This document shows, piece by piece, positions 1 to 64,000 of a stretch of 64,000 nucleotides of DNA. Source of the stretch: Torpedo marmorata (lineage: Eukaryota); contig OZ360248.1 of assembly GCA_977017645.1 (NCBI GenBank), positions 19,716,001-19,780,000 on the forward strand, in the 5' to 3' direction. Numbering within the stretch: position 1 is the stretch's first letter; each line of letters opens with the position of its first letter. The notes beneath the pieces are model-generated. The model saw only the letters and a program-made list of their open reading frames with translations. It was not told where the DNA came from and made no database searches. The position numbers and the translations under genes are program-made.

Positions 1-392
1 GACAGCTTACATAGCCATGTTTACTTGGAGCTGAACCCTGATTGAGAGAGACACCATGCATTAATCTTGCTCAGGGACAACGTGTCTTAAAATGAATTGC
101 CCAGGTCTAAAGCCAAAGGCTTTCCTGCTCATACTGAAAAGGTAACAAGAGATGACCTTAATTCCTATTAAGAAGAACTCTTCAGTGAAATGAGATAAAC
201 AAAGTGGGTGTACTTAACCTGGGTTCTGGGAGGACAACACCCTGAATTAAGTTAGGCTTTAACAGGGCTCTTAAATGATCTTCTGTTTGATTTTGTTCTT
301 TCTGTGTCACCTGAGCTTGCGTTCTTTGAGCACCACTTGCTTCTGTATGCCAAAAGAAAATGGACACCTTTTAATTAATGTTCTGCTAGTTA

Positions 393-3300
393 CACTGGAC
401 AACGAATATTTTGCTTCCTGTAACACCTTTGGGTGTATTTTATGGATTTTGGGCTGCTGATCATGAAAATCATCTTAAAATATACCTGTCACGCACCATT
501 TAGAACCATAGAACGCTACAGCACAGAAAACAGGCCATTCGGCCCCTCTAGTCTGTGCCGACCATCATCTCGCTAGTCCCACTGACCTGCTCCCATTCCA
601 TAACCCTCCAGACCTCTCCCATCCATGTATCTATCCAATTTATTCTTAAAATACAAGATCAAGCCCGCATTCACCACATCAGATGGCAGCTCATTCCACA
701 CTCCCACCACTCTCTGAGTGAAGAACTTCCCCCTAATGTTCCCCCTAAACCTTTCCCCTTTCAGCTTAAAACTATGACCTCTCGTATTTATCTCCCCCAA
801 TCTAAGTGGAAAAAGCCTACTCACATCCTATACCCCTCATAATCTTGTAAACCTCTATCAAATCTCCCCTCATTCTTCTTCGCTCCAAGGAATAAAGTCC
901 TAACCTGTTTAATCTTTCCCTGTAACTCAACTCCTGAAGACCCGGCAACATCCTAGTAAATCTCTGCACTCTTTCAATCTTATTGACATCCTTCCTGTAG
1001 TTAGGTGACCAGAACTGCACACAATATTCCAAATTTGGCCTCACCAATGTCTTAAACAACTTCAACATAACATCCCAACTCAATACTTTGATTTATAAAG
1101 GCTAAGATGCCAAAAGCTTTCTTTACAACCCTGTCCTCCTGTGATGCCACCTTCAGGGAACAATGTATCTGTATTCCCAGATCCCTTTGCTCCTCCGCAC
1201 TCCTCAGCGCCCTACCATTTACTGTGTATGTCCTACCTTGGTTTGCCCTTAAAAAATGCAACACCTCACACTTGTCGGCAATAAACTCCATCTGCCATTT
1301 TTTGGCCCATTCTCCCAGTTGGTCCAGATCCCTCTGCAAGCTTTGAAAATCTTCCTCGTTGTCTACAACGCCTCCTATCTTTGTGTCATCAGCAAACTTG
1401 CTGATCCAATTTACCACATTATCATCCAGATCATTGATATAGACAACAAACAACAATGGTCCCAACACAGATCCCTGAGGCACACCACTAGTCACAGGCC
1501 TCCAGTCTGAGAAGCAATCATCCACTACCCCACTCTGTTTTATCCCACACAGCCAATTACGAATCCAGTTTACAACCTCTCCATAGATACCTAGTATCAT
1601 AACCTTCTGAACTAACCTCCCATGTGGGACCTTGTCAAAGGCTTTACTAAAGTCCATGTAGACAACATCCACAGCCTTTCCTTCATCTACCTTCCTGGTA
1701 ACCTCCTCGAAAAACTCTACAAGATTCGTTAAACACGACCTACCATGCACAAAGCCATGCTGACTGTCCTTAATCAGCCCATGACTGTCCAAATACCTAT
1801 ATATCCTGTCTCTCAGAACTCCCTCCAATAATTTACCTACTACTGACGTCAGGCTCACCGTCCTATAATTACCTGGTTTATTTTTGGAGCCTTTTTTAAA
1901 CAACGGCACAACATGAGCTACCCTCCAATCCTCCGGCACCTCACCCGTGGCTAAGGACATTTTGAATATATCAGCCAGGGCTCCTGAAATTTCTACACTA
2001 GTCTCCCTCAAGGTCCGAGGGAATATCATATCCGGCCCGGGAGATTTATCTACCTTTATTCGCTGTAAGGCAGCAAGCACCTCCTCCTCCTTAATCTCTA
2101 TATGTTCCATGACACTTCTGTTTGTTTCCCTTCCTTCCTTATAAACGATGCCAGTTTCCTGAGTAAATACTGATGCAAAAAGACTGTTTAAGATCTCCCC
2201 CATTACGTGAGGCTCCACACATAGTTGACCACTCTGATCCTCTAGGGGACCAATTTTGTCCCTTACTATCCTTTTACTCTTAATATACTTATAGAAACCC
2301 TTCGGGTTTACCTTCACATTATCTGCCAGAGCAACCTCATGTCTTCTTTTTGCCTTCCTGATTTCCTTCTTAAGTATTTTCTTGCTTTTTCTGTACTCTT
2401 CAAGTACCTCATTAGTTCCTTGTTGCCTATACTTGCTATACATCTCCCTCTTCTTCTTAACCAGATCACCAATATCCCTTGAAAACCAGGATTCCCTATG
2501 CCTGTAAACTTTGCCTTTCATCCTAACAGGAACATGCAAACTCTGCACTCTCAAGATTTCGCCTTTGAAGGCCATTCACTTACTTAACACACCCTTGCCA
2601 GAAAACAACTTATCCCAATCCACTCTTCCTAGATTCTTTCTCATTTCCACAAAATTTGCCTTCCTCCAATTTAGAATCCCAACATGAGGACCAGACTTAT
2701 CCTTTTCCATAATTAACTTGAAGCTAATGACATTATGGTCACTGGACCCAAAATGTTCACCAACACATACATCTATCACCTGACCTGTCTTGTTCCCTAG
2801 CCATCCAGCCCTTTTACAGTATGGGAGTCCTAGTCAATATTTGGGAAGTTAAAATCTCCTACTATCACAACGTTCTGCTTCTTACATTGGTCTGCTATCT
2901 CTCTATAGATTTGCTCCTCCAATTCTCTCTATTGGGTGGTCTATAATACAACCCTATCAGTGTGGTCACACCTTTCCCGTTCCTCAACTACACCCATATG
3001 GCCTCTGTAGACAAGTCCTCCTGGCTGTCCTGACTTCGCACAACTGAGATATTTTCCCTGACAAGCAATGCCACTCCTCCCCCTTTCAACGGAACCCAGG
3101 AACATTTAGATGCAAGTCCTGCCAGTCCTGCCCCTCCTGCAACCAAGTCTCACTATATATATAAAACCTATTTTTGTGATTTCCTGTCATATTTTAAGTC
3201 CACTTCAAGCACATAAAACCATGAAGTGCAACATGGCATTGAAAATTCATTTTCTACATTCGCACTTGGACTTCTTCCCCGCTGCTCTTGGTGCAGTCAG

Positions 3301-3662
3301 TGACGAACATGGTGAAAGGTTTCACCAGGACATTGTGACCATGGAAAAGCGGTATCAGGGCAACTGGAATCCATCAATGCTGGCCGACTATTGTTGGACA
3401 CTGATGCGAGAGGCATCAGATGCTGAGTACAAACGAAAATCAGCTGCAAAACGTTTTTAGGTCAGTTGAACTAACGCAACGTGTCAGCATCATTATGCAA
3501 ATACACATGCTAAATTCAATAAAAGTTAATTTAATGTTTCTCCAACTTCCTACGTGATACAGCAAATGTGAAATTATGTTCGTGTTCAGCTTGAAGTTGT
3601 CCATCATAATCCCCATTTGTTTTTCAGGAAGCAAACTTTTTGAAAAAAATAGTTGTCCAGTG
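393..3662 (+). mobile_element. Chapaev3-like (CMC superfamily) DNA transposon, internally deleted, split by a CR1 LINE at ~501-3153; transposase C-terminus at ~3205-3460
   Basis: Termini CACTGGACAAC...GTTGTCCAGTG with TTA on both sides (390-392, 3663-3665). Peptide LKIHFLHSHLDFFP..LGAVSDEHGERFHQDI..MEKRYQG.W...MLADYCW. 393-500 plus 3155-3205 match the reverse complement of ~6240-6398. Confidence 0.75.
501..3153 (-). mobile_element. CR1-clade LINE (HER1-like), 5'-truncated, ORF2 broken by frameshifts/stops
   Basis: ORFs 2576-2779, 1052-2575, 817-1083 and 573-824 carry CR1 motifs (GSSDHN, KSPGPD, YMDFSKAFDKVPH, GVPQGSVLGP, KFADDTK, RPNLEYCVQFWSP); 3' TTCTATGGTTCTA tail at 501. Confidence 0.93.
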
Positions 3663-3741
3663 TTATGGGTACCATTGATAGCGGTAACTTCTCATGATGG
3701 GGTAGGGACGGATGCTATGGAGGGATGAACTTTAGGGGAAC

Positions 3742-4059
3742 ACTTAAAAAAAGCAGCCTCTATCCTCAAAGACCCCCACCACCCAGGTCATGCCCTCTTC
3801 ACTCTGCTTCCATCGGGAAAAAGGTACAGGAGCCTAAAGTCGAGCACTCAACGGCACAAGGACAGCTTCTTCCCCGCTGCCATCAGATTCCTGAATAATC
3901 AATGAACCAAAGACACTGCCTTACTTTTCGTGCACTATTGTTTATAATTTTTATAGTAATGTCGTAAGATGGTTAATATGAATGTTAATTGCACTATGAT
4001 GCTGCCGCAAAAAACACCGAATTTCATGATTTGTTCATGACAATAAATTCTGATTCTGA
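3742..4059 (+). mobile_element. Rex1/Babar-type LINE 3' fragment (ATTCTG-tail subfamily)
   Basis: Nearly identical to ~40046-40366; encodes KAASILKDPHHPGHALF..LPSGKRYRS; tail ATAAATTCTGATTCTG. Confidence 0.8.
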
Positions 4060-4255
4060 ATTAGCTTCAAACAATTGCTCAGGATACAATTTTAGGGCTG
4101 GGACCAGTAGGGGAAGAGGGCACAGGGGCAGTGGAGGGAGGGAGTGTGTACTACCCCTCCACATGATAGGGGCACATTAATGGCAATTGAGAAAACATAT
4201 GGCTGCCTAGAGCTGCGTGCCATCCTCCGAAGAAAGCATCCATAACACTCACCCT

Positions 4256-4997
4256 TTCAGATTTCAGATGTATTGTCAGAGTATATACGTGACATCACAT
4301 ACAACCCTGAGATTCTTTTTCCTGCGGGCGAGGCAGAATTACCACTGATTGGTAGTGTAAAAAAAAACTGTACTCAACGTACACATGTAAACAAATAAAG
4401 AAAAGTAAACAAACTGACTGTGCAAAACAGAGAGAAAAAAATCAATACAGTGCAAACGTAAGAGACCTTAAATAGGACCCTGATTGAGTTTGTTGTTGAG
4501 GAGTCTGATGGTGGAGGGGTAGCAGCTGTTCCTGAACCTGGTGGTGCGAGTCTTGTGGCACCTGTACCTCTTTCCTGATGGCAGCAGCGAGAACAGAGCA
4601 TGTGCTGGATGATTGCTGCTGCTCTCCGACAACATCGTTCCCTGTAGATATTCTCGATGGTTGGGAGGGTTTTGCCTGTGATATCCTGGACTGTGTCCAC
4701 TACCTTTTGCAGGGCTCTACGCTCAGGAGTATTGGTGTTCCCATACCAGACCGTGATGCAGCCGGTCAGTGCACTTTCCACTACACGTCTGTAGAAATTT
4801 GTGAGGGTTTCCGATGTCATACCAAACCTCCGCAAACTCCTGAGGAAGTAGAGGCGCTGACGTGCTTTCTTCACGATGCCATTAGTGTGTTGGGTCCAGG
4901 AAAGACCCTCCGAGATAGTGATCCCCAAGAACTTAAATTTGCTCACCCTCTCCTCCTCTGATCCCTCAATGATCTCTGGGTCGTACACCTCTGGTTT
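4256..4997 (-). mobile_element. Rex1/Babar-type LINE 3' fragment (ATCTGAA-tail subfamily)
   Basis: ORF 4374-4988: ERVSKFKFLGITISE.LSW..H...IVKKARQRLYFLRSLRRFG; 3' UTR shared with copies at 13-14 kb, 38.7 kb and 56-58 kb. Confidence 0.85.
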
Positions 4998-5322
4998 GCT
5001 TCATCAGATGTGGAGACTGGCAGGATGGAGGGGTGACGGGGAAATGCACTCTCTGTTCGCTACCCATCTTGCTTTCTTCAGCACCATACCACATAACACA
5101 CACTCTTTCATCCATCCTCCTGCTTTTACTGTGACAGTCACAAGCCCCTGCTCCACTGCAGACTGTGCACCCCTTTCATGTGACCCTGTCTCCCTCTCAG
5201 GGGATCCACAGCACTATTTCGAACAGAAAACCTTGATGCGCTGCTGTTTGTGGGGTCTTGCTCTGCTCAAATTGCCTTTGCACCTCTGACATTACAACAG
5301 CGATTACACATTTAATTTTTTA

Positions 5323-5561
5323 ATTAATTTAGACATACAGCACGGTAACAGGCCCTTCCGGCCCAAGAGCACGTGCCGCCCAATTAACCTACAACCCTCG
5401 TAGGTTTTTTTGAAGGGTGGGAGGAAACCGGAGGACCCGGAGGAAACCCATGCAGACACAGGGAGAACATACAAACTCCTTACAGACAGCGTCGGATTCG
5501 AACCTGGGTCGTTGGCGCTACAATAGCGTTGTGCTAACCGCAACGCTAATCGTGCTGCCCA
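5323..5561 (-). mobile_element. tRNA-derived V-SINE (HE1-like)
   Basis: Minus strand reads GGGCAGCACG.TTAGCG..GCGGTTAGC (A box), GGTTCGAATCC (B box), central GGAGTTTGTA.GTTCTCCC.GTGTCTGC.TGGGTTTCCTCCGGG, AT-rich tail. Confidence 0.85.
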
Positions 5562-5584
5562 TAGACTCCAGGATGTTGAAATTA

Positions 5585-6398
5585 CACTGGACAACAATTT
5601 TTTTCAAAAGGTTTGCTTCCTGAAAAAAAATTGGGGGTTATGATAGACAACTTCAAGCTGAACACAAAGATAATTTCACATTTGCTGTATCACGTAGGGA
5701 ATTGGAGAAACATTAAATGAACTTTTATTGAATTTAGCATGTTTAATTGCATAATGTATCTCTGAGCCAAGCTCTCGGGTTGACTGCACAAGTTGCACAA
5801 CAATGTGAGGAGCCCAGAGTTTGTCTTGGTCACCAATTTTACAACCAAAGTAGAGCTCATAGGTTTTCTTAATATGTGCAGTCATGCTGCGTCTTTGAGC
5901 CTTAAGCGTATACTCGCCACAAATGTAACTGAATGTATCGCAGCTGTTGCGACATTGACGAGACATTCCTGCTGCATTGAATCTTCCTGAAGACAATAAA
6001 TGCGACTGTTAAGTACACTCACTATGCTATTGCCTGAAGAACACGTGCATCAACATGCGTTCAATCTATAATCAATGTAATGCACAGCATCTGGATATGT
6101 GAGCTGGTTTTATAGCCTGTCTGCACCTATCCTGACTAAGCATGCCCAGGCCTAAGACAACATTTGCATAGCACCTGCACTGAGTGCATGCCCTGGCATG
6201 CTTCGACTGACCAAAACAGTTTGGTTTGTGGGCAATATACAAGTAGACCTAAAATATGACAGGAAATCACAGAAATAGGTTATGTCTAAAAAACGGTACG
6301 TGATAGGAAAATGTTAAGGTGATTTTCGTGATCAGCAGCCCAAAATCCATAAAATACACCCAAAAGTGTTCAGGCAGCAAAACCTTCATTGTCCAGTG
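5585..6398 (-). mobile_element. Second Chapaev3-like deletion derivative retaining the transposase N-terminal zinc-finger region
   Basis: CACTGGACAA termini with TTA on both sides (5582-5584, 6399-6401); ORF 5676-5996 has C.NSCDTFSYICGEYTLK..RR.....KKTYELYFGCKIGDQDK.WAPH; 5585-5755 matches the reverse complement of ~3490-3662. Confidence 0.75.
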
Positions 6399-7064
6399 TT
6401 ATTAAATGGTACTGCATTAATGCAAATCTCCCTTCTTCTTCTCTGCCAACCTAACTTGCCTGAAGCAAAGCAAATTACAGACATTGAAAAACAACTTACT
6501 GACCGTCTAAGGCTCAGAATGAATGAATGAAAAGTCTTCATCCAAATCAGACTCAGATGCTTTTTTTCCCCTCAGTAATCAAATGAGCCCTGTATGGTCG
6601 TGCAACAAGCTACGCTTTGCTTTCACTCAACTCCCTCCTTCTCGCTCACTGCCTGTTGAAACTGCCCAGAATCGAATCCATGATGCGTTTAGTTGGAATT
6701 GTGCAGAGAAGGCTTTTCCCTGATTGAATTACCTGTGCCTATGCTCCGCTAGATCTCACATTATCCAATTTGTACTGTTTGACAATACTTTTTTTTAAAA
6801 GAAATGCTTTTGGGAAATTAAACTTGGCTGGTTTTGTCCCTGATATCTTAATCAGTGAGCATCGATATGTTGAACTGCGGCTCACTAAACAATTTCCCAA
6901 TTCATAACATGAATCACAGGCTTCAAAGTGATTAACATTTAAACGTAGATATGCCCAGACTCTTCAATGATGATTCAAAAGTCTGAAATTTTCCAACCAA
7001 TTTCACCTTAACTACAAAAAAACATTTGTAGTTATTTAAACTTTTAACTGCTTTCAAATAGACT

Positions 7065-7440
7065 GTAAAAACACAGAAATGCTGGAGGAACTCATCAGGT
7101 CTCACAGCGTCCATAGTGGGTAGAGATATATAACCGACGTTTCGGGCCTGAGCCCTTCTTCAAGGTATGAGTAAAAAGCAGGCAGGCGCCTGAATTAAAA
7201 GGCTGGGGAGAAGGAAAGAAAGGGCGGGGGAGGAGTACAGACCGACAGACAAAAGGTGATAATTGGACAGGGATAGGAGGACAGGACAGAGGAAAGGTGA
7301 GAATTGATTGGGGGCGGTGGGGGGGGGGGTTGGCTCTGTGAGTGCAGAGCTGTGGGAAAGGCGACAGAGGGGAAAGGGAAAGAGACATAGAGCTAAAGGA
7401 GAGGAGACATAGGGATGGATGGGGAGGGGGCTAATGGAAT
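7065..7440 (-). mobile_element. Penelope-like element 3' terminal repeat with hammerhead-like motif
   Basis: Related to 36960-37180 and 57420-57680; minus strand reads CATACC-TTGAAGA-AGGGCTCAGGCCC-GAAACGTC-GGTTAT. Confidence 0.7.
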
Positions 7441-7513
7441 CGGGAAATAGACTGTATTTAGAGATACTCCATCTTTACAGCCTTGTACATTGATCTGTTT
7501 TTTACGTTCACAT

Positions 7514-7763
7514 TGGGCGGCACGGTTAGCATAGTGGTTAGCACAACGCTGTTACAGCGCCAGCGATCGGTACGGGGGTTCGAATCCTGCACTGTCTATA
7601 AGGAGTTTGTACGTTCTCCCCGTGTCTGCGTGGGTTTCCTCCGGGGGCTTCGGTTTCCTCCCACCGTTTGAAACGTACCGGGGGGTGTAATTGGGCAGCA
7701 CGGGCTCGTGGACCGAAATGGCCTGTTACCGTGCTGTATGTGTAAAATAAATAAATTTAAAAT
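7514..7763 (+). mobile_element. V-SINE (HE1-like)
   Basis: GGGCGGCACGGTTAGCATAGTGGTTAGC...GGTTCGAATCC, same central domain and tail as the other copies. Confidence 0.85.
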
Positions 7764-8136
7764 TCACCCACACAGAAAGAAGCAATAGTGGTTCAATGTG
7801 TTGTTCTCTTGCCTGGGTCAGTAGGGTGCGAGAGTCCAATGTGACTCTACAGACTTTACATCGATGCTCCTGTGCAGGTGCTACTAAACCATGGTCCCAT
7901 CTGCTCTCTCCAGTGGACATAAATTACCACTATTTATAGACAGTCAAGGGAGGGCTGGGGCCAATATTCATCCATCAATCACCATCATGATCTGGTAATT
8001 ATCATGTTGCTGTTTGTGGGATCTTGGTGTTGACATAGGTGCTGTAATTTCTGCATTATCATAATGGCTTAATTTCAAAAGTACTTTAGTGAGTATAAAG
8101 GGTTTGGAAATGTCTTAAGGTTGTGAGATACATGTA

Positions 8137-8461
8137 CAGTTAAAGTCCAAAAATCTAGATGTCAAAATCTGGACCACCTGAGAATCCGGATTCTTGAAAA
8201 CTTTAGCGGGTTTTTGTGTGCGTGCGTGCGTAAGCGCCACAGACGCACAGAAGTCGTGGAAATGAACGAATAAATATTCATTTGTTTTTTTTGTACTTTG
8301 TATTTTATATGAAAAAAAATTTTGTTAATACAGTATCAAAATTCACCTGTTCATCTCTTCTTTATTCTCCTTAAATTTGAATTTTAAAAGTACTGCCCGA
8401 GAATCCGGAAAATCCGAAACGACCCAATCCCCGAGCAGTCCAGATTTTAGGACTTTTACTG
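8137..8461. mobile_element. Tc1/mariner (pogo/Tigger-like) MITE
   Basis: Inverted ends CAGTTAAAGTCCAAAAATCT / AGATTTTAGGACTTTTACTG; TA on the left, CA on the right; repeated AATCCGGA motifs; no ORF. Confidence 0.6.
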
Positions 8462-9275
8462 CATTGTGTTTCTTTTGAATTTTAAGTAGATTAGGTATTT
8501 CACCTTGAGGACATATCTAAATGAGCCCAATAGACACCTGCCTCTTGCTGGATTCAGAGCAAAGTGAGGTCTTCCAGCACAGGATGTTTACCAATGAAAG
8601 GACACTTTCCAACACATTGGTTTCAGGCAGAAGCACAGCAGGAAATTACTCATGAACTTTCTCACAATTCCAGCATTGCAGTTTCAAAGTTACTGAGTGT
8701 CCGACTGAGTGAGCGAGGAGATTATCCTGACCAACCCCGTTTTCAACGGTCTAGTAGAGAGGGAAGGGGTGGCAATGACAAGCTATTTGAAATCTGATAA
8801 AAGTGCTTTGGTTTTAAAAGTGCCACAGCCTCTCTCACGGATGTCTCCCTGGGACGAGCAGAAGCAATCAGTCGGTGCCACAAAGCACTGGGGTTAGCAA
8901 ATCCCTTGATGAGTGGCATTATTTATTAAAATCTGCGCTTTCAATGTGTCCGAAGCAAAACACAGCAACATGTAAAATATGATGCATGGCATGCTGCAAA
9001 CAGACAAAACAGTGCTCTGGCTCAACATCTACTGGCACTGGAAATAGGCAGTGATTCTGCAGTCAATAACCAAGCATTGCTTAGTCTTCATTGCAATTTA
9101 TGAACTAGGTCACTGAGGCTCAAGTGTACATTATCTGTCTTCATCAAGTGAAACAAAGAGGAAAAGAGAGAAATGGACAGGGGCAGGCAGGTTGAGAGAG
9201 AGACACGTACACAAGGAGTTAGTGAGACAAAGACATGGGCAGGCAGGAGGGACAGTGCGAGAACAAACAAAAGCG

Positions 9276-10081
9276 NNNNNNNNNNNNNNNNNNNNNNNNN
9301 NNNNNNNNNNNNNNNNNNNNNNNNNNNNNNNNNNNNNNNNNNNNNNNNNNNNNNNNNNNNNNNNNNNNNNNNNNNNNNNNNNNNNNNNNNNNNNNNNNNN
9401 NNNNNNNNNNNNNNNNNNNNNNNNNNNNNNNNNNNNNNNNNNNNNNNNNNNNNNNNNNNNNNNNNNNNNNNNNNNNNNNNNNNNNNNNNNNNNNNNNNNN
9501 NNNNNNNNNNNNNNNNNNNNNNNNNNNNNNNNNNNNNNNNNNNNNNNNNNNNNNNNNNNNNNNNNNNNNNNNNNNNNNNNNNNNNNNNNNNNNNNNNNNN
9601 NNNNNNNNNNNNNNNNNNNNNNNNNNNNNNNNNNNNNNNNNNCACAGANNNNNNNNNNNNNNNNNNNNNNNNNNNNNNNNNNNNNNNNNNNNNNNNNNNN
9701 NNNNNNNNNNNNNNNNNNNNNNNNNNNNNNNNNNNNNNNNNNNNNNNNNNNNNNNNNNNNNNNNNNNNNNNNNNNNNNNNNNNNNNNNNNNNNNNNNNNN
9801 NNNNNNNNNNNNNNNNNNNNNNNNNNNNNNNNNNNNNNNNNNNNNNNNNNNNNNNNNNNNNNNNNNNNNNNNNNNNNNNNNNNNNNNNNNNNNNNNNNNN
9901 NNNNNNNNNNNNNNNNNNNNNNNNNNNNNNNNNNNNNNNNNNNNNNNNNNNNNNNNNNNNNNNNNNNNNNNNNNNNNNNNNNNNNNNNNNNNNNNNNNNN
10001 NNNNNNNNNNNNNNNNNNNNNNNNNNNNNNNNNNNNNNNNNNNNNNNNNNNNNNNNNNNNNNNNNNNNNNNNNNNNNNNNN
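9276..10081. other. Assembly gap (N run with a 7-nt island)
   Basis: Run of n; the X-rich ORFs here are artefacts. Confidence 0.99.
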
Positions 10082-11044
10082 AAAAAAATCTCTAAAGGCC
10101 TTTGAAATGAAACTAGTGTACTTGACTCAGGTCTCAGACCTAACCTGATGGATTTCTAAATAAAAAAAATGCAGGAATACTTATAAAAGGAGCCAAAACT
10201 AGGCTTGGGGTGTAGATAGCGAGGGGGGATGGGAAGAGAGACAGAGCGGCATACAATAGGATAAAGAAATATTTAATGTTTCTGATTCATGTGTTTTTAC
10301 CAGAATTTTTCGTGAAACCTTAATGCCATTGCCTTTTCTATAGACAATACTTACTGCACCCGCATAATGTTTAAAGGTTTTCACATTTACAGCTTTCAGC
10401 GTATTTTGCTTAATTTTCAAAGCCTGATTCCTAACTACTTTTTTTTATTAACTGCTCTAAATTCATGAGTAAATGGTAGCCTTGTCAGAGATGCCTACAT
10501 CTCCAGAATGGAAGGAATAGCTCCTTGTAACTGTGAGATTGTCAGAAACATTGGTACGGCAACACAGGATAGGTGAAAGTTCCTTCCAATCTATTTCAGC
10601 CACCAACCTTCACACACCACTGCAGAAAGTTCCCAGCAAAAGTACTAGAATCGACTTCTATACATAAAGTTCTGCTGTGTGATTGGGTTATGGGAGAGGT
10701 TTACTAAAGCCATTCAAAATAATGAAGGGTTTTGACAGAAGAGAGGGAGAAACTGATTCCGCTCACAAAGAGTTGAAAGTACAGGATGCCGGATTGAGGC
10801 AGAAAGAAAATAAGAGGGGAAAGGAGGTCTCCTGCTTTGCTCTCTAGGACTGCCCATTTAGAAGGGATACATACATCCTATGATGATTGGCTGTCAGATA
10901 AAAGTGGCCAGCACCTCCATAATATCAATGGAGATAATCTTAGTTTGGGCAAGGGGATTGGATGGTGCACCAGACGGCATATTTTGTTAGTTTTTCATGC
11001 ATGAAAAAAAACCCAAAACGTGCAAATTTTCCAATCTCAGAAAC

Positions 11045-11393
11045 AGGGGTATAGACAGAGTAAATGCAAGTAGGCTTTTCCCACTGAGGTTAGGTAAGAT
11101 ACAAACCAGAGGACATGGGTTAAGGGTGAAAGGGAAAATGTTTAGGGGGAACATTGGGGGGGAACTTCTTCACACAGAGAGTAGTGGGAGTGTTGAACGA
11201 ACTGCCAGCTGAAGTGGGTGAATGCGGGCTCAATTTTCACATTTAAGAAACATTTGGACAGGTACATGGATAGGAGGGGTACGGAGGGCTATGGCCTGGA
11301 TAGAGATCAGTGGGACAAGGCAGAATAATAGTTTGGCAAAGACTAGAAGAGCCGAAGGGCCTGTTTTCTGTGCTGTAATGTTCTATGGTTCTA
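11045..11393 (+). mobile_element. CR1 LINE 3' fragment
   Basis: RGIDRVNASRLFPLRLG.IQTRGH.L.VKG; ends GTTCTATGGTTCTA. Confidence 0.85.
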
Positions 11394-11744
11394 ACTAAAT
11401 GACAAACAACAGTAATCTAATGAAAGAAACCCAAACAATTGTATGTTTAAATATCAATGTAAAAAAAGACAGAGCTTGTTTTTTTAGGGTTAAGTATTAG
11501 CCAGGACACCAACACTCTTCAGATTTTTCAATGGAGTTGGTAGGGATCAGTTATGGGCCACAGATAATTGTTCTACGTGTTTTTAGGAAGGAATGGTCCT
11601 TACAATGAGTGGACGTGTCTGCTGGAGCAGTGTCTGTGGACATTGTCAGACAGCACCAAACAAGAACTCAAGAATCACATCTACATGAATGTTTGCCCAT
11701 GCCAGTCATTAAATCACTCGTGATACAAGAGAATTTCAGGAAGA

Positions 11745-12000
11745 ATGTGTGTGTATGTGTGTGTGTGTGTGTGTGAGACGTGAGTGTGCATGTGAGTGTG
11801 TGCAAGTGTGTGTGAAAGTGTGAATGTTTGAGAGTGCGTGTGAAAGTGTGTTGAGAGTGTGTGTGAGTGTGTGTATGAGTGTGTGTGTGAGAGTATGTGT
11901 GTGTGTGAGTGTGCATGTGTGTGAGAGAGTGTGTGTGCACGAGTGTGAGTGTGTGTGCGTGAGTTGCGTGTGCATGTGTGCGCGTGTGTGCGTGTGGATG
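11745..12000. repeat. Degenerate (TG)n microsatellite
   Basis: Visible TG/TGTGAG runs. Confidence 0.95.
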
Positions 12001-12589
12001 CGTGTATTTGCTTATTTACTGGGAAACCTCAACAATTCAGTTCATCAGCACTCCGGCCTGCAATTTAATCAAAATAATTAGTTTTGACATACAGTATAGC
12101 AATGTGGAATGCATTGGGATTTACACACAAGATGTTCCTCTCAAGATTTGCTTTTATTTATTGCTGGAACTAGAAGATAACCTACACCTACTCGATTGTA
12201 AACATTACGTGCAATGAATGACCGAGATGGGCGGAAGATGTCCCCAATTATTTTCTTTCCTGACAGCACTTCTCTCTAGGATACAAACCCAACTTCCAGT
12301 TCCCAGTGGATTCTTTACACATGCAGCTCTCAATAAGCATCGTTCGTCGGAGGCATCACTCTGCAGCCTGACCCGACTCAAGAAGCAGACAACAGAGCGC
12401 CACTAGTTACTAAAACTCTTTACTGGTTTGCTTCTTTTTATTTTAATCAGGCTAACTGTAATGAACCCTCACCCCACCCCAAATTCAATTCTTCCTGACA
12501 TGATTTTAAGCACAGAAACAGATCAATAGGCTCAAAGGTCCAAGGCTGTCTTCATTATACGCCACCCTCGTTATGTGGATCTAAATCTA

Positions 12590-12712
12590 GGGCGGCACAG
12601 TTAGTGTAGTGGTTAGCGCAACGCTGTTACAGCGCCAGCGACCGGGGTTCGAATCCGGCGCTGTCTGTGAGGAGTTTGTACGTTCTCCCCATGTCTGTGT
12701 GGGTTTTCTCCA
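12590..12712 (+). mobile_element. V-SINE 5' half
   Basis: A/B boxes and start of the central domain, then truncated. Confidence 0.8.
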
Positions 12713-12849
12713 AGGAAATCTAAACATAAGAAATTGGAGCAGGAGGAGGCCATCTGGCCCGTCGAGCCGGATTCAGATATCTTCAACATCTCATTTCCAA
12801 TAGGGCGTGGTATCCACCTGTTACAACCAGGTCTCAATTGTACCGATGC

Positions 12850-14198
12850 CCAAGAAGACTGTGGTAATCTGCTTAAATGACTAGCGACCTGTGGCACTCA
12901 CGTCCACAGTGATTAAGTGTTTTGAGAGGCTTTTGTTGAAGCATATCTGCTCCTGTCTGAGCGGCGACATGGATCCATACCAATTTGCCTATCGCAGCAA
13001 CAGGTCTACGGCAGATGCCATCTCACTGGCTCCACACAAAGCCCTGGAACTCCTGGACAGCAAAGATGCATAAATCAGGATGCTCTTTATTGATGACAGT
13101 TCAATAATCAACACTATCATCCCTTCAAAATTGATAAGCAAACTCCAAGACCTGGGTCTCAATACCCCACTGTGTAATTGGATCTTGGATTTCCTCACCT
13201 CCAGACCAGAATCAGTGAGGATTGGTAAGAACATCTCCTCCACAATCTCCATCAGCACCGGAGCACCACAGGGCTGTGTTCTTAGCCCCCTGCTCTACTC
13301 ATTTTACACCTGCGACTGTGTGGCTCGGTACAACAACAATACCATTTACAAATTCGCTGATGATACCACGGTAGTCGGCTGTATAAAAAGGGGCAATGAG
13401 TCAGCATACAGGAGGGAGATTGAAAACTTGGCTGAATGGTGCACCAACAACAACCTCGCACTCAATGTCACCAAAACCAAGGAGGTGATTGTAGATTTTA
13501 GGAAGGGATAACCAGAGGTGTACGATCCAGTGATCATTGGGGGATCAGAGGTGGAGAGGGTGAGCAAATTTAAATTCCTGGGAGTCAATATCTCAGAGGA
13601 TTTTTGCTGGACCCAATATACTAATGTCATTGTGAAGAAAGCATATCAGTGCCTCTACTTCCTCAGGAGTTTGCGGAGGTTTGGTATGACATCGGAAAAC
13701 CTTGGCAAACAGATGAGTAGTAGAAAGTGTGCTGATCAGCTGCATTGTGGTCTGGTATGGGGGCACCAATACTTCTCAGCGGAGAGCCCTGCAATAGGTA
13801 GTGGACACAGCCCAGTACATCACAGGATAAACTTTCACCATCATTAAGAAAATCTACATGGAACGCTGCCGTCGGAGAGCAGCAGCAATCATCAAGGATC
13901 CACACCACCCAACACACGCTCTGTTCTCGCTGCTACCATCAGGAAAGAGGTACAGGTGCCACAAGACTCGCGCCACCAGGTTCAGGAACAGCTGCTATCC
14001 CTCCACCATCAGACTCCTCAACGACAAACTCAATCAAGGATTCATTTAAAGACTCATACTTTGCACATTATTTATTACTGAATATTAATTCAGTACAGTT
14101 TCTTGAGTACAGTTTACAGTTACTGATAAGTAGAAATTCTGCCTGGCCCGCAGGAAAAAAGAATCTCAGGGTTGTATGTGATGTCATGTATGTACTCT
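12850..14198 (+). mobile_element. Rex1/Babar-type LINE, 5'-truncated RT, decayed
   Basis: [54 protein letters not shown], followed by the family 3' UTR. Confidence 0.9.
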
Positions 14199-14719
14199 GA
14201 GCCTGCTCTGCCATGATCTGACCATGGACTCAGCTGCACCGACTTTCCTTTTCCCATAACCCTTAATTTCCCTACTATGCAAAAATCTGTGTCTTAAATA
14301 TATTTAACCTTGTGACGTATCCCTAAAGTTCCTCATACATCTATCAAACTTTCCCTTCAATGTATCCATCGCATTTGCCTGAGTGATTCCATAACGTAGC
14401 AAGTTCAACACTTTCTCTTCTCTGGGTGAAGACGTTTCATCTGAGTTTCCCATTTAGCTTAAATTTATGTCCCTGTATTTTCAGTTCCTCCACAAGCAGA
14501 AAAACCTTCTCTCCGACTACCTGTACAAAACGCCGAGCCACAAGCATGAGTCAAGGATGCATCCTTGCTGTTTTGTGGAGCTTCATGCTATATCTGCTCA
14601 CTTGTGCCAAATGTCTGCTGATAATACATTATCCTGCACATGATACACAAAATAACTTCCAATTTCCAAAGAAAACGGGTTCATTTCCTGGAAGTTTCAT
14701 TTGATAATGACCACATGAA

Positions 14720-14755
14720 GGAAGGGAAGTGGGGTGAGAGAGGGGATAGAGAGAG

Positions 14756-14806
<51 letters not shown>

Positions 14807-15935
14807 AGGGAGAGAGAAGGGGAGAGGGGGGGGAAAGGGGGAGAAAGAGAGAGAGAGGAAGGGAGGGAAAGGGAAGAAAGAGGAGAGAGGATAGAGAAAG
14901 AGAGGTGAGAAAGGGGAGGCTAGAGATAAAAAGGTTAGAGAGAGGGAGAGCAGGAAGAGAGAGAGCAGGGAGAGGGAGGGCAGGGAGAGGGTGGGCAGGG
15001 AGAGGGAGAGAGAGGGAGAGAGATGGTAAAGATGGTAGAGAGAGAGAAAAAAAGGGTAGAGAGAGGCGGTAGAGAGAGCGTAGAGAGTAAGGGCAGAGAG
15101 AAAGGGAGGGTAAAGAGGGAGGGTAGAGAGGGAGGGTAGAAAGAGAGCATAGAGAGAGGGTAGAGAGTAGAGAGAGAGGGAGGGTAGGGAGTAGGGGGTA
15201 GAGTGAGAGTGGGTAAAGAGAGAGGGTAGATAGAGAGGGTAGAGAGCGAGGTACAGAGGGGGTAGAGAGAGGGTAGAGTGAGGGATAGAGAGAGGGTAGA
15301 TAGAGATGGTAGAGAGAGAGGTACAGAGGGGGTAGAGAGAGGGTAGAGTGAGGGGTAGAGAGGGTAGAGTGAGGGGTAGAGAGAGGGTAGAGTGAGGGGT
15401 AGAGAGAGGGTAGAGAGAGGGTAGATAGAGAGGGTAGAGAGAGGGTAGAGAGAGGGTAGATAGAGAGGGTAGAGAGAGAGGTACAGAGGGGGTAGAGAGA
15501 GGGTAGAGTGAGGGGTAGAGAGAGAGGGCAGAGAGAGGGTAGATAGAGAGGGTAGAGAGAGAGGTAGAGAGAGAGTGGGTAGAGAGAGAGTAGAGTGAGG
15601 GGTAGAGAGAGAGGGCAGAGAGAGGGTAGAGGGAGAGGGCAGAGAGAGGTACAGAGTGGGTAGAGAGAGGGTAGAGAGAGAGGTAGAGAGAGAGTGGGTA
15701 GAGCGAGAGTAGAGTGAAGGGTAGAGAGAGGGGGCAGTGAGAAAGGGTAGAGTGACAGGGCAGAGAGACAATGCAGAGAGACGGGGCAGAGAGGGGGGTA
15801 GAGAGAGAGGGTGTAGTGAAAGAGAGGGTAGAGAAAGGATAGAGAGGGTAGAGAGAGGACTAGAGAGAGAGGGGAGAAAGAGAAAGGCAGAGAGGAGTGT
15901 GTCTGTGTGTGAGAGTGAGAGAGAGAGAGGGAGAG
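14720..15935. repeat. About 1.2-kb polypurine GA-rich repeat ((GA)n, GGGTAGAGAGA units)
   Basis: Direct inspection. Confidence 0.95.
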
Positions 15936-18900
15936 AGATCGACTACATTCACTATTCTAATATTGGCAATGCTCATCAAGACAAGCCACATTTGCAGAAT
16001 GAGGGACAGCGTTCATGTTTCAGGAGCAGAACTGCTGAGTGCTTCCAACAGTTTCAGTTTTGATTTCAGATTTCCAACAGCTGCAGTGTTTTTTGATTTT
16101 CAATCAATATTCAAATGGCTTTAGTGTGTGTGAATGGCTCCCAGATTTGCAGTCACTGCACCAAGTGACGTTATGATGCTCAGAAAGGTTTCAGCAGCCA
16201 CCACCAACAGAACTACATAATATCTAAGCAGGGAATCCTGTTGCAATCCCTTCCCAAAGCGAAGGTAATAATGGTTTCTCCTTTCCATTTTTGCAAACCG
16301 ATCAAGACAATTAGCATTCATAACATAAAAATAAAGTGACTTTTATATTTGGTCTCTCTTGATCCTGTTTCTGTGCTGTTGTGCCTATTGTTATAAATTC
16401 AAACCAGCAACGACAGAAGACGCAACGCAAAAGGGTTAAAATTGAAATTTATATTTATTAAAGACAATCAAATAGATAATTTCTATTAACAATTAACCCC
16501 ACTATAAACGTCTATAACAACTATTCTTATCTAAAGTGTGTGTGTGTGTGCGTAAAGCCCAAACCATTACAGTCTGTGCCCAACCCTCAAGAAAAAAAAT
16601 AGAAAACTTTCCCCAAAACCCCCAGGTCAGTCATAAAAACAAGTCAGTCCCAAAAATACAGTCCACAAAAATCACTCTCTATGTTCAGGGTCCAAATTCA
16701 GCTCTGTGCGCTGGCACGAAGGACTTCTTAATGAACGTTGGAGAGAGAGACAATGACTGTTTAAGCTTACGAATGCTTGGTCTGCTTTCCTTCCGATGAC
16801 TTTCCCTTTTGGTAGGTGCACGAGGGTTGTTGTTCCAAATCAGTATACCACCGATGGAGGCGTGTACTTGGATCTCACAGCCAGTCTCGCTGATCTCACG
16901 CCTGTTCTCCATGAAAGTTGCTTTATATCAGGATTTTGCTGATACAAGAGGCCATGTGCTATTTTCCCCAGTCTTTCTTACTGGAATGCACAAGCCTGGT
17001 TTTGGTGTTGTTGCTTCAGCCTTTTGCAACTCCAAACTGAATGTTTTTTGCAGAGGTTTGCACCTGCTTTTGCAAAAGTGCAACAAAGTATATTTTCCAC
17101 AGCCTGTCTCTCTTTCTATGTGTCTCTCTCTCTGAGCACAGCCAGCCCTGGGCAACTTAACTCTTTCAGTACCTGGTCCCAGTGTGTACTCAAAAGACTT
17201 CATCCTTCCTGCTGACCGTCCGCAGTTCAAATGGTCAGTCATGGTCCATAACACCTCCCACCCACAAAGAAAATTTTGGTCTGCAAGAACAAAATTTTGG
17301 AAATTAATTGAGGTGTCACAATATAAACAAAACCAACAATGTTCATCCACAAACACAAAAATATGAACTATTTTCATTTATAAAGTTTAGCATCTAGAAA
17401 GACAATCAGCGATTACATTATCATTCCCTTTTATATGTGTTATCATTAAATCATATTCTTGCAAAATTAGACTCCAATTTAACAACCGTCGATTCTTATT
17501 TTTCATTTTACAAAGAAAAATCAATGGATTATGGTCAGTATACACTAGGAGTGGTTTTTGAGCTGTACAGGTATACACATCAAAGTGTTGTAGAGCCAAC
17601 ACAAGAGCTAACAATTCTTTTTCTATGGTTGAATAATTCCTTTGATGAGCATTGAACTCTTCGTTCTTCCTCTGTAACAGCACCGCACCCACAGCTTCAT
17701 CGCTTGCATCCACGGCTAAAGAAAACGGCTTTTCTAAATCAGGTGATTTAAGCACAGGTTGGTGGCATAAAATGGCTTTCAATTTGACAAATGCTTCCTG
17801 ACAACCTGTCGACCATAAAAAATGTTCTCCCTTTCTAAGCAAATTTGTGAGAGGGAGCACAAGATCTGCAAAGTTTTTACAGAACTTGCGGTTGTAGCCA
17901 ATCATTCCCAGGAATCTCTTCAGTTTTCTTACCAGTTGGAACAGGGAACTCGGAAATAGTCACAACCTTGGCCTCTACTGGTGCCAACTGCCCCTGTCCT
18001 ACTACATAACCCAGATAAATAACAGTCGCATGTCCAAACTCACTTTTACTTAAATTAACTGTGAGATTTGCTTTTGACAATCGTTTGAACAATTGTTTTA
18101 ACTCAAAGACACGCTCTTCCCAGGTGTTATTACTTACAATTAAATCATCAATGTAAGCACCTGTGTTCTTCAACCCTTGAATTACTGAATTAATCATTCT
18201 CTGAAATGTTCCTGGAGCATTCTTCATCCCAAAAGGCATAACATTATACTCATACAGCCCAAAAGGTGTTACGAATGCAGAAATCTCCCTAGCCCTTTTT
18301 GTCAAAGGAACGCACCAGTAAGTCAATTTTTGTAAGAAATTTGGCCTTCCCCACCTTGTCTATACAATCGTCTATTCTAAGAATAGGATAAGCACCTATC
18401 TTTGTCACAGCATTTACTTTCCTATAATCAATGCAAAATCTAACCGTTCCATCAGGCTTAGGCACTAAAACACAAGGGGAACTCCAATTGGAAGTAGACT
18501 TTCGAATGATACTGTTCTTTACCATGTAGTCAATTTCCTGATCTACCAGTTTGCACTTTTCCGCATTCTCTGTTGAGTGGCCTTTAAAGTCTCCTTTGCC
18601 ATCTCACAAGCTTTATGCAACCGATCCTTAAATTTGGAAACATAATCCAACAGATTTAAATGCACATCACTATTAATCCACTGTTCTTTTAATAACCTTA
18701 AAGGACCTCTCACCTCATGTCCGAAAACTAACTCGAATGGACTAAAACCAATTGATTCTTGGACAGACTCCCTCGCTGCAAATAACAACAAATGAACCCC
18801 TCACCCCAATCCTTTTCCTCCTCACAACAATAGGTTCTAATCATGTTTTTCAAAGTCGAATGGAACCTCTCCAAGGCCCCTTGACTTTCTGGATGGTACG

Positions 18901-20988
18901 CAGAGGATACAATCTGTTTAACTCCCAGTCTATCAACCACTTGTTGGAATACGCCTGACATGAAATTATTACCCTGATCTGATTGAATTTCCCTTGGCAA
19001 ACCTACCAAGGTGAAAAACGTTACCATAGCCTTTACAATGGACTTTGCTTTAATGTTTCTGAGAGGAATGGCCTCTGGAAATCTGGTGGCTGCACACATA
19101 ATTGTTAACAAATACTCATTCCCCACTTTGGTTTTGGGCAATGGGCCAACACAGTCCACAATCACTCTCGAGAAAGGCTCACTGAAAGCAGGGATAGGTT
19201 GCAAGGATGCCACCGGGGAAGCCTGATTAGGTTTACCCACCACCTGACAAGTGTGACAGGCCCGGCAAAAGCTTACAACCTCCCTTCTCAAACTGGGCAA
19301 ATAAAATTGCTTAATTATCTTCACCCCAAGGAGACCACCTAAGGGTGTGCTATGAGCCAAAGTTATTATTTCGTCCCTATATACTTTAGGGATCACAACC
19401 TGCTGCACTACTGCCCATTCTTCACTGGCAGGAACATCACATGATCTCCACTTTCTCATCAACACCCAATCTTTTTCATAATAACTCACTGGCACCTTCT
19501 AAATCTCCTTTTCAGAGAGAACCTTATCCCTCACCTCAGCAAGATCAGGATCCTCCTTTTGCCTTGCTATTAGCTCCTGTCGGGATAGTGACAAATCTGT
19601 GCCTTGAGGTGTCTTATCAGTGTATGGGTGTAACACAGGAGATTGCTCAACCTTTTCCAGGTGGTTTTGATTATCACTGACTTTTTCTTTCACCAATTTA
19701 TTTTCCACTGCCTTCTCTACAGTGACATTTTTCTTAGACATGGCCCTGGTTATGGCACATGCCGGATAAATATATCCGAGTCCTTCTCTGACTTATCAAT
19801 GACTGGCTTAGTGGTCATTTCGCACTGCAGGAACTACTTTACCCTCAGCCAAGTCATTGCCTAGCAACAGTGAGACTCCTTCTACTGGCAACTCTGATCT
19901 CACTCCTATTATAACTGGTCCTTCCACCAAGGCTGAGTTCAACACTATTTTGTGCAAAGGAATGGACTCAACATCATCCCAATTCCTTTAATTAAATTCA
20001 TTTCACCGGTGTCAGTGGCTTCACAAAATTCCAAGACACTATCTAACACAATTGACTGAGCAGCTCCAGTATCTCGCAAGATTTTCACTGGAACTTGTTT
20101 TGATCCTGCCTTAACTGAAACAAAACCATCAGTCACAAAAGGTTTAAATACATCCCTAACTTTGTCAGTAAATTTGTCTCCTTCCTGGGTGTTATGCCTC
20201 TTCTCACTCTGAATACAAGCATTAGGTGTTGCATCCTTTTCTCTCTTCTTTTTCAACACTGGACAGCTTGCTAGCATATGACCAGCCTTCCTACAGTAGT
20301 GGCAAATGGGAATCAAAGGGTTTTCCCTTTTCCACTTCCCTTCATCTCTTTCCTTAACACCACTTCCAAATTTACTTTCCACTTGCTTGGGATTATCCAC
20401 AGTGCCCTTTTGGAAAATTCTGCCTGACGTCCACTTAGGCTTGTGGGTTAAAGCATATTCATCTTTTAACTTAGCTGAATTTTGCCAAGTTTTCACCTCC
20501 TTTTCATCTCAGTATGCCTTAATATCCTCAGGAATGCACCTTTTTATCTCCTCAATTAGTATCAATTCTCTCAATTGATTGTAATCATTGTTTATAGCCT
20601 TAGATGCGCACCACCGGTCAAAACACACAACCTTTTCATAGGCAAACTCTGTGTTAAGATTGGGTTGCTGATCTTTTTAAATTTCTAAACTTCTGTCTAT
20701 AAGCCTCTGTAACTAACTCATAAGCCTGGAGTATAGCCTTTTTCACCGTTTCATAATCAGCAGCTTGCTCCGTGGTAAGAGTAGAATAAGCTTGCTGAGC
20801 TTTTCCTTTAATTATACTTTGTAACATAAGAGATCATTGGTCTTGTGGCCATTTTAATTTCACAGCCACCTTTTCAAAATGTTGGAAGTACTTATCTATT
20901 TCCACCTCCTCAAATGGAGGAACCAACCTAACTTCTCTTCTGGCCAAAATCCTCTCAACAGGACCACGAATTTGATCTTGGTGCTCTT

Positions 20989-21238
20989 TTTACAGCACCA
21001 ATAGCCTGAATACAACTGGGATTGTCTGATCTCAGAAGCTAAGCAGGCACAGGACTGGTCAGTACTTGGAGGGGAGACTGCCAAGGAACACCAGGTGCTG
21101 TAGGTTTCTGTGAGGGGCGCTGGTCAAAATAGCGACCCTTTGTCTGCCTTACGGTAGACAAAAATTAAAGAATTTCATGTATGTTACATTCTAAATGTAG
21201 TATTACGTGACAATAATGGAACCTTTACCTTTACCTTT
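20989..21238 (+). mobile_element. 5S rRNA-derived SINE (SINE3-like) inserted in the Gypsy gag
   Basis: 20989-21107 follows 5S rRNA (GTCTGATCTCAGAAGCTAAGCAGG...TGGTCAGTACTTGGAGGGGAGAC...GGAACACCAGGTGCTGTAGG), then a non-5S body and an (ACCTTT)n tail. Confidence 0.85.
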
Positions 21239-21768
21239 CTTGTCTCCTCTCATTTTCCAACTTAATCTTTTCCAGCTCATATTGGCTAATGTTCTCTCTC
21301 TAAGACTAACCTCTTTTGTTCTCTGTCTGCCTCCAAGTCTAATCTCTTTTGTTCCAATTCCCTGTCTAATGTCTTTTGTTCCAATCCCCTGTCTAATCTC
21401 TTTTGTTCCAATTCCAATTTCTTTAGTTCCAACTATATGTTCTCAGAAGGGTTACCCTTGGGAAACTGCTCTAACACGTTCTCCTCAAACTTTTTCCCTT
21501 TTATATAGTATTTGGCAATTTTTCTCCCAATCTCCGCCTTCTTCATTGATGGTTTTACAAAAGCAATGGCCAACTCTGTTGCTATAGCCACTAACTATTC
21601 CTTATTAGCCTTTTTCAAAGTATCAGGTTTGGGTGATTTCAAAAAAATTCCTACATCCATTGTTGCTGGTTTATGTTACACACACACTAGCTTTTAATTA
21701 GGTTTACAAAAGGAATGTCTTAAACCAGACTGGGATTCCTTCAATTACCAAGCTGGAGCTTGATTCAA

Positions 21769-21786
21769 TCCCGGACGAGCCCCCAA
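21769..21786 (-). promoter_or_regulatory. tRNA-Pro primer-binding site of the Gmr1-like element
   Basis: Minus strand TGGGGGCTCGTCCGGGA directly after the LTR end. Confidence 0.85.
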
Positions 21787-21891
21787 TTTGCTACAAATTC
21801 AAACCAGCAACGACAGAAGACGTAATGCAAAAGGGGTAAAATTGAAATTTATATTTATTAAAGACAATTAAATATATAATTTCTTAACAAT

Positions 21892-22544
21892 TTAAAAAAA
21901 TATATATTTTATTTAAAATTTTTAAATCACAAAATACATAAAATAGAATATAAAATTATCAAATTATTTGTGATACATTTTCACCCCCCCTCCCTCCCTT
22001 CCCTCCCCAACCCTCCCAACCCCACTAATCTAATAAAAAATAAAAATATAAAATAAAAATAGAAAAAGAAGAAGAAAAAGAAAGAAAAAGATAGAGTAAG
22101 GGGAATGCCAATCTATAAACTAATTCTATTATGGAGGTCAAGTATGCCAGTACATCCGATATCCAGAGATCTTCAAATCCTTAAACCAACAGCTTTCATA
22201 TATGGGCTCCAAATTTTTAAAAAGAAATGATATTTATTACGTAAATTATAAGTAATTTTTTCAAGTGGTATACACGAACGAAGTTCTGCATGCCATCTTT
22301 CTAATCCTAAATCTAAATCAGATTTCCAAGTAATAGCAATGCATTTCTTTGAAACAGCTAAAGCAATTCGTAAAAATTCTATTTGATACATATTTAATTT
22401 CATCTTAATACTAAATTTTCTAATATCTCCAAACAAAAATATCATAGGATCCATTGGAAATGTAATCTTAAATACTTTATCTAAGAAATTTTTAAATTTC
22501 AACCAAAAATCATAAACTTTTGGACAAAACCATGTAGAATGTAC
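21892..22544 (-). mobile_element. L1/Tx1-clade LINE 3' fragment inserted in the LTR
   Basis: ORF 22173-22502 (KKCIAITWKS...PLEKITY...F.KIWSPY); 14-bp target duplication AATTTCTTAACAAT at 21878-21891 and 22545-22558. Confidence 0.85.
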
Positions 22545-22599
22545 AATTTCTTAACAATCAACCCCACTATAAACGTCTATAATCACTATTCTTATCTAA

Positions 22600-22644
<45 letters not shown>

Positions 22645-22774
22645 AAAGCCCAGGCCATTACAGTCTGTGCCCAACCCTCAAGAAAAAAGTAGATGTTTTC
22701 ACTCCTGGGCGAGTCTCAAATGAAGGGACATAGCTACAAGAAAGGGAGCAGTCATTTAAAACTGAGGTGCATAT

Positions 22775-23638
22775 TGTTACAAACTCAAACCAGCAATGAC
22801 AGAAGACGCAATGCAAAAGGGTTAAAATTTTAATTTATATTTATTAAAGAAAATTCAATATATAACTTCTTAACGATTAACCCCACTATAAATGACTATA
22901 ACAACTACTCAGTTATCAAATACTTATCTAAAGAGTGTGTGAAAAGCCCAAACCATTACAGTCTGTGCCCAACCCTCATGTAAAAATGGAAAACCTTCCC
23001 AAAACCCCAGGTCAGTCATAAAAATAAGTCAGTCCCAAAAATACAGTCCACAAAAATCACTCTCTATATTAAGGGTCCAAATTCAGCTCCGTGCGCTGGC
23101 ACGAAGGACTTCTTAATGAAAGTTGGAGAGAGAGATAATGACTGTATAAGCTTACGAATGCTTGGTCTGCTTTCCTTCCGATGACTTTCCCTTTTGGTAG
23201 GTGCACGAGGGTTGCTGTTCCAAATCAGTATACCACCGATGGAGGCGAGTACTTGGATCTCACAGTCTGTCTCGCTGATCTCACGCCTGTTCTCCATGAA
23301 AGTTGCTTTATATCAGGATTTTGCTGATACAAGAGGCCATGTGCTATTTTCCCCAGTCTTTCTTACTGGAATGTACAAGCCTGGCTTTGGTGTTGTTGCT
23401 CTAGCCTTTTGCAATTCCAAACTGAATGCTTTTTGCAGAGGTTTGCACCTGCTTTTGCAAAAGTGCAACAAAGTATATTTTCCACAGCCTGTCTCTCTCT
23501 CTATGTGTCTCTCTCTCTGAGCACAGCCAGCCCTGGGCAACTTAACTCTTTCAGTACCCGGTCCCAGTGTGTACTCAAAAGACTTCATCCTTTCTGCTGA
23601 CCGTCTGCAGTCCAAATGGTCAGTCATGGTCCATAACA
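22775..23638 (-). mobile_element. Third, complete LTR of the Gmr1-like family
   Basis: Highly similar to 16389-17252 (parallel ORF translations); TGTTAC...ATAACA ends. Confidence 0.9.
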
Positions 23639-23644
23639 CTATCA

Positions 23645-24120
23645 TATAGTCCGGGTGCTGGACGATGGGACTAGGCGGCATAGTTCGGCACGGAATAGAT
23701 GGGCCAAAGGGCCTATTTCTGTGCTGTAGTGTTCTATGATTCTAAAGTGCTATTTGGTCAATGAAACTCTTCTGAAGTTTTCTACAGTGAATCAGGTGAA
23801 TGGTTATAGCCTTTTCCTCTAGGTCGGGGAGTCTGAAACTAGAGGGCACAGGTTCAAGGTGAGAGGGGAAGGATTTAAAGTGGTCCTGAGGAGCAACTGT
23901 TTCACACAGAAGGTGATGCATATATGGAATGAGCTGCCAGAGGGTTGAGGCAGGTACAATTACAATATTTTAAGAAAACATTTAGACAGGAACATGGATA
24001 GGAAAGGTTTAGAGGGATATGGTCCAAACACAGAAATGCTGGAGGAACTCAGCCGGTCTGGCCAAACAGGTAACGGGACTAGCCTAAGTGTACAATTTAG
24101 TTGGCATGGCCCTATGACTC
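23645..24120 (+). mobile_element. CR1 3' fragments
   Basis: TRGHRFKVRG.GFK...F.QKV..IWNELP motif; TTCTATGATTCTA tail. Confidence 0.7.
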
Positions 24121-24494
24121 TGACGCAGGAAGCATAGCAAGTAATTTCCACACGGCCAGTTTGCATAAACAGTAAGATGATAATGACCAGAACATGTGTT
24201 TTTGTGAGGGATAAACATTGGCAGGACAACAGTGAGAACCTCTGAGTGAAGAAACTCTGGCCAACTGCTAATCTACAGACTGCACCGCGAAGCACTAGAT
24301 TCACTCTGCTAAGGACACCTAGCCTGTCGATTCCCCTCTGAACCCACGTCTCAATGAATTCAAGTGTCACTTCTCTAAACTCTGATGAGTGTAAGTCAAT
24401 CCTTCCTCTTCCAATAATATCTATTGGATCGATGAAGCCCAGAGGAAATTTGTATTTAAACCTGCCACTGTGACTGGGCCAGTTAACTCACCAT

Positions 24495-25150
24495 CTCGGG
24501 TTGCCAATGGTTTGGACTGGACTCTGTGTGGCAGCCACACAGAGTTCAGTCCAAACCATTGGCAACCCGAGCTCTAGATCCGAACCTCTGACGCGGTCAG
24601 GACCTCTTCAGCGCCCTCGGCACCCCCTCGCATCCCGGTTCCGATACCTGGTACCCCTCCAGTCAGTTTCGAGCCAGTCTCCAGCAGTCCGCAGTCCGCT
24701 TGAGCCCTTCATCAAGGTCTCTTTATCTTTATTATCATGTATCTTTATCTGTGCTCTATAAAGGACACTGTTTGACCTGCTGAGTTTCTCCAGCATTGTG
24801 TTTTTACTTTAATCACGGTGTCTGCAGACTTTCATGTTTTATTCCTGTCTACTGCAAAACTCTGAGAAATCTCTTCCAGGGATGCCTACCCTGGAGAAGT
24901 TCTCCTTTGCTCTCCGAAGGGAGTTCTGTGGGAACCTCTCTCACTGCTCCCCATCTGTAATCCCTGCTGGTCTCTCAAGCTTTATGACCATGTATTCACT
25001 CGGACATACCACGATGAAGGGCTCAAGCCCGAAACATTGGTTATGTACCTTTATCTTTGCTACATAAAGTACGCTGTTTGACCTGCCGAGTTTCTCCAGC
25101 ATTGTGTTTTTACTTCAATCACGGTGTCTGCAGAATTTCATGTTTTACTC
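24495..25150. mobile_element. Composite: fold-back fragment of the 48-kb non-autonomous element plus tandem Penelope terminal repeats
   Basis: 24495-24700 matches ~48205-48360; 24718-24845 and 25010-25150 match the Penelope tail. Confidence 0.6.
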
Positions 25151-28100
25151 CTGTGGAAGACTCACTGATAAAGAATATGCATGCACAAATCCCTCTCAAG
25201 TAGAAAAAAAAGTAAATCACGAAAATCTGTAGACACCGTGGTTGAAGTAAAAACATAAAATGCTGGAGAAGCTCAGCAGGTCAAACAGTGTCCTTTATGT
25301 AGCAAAGGTAAAGATACATAACTGATGTTTCGGGCTTGAGCCCTTCATCAAAGTATGAGAAAATGCTGGCAGGTGTCTGAACAAAAGAGTTGGGGGGGGG
25401 TGGCAAACAATCCCAACCTCATCATCAAACCCACAGACAAGGGTGGTGCGGTTGTGGTCTGGCGCACTGACCTCTACCTTGCCGAGGCCAGTTGACAGCT
25501 CTCACACACTTCCTCCTAATGACCACTCCCACAGGACCCCACCACGGTACATCAGGCCACTGTCTCCAACACCATCTCCAACCTCATCACCTCTGGTCAC
25601 CTCCCCTCCATGGCCACCAACCTCATTCTCTCCCACCCCGCACTGCCCGTTTCTACCTTCTACCCAAGATACACAAACCCAACCATCCGGGCAGACCCAT
25701 TGTTTCTGCCTGCTCCTGCCCCACCGAACTAGTTTCATCTTACTTTGACTCTATCTTTTCTCCCCTGGCCCAATCCCTCCCCACCTCACATGCCCTCCAT
25801 CTCCTCAATGATTTCAGATTCCCCGAACCGGACCGCCTCATCTTCACAATGGACGTCCAATCCCTTTATACCTCTATCCCCCACACAGAAGGTCTCAAAG
25901 CACTTCGCTTCTTCCTGGACCAAAGACCCAACTAGTCACCCTCTACCACCACCCTCCTCCGCCTGTCAGAACTTGTCCTCACTCTAAATAACTTCTCCTT
26001 TAACTCATCCATTTCCTCCAAATCAAAGGAGTAGCCATGGGTACCCGCATGGGTCCCAGCTACGCCTGCCTGTTTGTGGGCTTTGTGGAGCAATCCATGC
26101 TGCAAGCCTACACAGGCAAGACCCCTCAACTCTTCCTCCAGTATATCGACGACTACATCAGGGCTGCCTCATGCACCCATGATGAGCTTGTCAACTTCAT
26201 CCACTTCGCGGCCAACTTCCACCCTGATCTTAAACTCACCTGGTCCACCTCCGATAACACTCTCCCCTTCCTGGATCTCTCTGTCTCCATCTCAGGAGAC
26301 AAGCTTTCCACCGACATTTACTACAACCCTCTAACTCCCACAACTACCTGGACTACACCTCCTCACACACTGTCCCCTGCAAGGATTCCATCCCCTTCTC
26401 TCAATTTCTCGGTCTCCGCCGCATCTGTTCCCAAAAGATGAGGTCTTCCAGTCCAGATCTTCTGAAATGTCTGCCTTCTTCCACAAACGTGGCTTCCCCT
26501 CCACCACTATCAACTCAGCCCTCACCCGCATCTCCTCCATTTCCCGCTCATCTACCCTGGCCCCCTCTGCCCCCAGACGCAACAAACATAGAATCCCCCT
26601 CATCCTCACCTACCACCCCACCAGCCCCCGCATCCAACACATTATCCGCCGGAATTTCCGGCACTTACTACAGGATCCCACCACCAGACAAATTTTTCCT
26701 TCTCCTCCACTCTCGGCCTTCCGCAGGGACTGCTCCCTCCGCGATTCCCTCATGCACTCATCCCTCCCCACCTATCGCACCCCCAGCACCTTCTCCTGTG
26801 CCCGCAGGAGGTGCAACACTTGCACCCACATCTCCCCCCTCACCACGGTCCGGGGCCCCAAACAGGCCTTCCAAGTGAAACTACACTTCACTTGTACATC
26901 CAGAGAACTTATTTACTGCATCCGGTGCTCCCTTTGTGGCTTTCTCTACATCGGAGAGACCGTTCATAGATTGGGAGATCGCTTCGCTGAGCACCTCCTC
27001 TCCTTCCGCAACAACAGCGACCTCCCAGTAGCCAACCATTTCAATTCCGGGTCACACTCCCACACTCACATGTCTGTCCATGGCCTTATGTACTATCCTA
27101 CCCAGACCACCTGCAAATTGGAGGAACAACACCTTATTTTCTGTCTGGGCACTCTCCAGCCAGATGGCATTAACATTGATTTTTCTGCTTGCCCCTAAAC
27201 CTGCTCGCCTTTATTTTCCCCTCCCCCCTTCCCTGTTGTGGTAAACCACTGTATATATGTTTGTACTCGTCTGGACACGCCCCTTGCTGACTGTGCCTGT
27301 GGCTCCTCCCACAGACCCCTGAATAAAGGCCACTGTGCCACAGCTTCCTCCCCAGTCCAGTCCAGACGACCAGCATGGACGTGCCTCCATTCTGATGTAA
27401 ATAAAAGCCTATCAGTTTCTACATAACTTCTAGTCTTTCGGAGTTATTGATGGTTCATCAATTTTGCTTACATCATTTTGATAATGGAGCAGATCCTGAA
27501 ACCAGAAAAGCTGGAACTCGACCCACAATCGCCTGAGGCATCCAACAGCTTCGAACACTGCCTGTGTTGTTTTGAAGCGTTCCTGCGGGCCTCCGCTGCT
27601 GTCGTTCAATCAGAGGACGAGAAACTGCAGGTACTACATTCCCGGGTCAGGCCCCGGGTATATTCGATGATCATGGACGCCAATTGTATCCGGAGGCCAT
27701 GAAAATACTGAGAAGCCAGTACCTGAAGAAGGTAAACGAGGTCTATGCTGGGCACCTCCTGGCTACTCGAAAACAGTGACCCGGGGAATCGAGCGCCGAG
27801 TACCTTTGAACTCTCGGATGGGCCTGTGGCTGCAAGGCCGTGACAGCCGCAGTGAACACGGAGGACCTGATCAGAGACGCCTATGTCGTGGGTATCAGAT
27901 CCAACTATATACGGCAGAGACTGTTGGAGCAGGGTGAGCTCGACTTACAGAGGGCAGTCGACCTAGCAGGCACGCTAGAAGTGGCCCTCCAAAATATGGA
28001 CGCTCACTCAGCCGACAACGCGGCCGCCTCGTGGTTACCACGGGTGCTGCCATCTTGGGATGCGGGAGGGCCGCAAGCCTGCGGAACACCACCACCGCCA

Positions 28101-28902
28101 CGTCGTGCCAGCGACCCGACCACGGTCGCTATACTCCGCGAGCAACCGAAGTGCTACTTCTGCGGCCTGGACAAGCATCCCAGAAAACGCTGCCCGGCGA
28201 AAGACGTGGTCTGCTCTAGCTGCGGAAAGAAAGGGCACTATACAAAGGTCTGCAAGTCCAAGCCGCCTTCTTGGACGCTGCCATCTTCCCAACCCAGCAG
28301 CGCTGCGTGGGGGCCGCCATCTTGGACGCCACCATCTTGGGACCGAACACCCCACCACTTCTACAGAGCCCGATAGCGACTCAATACTGGCCTCCATCAC
28401 GCTGGATCAAGGGATTCCTCATCAACTCGCCAGATCGATGATGGACATCGAGGTGGACAGCCACTCGACGAGCTGCCTGTTCAATAGTGGGAGCACGGAG
28501 AGCTTCATCCACTCCGACACGGTGCAGCATTACCGCCTCGCGGTAAGGCCGGAAAGCCACAAAGTCTCCATGGCCTCAAAGTCCCACATGGCAGATATTC
28601 GCGGCTACTGCGTAGTGACTCTGATTGTGCTGGGCACAGAGTACAAAGACTTTAAACTCCTCGTCATGTCACAGCTCTGCGCTGCCGTGCTACTGGGGCT
28701 GGACTTTCAATGCCATCTTAAAAGTGTGACGTTGGAGTACGATGGGCCCCATCCCCCTCCCCCTTACTGTCTGTAATCCGCAGTTTTTAAACTGCCCACC
28801 GCGCTTCACCCACAAAAACTCCCCGGCCTCCCCTCCCACCGCGTCCAGCCAGCAACCCGCAGATTGCCCACCGCGCATGACCTGCAGCCTTTCTACCCTG
28901 AG

Positions 28903-31900
28903 TATAAGTAACGGTGACTTCGCTCCACCAATAGTCACCTGGAGGCTAAGTGTGGTCCTTGCTTTTGACGCGTTTTATTTAATTTACTGACAAAGTCCAA
29001 TATGTTCAAAAACCTTTATTTTCACACATGACTTGCAGTAATCTTCAATGACTTTAATATAAACAGTTCTTGTAAACGATGTATAATGAGTTCCTTTAAA
29101 TTATTCCTTAAACAATTCCAAAACGATATGAAACACTGTAGATGATGTTAAAGTTATAGAAACATTATAAAACGGTATAAAACGGTCAATAAAGATGTGG
29201 AAACCAGACTCACCCCCCCTACATCTCTATCCTTTCTTTGTTCTCTCTCTCTAATGCTTCTGCGCATGCTCCAACGCGCATACTACAATTCCCAGCCTCC
29301 CACGCGCACTATGACGTCACTCTATACTGCGCATGCGCCCGTCGGCACTCCCGCGCATGCGCATATCAAAGAACGGGCCGACGACGGCCCACAGAACAAC
29401 GCAAGCGCTCCAAGGCCCGACGTGGCCTCGGAGCGCTCAGAGGACGGCCCAGTGAACAACGCGAGCGCTCAATGGCCCGACGTGGCCTAGGAGCGCTCCG
29501 AGGACGGCCCACCGAACTACGCGAGCGCTCCAAAGCCCGACGAGACATCGGAGCGCCGCAACAACGGTAAGTCAATGAGCCTACGGCTCTTACACCGGCC
29601 CCTAATTATTATAATTAGACGTAATGTCTTGAATAATAATTACACTATAAATAATAATAACCATAACATTAAAAACAATACAAATCTTCTTTCTTCCTTC
29701 TTCATAAATCTAGAGTTTACCATAACTCTGATTAAACAAAAGTCTGTAACCTGTGAAATGTACAACAACAAATAAAGTCAGTTTACATTTATCAAAGTTC
29801 CTCTGTCTCCAACAAAAGACAGACCTGGTTAATAGGTCTGTTTAGAAAACCAGTCTTAGTTTTAATTCGCACTTGACGCACAAGTCCTCTTTGTCTTGAA
29901 AAGTCTCAATAATCTTTTCCAAGTAACCAGGAATTTCTTGAAGTTGAATTATCCATAATAATAACAATGTCTCTTTAAAGTTCTTTTATCTTCAAATCTG
30001 AGTTAAAATGTCAATCAGTAAACCTCAAATCCTCCTCAGACAAAATAGATACAGGTTTTCTTTTGAATTTAACACAAGGCACTTCTTCAGCACGTCGTTT
30101 CACTTTATTCCTTTCTTCAGTATTCCACTTCTCATGTGAAGAATTTAAACTCTTAGAATTAGAATTTGAATATTTATCTGATTCTTTCGATTTTAAACAG
30201 GTCTGTTTAACCACTCTGGTTTCTATTGCTCTTTCCTGCAATTCTAAATCCAATTTCGCAACTTTCAATTCAGTCTCAGCTCCTTCCGAGAAATTAATAA
30301 TTTGATCTGAAGTCAAAATATCATGCGATACATTGATAGTTCCATTGTCAATCCTGTTGCGGCATACTTGAAATTTTTTAATTTCTTCGTCTTGCTTGTT
30401 ACATTTCTGCAATGCAATCTCACATTCTTTCTGCATTGTTAATTGTTGAACATTCAATTTACATTCTTGATTGGTTTTAAAAGTCAACTGTTTTGTGTTA
30501 TTAACCAATAACTTGATCTCTTTCAAAACATTAATCTCTTCCTCCAACCTTTTACATTTTGATAATGCTGAATCTCTTTCCTCAATAACTGTATTCATTT
30601 CTTCAGCAGTTATTCTTTTCTTCCGCTTTCTGACTTTGCGAGTTTTACTTACAATTAAATCTTTTTGTTTACTGTTTTCTTGATTATCTAATATTTCCAA
30701 TTCTCCTTTCAACATTTTGTTCTCTGAATTCAATTGCATTAAATTATCATTCACATTATTCATTATTCCATCAACACAATTTTCTGTGTTTTCCAGTTTT
30801 ACATCACATTGCAATAATTCTTCATTAGCTTTGTCTGTTGTAATCTCTGAACTACAAAATCTACATTCAGATTTGTTTTCAGTCACTTGTTTTATTCCTT
30901 TATTTGATTCAATTACACATGAATAATCAATAGTATTATTTGCAATATCTTCTAATACTTCACTTTCATCCATTTCTGACGAAATTAATTCCTTCAATGT
31001 TGTTTTAAATACCACTGATTTATTTTCACATTGATCTGTTTTCTTTTCTTCATAAGTGATTTTCTTATTCACGGTTTTTTGCTCTTCTTTTAACTCTTCA
31101 AATTTCTCAACTGAAATTTTATTAACATTTATCGCTACCTGTTCCTGAGCAATATCATTATTTCTTTCCATTGGTCCATTGATTGCCCAACCAAGTATGG
31201 TTCTAATAGCGTAAGGTCCATTCCTTTTACTTTCTATTACTTCTTTTGGTACCAAAACCTTTGGCACATCTGAACCAATCAGCATTTCTATCTCAGAATT
31301 AATTTCAGGTAAATAAACCTTCCACAGATAAGCTAAATGATGGATATCACTTTGATGAGGAATATTTCCTTCGTTCACAGGCATAGTCTTCTGAGTATAT
31401 ACACTTGGAAGATCACAAAATTTTTTGTCATCCAATCCAGCAACCTCTAAGCCTGAAACAATGTTAGTTTCAACAACCTTTTCTTGTCCCATGGTTTTTA
31501 ACATAATTCTTGATTTTCTTCCTTGAATATTAAGTTTATTCATTAGTCCTTCCGTGCAAAAAGATGCAGTGCTGCCTGGGTCTAGAAATGCATATGTTTT
31601 TACTATTGCATCCCCTTTCTTGGCTTTGACTTGTACAGGCACTATTGAAAGTTTGCAGTTATTCACCCCGGCCCCAGTAAGACCACTTGTCTGAACCGAG
31701 GTTATAACATTATTTTCTGTTGTTTCCTTTTCCAATTCTTTGTTTCTGTTTTGGATATGCAAAATTCTAGGATGTTTAAAATTGCATATGTCACAATTAA
31801 CTCGCTTCTCACAGTTTTTACTGATGTGCCCTTTACACAGACAGCTAAAACATATTCCATTTTCCTTTAAGAAAGCGATCCTTTCCTTATGTTCCTTCCT

Positions 31901-34900
31901 TTCCAATTGTAAACACATTTCCAAAGCATGTCCACCTTTACAGAACAAACAACTCTTTTCATTAGGCAAACTTTCCTTTTCCTTATTTACTTTGTCCTTT
32001 TCTTTATTTATAACTTGCACATTAGTAGCAAAAGTACTCCTTTTCACTTTCGGACTAGACTGTGAATTAGACTTCCTTACATCTTTGCTCATTGAATTAT
32101 CTCTGGTATTTCCATATAGTGGATCTGTTTCAACATACACTTGTCGTTCAAGAAAATTTACCAAATCCTTTAAGGTAATTCTTCGACCATAATTTACTTG
32201 TAAATCACAAGCCAAATTTCTCCATCTATCCCATACCTTGTAAGGTAATTTTTCTAAAATGATTCGCATATTACTATGCACATCAAGCTCACGAATACCA
32301 TCGATTTCTTCCATAGCATTACAACATCCTCTTAAAAACAAAGTATATTCTTGCAAAGCCTTTACATCATTTTGTTTTATTGATGTCCATTTAAGAGCTT
32401 TATCCATATAAGCTAAAGCAATTCGATGTTTGTTGCCAAAATATTGTTCCAATAAATCCTTAGCTTTATCTAATCCTCTTCCTGAAGACATTTGGTTACA
32501 ACTTTTTACCAATTCTTTTGGATGTCCCTTTGTGAACATTTCCAAATAATAAAGACATTCATCTCGATCTTGGCATTTATCTTCAATATTGCGTTTGAAA
32601 GATCTCAAAAATGATTGATATTGAAGTGGATCACCATCAAAAGTTTGTATCTCTTTCTTGGGTAAAGAAGAGAGAGACTGTAACTGAAACAATGATGCAG
32701 CAATTTCATTTTGTCTTTCCTTGGATTTCAATGCATTGCTCTGTTCACTGTCTCGTGTTGTATGCAATGTATCTGGAAACCTTACTGGTGTAGTTTCTTC
32801 CATATTTCTGATGCTTGGCTCATATAACAAAGAAGCTACTTCGTTCGACCGAACCCAATCCGCAGCCTTGCTTTCAGATGTTATTATTGGTACATGTGAC
32901 TCGATACCAATATGCTCTTGAAAGGTTTGCCCTTGTATATGTAAGTTTTGTATCCTTGGTTCTAAAATATCTATCCTTTTGGTTGGTTTCTTTTCCTGTG
33001 ACTCCTTTTTTGAATATGACCTTTTATTATCAGACAATTTAGATAATTTACTGCTAGCACCAGATATCATTGAGCCTTCTGTTGCTTTCTTTTTTGCCTT
33101 GGCAATAGCAATGTTTGCTTCCAACTCCTGCAGTTCTTTTCTCTGCCTTAGCTGCTCCTTCTCTTGTCTTAGCTGCACCTTTAGCTGTTGACTTAGCTGC
33201 TCCTCCTTTTGTCTTAGCTGCTCCTCCTCTTGTTCTAATATAAATTTATCCTTAAGCGTTTTTTGTTGTGCAAGAAGAGCGGCCAATCTAACATCAATCT
33301 TTGTACGTGACGATGCAGAACTTGAAGTACGAGAAACTCTGGAGCTCGAACCAGAACTTCTTTTGCTTCTCCTGCTTTCAGCATTTGAGACACTGTCACT
33401 TGCTTGTATTTCGTCCTGCAGTTCATATGTTGTCTTCATACTTACCTCTTTATCCAATTCGAATTGTATATTCTTTGCATCTTCAACCTCTTCAATTTCT
33501 TCAACATTTGGTGACACAATTTCAGCCATTTCCAAGTTATCTTCTTGTTCAACTAATGAAGCTGCCTCTTCATCCTTTGCCTGCTTCAATCTTTCGATAA
33601 GAACCTTTTTATTTCCACTTATGTCCTTTTTCAGTCGCTTCAATTCTTCTTTAATATCCACAACCTTCATGTCTTCAATACGTTGGTCCTCAACAGCAAC
33701 ATCAGCGGTTGCTGCGTCAGCTGCTGATAAATCAGTAGCTGCTGTATCAGTGGCTGCTGCGGCCATTTTACTCGTCTTGTTCCTCTTTCCTTCAAGCATA
33801 CACAACACTAGTCAAACAACAGTCCCCAATGGACCAGCGGCAGCAATTCCAATCTGTGTTCTTACTTGCTAAAGATACACAGAAGGAGTCCACAGACTTA
33901 TGCCTACCACTTCAAATGACTGTAATGTGCTGCAATCCACAAACGAGTTTCAACCACAACATACGTCACTAATATCACTGATTTTCCAAAAATGGTTTCT
34001 CCAACGTATTTATAGGACACTTTACTATAAGATTTGAAGCTTTAAATCACTCTCTGGCTGTTATTCATGGCAGATGGATGTAGATTACAAACTGCCCCCA
34101 ACTCGAGGCATCTCCAAAATGGCCACCAATTTATATCAGTCCAAAGCACAGAGAGTTTTTTCTATCTTCTTTCCTTCAAACTTCTGTTCCAAACAGCCAG
34201 CCCTTTATTGACTATAAGTAACGGTGACTTCGCTCCACCAATAGTCACCTGGAGGCTAAGTGTGGTCCTTGCTTTTGACGCGTTTTATTTAATTTACTGA
34301 CAAAGTCCAATATGTTCAAAAACCTTTATTTTCACACATGACTTGCAGTAATCTTCAATGACTTTAATATAAACAGTTCTTGTAAACGATGTATAATGAG
34401 TTCCTTTAAATTATTCCTTAAACAATTCCAAAACGATATGAAACACTGTAGATGATGTTAAAGTTATAGAAACATTATAAAACGGTATAAAACGGTCAAT
34501 AAAGATGTGGAAACCAGACTCACCCCCCCTACATCTCTATCCTTTCTTTGTTCTCTCTCTCTAATGCTTCTGCGCATGCTCCAACGCGCATACTACAATT
34601 CCCAGCCTCCCACGCGCACTATGACGTCACTCTATACTGCGCATGCGCCCGTCGGCACTCCCGCGCATGCGCATATCAAAGAACGGGCCGACGACGGCCC
34701 ACAGAACAACGCAAGCGCTCCAAGGCCCGACGTGGCCTCGGAGCGCTCAGAGGACGGCCCAGTGAACAACGCGAGCGCTCAATGGCCCGACGTGGCCTAG
34801 GAGCGCTCCGAGGACGGCCCACCGAACTACGCGAGCGCTCCAAAGCCCGACGAGACATCGGAGCGCCGCAACAACGGTAAGTCAATGAGCCTACGGCTCT

Positions 34901-34904
34901 TACA
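28903..34904 (-). mobile_element. BEL/Pao LTR retrotransposon, non-autonomous (no RT/RNaseH/integrase core), recently inserted
   Basis: 692-bp LTRs at 28903-29594 and 34213-34904 with no differences seen; CTGAG target duplication (28898-28902, 34905-34909); AATTAGGGGCCGG PPT; frameshifted BEL C-terminal remnant (RNSWLLG...RGLVRQVRIKTKTG.L.RPI..VCLLLE) at ~29795-29975. Confidence 0.92.
30011..33808 (-). CDS. Intact 1265-aa chimeric polyprotein: SAP domain, BEL Gag (DUF1759-like, three Zn knuckles), aspartic protease, MIPOL1-like coiled coil
   Basis: SAP-like IEDMKVVDIKEELKRLKKDISGNKKVLIERLKQA; LPKKEIQTFDGDPLQY..F; CLFCKGGH..EMC, CFSCLCKGHISKNC, CDICNFKHPRILH; TYAFLDPGS; C-terminal RITAEEMNTVIEERDSALSKCKRLEEE. 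Confidence 0.85.
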   Translation of the reverse strand: MLCMLEGKRNKTSKMAAAATDTAATDLSAADAATADVAVEDQRIEDMKVVDIKEELKRLKKDISGNKKVLIERLKQAKDEEAASLVEQEDNLEMAEIVSPNVEEIEEVEDAKNIQFELDKEVSMKTTYELQDEIQASDSVSNAESRRSKRSSGSSSRVSRTSSSASSRTKIDVRLAALLAQQKTLKDKFILEQEEEQLRQKEEQLSQQLKVQLRQEKEQLRQRKELQELEANIAIAKAKKKATEGSMISGASSKLSKLSDNKRSYSKKESQEKKPTKRIDILEPRIQNLHIQGQTFQEHIGIESHVPIITSESKAADWVRSNEVASLLYEPSIRNMEETTPVRFPDTLHTTRDSEQSNALKSKERQNEIAASLFQLQSLSSLPKKEIQTFDGDPLQYQSFLRSFKRNIEDKCQDRDECLYYLEMFTKGHPKELVKSCNQMSSGRGLDKAKDLLEQYFGNKHRIALAYMDKALKWTSIKQNDVKALQEYTLFLRGCCNAMEEIDGIRELDVHSNMRIILEKLPYKVWDRWRNLACDLQVNYGRRITLKDLVNFLERQVYVETDPLYGNTRDNSMSKDVRKSNSQSSPKVKRSTFATNVQVINKEKDKVNKEKESLPNEKSCLFCKGGHALEMCLQLERKEHKERIAFLKENGICFSCLCKGHISKNCEKRVNCDICNFKHPRILHIQNRNKELEKETTENNVITSVQTSGLTGAGVNNCKLSIVPVQVKAKKGDAIVKTYAFLDPGSTASFCTEGLMNKLNIQGRKSRIMLKTMGQEKVVETNIVSGLEVAGLDDKKFCDLPSVYTQKTMPVNEGNIPHQSDIHHLAYLWKVYLPEINSEIEMLIGSDVPKVLVPKEVIESKRNGPYAIRTILGWAINGPMERNNDIAQEQVAINVNKISVEKFEELKEEQKTVNKKITYEEKKTDQCENKSVVFKTTLKELISSEMDESEVLEDIANNTIDYSCVIESNKGIKQVTENKSECRFCSSEITTDKANEELLQCDVKLENTENCVDGIMNNVNDNLMQLNSENKMLKGELEILDNQENSKQKDLIVSKTRKVRKRKKRITAEEMNTVIEERDSALSKCKRLEEEINVLKEIKLLVNNTKQLTFKTNQECKLNVQQLTMQKECEIALQKCNKQDEEIKKFQVCRNRIDNGTINVSHDILTSDQIINFSEGAETELKVAKLDLELQERAIETRVVKQTCLKSKESDKYSNSNSKSLNSSHEKWNTEERNKVKRRAEEVPCVKFKRKPVSILSEEDLRFTD

Positions 34905-37239
34905 CTGAGGATCACCCCTCCACCGCTGTTCGCTAACCTTACCCCCGACTGTAAACCCGTTGCCACCAAAAGTAGGCGATACAGTGCCGGGGACAGGGCC
35001 TTTATCAGGTCGGAGGTGCAGCAGCTATTGAAGGAGGGGAACATTGAAGCCAGCACCAGCTCCTGGAGAGCCCAAGTTGTGGTGGTAAAGAATGGGGTGA
35101 AACACAGAATGGTCATTGACTACAGTCAGACCATCAATAGATATTCACAGCTGGACACGTACCCTCTCCCCCACATAGCCGACATGGTGAACTAAATCGC
35201 CCAATATCGGGTATTCTCCACCAGTGATTTAGAGTCGGCATACCACCAGCTCCCTATCCACCCGGAGGACCGCCAACACTCTGCCTTTGAGGCAGATGGC
35301 CACCTCTATCAGTTCGTGAGGGTTCCCTTTGGCGTCACCAATGGGGTCTCGGTCTTTCAGTGGGAGATGGACCGAATGGTAGACCAGTACAGGCTGCAGG
35401 CCACATTCCACATCACCATTTGCGGCCATGACCTACAGGATCATGAAGCCAATCTCCAAAAATTTCTCCAGACCGCCAAACTCCTCAACCTTACATATAA
35501 GGATAAATGCGTCTTTGGCACAACCCGCATTGCTATCCTCGGCTGCGTCATAGAGGACGGAGTCATTGGCCCCGATCCAGAACGCATGCGCCCCCTCCTG
35601 GAACTCCCCCTCCCCCACAGCCTCAAAGCTCTGAAAAGGTGCCTGGGCTTTTTCTCGTACTATGCCCAGTGGGTCCCCAATTATGCGGACAAGGCCCACC
35701 CCCTCGTCAAATCCACCTCTTTACCCCTGACGTCAGAGGCCTGTGCGGCCTTCAGCCGCATCAAGGCGGACATCGCCAAGGCCGCGATGTATGCTGTGGA
35801 CAAATCCACCCCGTTCCAGGTGGAGAGCGATGCATCCGACTTCGCCCTTGCCGCCACCCTCAACCAGGCGGGCAGACCCGTAGCTTTCTTTTCCTGCACC
35901 CTCCAAGGCCCCGAAATCAAACACTCCTCTGTCGAGAAGGAGGCCCAAGCCATTGTTGAGGCGGTATGGCACTGGAGACACTACCTCGCCGGCAAACGAT
36001 TCACCTTGCTGACTGACCAACGTTCAGTTCTTTTCATGTTCAACAACCAGCAGCGAGGTAAAATCAAAAATGACAAGATACTGAGGTGGAGAATCAAACT
36101 TTCCACCTACAATTATGATATTTTGTATCGGCCAGGAAAACTCAATGAGCCCCCAGATGCCCTATCCCGCGGAACATGTGCCAGCGCACAAAAAGAACGC
36201 TTACAAGCCCTCCACAGCGACCTCTGCCACCCCGGGGTCACCAGGTTCTTTCACTTCATCAAAGCCCACAACCTACCTTACTCCATCGAGGAGGTCAGGA
36301 CCATGTCCAGAAACTGCCAGATCTGTGCGGAGTGCAAACCGCACTTCTATCAACCAGACAGAGCGCACCTGATAAAGGCCACCCGTCCCTTTGAACGCCT
36401 GAGCATCGATTTCAAGGGACCCCTCCCCTCCTCTGACCGCAACGTGTACTTTCTCAACATCATTGATGAGTACTCACGTTTCCCGTTCGCTATCCCCTGC
36501 CCGGACATGACCACGGCCACAGTCATCAAGGCCCTGCACAATCTCTTCACTCTGTTCGGGTACCCCTGCTACATTCATAGCGACCGGGGGTCCTCTTTTA
36601 TGAGTGACGAGCTGCATCAGTACCTGCTGGCCAGAGGCATCGCCACGAGCAGGACCACCAGTTACAACCCCCGAGGGAACAGGCAGGTGGAAAGGGAGAA
36701 TGCTACAGTCTGGAAGGCCACCCTCCTAGCCCTAAGATCCAGAGGTCTTCCAGTCTCCCGCTGGCAAGATGTCCTCCCTGATGCGCTCCTCTCAATCAGA
36801 TCGCTCCTATGTACCGCCACCAATGCCACTCCACATGAGAGAATGTTTTCCTTCCCTAGGAAGTCCGCTTCAGGGACCACGCTTCCGTCCTGGCTTTCGG
36901 AGTTATTGATAGTGCATCACCTGTCCTTCCAGTTCTTATACCCACCCAGCCATCCCTCCTCCCCCTCATTGCTGCTGTCCCTTCCCTCCTTTCTCCACCT
37001 ATCATCTCCTGCCTTTGCCACCCCCCCTTCCACCCCTCCACTCTTTTGTTCGGACGCCTGCCAGCATTTTCTCATACTTTGATGAAGGGCTCAAGCCTGA
37101 AACGTGGGTTATGTATCTTTACCTTTGCTACATAAAGGACACTGTTTGACCTGCTGAGCTTCCCTGGCATTTTGTGTTTTTATTCCTCTCAAGAAGAGTT
37201 GGAAATTCACAGCACAAACTGATATTAAAATAATTCGGG

Positions 37240-37700
37240 CTCAGGATAAATTCTGGGCACCCTAGTTCAGAAAAGACGCCAAGGCCTTGGAGAGAGTATG
37301 GATTACTAGAATGATACCAATTATTTGGGACTTTAGTTATTTGGTGAGGCTGCAGTAACTACATTTGTTCTCTACAGAGGAGCAAAGGTCAAGGGGAAAT
37401 TTAAAACTGAGGGATTTTGAAAGAGTAAATAAGGGGAAACTGTTTTCACTGGCATGTAGCTTGGTAACCAGAGGACACAAATCAAAGATAATTGGCAAAA
37501 GAACCAAAGGGGAAACAAAGAAAAATATTTTTATGCAGCGAGCTTATTATGATCTGGAATGGGCTGAAATGGCAGTGGATGCAAATTCTGGAGGGAATTG
37601 GATGTACACATTGAAAAGGGAAAGAAGAAAGAACGGCAGGGCTACGAGGCACGAACAGGAAATGGTGAGACTGATTGGAGAGCTCTGTCAAAGATCTTTC
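37240..37700 (+). mobile_element. Old, diverged CR1 3' fragment
   Basis: FWAP...KD..ALER and TRGHK.KI.GKR-like remnants. Confidence 0.55.
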
Positions 37701-38669
37701 AGAGTGTCGATGTGCCGCATGACCTCTAGTAGTATCGTCCTCGAGTACGCTATCTGTCAGAATTTGAAAGACCACACCATCGGACTAGGAGCGTTCACCT
37801 GAAGGGAATGTCCTGATATGACATTGCTGCACACTGGCAGCCTGCCACAGAGGAACTGTGCAGAAAGGCCTGTGAAGTAGACATCAGACAGTCTGTGCAC
37901 TGCCCTGTGGACGTAACGGGGCACGAAATGAACAAAGAGATCGTTTTAGAAGAAGGTCAAAGCAGTGCGCAATAATACTTCTTATAGGAAGGACAAAGCT
38001 GCAATGCATTTAACATTTTCAACACAATCCACAAACATGCACAAAGGTTCATTGAACCGCTATTTGGTGTATAAATTACAGGTTCATCGGCATCACACCT
38101 TCTAATATGCACTAAAATTCATGCTGAGCAAACTGATTAATTACAAGTGGCAAGTGTTGGAAATATGAAAAAAAAGAGGAAATGTTGGGAATCCGCAATA
38201 CATAAAAAGATGAGAGTGAAAGAAGCCTGTTCATATTTCTCATTCTGGTGCCCAAATCCTATTTTCAAAGCGTTAACTTTGGGCTTGATGCAAATTAGGC
38301 ACTTGCTTGAAAATGAAAAGCTCTTTGTCCATGTTCATTGTGATGCTAAAAATCTCCGTTCGGATATTTGAAAGGAGAAATCAATGAAGGCTCGACGAGA
38401 CAGAGATCCACAATGCCGCAGACCCCGCCTCAGTAGCGAATGCCTCAAATGTAAAATTCCCACCCTGGCGTTCAAATGCTTACGTGGATTCATTGCTCGG
38501 TGACCTTCCAGCCCTATGCTTCCTTACTCCTCTGCACTTTGCCCTCTTGTTCATCCCCCCCCCCCCCCTCTCGGATAGACTCTACCCCTGGGGAGGCTCT
38601 GAGCTCTGAAATTCCATTCACCATATTCCACTTCTCTAGGAGGACCCTCTTTTAATATCCTCTTTGACC

Positions 38670-39450
38670 AAGGAGCTGATTATAGACTTCAGAAAGGGAA
38701 AACCAGAGGTGTACGATCCACTGGAGAGGCTGAGCAAATTCCTGGGAACTTAAATTCTCACTATCTCAGAGGATCTTTCCTGGAAGCAACACACTAATGC
38801 CATCTTGAAGAAAGCACGTCAGCGCCTCTACTTCCTTAGGAGTTTGCGGAGGTTTGGTATGACATCGGAAACCCTGACAAATTTCTACAGATGTGTGGTG
38901 GAAAGTGTGCTGACCGGTTGAATCACATCCTGGTATGGAGACACCAATACCCTTGAGGGTAAAGCCCTGCAAAAGGTAGTGAACACAGCCCAGGACATCA
39001 CAGCTAAAACCCTCCTCGCCATCGAGAACATCTACAGCAGTGGTTTTCAAACTTTTTCTTTCCACCACTTTAAGTAATCCCTATGCCATAGGTGCTCTGT
39101 GATTAGTAAGGGATTACTTAAATGGCAAGTGAGTGGAAAGAAAAAGTTTGAAAACCACTGATCTACAGGGAACGCTGCCGTTGGAGAGCAGCAGCAATCA
39201 TCAAGGATCCACACCACCAAGCACACACTCTGTTCTCGCTGCTACCATCAGGAAAGAGGTATAGGTGCCACAAGACTCGCACCACCAGGTTCAGGAACAG
39301 CTGCTACCCCTCCACCATCAGACAACAAACTCAATCAGGGATTATTTAAGTACTCTTGCTTTTGCATTTTATTGATTTTTTTTCTCTCTCTCTGTATTGC
39401 ACGCAGTTTGTTTACATTTCTTTATTTGTTTACATGTATACGTTGAGTCC
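38670..39450 (+). mobile_element. Rex1/Babar fragment interrupted by a hAT MITE
   Basis: Same family sequence as 13500-14050. Confidence 0.85.
39038..39160. mobile_element. hAT (Charlie-like) MITE, 123 bp, near-palindromic
   Basis: TIR CAGTGGTTTTCAAACTTTTTCTTTCCAC; perfect 8-bp target duplication ATCTACAG (39030-39037, 39161-39168). Confidence 0.92.
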
Positions 39451-39458
39451 GTTTTTTT

Positions 39459-40366
39459 CCCCACTGCTCTACTCGTTATACACCCATGACTGTGTGGCCA
39501 GGCACAATTCCAATGCCATCTACAAGTTTGCCGTTGACACCACAGTTGTCGGCAGAATCACAAACGGCAATGAGGAAGCGTACAGGAGGGAGATAGATCA
39601 GCTCGTTGAATGGTGTAATGGCAACAACCTTGAACTCAACGTCAGCAAAACCAAGGAGATGATTGTGGACTTCAGGAGGAAGTCAGGGGAACACGACCCA
39701 GTCCTCATCGAGGGCTCAGTAGTGGAGAGGGTCAAGAACTTCAAATTCCTGGGTGTCAACATCTCCGAGGATCTGTCCTGGAGCATCCACGTTGATGCAA
39801 TCACAAAGAAGGCTCGTCAGCGGCTATACTTTGTGAGATGTCTGCGGAGATTCGGTATGTCACCAAAGACTCTCGTAAACCTCTACAGAGGTACCGTGGA
39901 GAGCATTCTGGCTGGTTGCATCACTGCCTGGTATGGAGGCACCAACTCCAAGGATAAGAGTAAACTCCAGAGGGTTGTTAACTTGGCCTGTGACATCACA
40001 GGCACCAAACTTCACTCCATCGAGGACATCTACATGAGGCGGTGTCTTAAAAAAGCAGCCTCTATCCTCAAAGACCCCCACCACCCAGGCCATGCCCTCT
40101 TCACTCTGCTTCCATCGGGAAAAAGGTACAGGAGCCTAAAGACGAGCACTCAACGGCACAAGGACAGCTTCTTCCCCGCTGCCATCAGATTCCTGAATAA
40201 TCAATGAACCAAAGACACTGCCTTACTTTTCGTGCACTATTGTTTATAATTTTTTATAGTAACGTCGTTAGATGGTTAATATGAATGTTAATTGCACTAT
40301 GATGCTGCTGCAAAACACCGAATTTCATGACTTGTTCACGACAATAAATTCTGATTCTGATTCTGA
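39459..40366 (+). mobile_element. Rex1/Babar LINE 3' part with open RT C-terminus (young subfamily)
   Basis: ORF open to 40207 (SPLLYSLYTHDC...KFAVDTT...SFFPAAIRFLN); (ATTCTG)n tail. Confidence 0.9.
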
Positions 40367-40539
40367 TATCCAAGGTGCCTTTAGAAAGTTTCACCTTCAT
40401 TGTCTCATCAAACTCACAGCGACAGCATAGCTTGGATGCAGAGTAAAACTCCCTCTCCAATGTCTCATCGAAAACACTCCTAGGATATGTACAATAAGGA
40501 TTAGGTGTGGAGTACTCTCACTAGACTGTCCCAACATTT

Positions 40540-40840
40540 TGTCAGCGGCCGAAGGACCCACACAGGCCATGTGCTGTTGGCTACTTGCAGTCGACGGACT
40601 CACGCAGGCTGCGGGCTGCCTCGGGCGCTGAAGGCTTCCTGATCGTATCGGAGGTTTGGATCTGGAGCTCGGGTTGCCGATGGCTTGAACTGGAGTCTGT
40701 TCGGCTGCAGAGGCCACGGGATCGCTGGAGGCGAATCCACGGACACTCAGTTTCTCTAAAGCGACACTCTTTTGATTCTCTTTCTCCTATCAGGCAATGC
40801 TCATGGCGACTCTTTGTTTGCCTTACGGCAGACAAAAGTC
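40540..40840 (+). mobile_element. Fragment of the GC-rich non-autonomous retroelement also seen at 48.0-48.8 kb
   Basis: GGAGGTT.GGATCTGGAGCTCGGGTTGCCGATGG and TTTG..TGCCTTACGGCAGACAAA shared with ~48060-48270 (minus). Confidence 0.65.
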
Positions 40841-40874
40841 GGTATATCATCATTAGCATTACATTTTTAATATA

Positions 40875-41658
40875 CCGTATATTTCGGCGTATAAGTTGAC
40901 CCTTGAAACCCTCAAAAATGTCTCAAAAAACGGGGGTCGACTTATACGCCGGATATACTTTTGAGACCTTAAAATCAGCTCAAAATCGAGTTCACGCCGA
41001 TTCGGCGTATAAGTCGACCCCTGAAAACACGATTCGGCGTATAGGTCGACCCTGGAAGCGCCTCCCCACTGCCGGCGCCGCCGCTCCCCGACACCTCCCC
41101 ACCGCCGGGCGCCGCCATAAACCACCCAGACATTCTACAATTGTAGAGCCCGAGGTCCCCGCTCCTACCCGGGAGAACAAGCTCCCCGCTCCTGCCTGGG
41201 AGAACGAGCTCCCCGCTCCTGCCCGGGAGAACAAGCTCCCCGCTCCTGCCCGGGAGAACGAGCTCCCCGCTCCTGCCCGGGAGAACGAGCTCCCCGCTAC
41301 TGCTCAGGAGATCGAGCACCCCGCTCCTGCTCGGGAGAAAGACGTCGCCGCACCTGCATCTTCCCGGCCAGAAGCAAAGGTTTTTTTTACTGTTTTTTTT
41401 ACTTACCCGGTACTTGCTTAATTTACAGCTTTGTTACTTGGCGATTGGGATGTTGTAACAAATTTTGGGTTGTTGCTGGGAGGCCCAGACAGCCTGAAAA
41501 TTGGGGGTCGACTTATACGCCGGTCAATGCGCAACATCTCAGGCATCGCGATTTTTGGGGTCGACTTATACGCCGGATATACCATAAAACCATTAAAATG
41601 AGGCTGAAAAAGGGGGGTCGACTTATCCGCCGGTCGACTTATACGCCGAAATATACGG
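40875..41658. mobile_element. Tc2/Kanga-like TcMar MITE with internal 27-bp tandem repeat
   Basis: TIR CCGTATATTTCGGCGTATAAG with TA flanks; repeated GTCGACTTATACGCCG; about 7 copies of GCTCCCCGCTCCTGCCCGGGAGAACGA at 41150-41340. Confidence 0.85.
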
Positions 41659-41928
41659 TATTATTACGTGGCAATAAAAGGAACAACAACATTTGGCTCT
41701 GCTTTATCAAGTACATTTCCACTGAGAGACTGGCAGCACACAGAAATAACTTTTACACTATGAACTCGTGATTAATGTGAGAGGAGGTGTGAGTGGGGAA
41801 TAGCTATTGACCAATGCTTCACACAGGAATGTGTGTGTGAAATACTTTACTGCTCAAATGTTTCATGTAGTGGTAGAGCTGAGTAAATGCACAAGGAAAT
41901 TCAAACGAGTAATTCTCATGAAACGTAC

Positions 41929-42093
41929 CTGAAACCAGTATAGTGGATGAACACTCCAGCCAACATAATGAAGACACAGTAACCAAACACCTTCAGATTC
42001 CTCTTGTGCTTCTTTGTACCCTGGAAGGCGGCATCCTCTTCTGTTGGGTACCAAAACTGCTCCCAGTATCGCTGCTGCTCAGACTTGTTGAAG
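41929..42093 (-). CDS. DNAJC4: Internal coding exon of a DNAJC4-like gene (region after the J domain, including the transmembrane segment)
   Basis: Pyrimidine-rich acceptor ...CCCGCCAACAG, donor AG|GTACGT, 165 nt, phase 2-2. Peptide FNKSEQQRYWEQF...KKHKRNLKVFGYCVFIMLAGVFIHYTGFR resembles recalled human DNAJC4 (QYWSQF...QHKQNKQVLGYCLLLMLAGMGLHYIAFR). Confidence 0.8.
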
Positions 42094-42269
42094 CTGTTGG
42101 CGGGGTGGGGAAGAGGAAGGGTGGGAAAAATATAATTCAAAAATATTAAACTCAATAAATGCTTTTCCATTAGATTTACTGTCTCTGAAATTCAGTGCTG
42201 TTTTCACAAAGATGCAATTTTTGAACGAGTTCTCTGCTTTTCGCTTTGGTTTAACTGCAGGTCTTGTAC

Positions 42270-42968
42270 TTAAACGGTAGAACAGAGAGATCTGGGAATA
42301 CAGATACATAATTCCCCGAAAGTGGCGTCACAGGTGGATAGGGTTGTAAAGAGAGCTTTTGGCATATTGGCCTTCATAAATCAAAGTATTGAGTATAGGA
42401 GTTGGGATGTTATGGTAGACTTGTGTAAGACATCGGTGAGGCCAAATATTGAGTATTGTGTGCAGTTTTGGTCACCTAACTACAGGAAAGATATCAATAA
42501 GATTGAAAGAGTGCAGAGAAGATTTACTAGGATGTTGCCCGGACTTCAGGAACTGAGTTACAGGGAAAGGTTAAACAGGTGAGGACTTTATTCCCTGGAG
42601 CGTGGAAGAATGAGGGGAGATTTGAGAGAGGTATTTAAAATTATGAGGGGTATAGACAGAGTAAATGTAGGTAGGCTTTTCCCACTGAGGGTAGGTGAGA
42701 TACAAACCAGAGGACATGGGGAAAAGTTCAGGGAGAACATTAGGGGGAACCTTTTCACACAGAGAGTGGCGGGAGTGTGGAACAAGCTGAAGTGGTGAAT
42801 GCGGGCTCAATTTTAACATTTAATAAGAATTTGGACAGGTACATGGATGGGAGAGGTATGGAGGGATATGGACTGGGTGCAGGTAAGTGGGACTAGGCAG
42901 AGTAATAGTTCGGCACAGACTAGAAGGGCCGAAAAGGCCTGTTTCTGTGCTGTAATGTTCTATGGTTC
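42270..42968 (+). mobile_element. CR1 LINE 3' fragment
   Basis: ASQVDRVVKRAFGILAFI...RPNIEYCVQFWSP; TTCTATGGTTCT tail. Confidence 0.9.
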
Positions 42969-43449
42969 TTTATTGCTTCAGCCTGTTTTGCAAGTCTGCC
43001 TGGGAGAATGCATGTGTATAATACCTCGTCTGTGCAAACTCTTGCACAAGAAAGCTCAGTAAGACCATTCCCACTTTACCTGTGTTGGACATTTCTCTCC
43101 CTTCTCTTGAAGTTACACACTATCCCTACTTCTATTTATTGGATATTGGTCTCACAGTACTCTTTTTTTGTGGGTAAACACACAATTACAATGCAGGTTA
43201 CAAATTACAGGAGGCACTTTCCTCGAAATTGGGTCAATGCCTCTAATAGTGCTCTAAACTGCTAAACTCTAACATCAATTCAGGTCCTCTACAATAAATC
43301 ATGAAGTCTGGAACAGTGTTGTGGTGTATTATACCTCGAAAGATGTGTTAAATTTGGCCTGTGTACCTCCTGTCAAGGCCAGGCTAGGCAGAATGTAGTT
43401 TCTGACACAATAAAGGCACATCCCCATAGGAACCAGACAGCAGCAGCGA

Positions 43450-44450
43450 CACATTGCCTGACACGGAGGAGACAAAGGCTTCAGGGCAGAGGGAGCAAGT
43501 TCCCAGATTCACTCAAACGGACCTGGAAGTTCCAGTCAAAGAAACAACATGCCAGAGGAGAGGTCCTGTGTGCTCAGGGAACCAGAAGTCCACCATTAGA
43601 AGAGTGCAGAGTCTTGACCCAAAACATCAACAATTCTTCCCCTCCGCAGATGCTGCTCTACCTGCTGAGTTCCTCAAGCAGTTTGTTTTATTTTTACCCC
43701 TCCCCTCCATTAGAAGAACCTGTCAGGAGGAAGCATAATTTGTCACTTATTGGTGCGAGAATCCCCACTCAACAGATTTTATGTCCTCATAAGGAATGTC
43801 AAGGGCGAGTTGCAGAAAGAGGTATAGGTGACACAAGACTCGCACCAGCAGGTTCAGGAACAGCTGCTACCCCTCCACAACAAACTCAATCAGGGACTCA
43901 TTTAAGGGCTCTTACTTGTGCACTTTATTGATTTTTTCTCTCTCTGTATTGCACAGTTTGTTTACATGTGTACGTTGAGTACAGTTTTTTTTGCAATACC
44001 AATAAGTGCTAATTCTGCCTGGCCCGCAGGAAAAAGAATCTCAGGGTTGTATGTGATGTCATGTATGGACTCTGACAATAAATCTGAAAATCTGAGATGA
44101 CTGAAAATAATTGTAGGCAAGCAATTTAGTAATTGGATTAGGGATTCATTCATTGATGTTGAAGTCTGTGTACGGTGGGAGTGGTAAGTTTTCCTGCTTA
44201 TATACGCGTCCAGCTTATTAAAGGGAGACCTAATGGCACCAGGGAAATAATCAACGACTGGGTACACTATTGAGAAGCATGACAGAGAACCATTGAGCCA
44301 CTTGGAGTAAACCCATGGTAAGGAGGTTCAAATGAAACACGAGTAGAACCTTCATGGAGAGAGCAGTCTAGACGTGTCGCACAACCAAAGGTCTTCCCTC
44401 AGCACTTCACATGCCTCAGTGACGACAGCCTTGGAAAACCCCAGGTGAAG
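43450..44450. mobile_element. Possible highly decayed PIF/Harbinger element (Myb/SANT remnant on +, transposase remnant on -), interrupted by a Rex tail at 43815-44095
   Basis: + PRFTQTDLEVPVKE (like PRFS..ELEVLV.E); - FSKAVVTEACEVLREDL and AIRSP...DAYISRKTYHS (like IAIRAP...YVNRKGYHS). Confidence 0.4.
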
Positions 44451-45481
44451 ATGGGGGCTATTGAGGTAGATAGGTGAAGCAGCAGGGATGCATTGCAATG
44501 GAGGGTTAATGAGAATTTATCTGGGATAAAGGGACACAGGCGTTGGATCAGATGAAATTTGCCTTCAGTGACCCTCTGTTGGACAGGTCACCCATAGGTT
44601 GCTCCTCCAATGAGTCAATGCTGAAGCTCGTGACAAGGAGATGACATGCTCCAGATCCTACACTATTGACACAACATTGTGCGCAGAAGCTTTTGACCTC
44701 GGGTGTGAAAAGACTTGACACCGAGTAGAAAAGGTGCCATCAACTGAAGGATCCCGTTCTGCGCAGCAAGAGGCATGCCGAGGAACAAAAAGAAAAACTT
44801 TATTTCAAACACACGTCCATTCCATTCCAGCTCAGGGAAAATATTTACAGCGCACTAATCCTTGTCACCCCAGACCAGATGTTGCTTTCTCTTTTTATAA
44901 AAAAAAATGTGATTGGACTGCTCCGTTAATGGATGGAAGCTGTCAGTTTAGTGGGTGATGCGATGCAGGCAAATTGACAAGATGGGAACAATAAATATGA
45001 GTGGAAATAAAAAGGGATGAAAAGGTGATTATTATTTTTTTCCAAAACTTACTAGGATTAGAATACATGGGTTCTGCTTCACTGGCAGAAAGCGGGGTTT
45101 TCGAGCCTGGGCAGCTTCATTTTGTTCACTTTACACACAAGGTGTGGATTAAGAGGTACGTCAAGCGTGGATCCGAGTTCTTTTGATTGTGAAAGAGACA
45201 AAGTGAAGCGGCTCACACATGCTGCCATTACTCTCTTTATGTGCCACTCAGCACTTGAGAAACAACAGTACATTCCAAACCAAGAACCAAAGAAGGCTTT
45301 CAATTTTAAGTGTTGGACTTTATGTGAGCCTGACGATTTCAGCTCACAGCAATTCATGCGGTGCTGGTTGAACACCTCAAAGAAAGTGGAGAACATCTTA
45401 GCAATGTTCAGAAAGATCGTGTTGAAATTGTGCGTTTAACGAAAGGACTTTAGATGGAAGCGTGGAATTAATAGATAAATA

Positions 45482-47431
45482 CAGCTATTCCCTGACATAC
45501 GTCCGAGTTCCGTTCTGACCGACCAGTCGTATCTCGAAATAGACGTAAGTCGGAAATATGTTAGCATGACATGTAGTCCCCACGCTATTGGTCCCCACAC
45601 TGATCTCACTACCCCGCACTCTCCCGTCAGCCCACTATCAGTCCCCACACAGATCCCACTGCCCCGCGCTCTCCCGACAGCCCGCTATCAGTCCCCACAC
45701 TGATCCCACTGCCCCGCGCTCTCCCGACAGCCCGCTATCAGTCCCCACACTGATCCCACTACCCCGCGCTCTCCCGACAGCCTATCAGTCCCCACAGTGA
45801 TCCCATTGCCCCGCGCTCTCCCGACAGCCCGCTATCAGTCTCCACACTGATCCCACTGCCCCGCGCTCTCCCGACAGCCCGCTATCAGTCCCCACACTGA
45901 TCCCACTGCTCCGCGCTCTCCCGACAGCCTGCTCTCAGTCCCCACGCTGATCCCACTACCCCGCGCTCTCCCGACAGCCCGCTATCAGTCCCCACACTGA
46001 TCCCACTGCCCCGCGCTCTCCCGACAGCCCGCTCTCAGTCCCCACACTGATCCCACTGCCCCGCGCTCTCCCGACAGCCCGCTCTCAGTCCCCACTCTGA
46101 TCCCACTGCTCCGCGCTCTCCCGACAGCCCGCTCTCAGTCCCCACACTGATCACACTGCCCCGCGCTCTCCCGACAGCCTGCTCTCAGTCCCCACACTGA
46201 TCCCACTACCCCGCGCTCTCCCGACAGCCCGCTCTCAGTTCCCACACTGATCCCACTGCCCCGCGCTCTCCCGACAGCCCGCTATCAGTCCCCACACTGA
46301 TCCCACTACCCCGCGCTCTCCCGACAGCCCGCTCTCAGTCCCCACACTGATCCCACTACCCCGCGCTCTCCCGACAGCCCGCTCTCAGTCCCCACACTGA
46401 TCCCACTGCCCCGCGCTCTCCCGACAGCCCGCTCTCAGTCCCCACACTGATCCCACTGCCCCGCGCTCTCCCGACAGCCCGCTCTCAGTCCCCACACTGA
46501 TCCCACTGCCCCGCGCTCTCCCGACAGCCCGCTCTCAGTCCCCACACTGATCCCACTGCCCCGCGCTCTCCCGACAGCCTGCTATCAGTCCCCACACCGA
46601 TCCCACTGCCCCGCGCTCTCCCGACAGCCCGCTCTCAGTCCCCACACTGATCCCACTGCCCCGTGCTCTCCCGACAGCCCGCTCTCAGTCCCCACACTGA
46701 TCCCACTGCCCCGCGCTCTCCCGACAGCCCGCTCTCAGTCCCCACACTGATCCCACTGCCCCGCGCTCTCCCGACAGCCCGCTCTCAGTCCCCACACTGA
46801 TCCCACTGCCCCGCGCTCTCCCGACAGCCTGCTATCAGTCCCCACACCGATCCCACTGCCCCGCGCTCTCCCGACAGCCCGCTCTCAGTCCCCACACTGA
46901 TCCCACTGCCCCGCGCTCTCCCGACAGCCTGCTATCAGTCCCCACACCGATCCCACTGCCCCGCGCTCTCCCGACAGCCCGCTCTCAGTCCCCACACTGA
47001 TCCCACTGCCCCGTGCTCTCCCGACAGCCCGCTCTCAGTCCCCACACCGATCCCACTGCCCCGCGCTCTCCCGACAGCCCGCTCTCAGTCCCCACACTGA
47101 TCCCACTGCCCCGCGCTCTCCCGACAGCCCGCTATCAGTCCCCACACTGATCCCACTGCCCCGCACTCTCCTGACAGCCCGCTGTACCTGTACAGCATTC
47201 TTTAATCCTGAGAACTGAGAGAGATGCGATGATGTACACAATGCCGGGATATCGTCTGATGGTCACTATCATATGCACGCAGCCGTTAGCACTGGTGGAC
47301 GTACGATCAAGAGTGATTTTTATATTTACATATATTTTTTCTTTATTTTTTAAAATTTATACAGTATTTTTTTTTCGGTCGTATGTACGGATGGTCGTAA
47401 GTCGCATAGGTTGTAAGTCGGGGAGAGGCTG
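45482..47431. mobile_element. Tigger/pogo-like MITE holding a 50-bp minisatellite
   Basis: TA|CAGCTATTCCCTGACATACG...GTAAGTCGGGGAGAGGCTG|TA imperfect TIRs; subterminal CGTAAGTCG motifs. Confidence 0.7.
45580..47181. repeat. 50-bp minisatellite, about 32 copies
   Basis: Unit CAGTCCCCACACTGATCCCACTGCCCCGCGCTCTCCCGACAGCCCGCT(C/A)T. Confidence 0.97.
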
Positions 47432-47713
47432 TACAGACACCAAAACAAAGGTGGGCAAATTCTGTTAATGGAGGTCTTTATGAAACTGGGAGTTGGAGAG
47501 GTTTAGGGTGGGTCTCAATGGATGAAGGTATCCACAAAGCTGAAGGAATACTGGCCTTCGACGCTGAAATATAGGATGTGATGACTGTGGAGAAAGTGTA
47601 GAGGAGATTTACCAGGGTGTTGCTTGGGAATGGAGTATTCTAGTTATGAGGAGAGACTGGAGAGGCTTCTTCTGTTTTTCTTGGAGGTTAAGAGGGGATA
47701 TAACTGAGGTATA

Positions 47714-47933
47714 CAGTAAAACCCCTGTATCCGGCACCTATGGGGATTGTGGATGCCGGATAAGTGTATTTTCCGGTTTCTTGAGATTGCGTGGGTGCGT
47801 GGATTGGAGATTGAACGGCGAGGCGTGCCAATTTTAAACTTACGTATTTTTTACCTATTTATTTTCCTCGATTTTTTTGCTGGTTGCTTGAAGCTGCTGG
47901 TTGCTTGAATTCCGGATACCAGGGGTTTTACTG
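47714..47933. mobile_element. Tigger-like MITE inserted in an old CR1 fragment
   Basis: TA|CAGTAAAACCCCTG...CAGGGGTTTTACTG|TA. Confidence 0.85.
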
Positions 47934-48002
47934 TATAAGCCTTATCAGTGGTACTGCAAGAATCGTTTCCCCCTTATCAGAGGTAAATAAAATTAGAGCA
48001 CA

Positions 48003-48845
48003 GATTTCAAGATTCAATTTATTGTCATAGTAATAAGACAGTGTCATATTCCATGAAATTTCTTTTTGCCTGCTGCAAGGCAGACAGATTCGCCACCGGC
48101 AGAAATTGCCTAAGCGCCTCTAACATTCCTTACAGTCAGAGAAAGAGAAGCAAAAGAGAGTCCCCCCAGAGTCACCAAGTATCCGTAAATTCGCCTCCAT
48201 CACTTCCGCAGCCACACAGAGTCCAGTCCAAACCATCGGCAACCCGAGCTCCAGATCCGAACCTCCAACACGGTCAGGGCGCCCTCGGCACCCCCTCGCA
48301 TCCCGGTTCTGATACCTGGTACTCCTCCAACCAGTTCGAGCCAGTCTCCAGCAGTCCGCAGCCCGGCGTGAGTCCCCCGACAGCAGTCTCCAGCAGCCCA
48401 CAGCCTCCGTGGGTTACTCGCCTCGAGTCGCCAGCAGCCCGCCGCATGCACTGGTCCTTCAGCCTCAGAGCCCCTCACTGGTCCGCCGCTGTGGTCACCG
48501 TCCCTTGGGTTGTCTCCTCCGCTTCTCCTTCTCAGACGAGGGGTGATCTTCCTGTCCTCTGGTGCCCTGCTCCAGTCCCCCGCTTCCCCGGAATCTGCAG
48601 CTCCTCGTGGCTGCTGCCGGTTAAAAGGCGCTGCCATCTTGGGCGCAGACCCCGTGGTCGCGGGATCGTAAATAAAACCACCATCGGCTCCCTCAACGGG
48701 CCGTTCAAAGCCCGAGCGGAGCTGACGGCAGTCAACTGGGCGGCTGGACCCCGCGGGAGCGCTGTATCTCCGCTCCCGCGCTTCCCGCGGGTCCGCACCA
48801 GCGGCAGCGCTGCCGCTACAGCGGCTCCGGCAGCGCCGCCATTCA
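48003..48845 (-). mobile_element. GC-rich non-autonomous retroelement with a Rex/Babar-like 3' tail
   Basis: Minus-strand 3' end: TGTCTGCC..GGCA hairpin, AAATTTCATG, TGACAATAAA, (TTGAATC) tail; no credible protein; partial copies at 24.5 and 40.6 kb. Confidence 0.6.
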
Positions 48846-49404
48846 GGAACAGTGCAAAGGGACAAAAAAATTAAAAAATTAAAAATTTAGGGTAAGTGGT
48901 AAGAGATGGTAAGGGATTTCTTTCACCCGGAGAGTGGTCAGTACCCGGTATGCACTTCTGGAGAAAGTGGTGAGAACAAAGTTGCTAACAGCAGTCAAGA
49001 GGAGTTTAGACCTGAATTGCCTGGACATTGAAGGCTACAGAACAAAGTGCTAGAAAGTGGGATTAATATGGACGGGTGCTCACTGGTTGTCACGGAGCGA
49101 GTGACCTGTTTCCTTGCCATATGACTCTATGGCAGTCAGGCAGATGTTAGCCTCCAGCGAGTCAATCCTCCAGTTAAGTCACATCTCGAATCCTGAAATT
49201 TGGGACATGCTAGCAGAGACAGCACAGGATACATTATCTGGAAAGGCATTCTAAGATGTAATGAGAAGGAGAGGATATATTAGCCAGAGTTGAATGCCTT
49301 GGTATTTGCTAGGTTGAAGAGTTACTTGATTGAAGTTTGCCTGGACAGATCACATAGTGGGAAATCATTTCTCATCAAAGGTCATCAACCTGAAATGTTT
49401 ACTT

Positions 49405-49830
49405 TCTTTCTCTCTCTATAGATGCGTCCTGACCTGATGAGTATTTTCAGTGAAGCAAGGCTTCACTTGTGAATCTGCAGGGGTTGTCTACTGCATCCGG
49501 TGCTCCCGTTGTGGTCTCCTCTACATCATTTCTCTCTCTATAGATGCGTCCTGACCTGATGAGTATTTTCAGTGAAGCAACGCTTCACTTGTGAATCTGC
49601 AGGGGTTGTCTACTGCATCCGGTGCTCCCGTTGTGGTCTCCTCTACGTCGGGGATACTGGACATAGACTGGGAGATCGCTTCGTTCAGCGACTTAGCTCT
49701 GTCTGCCGCAATAGCGGGGATCTCCCAGTGGTAACCCGTTTCAATTCCCCGCCCCATTCCCACGCCGATATGTCTGCCCATGGTCTCATGCACTGCCCAA
49801 CTGCAACCTCCCACAAACTGGAGGAACAAG
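49405..49830 (+). mobile_element. Penelope GIY-YIG fragment with a ~120-bp tandem duplication
   Basis: VKQRFTCES.GVVYCIRCSRCGLLYVGDT.HRLGDRF; 49405-49527 is repeated at 49528-49646. Confidence 0.8.
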
Positions 49831-49849
49831 AAGAATAAAACAGTAAGAG

Positions 49850-50420
49850 ACATCACCCAAATTCTTCTGTCATCAGCAGTGGAGGTTTCCTTGGAATACC
49901 AGTCCCTTTGCGATTACTGAGCTCACCAGTTCGCTCTTTCTTCTTAATGATGTTCCAAACTGTTGATTTTGGTAATCCTAAGGTTTGGGTGATGTCTCTT
50001 ACTGTTTTATTCTTGTTTTTCAGCCTCATAATGGCTTCTTTGACTTTCATTGGCACAACTCTGGTCCTCATGTTGAAAAATGGCAACCACAGACTCCAAA
50101 GGTGATCAAAAACTTAGAAGCAAGCCGAGCTCTCTTATACCTGCACCAATGAAGCAATTAAATATACTTGAGTATTCGCAAACACCTGTGAAGCCAAATG
50201 TCCCAAACATTATGGTGCCCTGAAATGGGGGCACTATGTATAAAGAGTGCTGTAATTTCTACATGGTCAAACCAAAATGTATACAAATAACTTTGATTAA
50301 AATGTGGAATGTGCACTTTAATTACATGTGAATTGTTTGATTACAAATTTAAAACTGTGGAGCGCAGGGGCAAATAAAGAAAAAAAGGTGTATTTGTCCT
50401 AAACATTATGGAGGGCACTG
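49850..50420 (-). mobile_element. Tc1-family transposon left end with paired-like DNA-binding domain
   Basis: TIR TA|CAGTGCCCTCCATAATG; ORF 49853-50086 KVKEAIMRL...TVRDITQTLGLPKSTVWNIIKK.ERTG...NRKGTG.PRK. Confidence 0.88.
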
Positions 50421-51409
50421 TACGTATCTTTGCCTCCTATGGGCGATGCAAGACCTTCTGAGTTCCTCCAACATTTTTATGTTTTTACTACAATCACAGC
50501 ATCTGCAGCCTTTCATGTTTCACAGTATTTTCAGTATTCTCTGCCTTTATTTGCGATTTCCAGCATCTGCAGGAACTACTTCCATTGGACATGAAGTCTC
50601 GGACCTGGAGACATAGCCTAAACTTTAGAGGCAACCTTCGCAGGCTTGAAGATTGAAAACACTTCCGTTTACATCAGATGTTATAGGTTTTGCAGGCACC
50701 AACTGATGTTGGATTAATTTTAATTTTAAATCTGAGTGATAGATCAAGTTCAAGTTCTGTTCAAGATTTCTCTCAACTTAAAGTATGAAGGAATATGGAA
50801 CAACAGAGGGTGCAAAGACTTGGATAACGAATTAGCCACAAACTCAATGAACAGCTGAACAGGCTTGAAAAGCTACACTCTCTTGTTTTTATGTTTCTGT
50901 GTGGCCAAAGTTAATAAGATACATTTGATTATACAAGAAGTGAAAGGAGGCAGCTTAGACACGTTGCTGTACGGATCTCTTCACAAACTGGGTAGAACCC
51001 GTGTCTGCCAAAATCCGTTCTCTTTGGAATACTAGGTTTCTGATTTAAGACTTAATTAGACAGAAGAATCAGTGACCTTGAATTATTTCAGACATTAATT
51101 TGAGGAGCTATAAAATAATGCGCTATAATTCTGACAAAAAGCACAATATGACAAAATAAAAACAACTTTAATTCAAACACAACCAAGGCTCACACTCCCA
51201 GTTTCATAGGAGCACGATGATTTGGCATCTGTAGTTTTTGCTACGTGCAGACAGGCACAACCCCACTCCCACACACCTAATCACCTTTCTCTCCTCCTCT
51301 AACATACTCCTCAAAAGCTATCTGAGACCAAACTTTTGGTCACTGGACTTAATGTCCTCTGTGAAATGTTTGAGACATTTTATTTTGTTAAAGCTGCTGC
51401 TTCTGTGAA

Positions 51410-51699
51410 AGTTATTGAGTCATACAGCACAAAAACACAATACAGGCCCTTTGACACAGCTGGTTCATGCTGAGCATACTACCGACCTAAGCTCGCTCTA
51501 AATATTTCCAAATCTTTTAAACATTGTAATTGTACCAACTTCTTCTGCTTCTTTTGGCAACTCGCTCCACATATCCACCACTCTCTGTGAGAAAAAACTT
51601 GCCCCTCAGATCCGCTCTCAATCTTTCCCCTTTCCGGAAATCTATGCCCTCTAGTTTTAGACTCCCTCACCATGGATAAAAGGCTGTGACTGTCTATCC
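51410..51699 (-). mobile_element. CR1 3' fragment
   Basis: ESKTRGHRF...F...VVDMWSELP-type motif. Confidence 0.65.
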
Positions 51700-51734
51700 C
51701 AGTGGTTCTCAATCTTTTCTTTCCACTCACATAC

Positions 51735-51967
51735 TGTGGTAAACCACTGTAAATACCTGTATATATGTTTATGGTCATCTGGACACGCCCCTTACTGGCT
51801 GTACCTGTGGCTCCTTCCACAGACCCCTGAATAAAGGCTATTGTGCCACAGCTCCCTCCCCAGTCCAGGACAGACAACCACCAGGAGTGTACATCCATTC
51901 CAATGTGAATAAAAGCCTATCAGTTCCTGCTTAACTTCTAGTCTTTGGAGTTATTGATGGTGCATCA
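51735..51967 (+). mobile_element. Solo LTR of the Gypsy family at 27237, inserted in a hAT MITE fragment (51700-52015)
   Basis: TGTGGTAAACC...GTGCATCA matches 27237-27460; flanks CATAC/CGTAC; host begins CAGTGGTTCTCAA like the 39038 MITE. Confidence 0.88.
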
Positions 51968-52019
51968 CGTACCAACTGAAGTAATCCCTTACTAACCACA
52001 GAGCACCTGTGGTATCCAA

Positions 52020-52395
52020 AACAAACTGACTTCAATACAGAGAATAAATATTCAACAATAAATATTGTGCAAAGTAAGAGTCCTTAAATGAGTCCCTGAT
52101 TGAGTTTGTTGTTGAGGAGTCTGATGGTGGAGGGGTAGCAACTGTTCCTGAACCTGGTGGTGCGAGTCTTGTGGCACCGATACCTCTTTTCTGATGGTAG
52201 CAGTGAGAATAGAGCGTGCCCTAGATGGTGTGGATCTCCAATGGCAGCGTTTCATGTTCTCGAAGGTGGAGAAAGTTTTGCCTGTGATGTACTGGGCTGT
52301 GTCCACTACCTTTTGCAGGGCTTTCCACTCAGAGGTATTGGTGCCCCCATACCAGGCCGGGATGCAGCCAGCCAACACACTTTCCACCACACATC
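52020..52395 (-). mobile_element. Rex1/Babar 3' fragment
   Basis: VESVLAGCI.AWYG...KALQKVVDTAQ. Confidence 0.8.
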
Positions 52396-52734
52396 TGGAG
52401 ATGTTTGCCCCTCAGCCGCCTTCACTCCAGGAGAAACAGCCCATCCAGTCTCTCCTCATAACTCAAAACATCCAGTCCCAGATACTGTACATCCTTTGTG
52501 AATCGTTTCTTCACATCCTGAGCTTAATCACATCTTTCCTAATAGTGTGGCGACCAGAACGGCCCACAATACTCCTCATCAACATCTTGTTTAGCTGTAG
52601 CATGATAGCATGTTGTTCCAACTCCTGTATTCAAAACCCTAACTGACGAAGGCAAGCACCTTCTTCAACACCATGTCTACCTGTGTCGCTACTTTCAGAG
52701 AAGTATGTACTTGAACTATGACTCTCCATCAACA

Positions 52735-54298
52735 ACTCTGTAGTGTAGAAACTGGAGAGCACCAGGTTCCTTGGAGTCCACTTAACTAGTGACCTATCGT
52801 GGACACACATCTCCTCACTTGTCAGGAAGGAGCAACAGTGACTGCACTTCCTGAGAAGACTGAGGCGGGCAAGGCTACCGGCCACCATCATGCAAACCTT
52901 CTTCAGGAGCTCTATCGTTACAATTTAAAGTGGTGCATAGAATTCATATGTCTAAACCTAAACTATCACGTTTTTACTCTGACATAGATCCATTGTGTGA
53001 GAGATGTAAAATTTTTGAAGCTTCACTGATACATATGTTTTGGGAATGCCCCAATTTGGAGAGATTTTGGAAGGATATTTTTAAATCTTTATCATTGATT
53101 TTTAAGATTAATATTGAACCATGTCCTATAATTGCTCTGTTTGGTTTTTCACGTGAACTTAACATACCTTTGTCTACATCACAGGATAAAGTTTTAGCTT
53201 TTTCCACGTTGATTGCCAGACGGGCAATTTTATTGAAATGGAAAGATGAGTTATCACCGACACATAGACAGTGGTTATTAGATGTAATGTCCTTTCTGAG
53301 TTTGGAGAAAATTAGATATAATAAAGATAGAAAGTTTCAATTTTTAAAGATCTGGGGGCCATTCATTGAATACTATCATGATTGGAAGAATTAACAAAAC
53401 TGACTATCCCAGGGACTCTCTGTCCGATGTTTGGAGGTCGCGACAGGATCCATATCCTTTTTTACAATATCAAGGTAACCTTGCTTAGAGGGAGGGGTTA
53501 GAATAGATTAGTTATTATAGTGTTTGTTTTTTTAGTCTTTTTTTTTCTTTCTTTTTATTTTATTTTCAAGTGTTTTTTTTAAAGATAAGGAACTAGAGTT
53601 TTAACCTATATTAAGAATTTAGTTACGACAATTTACTTAGTTTTTTTTCATATACATGTATGAATACCAGCTGATTTTTTGAATGTTTTTCTTAATCTTG
53701 TTACCCTGTATACATGTTTATTATTGAAACTCAATAAAAATAGTTTAAAAAGAAAAGGAGCTCTATCGAGAGCGTCCTGGCCGGCTGCATCATCACAGTG
53801 TGGTACGGTTGCTGCAGAAATGGATCGGAGGTCAATTCACAGGACCATAAGAGTGGCAGAGAGGATCACTGGAGTTCCCCCTCCCCCCCCCCGCCCATCG
53901 ACATGATCTACCAAGATCATTGTGTGAAGAGGGTGCGCAAAATCGTTGAGGACCACTTCCACCCCGCACACAGCATCTTTCAGCTGCTCCTGTCGGGAAA
54001 GAGATACAGGAGTATCAGAGCCAGCACCACCAGGCTGAGAAACAGCTTCTTCCCACGGGCAGTGAGAATGCTGAACGACCAAAGGAACTGCTCACACTAA
54101 CCCTCCGAGACTCTCACATTCGCGAAACAATATTTATTTATTTGTAGATATGAATTCTTGTCCTGCATATGCATTGTTTGTCTGTATGTGTGTCATGTCT
54201 GGTTGTGTGTCTGCAGGTTTTGCACCGAGGACTGGAGAACGCTGTTTCGTCAGGTTGTACTTGTGCAATCAGATAATAATAATCTTGACTTGACTTGA
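52735..54298 (+). mobile_element. Rex1/Babar fragment (third subfamily) split by an L1 insertion
   Basis: RFLGVHL..DLSW..H, DHFHPAHSIFQLLLSGKRYRSI.A.TTRLRNSFFP.A; (TTGAC)n tail. Confidence 0.8.
52918..53755 (+). mobile_element. L1/Tx1 LINE 3' fragment
   Basis: QFKVVHR...CERC....SLIHMFWECP...LEKIRY; A-rich tail; 13-bp target duplication AGGAGCTCTATCG (52905-52917, 53756-53768). Confidence 0.9.
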
Positions 54299-54613
54299 CC
54301 ATTCAACAACACACTCTAGGACCCTGCCATTCACTGTGCAAATCCTGCCCTGGTTTAACTTCTCAAAAATGTACTTGTCTGAGTTAAATTCCATCTGCCA
54401 TTCCTTTACCCACTTTCCCAGTTGATCCAGATCCTGTGGCAACCTTAGACAACCTTCTCCACTGTCCACTATACCACCAATTTTGGCACCACCAAAATGT
54501 TTGTGTTCAGTTCTCTTTGTTAAGCAATCTGCAGGAAACAATTTCTAATCAGAACATGGCTTAACAGCAGTAAGACAAATTTCCAGAGCTGAGAGCAATT
54601 AGAAAATTATTAT

Positions 54614-54865
54614 TTTAAATTAAATTTAGACATACAGCATGGTAACAGGCCCTTCGGCCCACGAGTCCGTGCTGCCCAATTACACCCAATTGACCTACAA
54701 CCCCCGATACATTTTGAAGGGTGGGAGGAAACCGGAGCCCCTGGAGGAAACCCACGCAGATCCGGGGAGGACGTACAAACTCCTTACAGACAGCGCCGGA
54801 TTCGAACCCGTGTCGCTGGCGCTGTAACAGCGTTGTGCTAACTGCTACGTTAACCGTGCCGCCCT
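54614..54865 (-). mobile_element. V-SINE (HE1-like)
   Basis: Full-length copy with A/B boxes and AAATTT tail. Confidence 0.88.
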
Positions 54866-55349
54866 AATTGATGGAATTATTGATGGAATGAACTAGGAAC
54901 ACAATAACTAGATTAGAACCTAAGGCTGAGATCGCACTAAAATCAATGTACAACTCTCACAAAAATAGATTGTGTGAACAATGACGGATCTCAAATTCAA
55001 AATCCCTCCACAAATGGTGTCTGACTTGCTGAGTTCCTCCAGCAGCTCGTTTTTTTGCTCCAGATTTCAGCATCTGTGTCTCAGGTCAAACTCTCACAGT
55101 CGCACATCATCATAAGGCCCTCCGTTCACTGTGTGGCTGATCATAAAGCAATCGTACAATGATTACCTTGTTATTCTCAATGGAGCTGACACAGTCCTGA
55201 TGTCTAGCACGCTGACAAAACCAACACAAGTCTGGAAAAAGAACGCGAAGGAACATGATAAAAGGAAGTGAGAGTGAAGGCAGATGCAAACTGGTAACGT
55301 GCGTAAAGAATCTGTGTGAAGAAACTACTATGCTCAGCAACTACTAGAT

Positions 55350-55862
55350 CTATAGAATTATAGAACAACACAGCACAGCCCATCTTGTCTGTGCCAAACT
55401 ATTTTTCTGCCGCACCCCATTGACCTGCACCCGGACTATAGCCCTCCATACCATCCATGTACCTATCTGAATTTTTCTCAAATGTCAAAATCGAGCCCGC
55501 ATTCACCACTTCAGCTGGCAGCTCATTCCACACTCTGCATGAAGATGTTCCCCCTAATATTCCCCTTAAAAATCTCACCATTCACCCGTAACCCATGTCC
55601 TCCAGATCTTGTTCAATCTAACATACATACAGCACGGTAACAGGCCCTTCCAGCCCACGAGCCCGTGCCCGCCCAATTACACCCAATTGACCTACAACCC
55701 CCGGTACGGTTTGAACGGTGGGAGGAAACCGGAGCACCCGAAGGAAAACCACGCAAACACGGGGAGAACGTCCAAACTCCTTACAGACAGTGCCGGATTC
55801 GAACCCTGGTGCCGGTCGCCGGCGCTGTAACAGCGTTGCACTAACCGCCAAGCTAACCGTGA
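55350..55862 (-). mobile_element. CR1 3' fragment (55350-55605) next to a V-SINE (55616-55862)
   Basis: VWNELPAEVVNAGSI motif; SINE boxes GGTTCGAATCC. Confidence 0.8.
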
Positions 55863-56304
55863 TCTATTACTCTTTGCAGTAAAAGTAAAAATTACAACTA
55901 AAATCTTTCAGCATCCTTTCAGAAAAACAAAACATTTTGTGAGGAAATTAAATCAATTTATTCAAAAGTGCACTGTGTGAAAGGGCGATGGAAACATTCA
56001 ATAGGAATTTGCTGGAGAATTGGATTAAAAAGAATAGAATCAATCTGTGCCAATCCATTTAGAAGAACAATTAACTTATCTCTGCTCCTCCACCCTCAGC
56101 AACGAGTACATATTATCGAACAGGTGTGTGTGGGAGCTGAATGGCTCTGCTGTAATGTCACCCCCCTGTAATATTAACTTCTCTCCACAGAAGCAGCCCA
56201 TTCTGCTGGGTATTTCCAGCATTCTCTCTCGCTTCTGATCTTTAGTTCTGCCTCTCACCGTTCCAATGTGTCCTTTTACTTCCTTCCTCTCTGAGTGCCA
56301 GCAC

Positions 56305-57272
56305 TAAAGTTCAAAGTTATTGTCAGAGTACATACACGACATCACATACAACTCTGAGATTCTTATTCCTGCGGGCCAGGCACTTATCAGTGGTGTGAAT
56401 GGTACTCAAGTAAAAGATTCGTACACAAAAGAGAGACATGTAAACAAACTGACTGTGCAAATACAGAAAAAATAACTATTCAGTAATAAATGCAAAGTAA
56501 GATTCCTTAAATGAGTCCCTGATTGAGTTTGTTGTTGAGGAGTCTGATGGTGGAGGGGTAGCAGCTGTTCCTGAACCTGGTGGTGTGAGTCTTGTGGCAC
56601 CTATACATCTTTCCTGATGGCAACAGCGAGAACAGAGCGTGTACTGGGTCGTGTGGATCCGTGATGATGGTGCGGCTCTCCGACGGCAGCGTTCCATATA
56701 AATATTCTTAATGATGGGGAGAGTTTTGCCTGAGATGTACTGGGCTGTGTCCACTACCTTTTGCAGGGCTTTCCACTCAGAGATCTTGGTGTCCCCATAC
56801 CAGGCCGTGATGCAGCCGGTCAGCACACTTTCCACTACTCATCTGTAGAAGTATGCCAGGTTTTCCGATGTCATACCAAACCTCCGCAAACCCCTGAGGA
56901 AGTAGAGGCGCTGACGTGCTCTCTTCACGATGCCATTTGTATGTTGGGTCCAGGAAAGATCCTCCGAGATAGTGACTCCCAGGAATTTAAACGTACTCAC
57001 CCTCTCCACCTCTGATTCCCCAATAAACACTGGATTGTACACCTCTGGTTTTCCCTTCCTAAGGTCTACAATCAGCTCCTTGGTCTTGGTGACTTTGAGT
57101 GTGAGGTGGTTGTTAGTACACCATTCAGCCAGGTTTTCAATCTCCCTCCTGTATGCTGACTCATCACCCCTTTTTATACATCCCACTACTGTGGTATAAT
57201 CAGCAAATTTGTAAATCGTGTTGTCGTACCGAGCCACACTGTCGTCGGGGTAAAGTGAGTACAGCAGGGGGC
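56305..57272 (-). mobile_element. Rex1/Babar RT fragment
   Basis: ORFs 56839-57342 and 56476-56835 (PLLYSLY...KFADYTTVVG...KFLGVTISEDLSW). Confidence 0.88.
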
Positions 57273-57299
57273 AATCACCAAAGGTAATTGTTACCTGGA

Positions 57300-57680
57300 C
57301 ACTATTCCGTCTGAGCACTCTCCAACCGGATGACATTAACATTGACCTCTATGGTTTCTTTCTCCCTCTCTTCCCTAACCCTCTGTTTCCTTTCCTCCAT
57401 CCCCTTCCCTCTCCATTCACAGTTATCCCCCTCCCCCTGTTTTCTGTTGTGCCCTCTCTCCCTTATCCCCCTCCCCCTGCACCAACCCCCCCCCCCACCA
57501 TTTTATTCGGGCGCCTGCCTACATTTTGCTCATACCTTGATGAAGGGCTCAAGCCCGAAACGTTGGTTATGTATCTTTATCTTTGCTACATAAAGTATGC
57601 TGCTTGACCTGCTGAGTTTCTCCAGCACTGTGTTTGTACTTCAATCACTGTGTCTGCAGTCTTTTGTGTTTTTCTCTGTT
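57300..57680 (+). mobile_element. Penelope 3' end with hammerhead-like motif
   Basis: LF.L.TLQPD.INID then the terminal repeat; CATACC-TTGATGA-AGGGCTCAAGCCC-GAAACGTT-GGTTATG at 57531-57571. Confidence 0.8.
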
Positions 57681-57874
57681 ACCTTGGACAATCTTGATCT
57701 AGACCCAACATTCTCTCTGATCTCTTCAACCCTCTCCCCTCTCTGCAACTTAAAACAAACTTGTTTTCTCGCTTTTCTGGTTCTGATAGTTACTCAACTG
57801 AAGATCTGTCTCTGTTCCTTCCTTCACTGATGCTGCCCGACCTTCACAGTATCTCCAGCATCACTTTGGTGTTG

Positions 57875-58592
57875 GGTGAGCAAATTTAAGTTCTTGGGAG
57901 TCACTATCTCGGAGGATCTTTCCTGGACCCAACACACCAATGTCATCGTGAAGAAAGCACGTCAGCGCCTCTACTTCCTCAGGGATTTGCGGAGGTTTGG
58001 TATGACACCAGAAACTCTGGCAAATTTCTACAGATGTGTGGTGGAAAGTGTGCTGACCGGCTGCATCACGGTCTGGTATGGGAACACCAATACCCATTAG
58101 CGTAAAGCCCTCCAAAAGGTAGTGGACACAGCCCAGGACATCACAGGCAAAACCCTCCCCACTATTGAGTACATCTACATGGAACACTGCCATCGGAGAG
58201 CAGCAGCAATCATCAAAGATCCACACCACCCAGCACACGCTCTGTTCTCGCTGCTACCATCAGGAAAGAGGTACAGGTGCCACAAGACTCGCACCACCAG
58301 GTTCAGGAACAGCTGCTACCCCTCCACCATCAGACTCCTCAACGACAAACTCAATCAGAGACTCATTTAAGGACTCTTACTTGTGCAGTTTATTGATTTT
58401 CTTTTTGTTCTCTCTGTATTGCACAGTTTGTTTATATTCATTATCTGTTTACAGTTCTTTGTTTACATGTTTATGCTGTGTACAATTTACTTTTTGCACT
58501 ACCAATTAGTGGTAATTCTGCCGCGCCCGCAGGAAAAAGGAATCTCAGGGTTTTATGTGATGTCGTGTATGTACTCTGATAATAAATCTGAA
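57875..58592 (+). mobile_element. Rex1/Babar 3' fragment
   Basis: ORFs 57876-58100 and 58122-58370 plus the family 3' UTR. Confidence 0.88.
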
Positions 58593-59606
58593 ATATCATG
58601 AGGCAACTGGACTCTACGCACGTCATGGAATTTTCATCATGCTCAGAACAATCCAGTTGCCTTGAGGACACATGTAAAATAACAGTTTGAAAGTGACTGA
58701 CTGGAAGCGGAACTGAGGCTGTTAACAGAAAGCATAAGTTCATGACCATTGTGGAAAAGCTTGCAGTCGAGATGGCTTGGGTTTCGTGCAAAGATTAAAC
58801 AAATTAAAGCTAACATTAACATCTTTATTAACAGTAAACGTATTAGCATGGTGACAGTAAGCAATTATGCAACACTCCTAAATGCACCCTCAGCCGATCA
58901 GAACTTGACTTGTAACAGTAAGGTTGGTAACCCAGATAAATCAAGAGCTCCATAGATTCCTCGGTATTTTATGCCCCATGCACTGAGGTGAGCTGCATAC
59001 ACTCGAGCATGGTCACTGACTGTCTCTTTCCATTTCCCATGTGTTCTGTAGGTTGCTGCTGCTTGACGTGCCACATCAGAAGGTCATTGTAAAGGCCACA
59101 AGAGGGCAAGGCCTGATGAGAAAATGCTCGTTTCTTGGAGACTTGAAAAGAAACAAATATAGGGAAAGAGCAGCGGAATGACAGTAATTGGCTGCTCAAT
59201 CATTTAATGGATTTGGCTATGACTACAGGCACAACGTCTTGTTCTGCACTGTGTTAATCTGTGACTGCACTTCTTGATTTAATAGAGACAAAGTTGTTGT
59301 TATTCTCCCACTGGACGCCCAATGACTCTAGATAAAAATGGTACATCATCCACATTGGTAGAAAGAATCAATGGTGAGAAAAGGTGTTCAGAGAGAACTG
59401 AGTGCACTTGTACACAAACCACTGCAAGTTAACATTCAGGAACAACAAGTAATTAGTTCAGCAAACGATACGTCCGCCTTTAAAGCAAGAGAATTTGAGG
59501 ACAAGAGTAGTGACATCTTGCTCCAATTATATAGAATCCTGGTGAGGCCACATCTGGAATATTGTGTATAGGTCTGAGATGATGAGAGCTTATTATCATA
59601 TACGTA

Positions 59607-59870
59607 GGGGCGGCACGGTTAGCGTAGCGGTTAGCGCAACGCTGTTACAGCGCCAGTGATAGGGACCGGGGTTTGAATCCGGCGCTGTCTGTAAGGAGTT
59701 TGTACGTTCTCCCCGTGTCTGCGTGGGTTTTCCCTGGGGGCTCCGGTTTCCTCCCACCATTCAAAACGTACCGGGGGTAGTAGGTCAATTGGGTGTAATT
59801 GGGCAGCACGGGCTCGTGGGCCGAAAGGGCCTGTTATCGTGCTGTATGTCTAAATTTAAATTTAAGTTTA
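59607..59870 (+). mobile_element. V-SINE (HE1-like), preceded by an old CR1 fragment (59370-59575)
   Basis: GGGGCGGCACGGTTAGCGTAGCGGTTAGC...; (AAATTT)n tail; upstream LVRPHLEYCV. Confidence 0.88.
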
Positions 59871-60027
59871 AAAATTAATACAAGGTACAGACACACCAAT
59901 ATTCTTACTTGCTGCAGCCATGCAGTTACACCAACTACAACAGTATAAACTAAATTGCCACAATATACCAAGACTTAAAGATTCAAGGTTCCTTTTATTG
60001 TCATGTAATAATACAAAAAATGTAACT

Positions 60028-61410
60028 TAAAAAGGCCTTCACCCTTTAAGATTCCAAAATTTCTAATAACAAGATAGTTAAACAAATGTTAAAAATATGG
60101 TTCCAATTCAGAAAAGCAAATAATTTCCTTAATTTCTTGCTTGATAGAACAATAAATTTCAATACCTTTTTTACCCCAGCTAGTGGGGATAGAGGGTTCC
60201 AGATTTGGCAAGATCACGGTGTATGTTCATTTAAAAACTTGTTTATAGACTCTAATTTTATTACTTTTGAACAGATGGTTAATAAGTATAACTTATCTAG
60301 AAACAATTATTTTAGATACTTTCAAGTCAGGAATTTTATAAATTCTTTCAGAGTGGAATTTCCTTTCGATTTAAAGTTAGTAACCATAGAAAAGGTTTTT
60401 ACTATTACTCCTGATATACCAAAACCATTGTCAGTATTTTATAACCTTTTAAAAGAAAATGTGATACAGCATGTGGATAAAATAAAGGAGGCTTGGGAAA
60501 GAGATTTTTTAGAAGTTTTTTCACCTTCAGTGTGGTCCAATATTTTGGACCGTATCCATACCTCTTCAGTATGTGCAAGACATAATTTAATTCAATTCAA
60601 AGTAGTTCACAGAGCTCATTACTCAAAATCTTCACTGGCTAAATTTTCATCAAATATATCATCTATGTGTGATAGATGTAATGTTCATGAAGGTACATTA
60701 TTTCACATGTTTTGGTTGTGCCCTAAGTTAGTTAGATTTTGGAACAAAATTTTTTGCACTCTTTATTTGGCTTTAGCTACTCAATTAGATCCAAATCCAT
60801 TTATAGCAATATTTGGTATAAATGATCCTAGTAACCATGATCTTACTAATAATCAAAAACATGTGATTGCTTTTCGTCTCTGGTTGCAAGGCGACAGATC
60901 TTGCTAAAATGGAAGGATGGTAATCCTCCTATATATGAAGATTGGCTATCAAGTTTAATGACCTATTTAACATTAGAAAAAATTAGATGTTCAAATATTA
61001 AATTAAACCTAAAATTTACTAATATTTATGGACTATTATTAGAGTTTATGATTCCTCATGCTTTGAAGTTATATTATTTCTACAGGTCAGTGCAATTCTG
61101 GGGTGGGGGTAGGTCGTAGGATAGTTTAGATTGCTTTAGCTTTTATAAAAAAATGTATTATGATGAAATTACTATGTTATTTTTTTTTGTGGCTTGGTTC
61201 TTTTTATACCTATTGGTATTATAATACTAAATTGTAAAGAAAAAAATTGATATATATCTGTAATGTATATTCTGTTATGGATGGATTAATGGAACATGTG
61301 ATAATGTTTTTCTTTGCTTTTTCTCTGTAAACGTATATAGTGAATGAACTGTTATATCCATGATTTTATGGAATTAATAAAGAGATTTAAAAAAGAAAAA
61401 GAGAAAATAA
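60028..61410 (+). mobile_element. L1/Tx1 LINE ORF2 3' part and 3' UTR
   Basis: ORF 60086-60907 (FRYFQVRNFI...QFKVVHR...CDRC...GTLFHMFWLCP) and LEKIR; A-rich tail. Confidence 0.9.
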
Positions 61411-61457
61411 ATAGGCTAGATAAATAAATATTCACAGTTGAAGTTAGAACAAGATCA

Positions 61458-64000
61458 ATAGTGTAGAGGTCACGTGATGCAGAGGAGCTGAGCAGAAGTG
61501 GATTCCTGGGCTCTCTACACCATTGATTTAAAACAAAATAAATAATGATTTTTTGAATTTTAAAAGAGGAGAAACTTTAGGAGAATGGGGAAGAAGGGTA
61601 GATTTCAACCCCTGGCAGTAGGAGGGTCTCCGAATTCAACAAATTCAACGGATTCATCAGGCGAGGCCCCACACGGGAGCAGGGACATGGAGCCCTCATT
61701 GATGGTACTGGAGAAAAGGAAGACGATGGGGGAGTTGATGAGTACTCCCACGGACACGGCGCAGGCCACTGGGGACCTGAATAGAAGGTTTGATAGAATG
61801 GAAACCTGGATAAAGGAGGTGCTGGACGTCGTAAAGGATTTCAAGGATTCGATGGGGGTTTTAACCTCCCATGTGGAAAGGATGGAGGAAACAGCAGAGA
61901 ACATACAAGAAAGGCTGGGGAGCCTGGAAAAAGATAAGAATGACAGGAGAAAAGAAAAACAGGAGATCATGGATAAAATGGATCATATGGAGAACTTTAA
62001 TAGAAGAAACAACGTGAGAATTATTGGATTAAAAGAAGGGACAGAGGGAAGAATCATCGTGGAATTTGTTCAGAAATGGATCCTAGAGGTTCTGGGGAAA
62101 GATCGTTTTAAAAACCCTCTTAAGGTGGAAAGAGCCCACCGGACCTTCGGCCCCCGTAGGACACTGGACCAGAGACTATGACCGGTTCTGGTGCGACTGC
62201 TGAGCTGCCAGGATCGAGAGGAGATCCTCCATGTGGCGGCAGCACACGCCAGGGAAACAGGCGGGCCCCTGGAAATCGGAACGGACAAAGTTTTCTTCTT
62301 CCAGGACCTAAGTGCGGCCCTAGTGCGGCGTCGGAAGGAATTTGACGCTGTGAAGAAACAGCTGCGGGTAAGGAACATACCTTACTCGATGCTCTACCCC
62401 GCGACGTTGAGGCTGGAGCCGTCAGAGGGCGGGAGAAGATTCTTCGCGACGTCCCGAGAGGCAGAGGACTTCGTCCGAGGTCTGGGGGAGAGGTCGTAGG
62501 AGTGGAACGGGAGTCGGGAAATGAGACGGCACAAGGACTGACAGAATCGCGGAGGATATAAATAGACGTTGAGTAAAAGAGATGGGGCGGGCCATGTGGT
62601 GTAAAAGGAGGGGGGGGTTGGATTATTGTATATTGAATTGCAGGGGTGTATTTTATTATAAGAAAATGTTGTAAAAATATAAGGAGAGCCCGGGAAGGGC
62701 TGGGAAGTTATGGTAGGATGGGCACATAGTGTACTTCAAATTAAGGGGGCTGATGGCGCCAGGAGAGGGGTTGTTTTGAAAAATGGCGCTGGAGAAAAGG
62801 GGAGGGAATTTCTTTTTGCCTTGCAATTTTTTTCGCGGGTTTTTGGGGTTTCCTGATGACGTCACTGTCAGTGCAGGGGAAATACATGTGTTACCTTATA
62901 AGGGAGAATGCACACTGGGAAAGAAATATACTAAGGGGCTATGAAAATAACATAATAATGTATGAACACTATAATGAATAAGACTATAAAATTTGTTAGT
63001 TTTAATGTTAATGGATTAAATGGACCCATAAAAAGGAAAAGAGTTTTGGCACACCTTAAAAAAATGCAGGCGGATATAGTCTTTTTGCAGGAAACTCACC
63101 TCACAAATAAAGAATATAACAAATTAAAAAGGGAATGGGTGGGACAGGTGTTTGCGTCCTCTTTCAATTCCAAGTCTAGGGGGGTGGCTATTTTAATAAA
63201 TAAAAATGTTCCGGTGGTAGTGAGACACAACTATTGACTCAGCTGGGAGATTTGTGATGATACACTGTCAAATTTACTCGGAATCCTGGACACTTCTGAA
63301 CATTTGTGCTCCAAATTTTGATGACGAGGCTTTTATGCAAAATATATTTCTGAAGCTAAAACCACTCTGGCCTTTATGAAAGATCTAAATTTAATAGATG
63401 CATGGAGACGGTTACACCCACAAGCCAGAGATTACTCCTTTTACTCTAAACCCCATGATTCCTATACTAGAATTGACTATTTTTTAATGTCGGCGCAGTT
63501 GGAAGGCAGTGATCGAATCGGAATATCTATCAGATATTATCAGATCATGCACCTTTGAACCTATCTATTGTTATGCCAGAAAAGCAGGCTTAATTCCACG
63601 CTGTTGAAAAGGACAGATTTTTGTGACTTTATAAGGGGTCAGATAAATTTGTTTTGTGAAACAAATTGCCCTTCCACTAATAACAGTTTTTTAATATGGA
63701 ATACTTTAAAGGCTTATTTGAGGGGCAAATAATTTCGTACACTAAAAATGTGAAGAAAAAGCATCTGGCGGAAGTAAATGAATTAGAACGAAAAATTCTA
63801 GAGTTGGAAAAGGAATATCAACAATCTGGTTCAAAGGAAAAATATCAAATTCTGGTTAATAAGAAGCTTAAGTACAACACTCTACAAACATATCAATGGA
63901 GAAAACCATTTTGAGGTCTAGGCAAAAATATTATGAATTGGGCGAGAGGGCCCATAAGGTCTTGTCTTGGCAACTGAAGGCGGAAGAGACATCGAGGACA
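61458..64000 (+). mobile_element. L1-clade LINE 5' part: ORF1 (61585-62499, one internal stop), spacer, decayed ORF2 endonuclease; runs past the window end
   Basis: ENFNRRNNVRIIGLKEG.EG, VERAHR, FFQDLS....RRRKEF, YPATL; ORF2 SFNVNGLN.PIKR, IVFLQETHL, SRGVAILI, DAWR..HP..RDYSFYS..H..YTRIDYF. Confidence 0.92.

Follow-up and report, generated by a model that had tools for sequence, protein, structure and literature searches.

A BEL/Pao LTR element in the genome of Torpedo marmorata carries spliced fragments of three host genes, BRCA1, MIPOL1 and ELOA (Elongin A), fused in frame to its Gag-protease, and within the MIPOL1 fragment the end of one exon is joined exactly to the start of an exon that lies upstream of it in the host gene. 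Our account as a whole, which we consider probable, is that the element is mobilised in trans, that its MIPOL1 piece likely derives from a circular RNA and that the insert is likely stop-free filler. The element occupies 28903–34904 (6,002 nt, minus strand) of the 64,000-nt stretch of contig OZ360248.1 that we analysed, hereafter the window, where it interrupts a decayed Gypsy-type element of the plus strand. Both of its LTRs measure 692 nt and are 100% identical, and the whole is flanked by a 5-bp TSD, CTGAG. Its features, in window coordinates, are as follows.

34905..34909: TSD CTGAG, 5′ side
34213..34904, minus strand: 5′ LTR, 692 nt, starting with TG and ending with TA, identical to the 3′ LTR
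30011..33766, minus strand: single 1,251-aa ORF, Gag-protease fused in frame with the three-gene host insert
33578..33679, minus strand: SAP domain, aa 30–63 (Pfam PF02037, E 1.8e-8)
32219..32641, minus strand: BEL/Pao gag core DUF1759, aa 376–516 (PF03564, E 1.9e-5, slightly short of the curated cut-off)
31750..31951, minus strand: Cys/His zinc-knuckle cluster of Gag, from the translation, limits approximate
31084..31670, minus strand: aspartic protease region to the pol exit switch point, limits approximate, motif at 31588
30663..31083, minus strand: captured BRCA1 fragment, spliced, trimmed relative to the four host exons of older copies
30357..30662, minus strand: captured MIPOL1 exons f (3′ part), g and h, without introns
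30356..30357, minus strand: back-splice-type joint, end of exon h to start of upstream exon b
30203..30356, minus strand: captured MIPOL1 exons b and c, less 81 nt deleted in frame at 30285/30284
29991..30212, minus strand: captured Elongin A (ELOA) fragment, with the ORF stop (30013–30011) inside it
29795..29973, minus strand: integrase C-terminal remnant (DUF5641), outside the ORF, from the translation and a DNA match to the autonomous 3′ end
29595..29603, minus strand: polypurine-tract-like stretch ahead of the 3′ LTR
28903..29594, minus strand: 3′ LTR, 692 nt
28898..28902: TSD CTGAG, 3′ side

The BEL-type gag (DUF1759 and the Cys/His cluster) and the aspartic protease share a single ORF, in which the protease region gives a weak Asp_protease_2 match (E 0.11) and is colinear with the ORF of autonomous relatives to aa 896. 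The initial annotation had described an intact long frame between identical LTRs that stays open for ~350 aa after the protease; both the frame and the LTRs are as described, and the post-protease tail of 355 aa returned no RT, RNase H or integrase family match in a Pfam search. The autonomous PR-RT-RH-IN gene set, absent from the window element, is present in a sister element (L094), and where the autonomous partner has ~3.2 kb of pol the window element has ~1.1 kb of host RNA, all pieces lying in sense and in frame with gag-protease. The LTR ends are TG..TA, not CA; one older copy has TG..CA ends with a 5-bp TSD. The SAP domain is N-terminal in the Gag of both autonomous and non-autonomous forms. 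Elsewhere in the window are another decayed Gypsy-type element (16613–23297, minus strand, LTR-like repeats 96% identical) and a GC-rich tandem array (45485–47281, ~30 units of 50 bp, 94–96% identical); positions 27,000–38,000 contain no tRNA genes.

The peptide that had been singled out as MIPOL1-like corresponds to 30619–30365 on the minus strand, within the 33766–30011 ORF. All four protein matches of the tail (3,416 candidates, 208–664 aa) were MIPOL1, the best being that of Narcine bancroftii (E 8.9e-31), followed by Pristis (3.3e-26), Latimeria (2.2e-13) and a newt (5.5e-5). A chance match between coiled coils is ruled out, since the MIPOL1 match was kept under SEG masking and composition statistics (pairwise E 1.7e-29) and the exons match at the DNA level; the similarity thus exceeds generic coiled-coil likeness, as had been claimed. 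A search of proteins clustered at 50% added 33 unnamed proteins, of which one matches the BRCA1 part and the other 32 the MIPOL1 part.

In this 6.2-Gb genome the host MIPOL1 gene (G000:C40) spans ~370 kb, with exons that we name a–j, canonical splice sites and ~86–96% protein identity to the electric ray Narcine. The element matches the consecutive exons f, g and h end to end at 79–86% DNA identity with the introns absent, so that the f-g-h junctions are spanned and the proposal that an intronless host RNA replaced pol holds. A second, out-of-order MIPOL1 piece (30356–30203) consists of exons b and c, whose place in the host gene is ~190 kb upstream; the order in the element is therefore f-g-h and then b-c, to which older copies add 18 nt of exon d. 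The in-frame MIPOL1 capture of the initial annotation is thus real, but that description was incomplete: BRCA1 and Elongin A were captured as well, and the MIPOL1 segment is not colinear with its gene. A shared one-residue gap had hinted at a donor from the Narcine lineage. We rejected this because older copies show the outgroup state at 3/3 host-derived and 3/3 Narcine-derived MIPOL1 substitutions, and the gap removes a different residue. Four insert-bearing copies (L024, L031, L039 and L040) lie in introns of host MIPOL1 (G000:C40, 64.33–64.50 Mb); two of them, oppositely oriented, flank exons e and f at a distance of a few kb, a layout that could favour back-splicing.

The flanks of the MIPOL1 segment had been considered as decayed pol or as further MIPOL1. 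Against pol, the local score of the 5′ flank fell inside the range of shuffled sequences and that of the 3′ flank was slightly over it (37 versus a maximum of 34 in 30 shuffles); against MIPOL1 cDNA, both flanks scored inside that range. Both readings were dropped, and the flanks are assigned instead to BRCA1 and ELOA. The 5′ part of the tail gave one match among 6,691 candidates to Narcine BRCA1 (E 1.7e-34), and in the window copy the captured BRCA1 is 78–84% identical to the exons of the host gene on G000:C61. Host ELOA is on G000:C41, and the ELOA piece of the window copy is 76–88% identical to its exons. A second locus with an Elongin A domain (G000:C25:175318134-175337048, L198), 73–77% identical to the captured exon, is likely a paralogue and not the donor. 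The Narcine BRCA1 model (P0006, aa 1–190) starts with a Gypsy-like gag in place of the RING, for which no family match was found there; this start is likely a mis-annotation.

The genome search with the Narcine BRCA1 protein also returned an older family, ~72–80% identical to the window element, in which the architecture of the capture is more complete. Its copies run through gag, protease, the start of RT, BRCA1, MIPOL1, Elongin A, a stop, an integrase remnant and an LTR. The BRCA1 piece holds four spliced exons, the MIPOL1 piece exons f, g, h, b and c plus the 18 nt of d, and the Elongin A piece four or five spliced exons; these match host exons end to end at 89–100% identity, and within individual older copies all pieces share one frame across the joints. 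Elongin A is recognised there by Pfam (PF06881, E 1.4e-13) and by a structure match (PDB 8oev_M, E 5e-43). Older copies (for example L144:3022-3363) still have the first half of that Pfam domain together with the stretch ahead of it, which we take to be the BC-box region; both are gone in middle-aged and young copies.

The window insert (~1.1 kb) maps entirely onto the older insert (~1.9 kb), ~40% of which was deleted between the two forms. Six of the eight gaps relative to L163 are multiples of three, and the other two (257 and 110) are one base off, in a comparison with a copy that is itself frameshifted. No long stretch other than the MIPOL1 f-g-h core is free of large deletions. At the switch points, there is a 2-nt exact overlap at BRCA1/MIPOL1 and a loose and possibly fortuitous similarity at ELOA/integrase, and ~11 nt and 19–25 nt at two joints are unassigned. 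The latter stretch, between MIPOL1 and ELOA (L155, ~5695–5721), is common to older copies and matches neither host gene; it is possibly the trace of a fourth captured RNA. Among the 24 older loci there was neither a precursor with one or two captures nor a longer capture, and uncaptured ELOA gave one match in 150 scored (1,627 candidates). Third-position net distances (BRCA1 0.061, ELOA 0.029, MIPOL1 0.011, with overlapping neighbouring intervals) give no more than a hint about the order of capture.

Could the inverted order of the MIPOL1 exons record a circular RNA? A 235-nt ungapped block (30519–30285) spans the end of exon h and runs into the start of exon b, which is entered at the proximal of the two sites of a tandem acceptor, TAG CAG. 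Eight distinct variants of the joint region, from 25 copies, match exons h and b at 19–25 of 30 bases; the same region agrees with exon a, exon i, introns or the distal acceptor at just 6–14 of 30, and neither exon a nor exon i matches at the joint. MIPOL1 is held by 23 of the 24 older loci and the joint is spanned in 20 of them, 12 being identical over 20 nt to the host donor plus acceptor and the remaining eight differing at one or two sites. The joint is also crossed without a gap in 30/30 middle-aged and 21/21 young copies. Furthermore, the only MIPOL1 sequence in the insert is that of exons b, c, the start of d, f, g and h, all within b–h. A b–h circle would be 777 or 780 nt long, which is a multiple of three and stop-free, and such a circle, if it exists, could be translated round and round. 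We consider it quite likely that the MIPOL1 piece originated from a circular RNA.

The same joint could have formed from a jump of the reverse transcriptase between linear mRNAs, from trans-splicing or exon repetition, or from a b–h tandem duplication since lost, and we regard these together as unlikely. Identical letters would result from linear mRNAs joined 1 nt beyond the h donor and 2 nt ahead of the usual b acceptor; the AG at the exon end in both linear junctions would provide a small homology for the jump, and template switching was frequent, judging by the other joints of the insert. On the other hand, such an origin requires both breakpoints to fall no more than 1–2 nt from splice sites, about 1 in 1,000 by a rough count, whereas the six other switch ends all lie more than 10 nt from any splice site (18 nt for the nearest). 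A present-day tandem duplication was not found: every exon occurs once in 400 kb, and the uncaptured parts are single-locus (exon d, one match of two candidates; the C-terminal exons, two matches among 51 candidates, both on C40). A MIPOL1 circle is moreover reported in mouse, in a passage that does not give its exons (PMC9888537). The joint is present in contigs of two other runs (X1 and X2), always with element-type letters, so that no circle is directly observed and a host-type circle joint was not seen in the assembled contigs of either; no run is on record as RNA. Contigs of X1 cover host exons without an intron, which fits RNA and equally a repeat-only assembly, and the insert sequence was found in runs carrying three organism labels.

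The initial annotation had left room for the segment being confined to this copy, but it is multicopy. A genome search with the MIPOL1 segment returned 31,979 and 38,306 candidates, which are first-look figures and not copy numbers; 150/150 scored matches (of the 31,979) were 100% identical, 115 of them in frames of at least 1,200 aa by hand count. In 660 kb around the host genes there are seven insert-bearing copies, five with the full insert, versus two pol-bearing ones, a density that extrapolates roughly to 47,000–66,000 insert-bearing copies. If the 32,000–38,000 candidates are near-full copies, the family makes up ~3–4% of the genome. We sampled three age layers: identity to the host MIPOL1 exons falls from ~95% in old through 85% in middle-aged to 80% in young copies, and the identity of LTR pairs is 100% in the window element, 97% in L031 and 88–93% in five of 14 older loci with both LTRs.

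A search for Peptidase_A17 gave 6,618 candidates, of which 150 were scored and 20 loci fetched, chosen mainly for long frames. Eleven of these 20 hold one ORF of 2,018–2,134 aa with RT, Peptidase_A17, integrase and DUF5641, lack the insert, and are 90–98% identical to the window element in the LTR, gag, protease and 3′ end. Over the shared parts the sister element L094, with a SAP domain (E 6.5e-9) and DUF5641, is 95–96% identical to the window element. Copying in trans by this intact sister family is likely, and with identical LTRs and an intact partner the family looks recently mobile, in agreement with the initial view of it as still mobile. In a protease tree of 54 rows (L151 and L174, with short matches, were left out), 18 autonomous copies form the sister group of the young non-autonomous clade (100/98), and the autonomous clade is nested among middle-aged non-autonomous copies, the autonomous label needing three changes. 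The synonymous distance from old to young copies is 0.41–0.50 in gag-protease and 0.20 in the insert, a roughly twofold difference. Because this nesting and the doubled distance both fit it, an exchange of gag-protease between co-packaged RNAs of the two families is a consistent reading, which the thin sampling of older autonomous copies (three loci) weakens.

Selection acts on the open frame of the insert, while its residues drift. Across 309 captured codons in the 18 old and 20 young copies in which the three pieces are all present, the net dN/dS from old to young was 1.05 (0.72–1.55) at a transition bias of 3; the same bias gives 0.39–0.56 for gag-protease and 0.22–0.27 for the autonomous RT. 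The MIPOL1 segment alone gives ~1.0 at a bias of 3 and 0.67 at none, the interval spanning 1. With no transition bias assumed, the pooled insert value is 0.69 (0.49–1.00), which leaves room for weak residue constraint. Observed transitions exceed transversions ~3- to 4-fold per class. When 137 or 196 random substitutions were placed on the host codons in neutral simulations, 0/1,500 results were stop-free in each case, with 7.5–10 stops expected on average, and the indels common to the young set are of 18, 21 or 24 nt. We conclude that selection acts on the frame and not on the residues, because a dN/dS of ~1.05 stands beside this absence of stop-free simulations; the copy sets come from similarity searches, which biases within-group distances and makes the selection figures approximate. 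The initial annotation had the segment kept under selection, which is right for the open frame and not supported for the MIPOL1 residues. Frameshifted copies were considered as parents of new ones and rejected: none of the six frameshift-sharing pairs has a rare allele in common, and the shared frameshifts of middle-aged copies therefore look recurrent, not inherited.

Why, then, is the frame kept? The fused tail might work as a protein module that displays a MIPOL1 coiled coil or a BRCA1/ELOA surface on Gag and is retained for its binding. The native frame of all three pieces, the strong conservation of that frame, the escape of the f-g-h core from large deletion and the dN/dS of 0.67–0.69 under no transition bias would favour it. 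However, at the observed transition bias of ~3–4 the insert dN/dS is 1.03–1.22, in contrast to the low value of RT from the same genome, and both the loss of the ELOA Pfam domain of older copies and the deletion of so much of the insert stand against a retained module, which makes this reading improbable. Captured host fragments have also been viewed as camouflage in the plant gene-capture literature: silencing small RNAs would also strike BRCA1, MIPOL1 and ELOA, which would restrain the host. The donors do include conserved genes, and insert-bearing copies outnumber pol-bearing ones around the host genes, but young copies differ from the host exons by ~20% and show no tendency to remain similar, and camouflage leaves the kept frame unexplained; we consider it very improbable.

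Retention of the insert as stop-free filler, rather than for its protein content, is the likely explanation. A reason at the RNA level is the simplest, because Gag and protease would survive a stop in the tail. The frame might be kept so that ribosomes run to within 0.2–0.4 kb of the 3′ LTR, whereby the RNA would escape nonsense-mediated decay; the chances of this hypothesis seem to us evenly balanced, and it is the least certain step of the proposal. The distance from the stop to the 3′ LTR is 416 nt in the window element, 199 nt in the partner and ~0.33 kb in older copies, and retroviral RNAs with long 3′ UTRs are described as predicted targets of this decay (PMC2925335).

We infer that within a particle the reverse transcriptase moved between several templates, namely the element RNA, two mRNAs and a MIPOL1 circle. 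The circular template would have been the 780-nt b–h circle, entered in exon f and left 18 nt into exon d, so that the enzyme would have read through the back-splice joint between entry and exit. Co-packaging with the partner would supply RT and integrase and permit the exchange of gag-protease. The insert itself has been trimmed in frame from ~1.9 kb to 1.1 kb. The conjunction of all steps (a circle copied through its back-splice joint and fixed with two mRNAs in the Gag-protease frame, with selection for translation to the 3′ LTR and the insert as filler against decay) is put forward tentatively, as somewhat less than an even prospect.

Several known systems resemble parts of this. The maize LTR element Bs1 has transduced three host-gene segments into a chimeric reading frame; it is a plant element, its chimeric gene is reported to be transcribed and translated, and the passages that describe it mention neither a circular-RNA joint nor a large expansion (PMC13317346). 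By contrast, the ray family is BEL/Pao and from a vertebrate, its candidates number in the tens of thousands and its captured residues drift neutrally. The LTR-mediated retrocopies of Tan et al. 2016 are likewise partial, intron-less, sense host mRNAs in LTR elements, with multi-gene chimeras, frequent in-frame fusion, one BEL case (BEL18_AG) and further rounds of retroposition. Their switch points show short similarity, to which the 2-nt overlap at BRCA1/MIPOL1 may correspond; they are young and few-copy, and the word 'circular' is absent from the main text (PMC5131818). As in such retrocopies, the ray insert is intron-less partial host mRNA inside discontinuous LTR-element sequence and has no poly(A); unlike them, it has three age layers, a frame still open at ~20% divergence and a back-splice-type joint. 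The mouse circRFWD2 pseudogenes share the reversed exon–exon junction at splice sites, many copies from one circle and an enrichment of LTR sequence in their flanks, with 33 high-confidence copies called pseudogenes (Dong et al. 2016, PMC4897178). The ray junction is non-colinear in the same way, exactly at a donor and an upstream acceptor, but the circle-derived piece sits inside a complete LTR element with a TSD, in frame with Gag-protease and between two other captured mRNAs. The event also resembles retroviral transduction, as had been suggested. In acutely transforming retroviruses such as E26 (gag-myb-ets), gag-fused pieces from more than a single host gene replace replication genes, a helper is needed and the captured genes are selected for protein function; the ray element differs in having no env, in germline inheritance and in the drift of its captured residues.

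Host-gene fragments in transposable element proteins have been surveyed (PMC3597677), and both multi-gene LTR capture and circRNA copies beside LTR sequence are already known. Neither this family nor a back-splice joint in the ORF of a large active family is described in the mainly open-access literature that we searched; the supplements of Tan 2016 and Dong 2016 could contain similar cases. The mechanism of circRNA retrotransposition is left open in the text of Dong et al. 2016 (PMC4897178), and the ray family shows a back-splice-type joint in a complete LTR element for which donors, switch points, helper and age layers are readable in one genome. It also separates a long-kept open frame from a functional protein, two things often conflated in work on gene capture. 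The natural copies, some with stops and some free of them, number in the thousands, and RNA sequencing by itself suffices to test why the frame is kept open. In these rays, the copies can mislead the mapping, annotation and circRNA calling of BRCA1, MIPOL1 and ELOA. If the proposal is true, its rule would account for the coding, sense and in-frame character of RNAs captured in such elements, which are nevertheless not functional genes, and the capture would belong to a family that came to rank among the most abundant mobile ones in a vertebrate genome.
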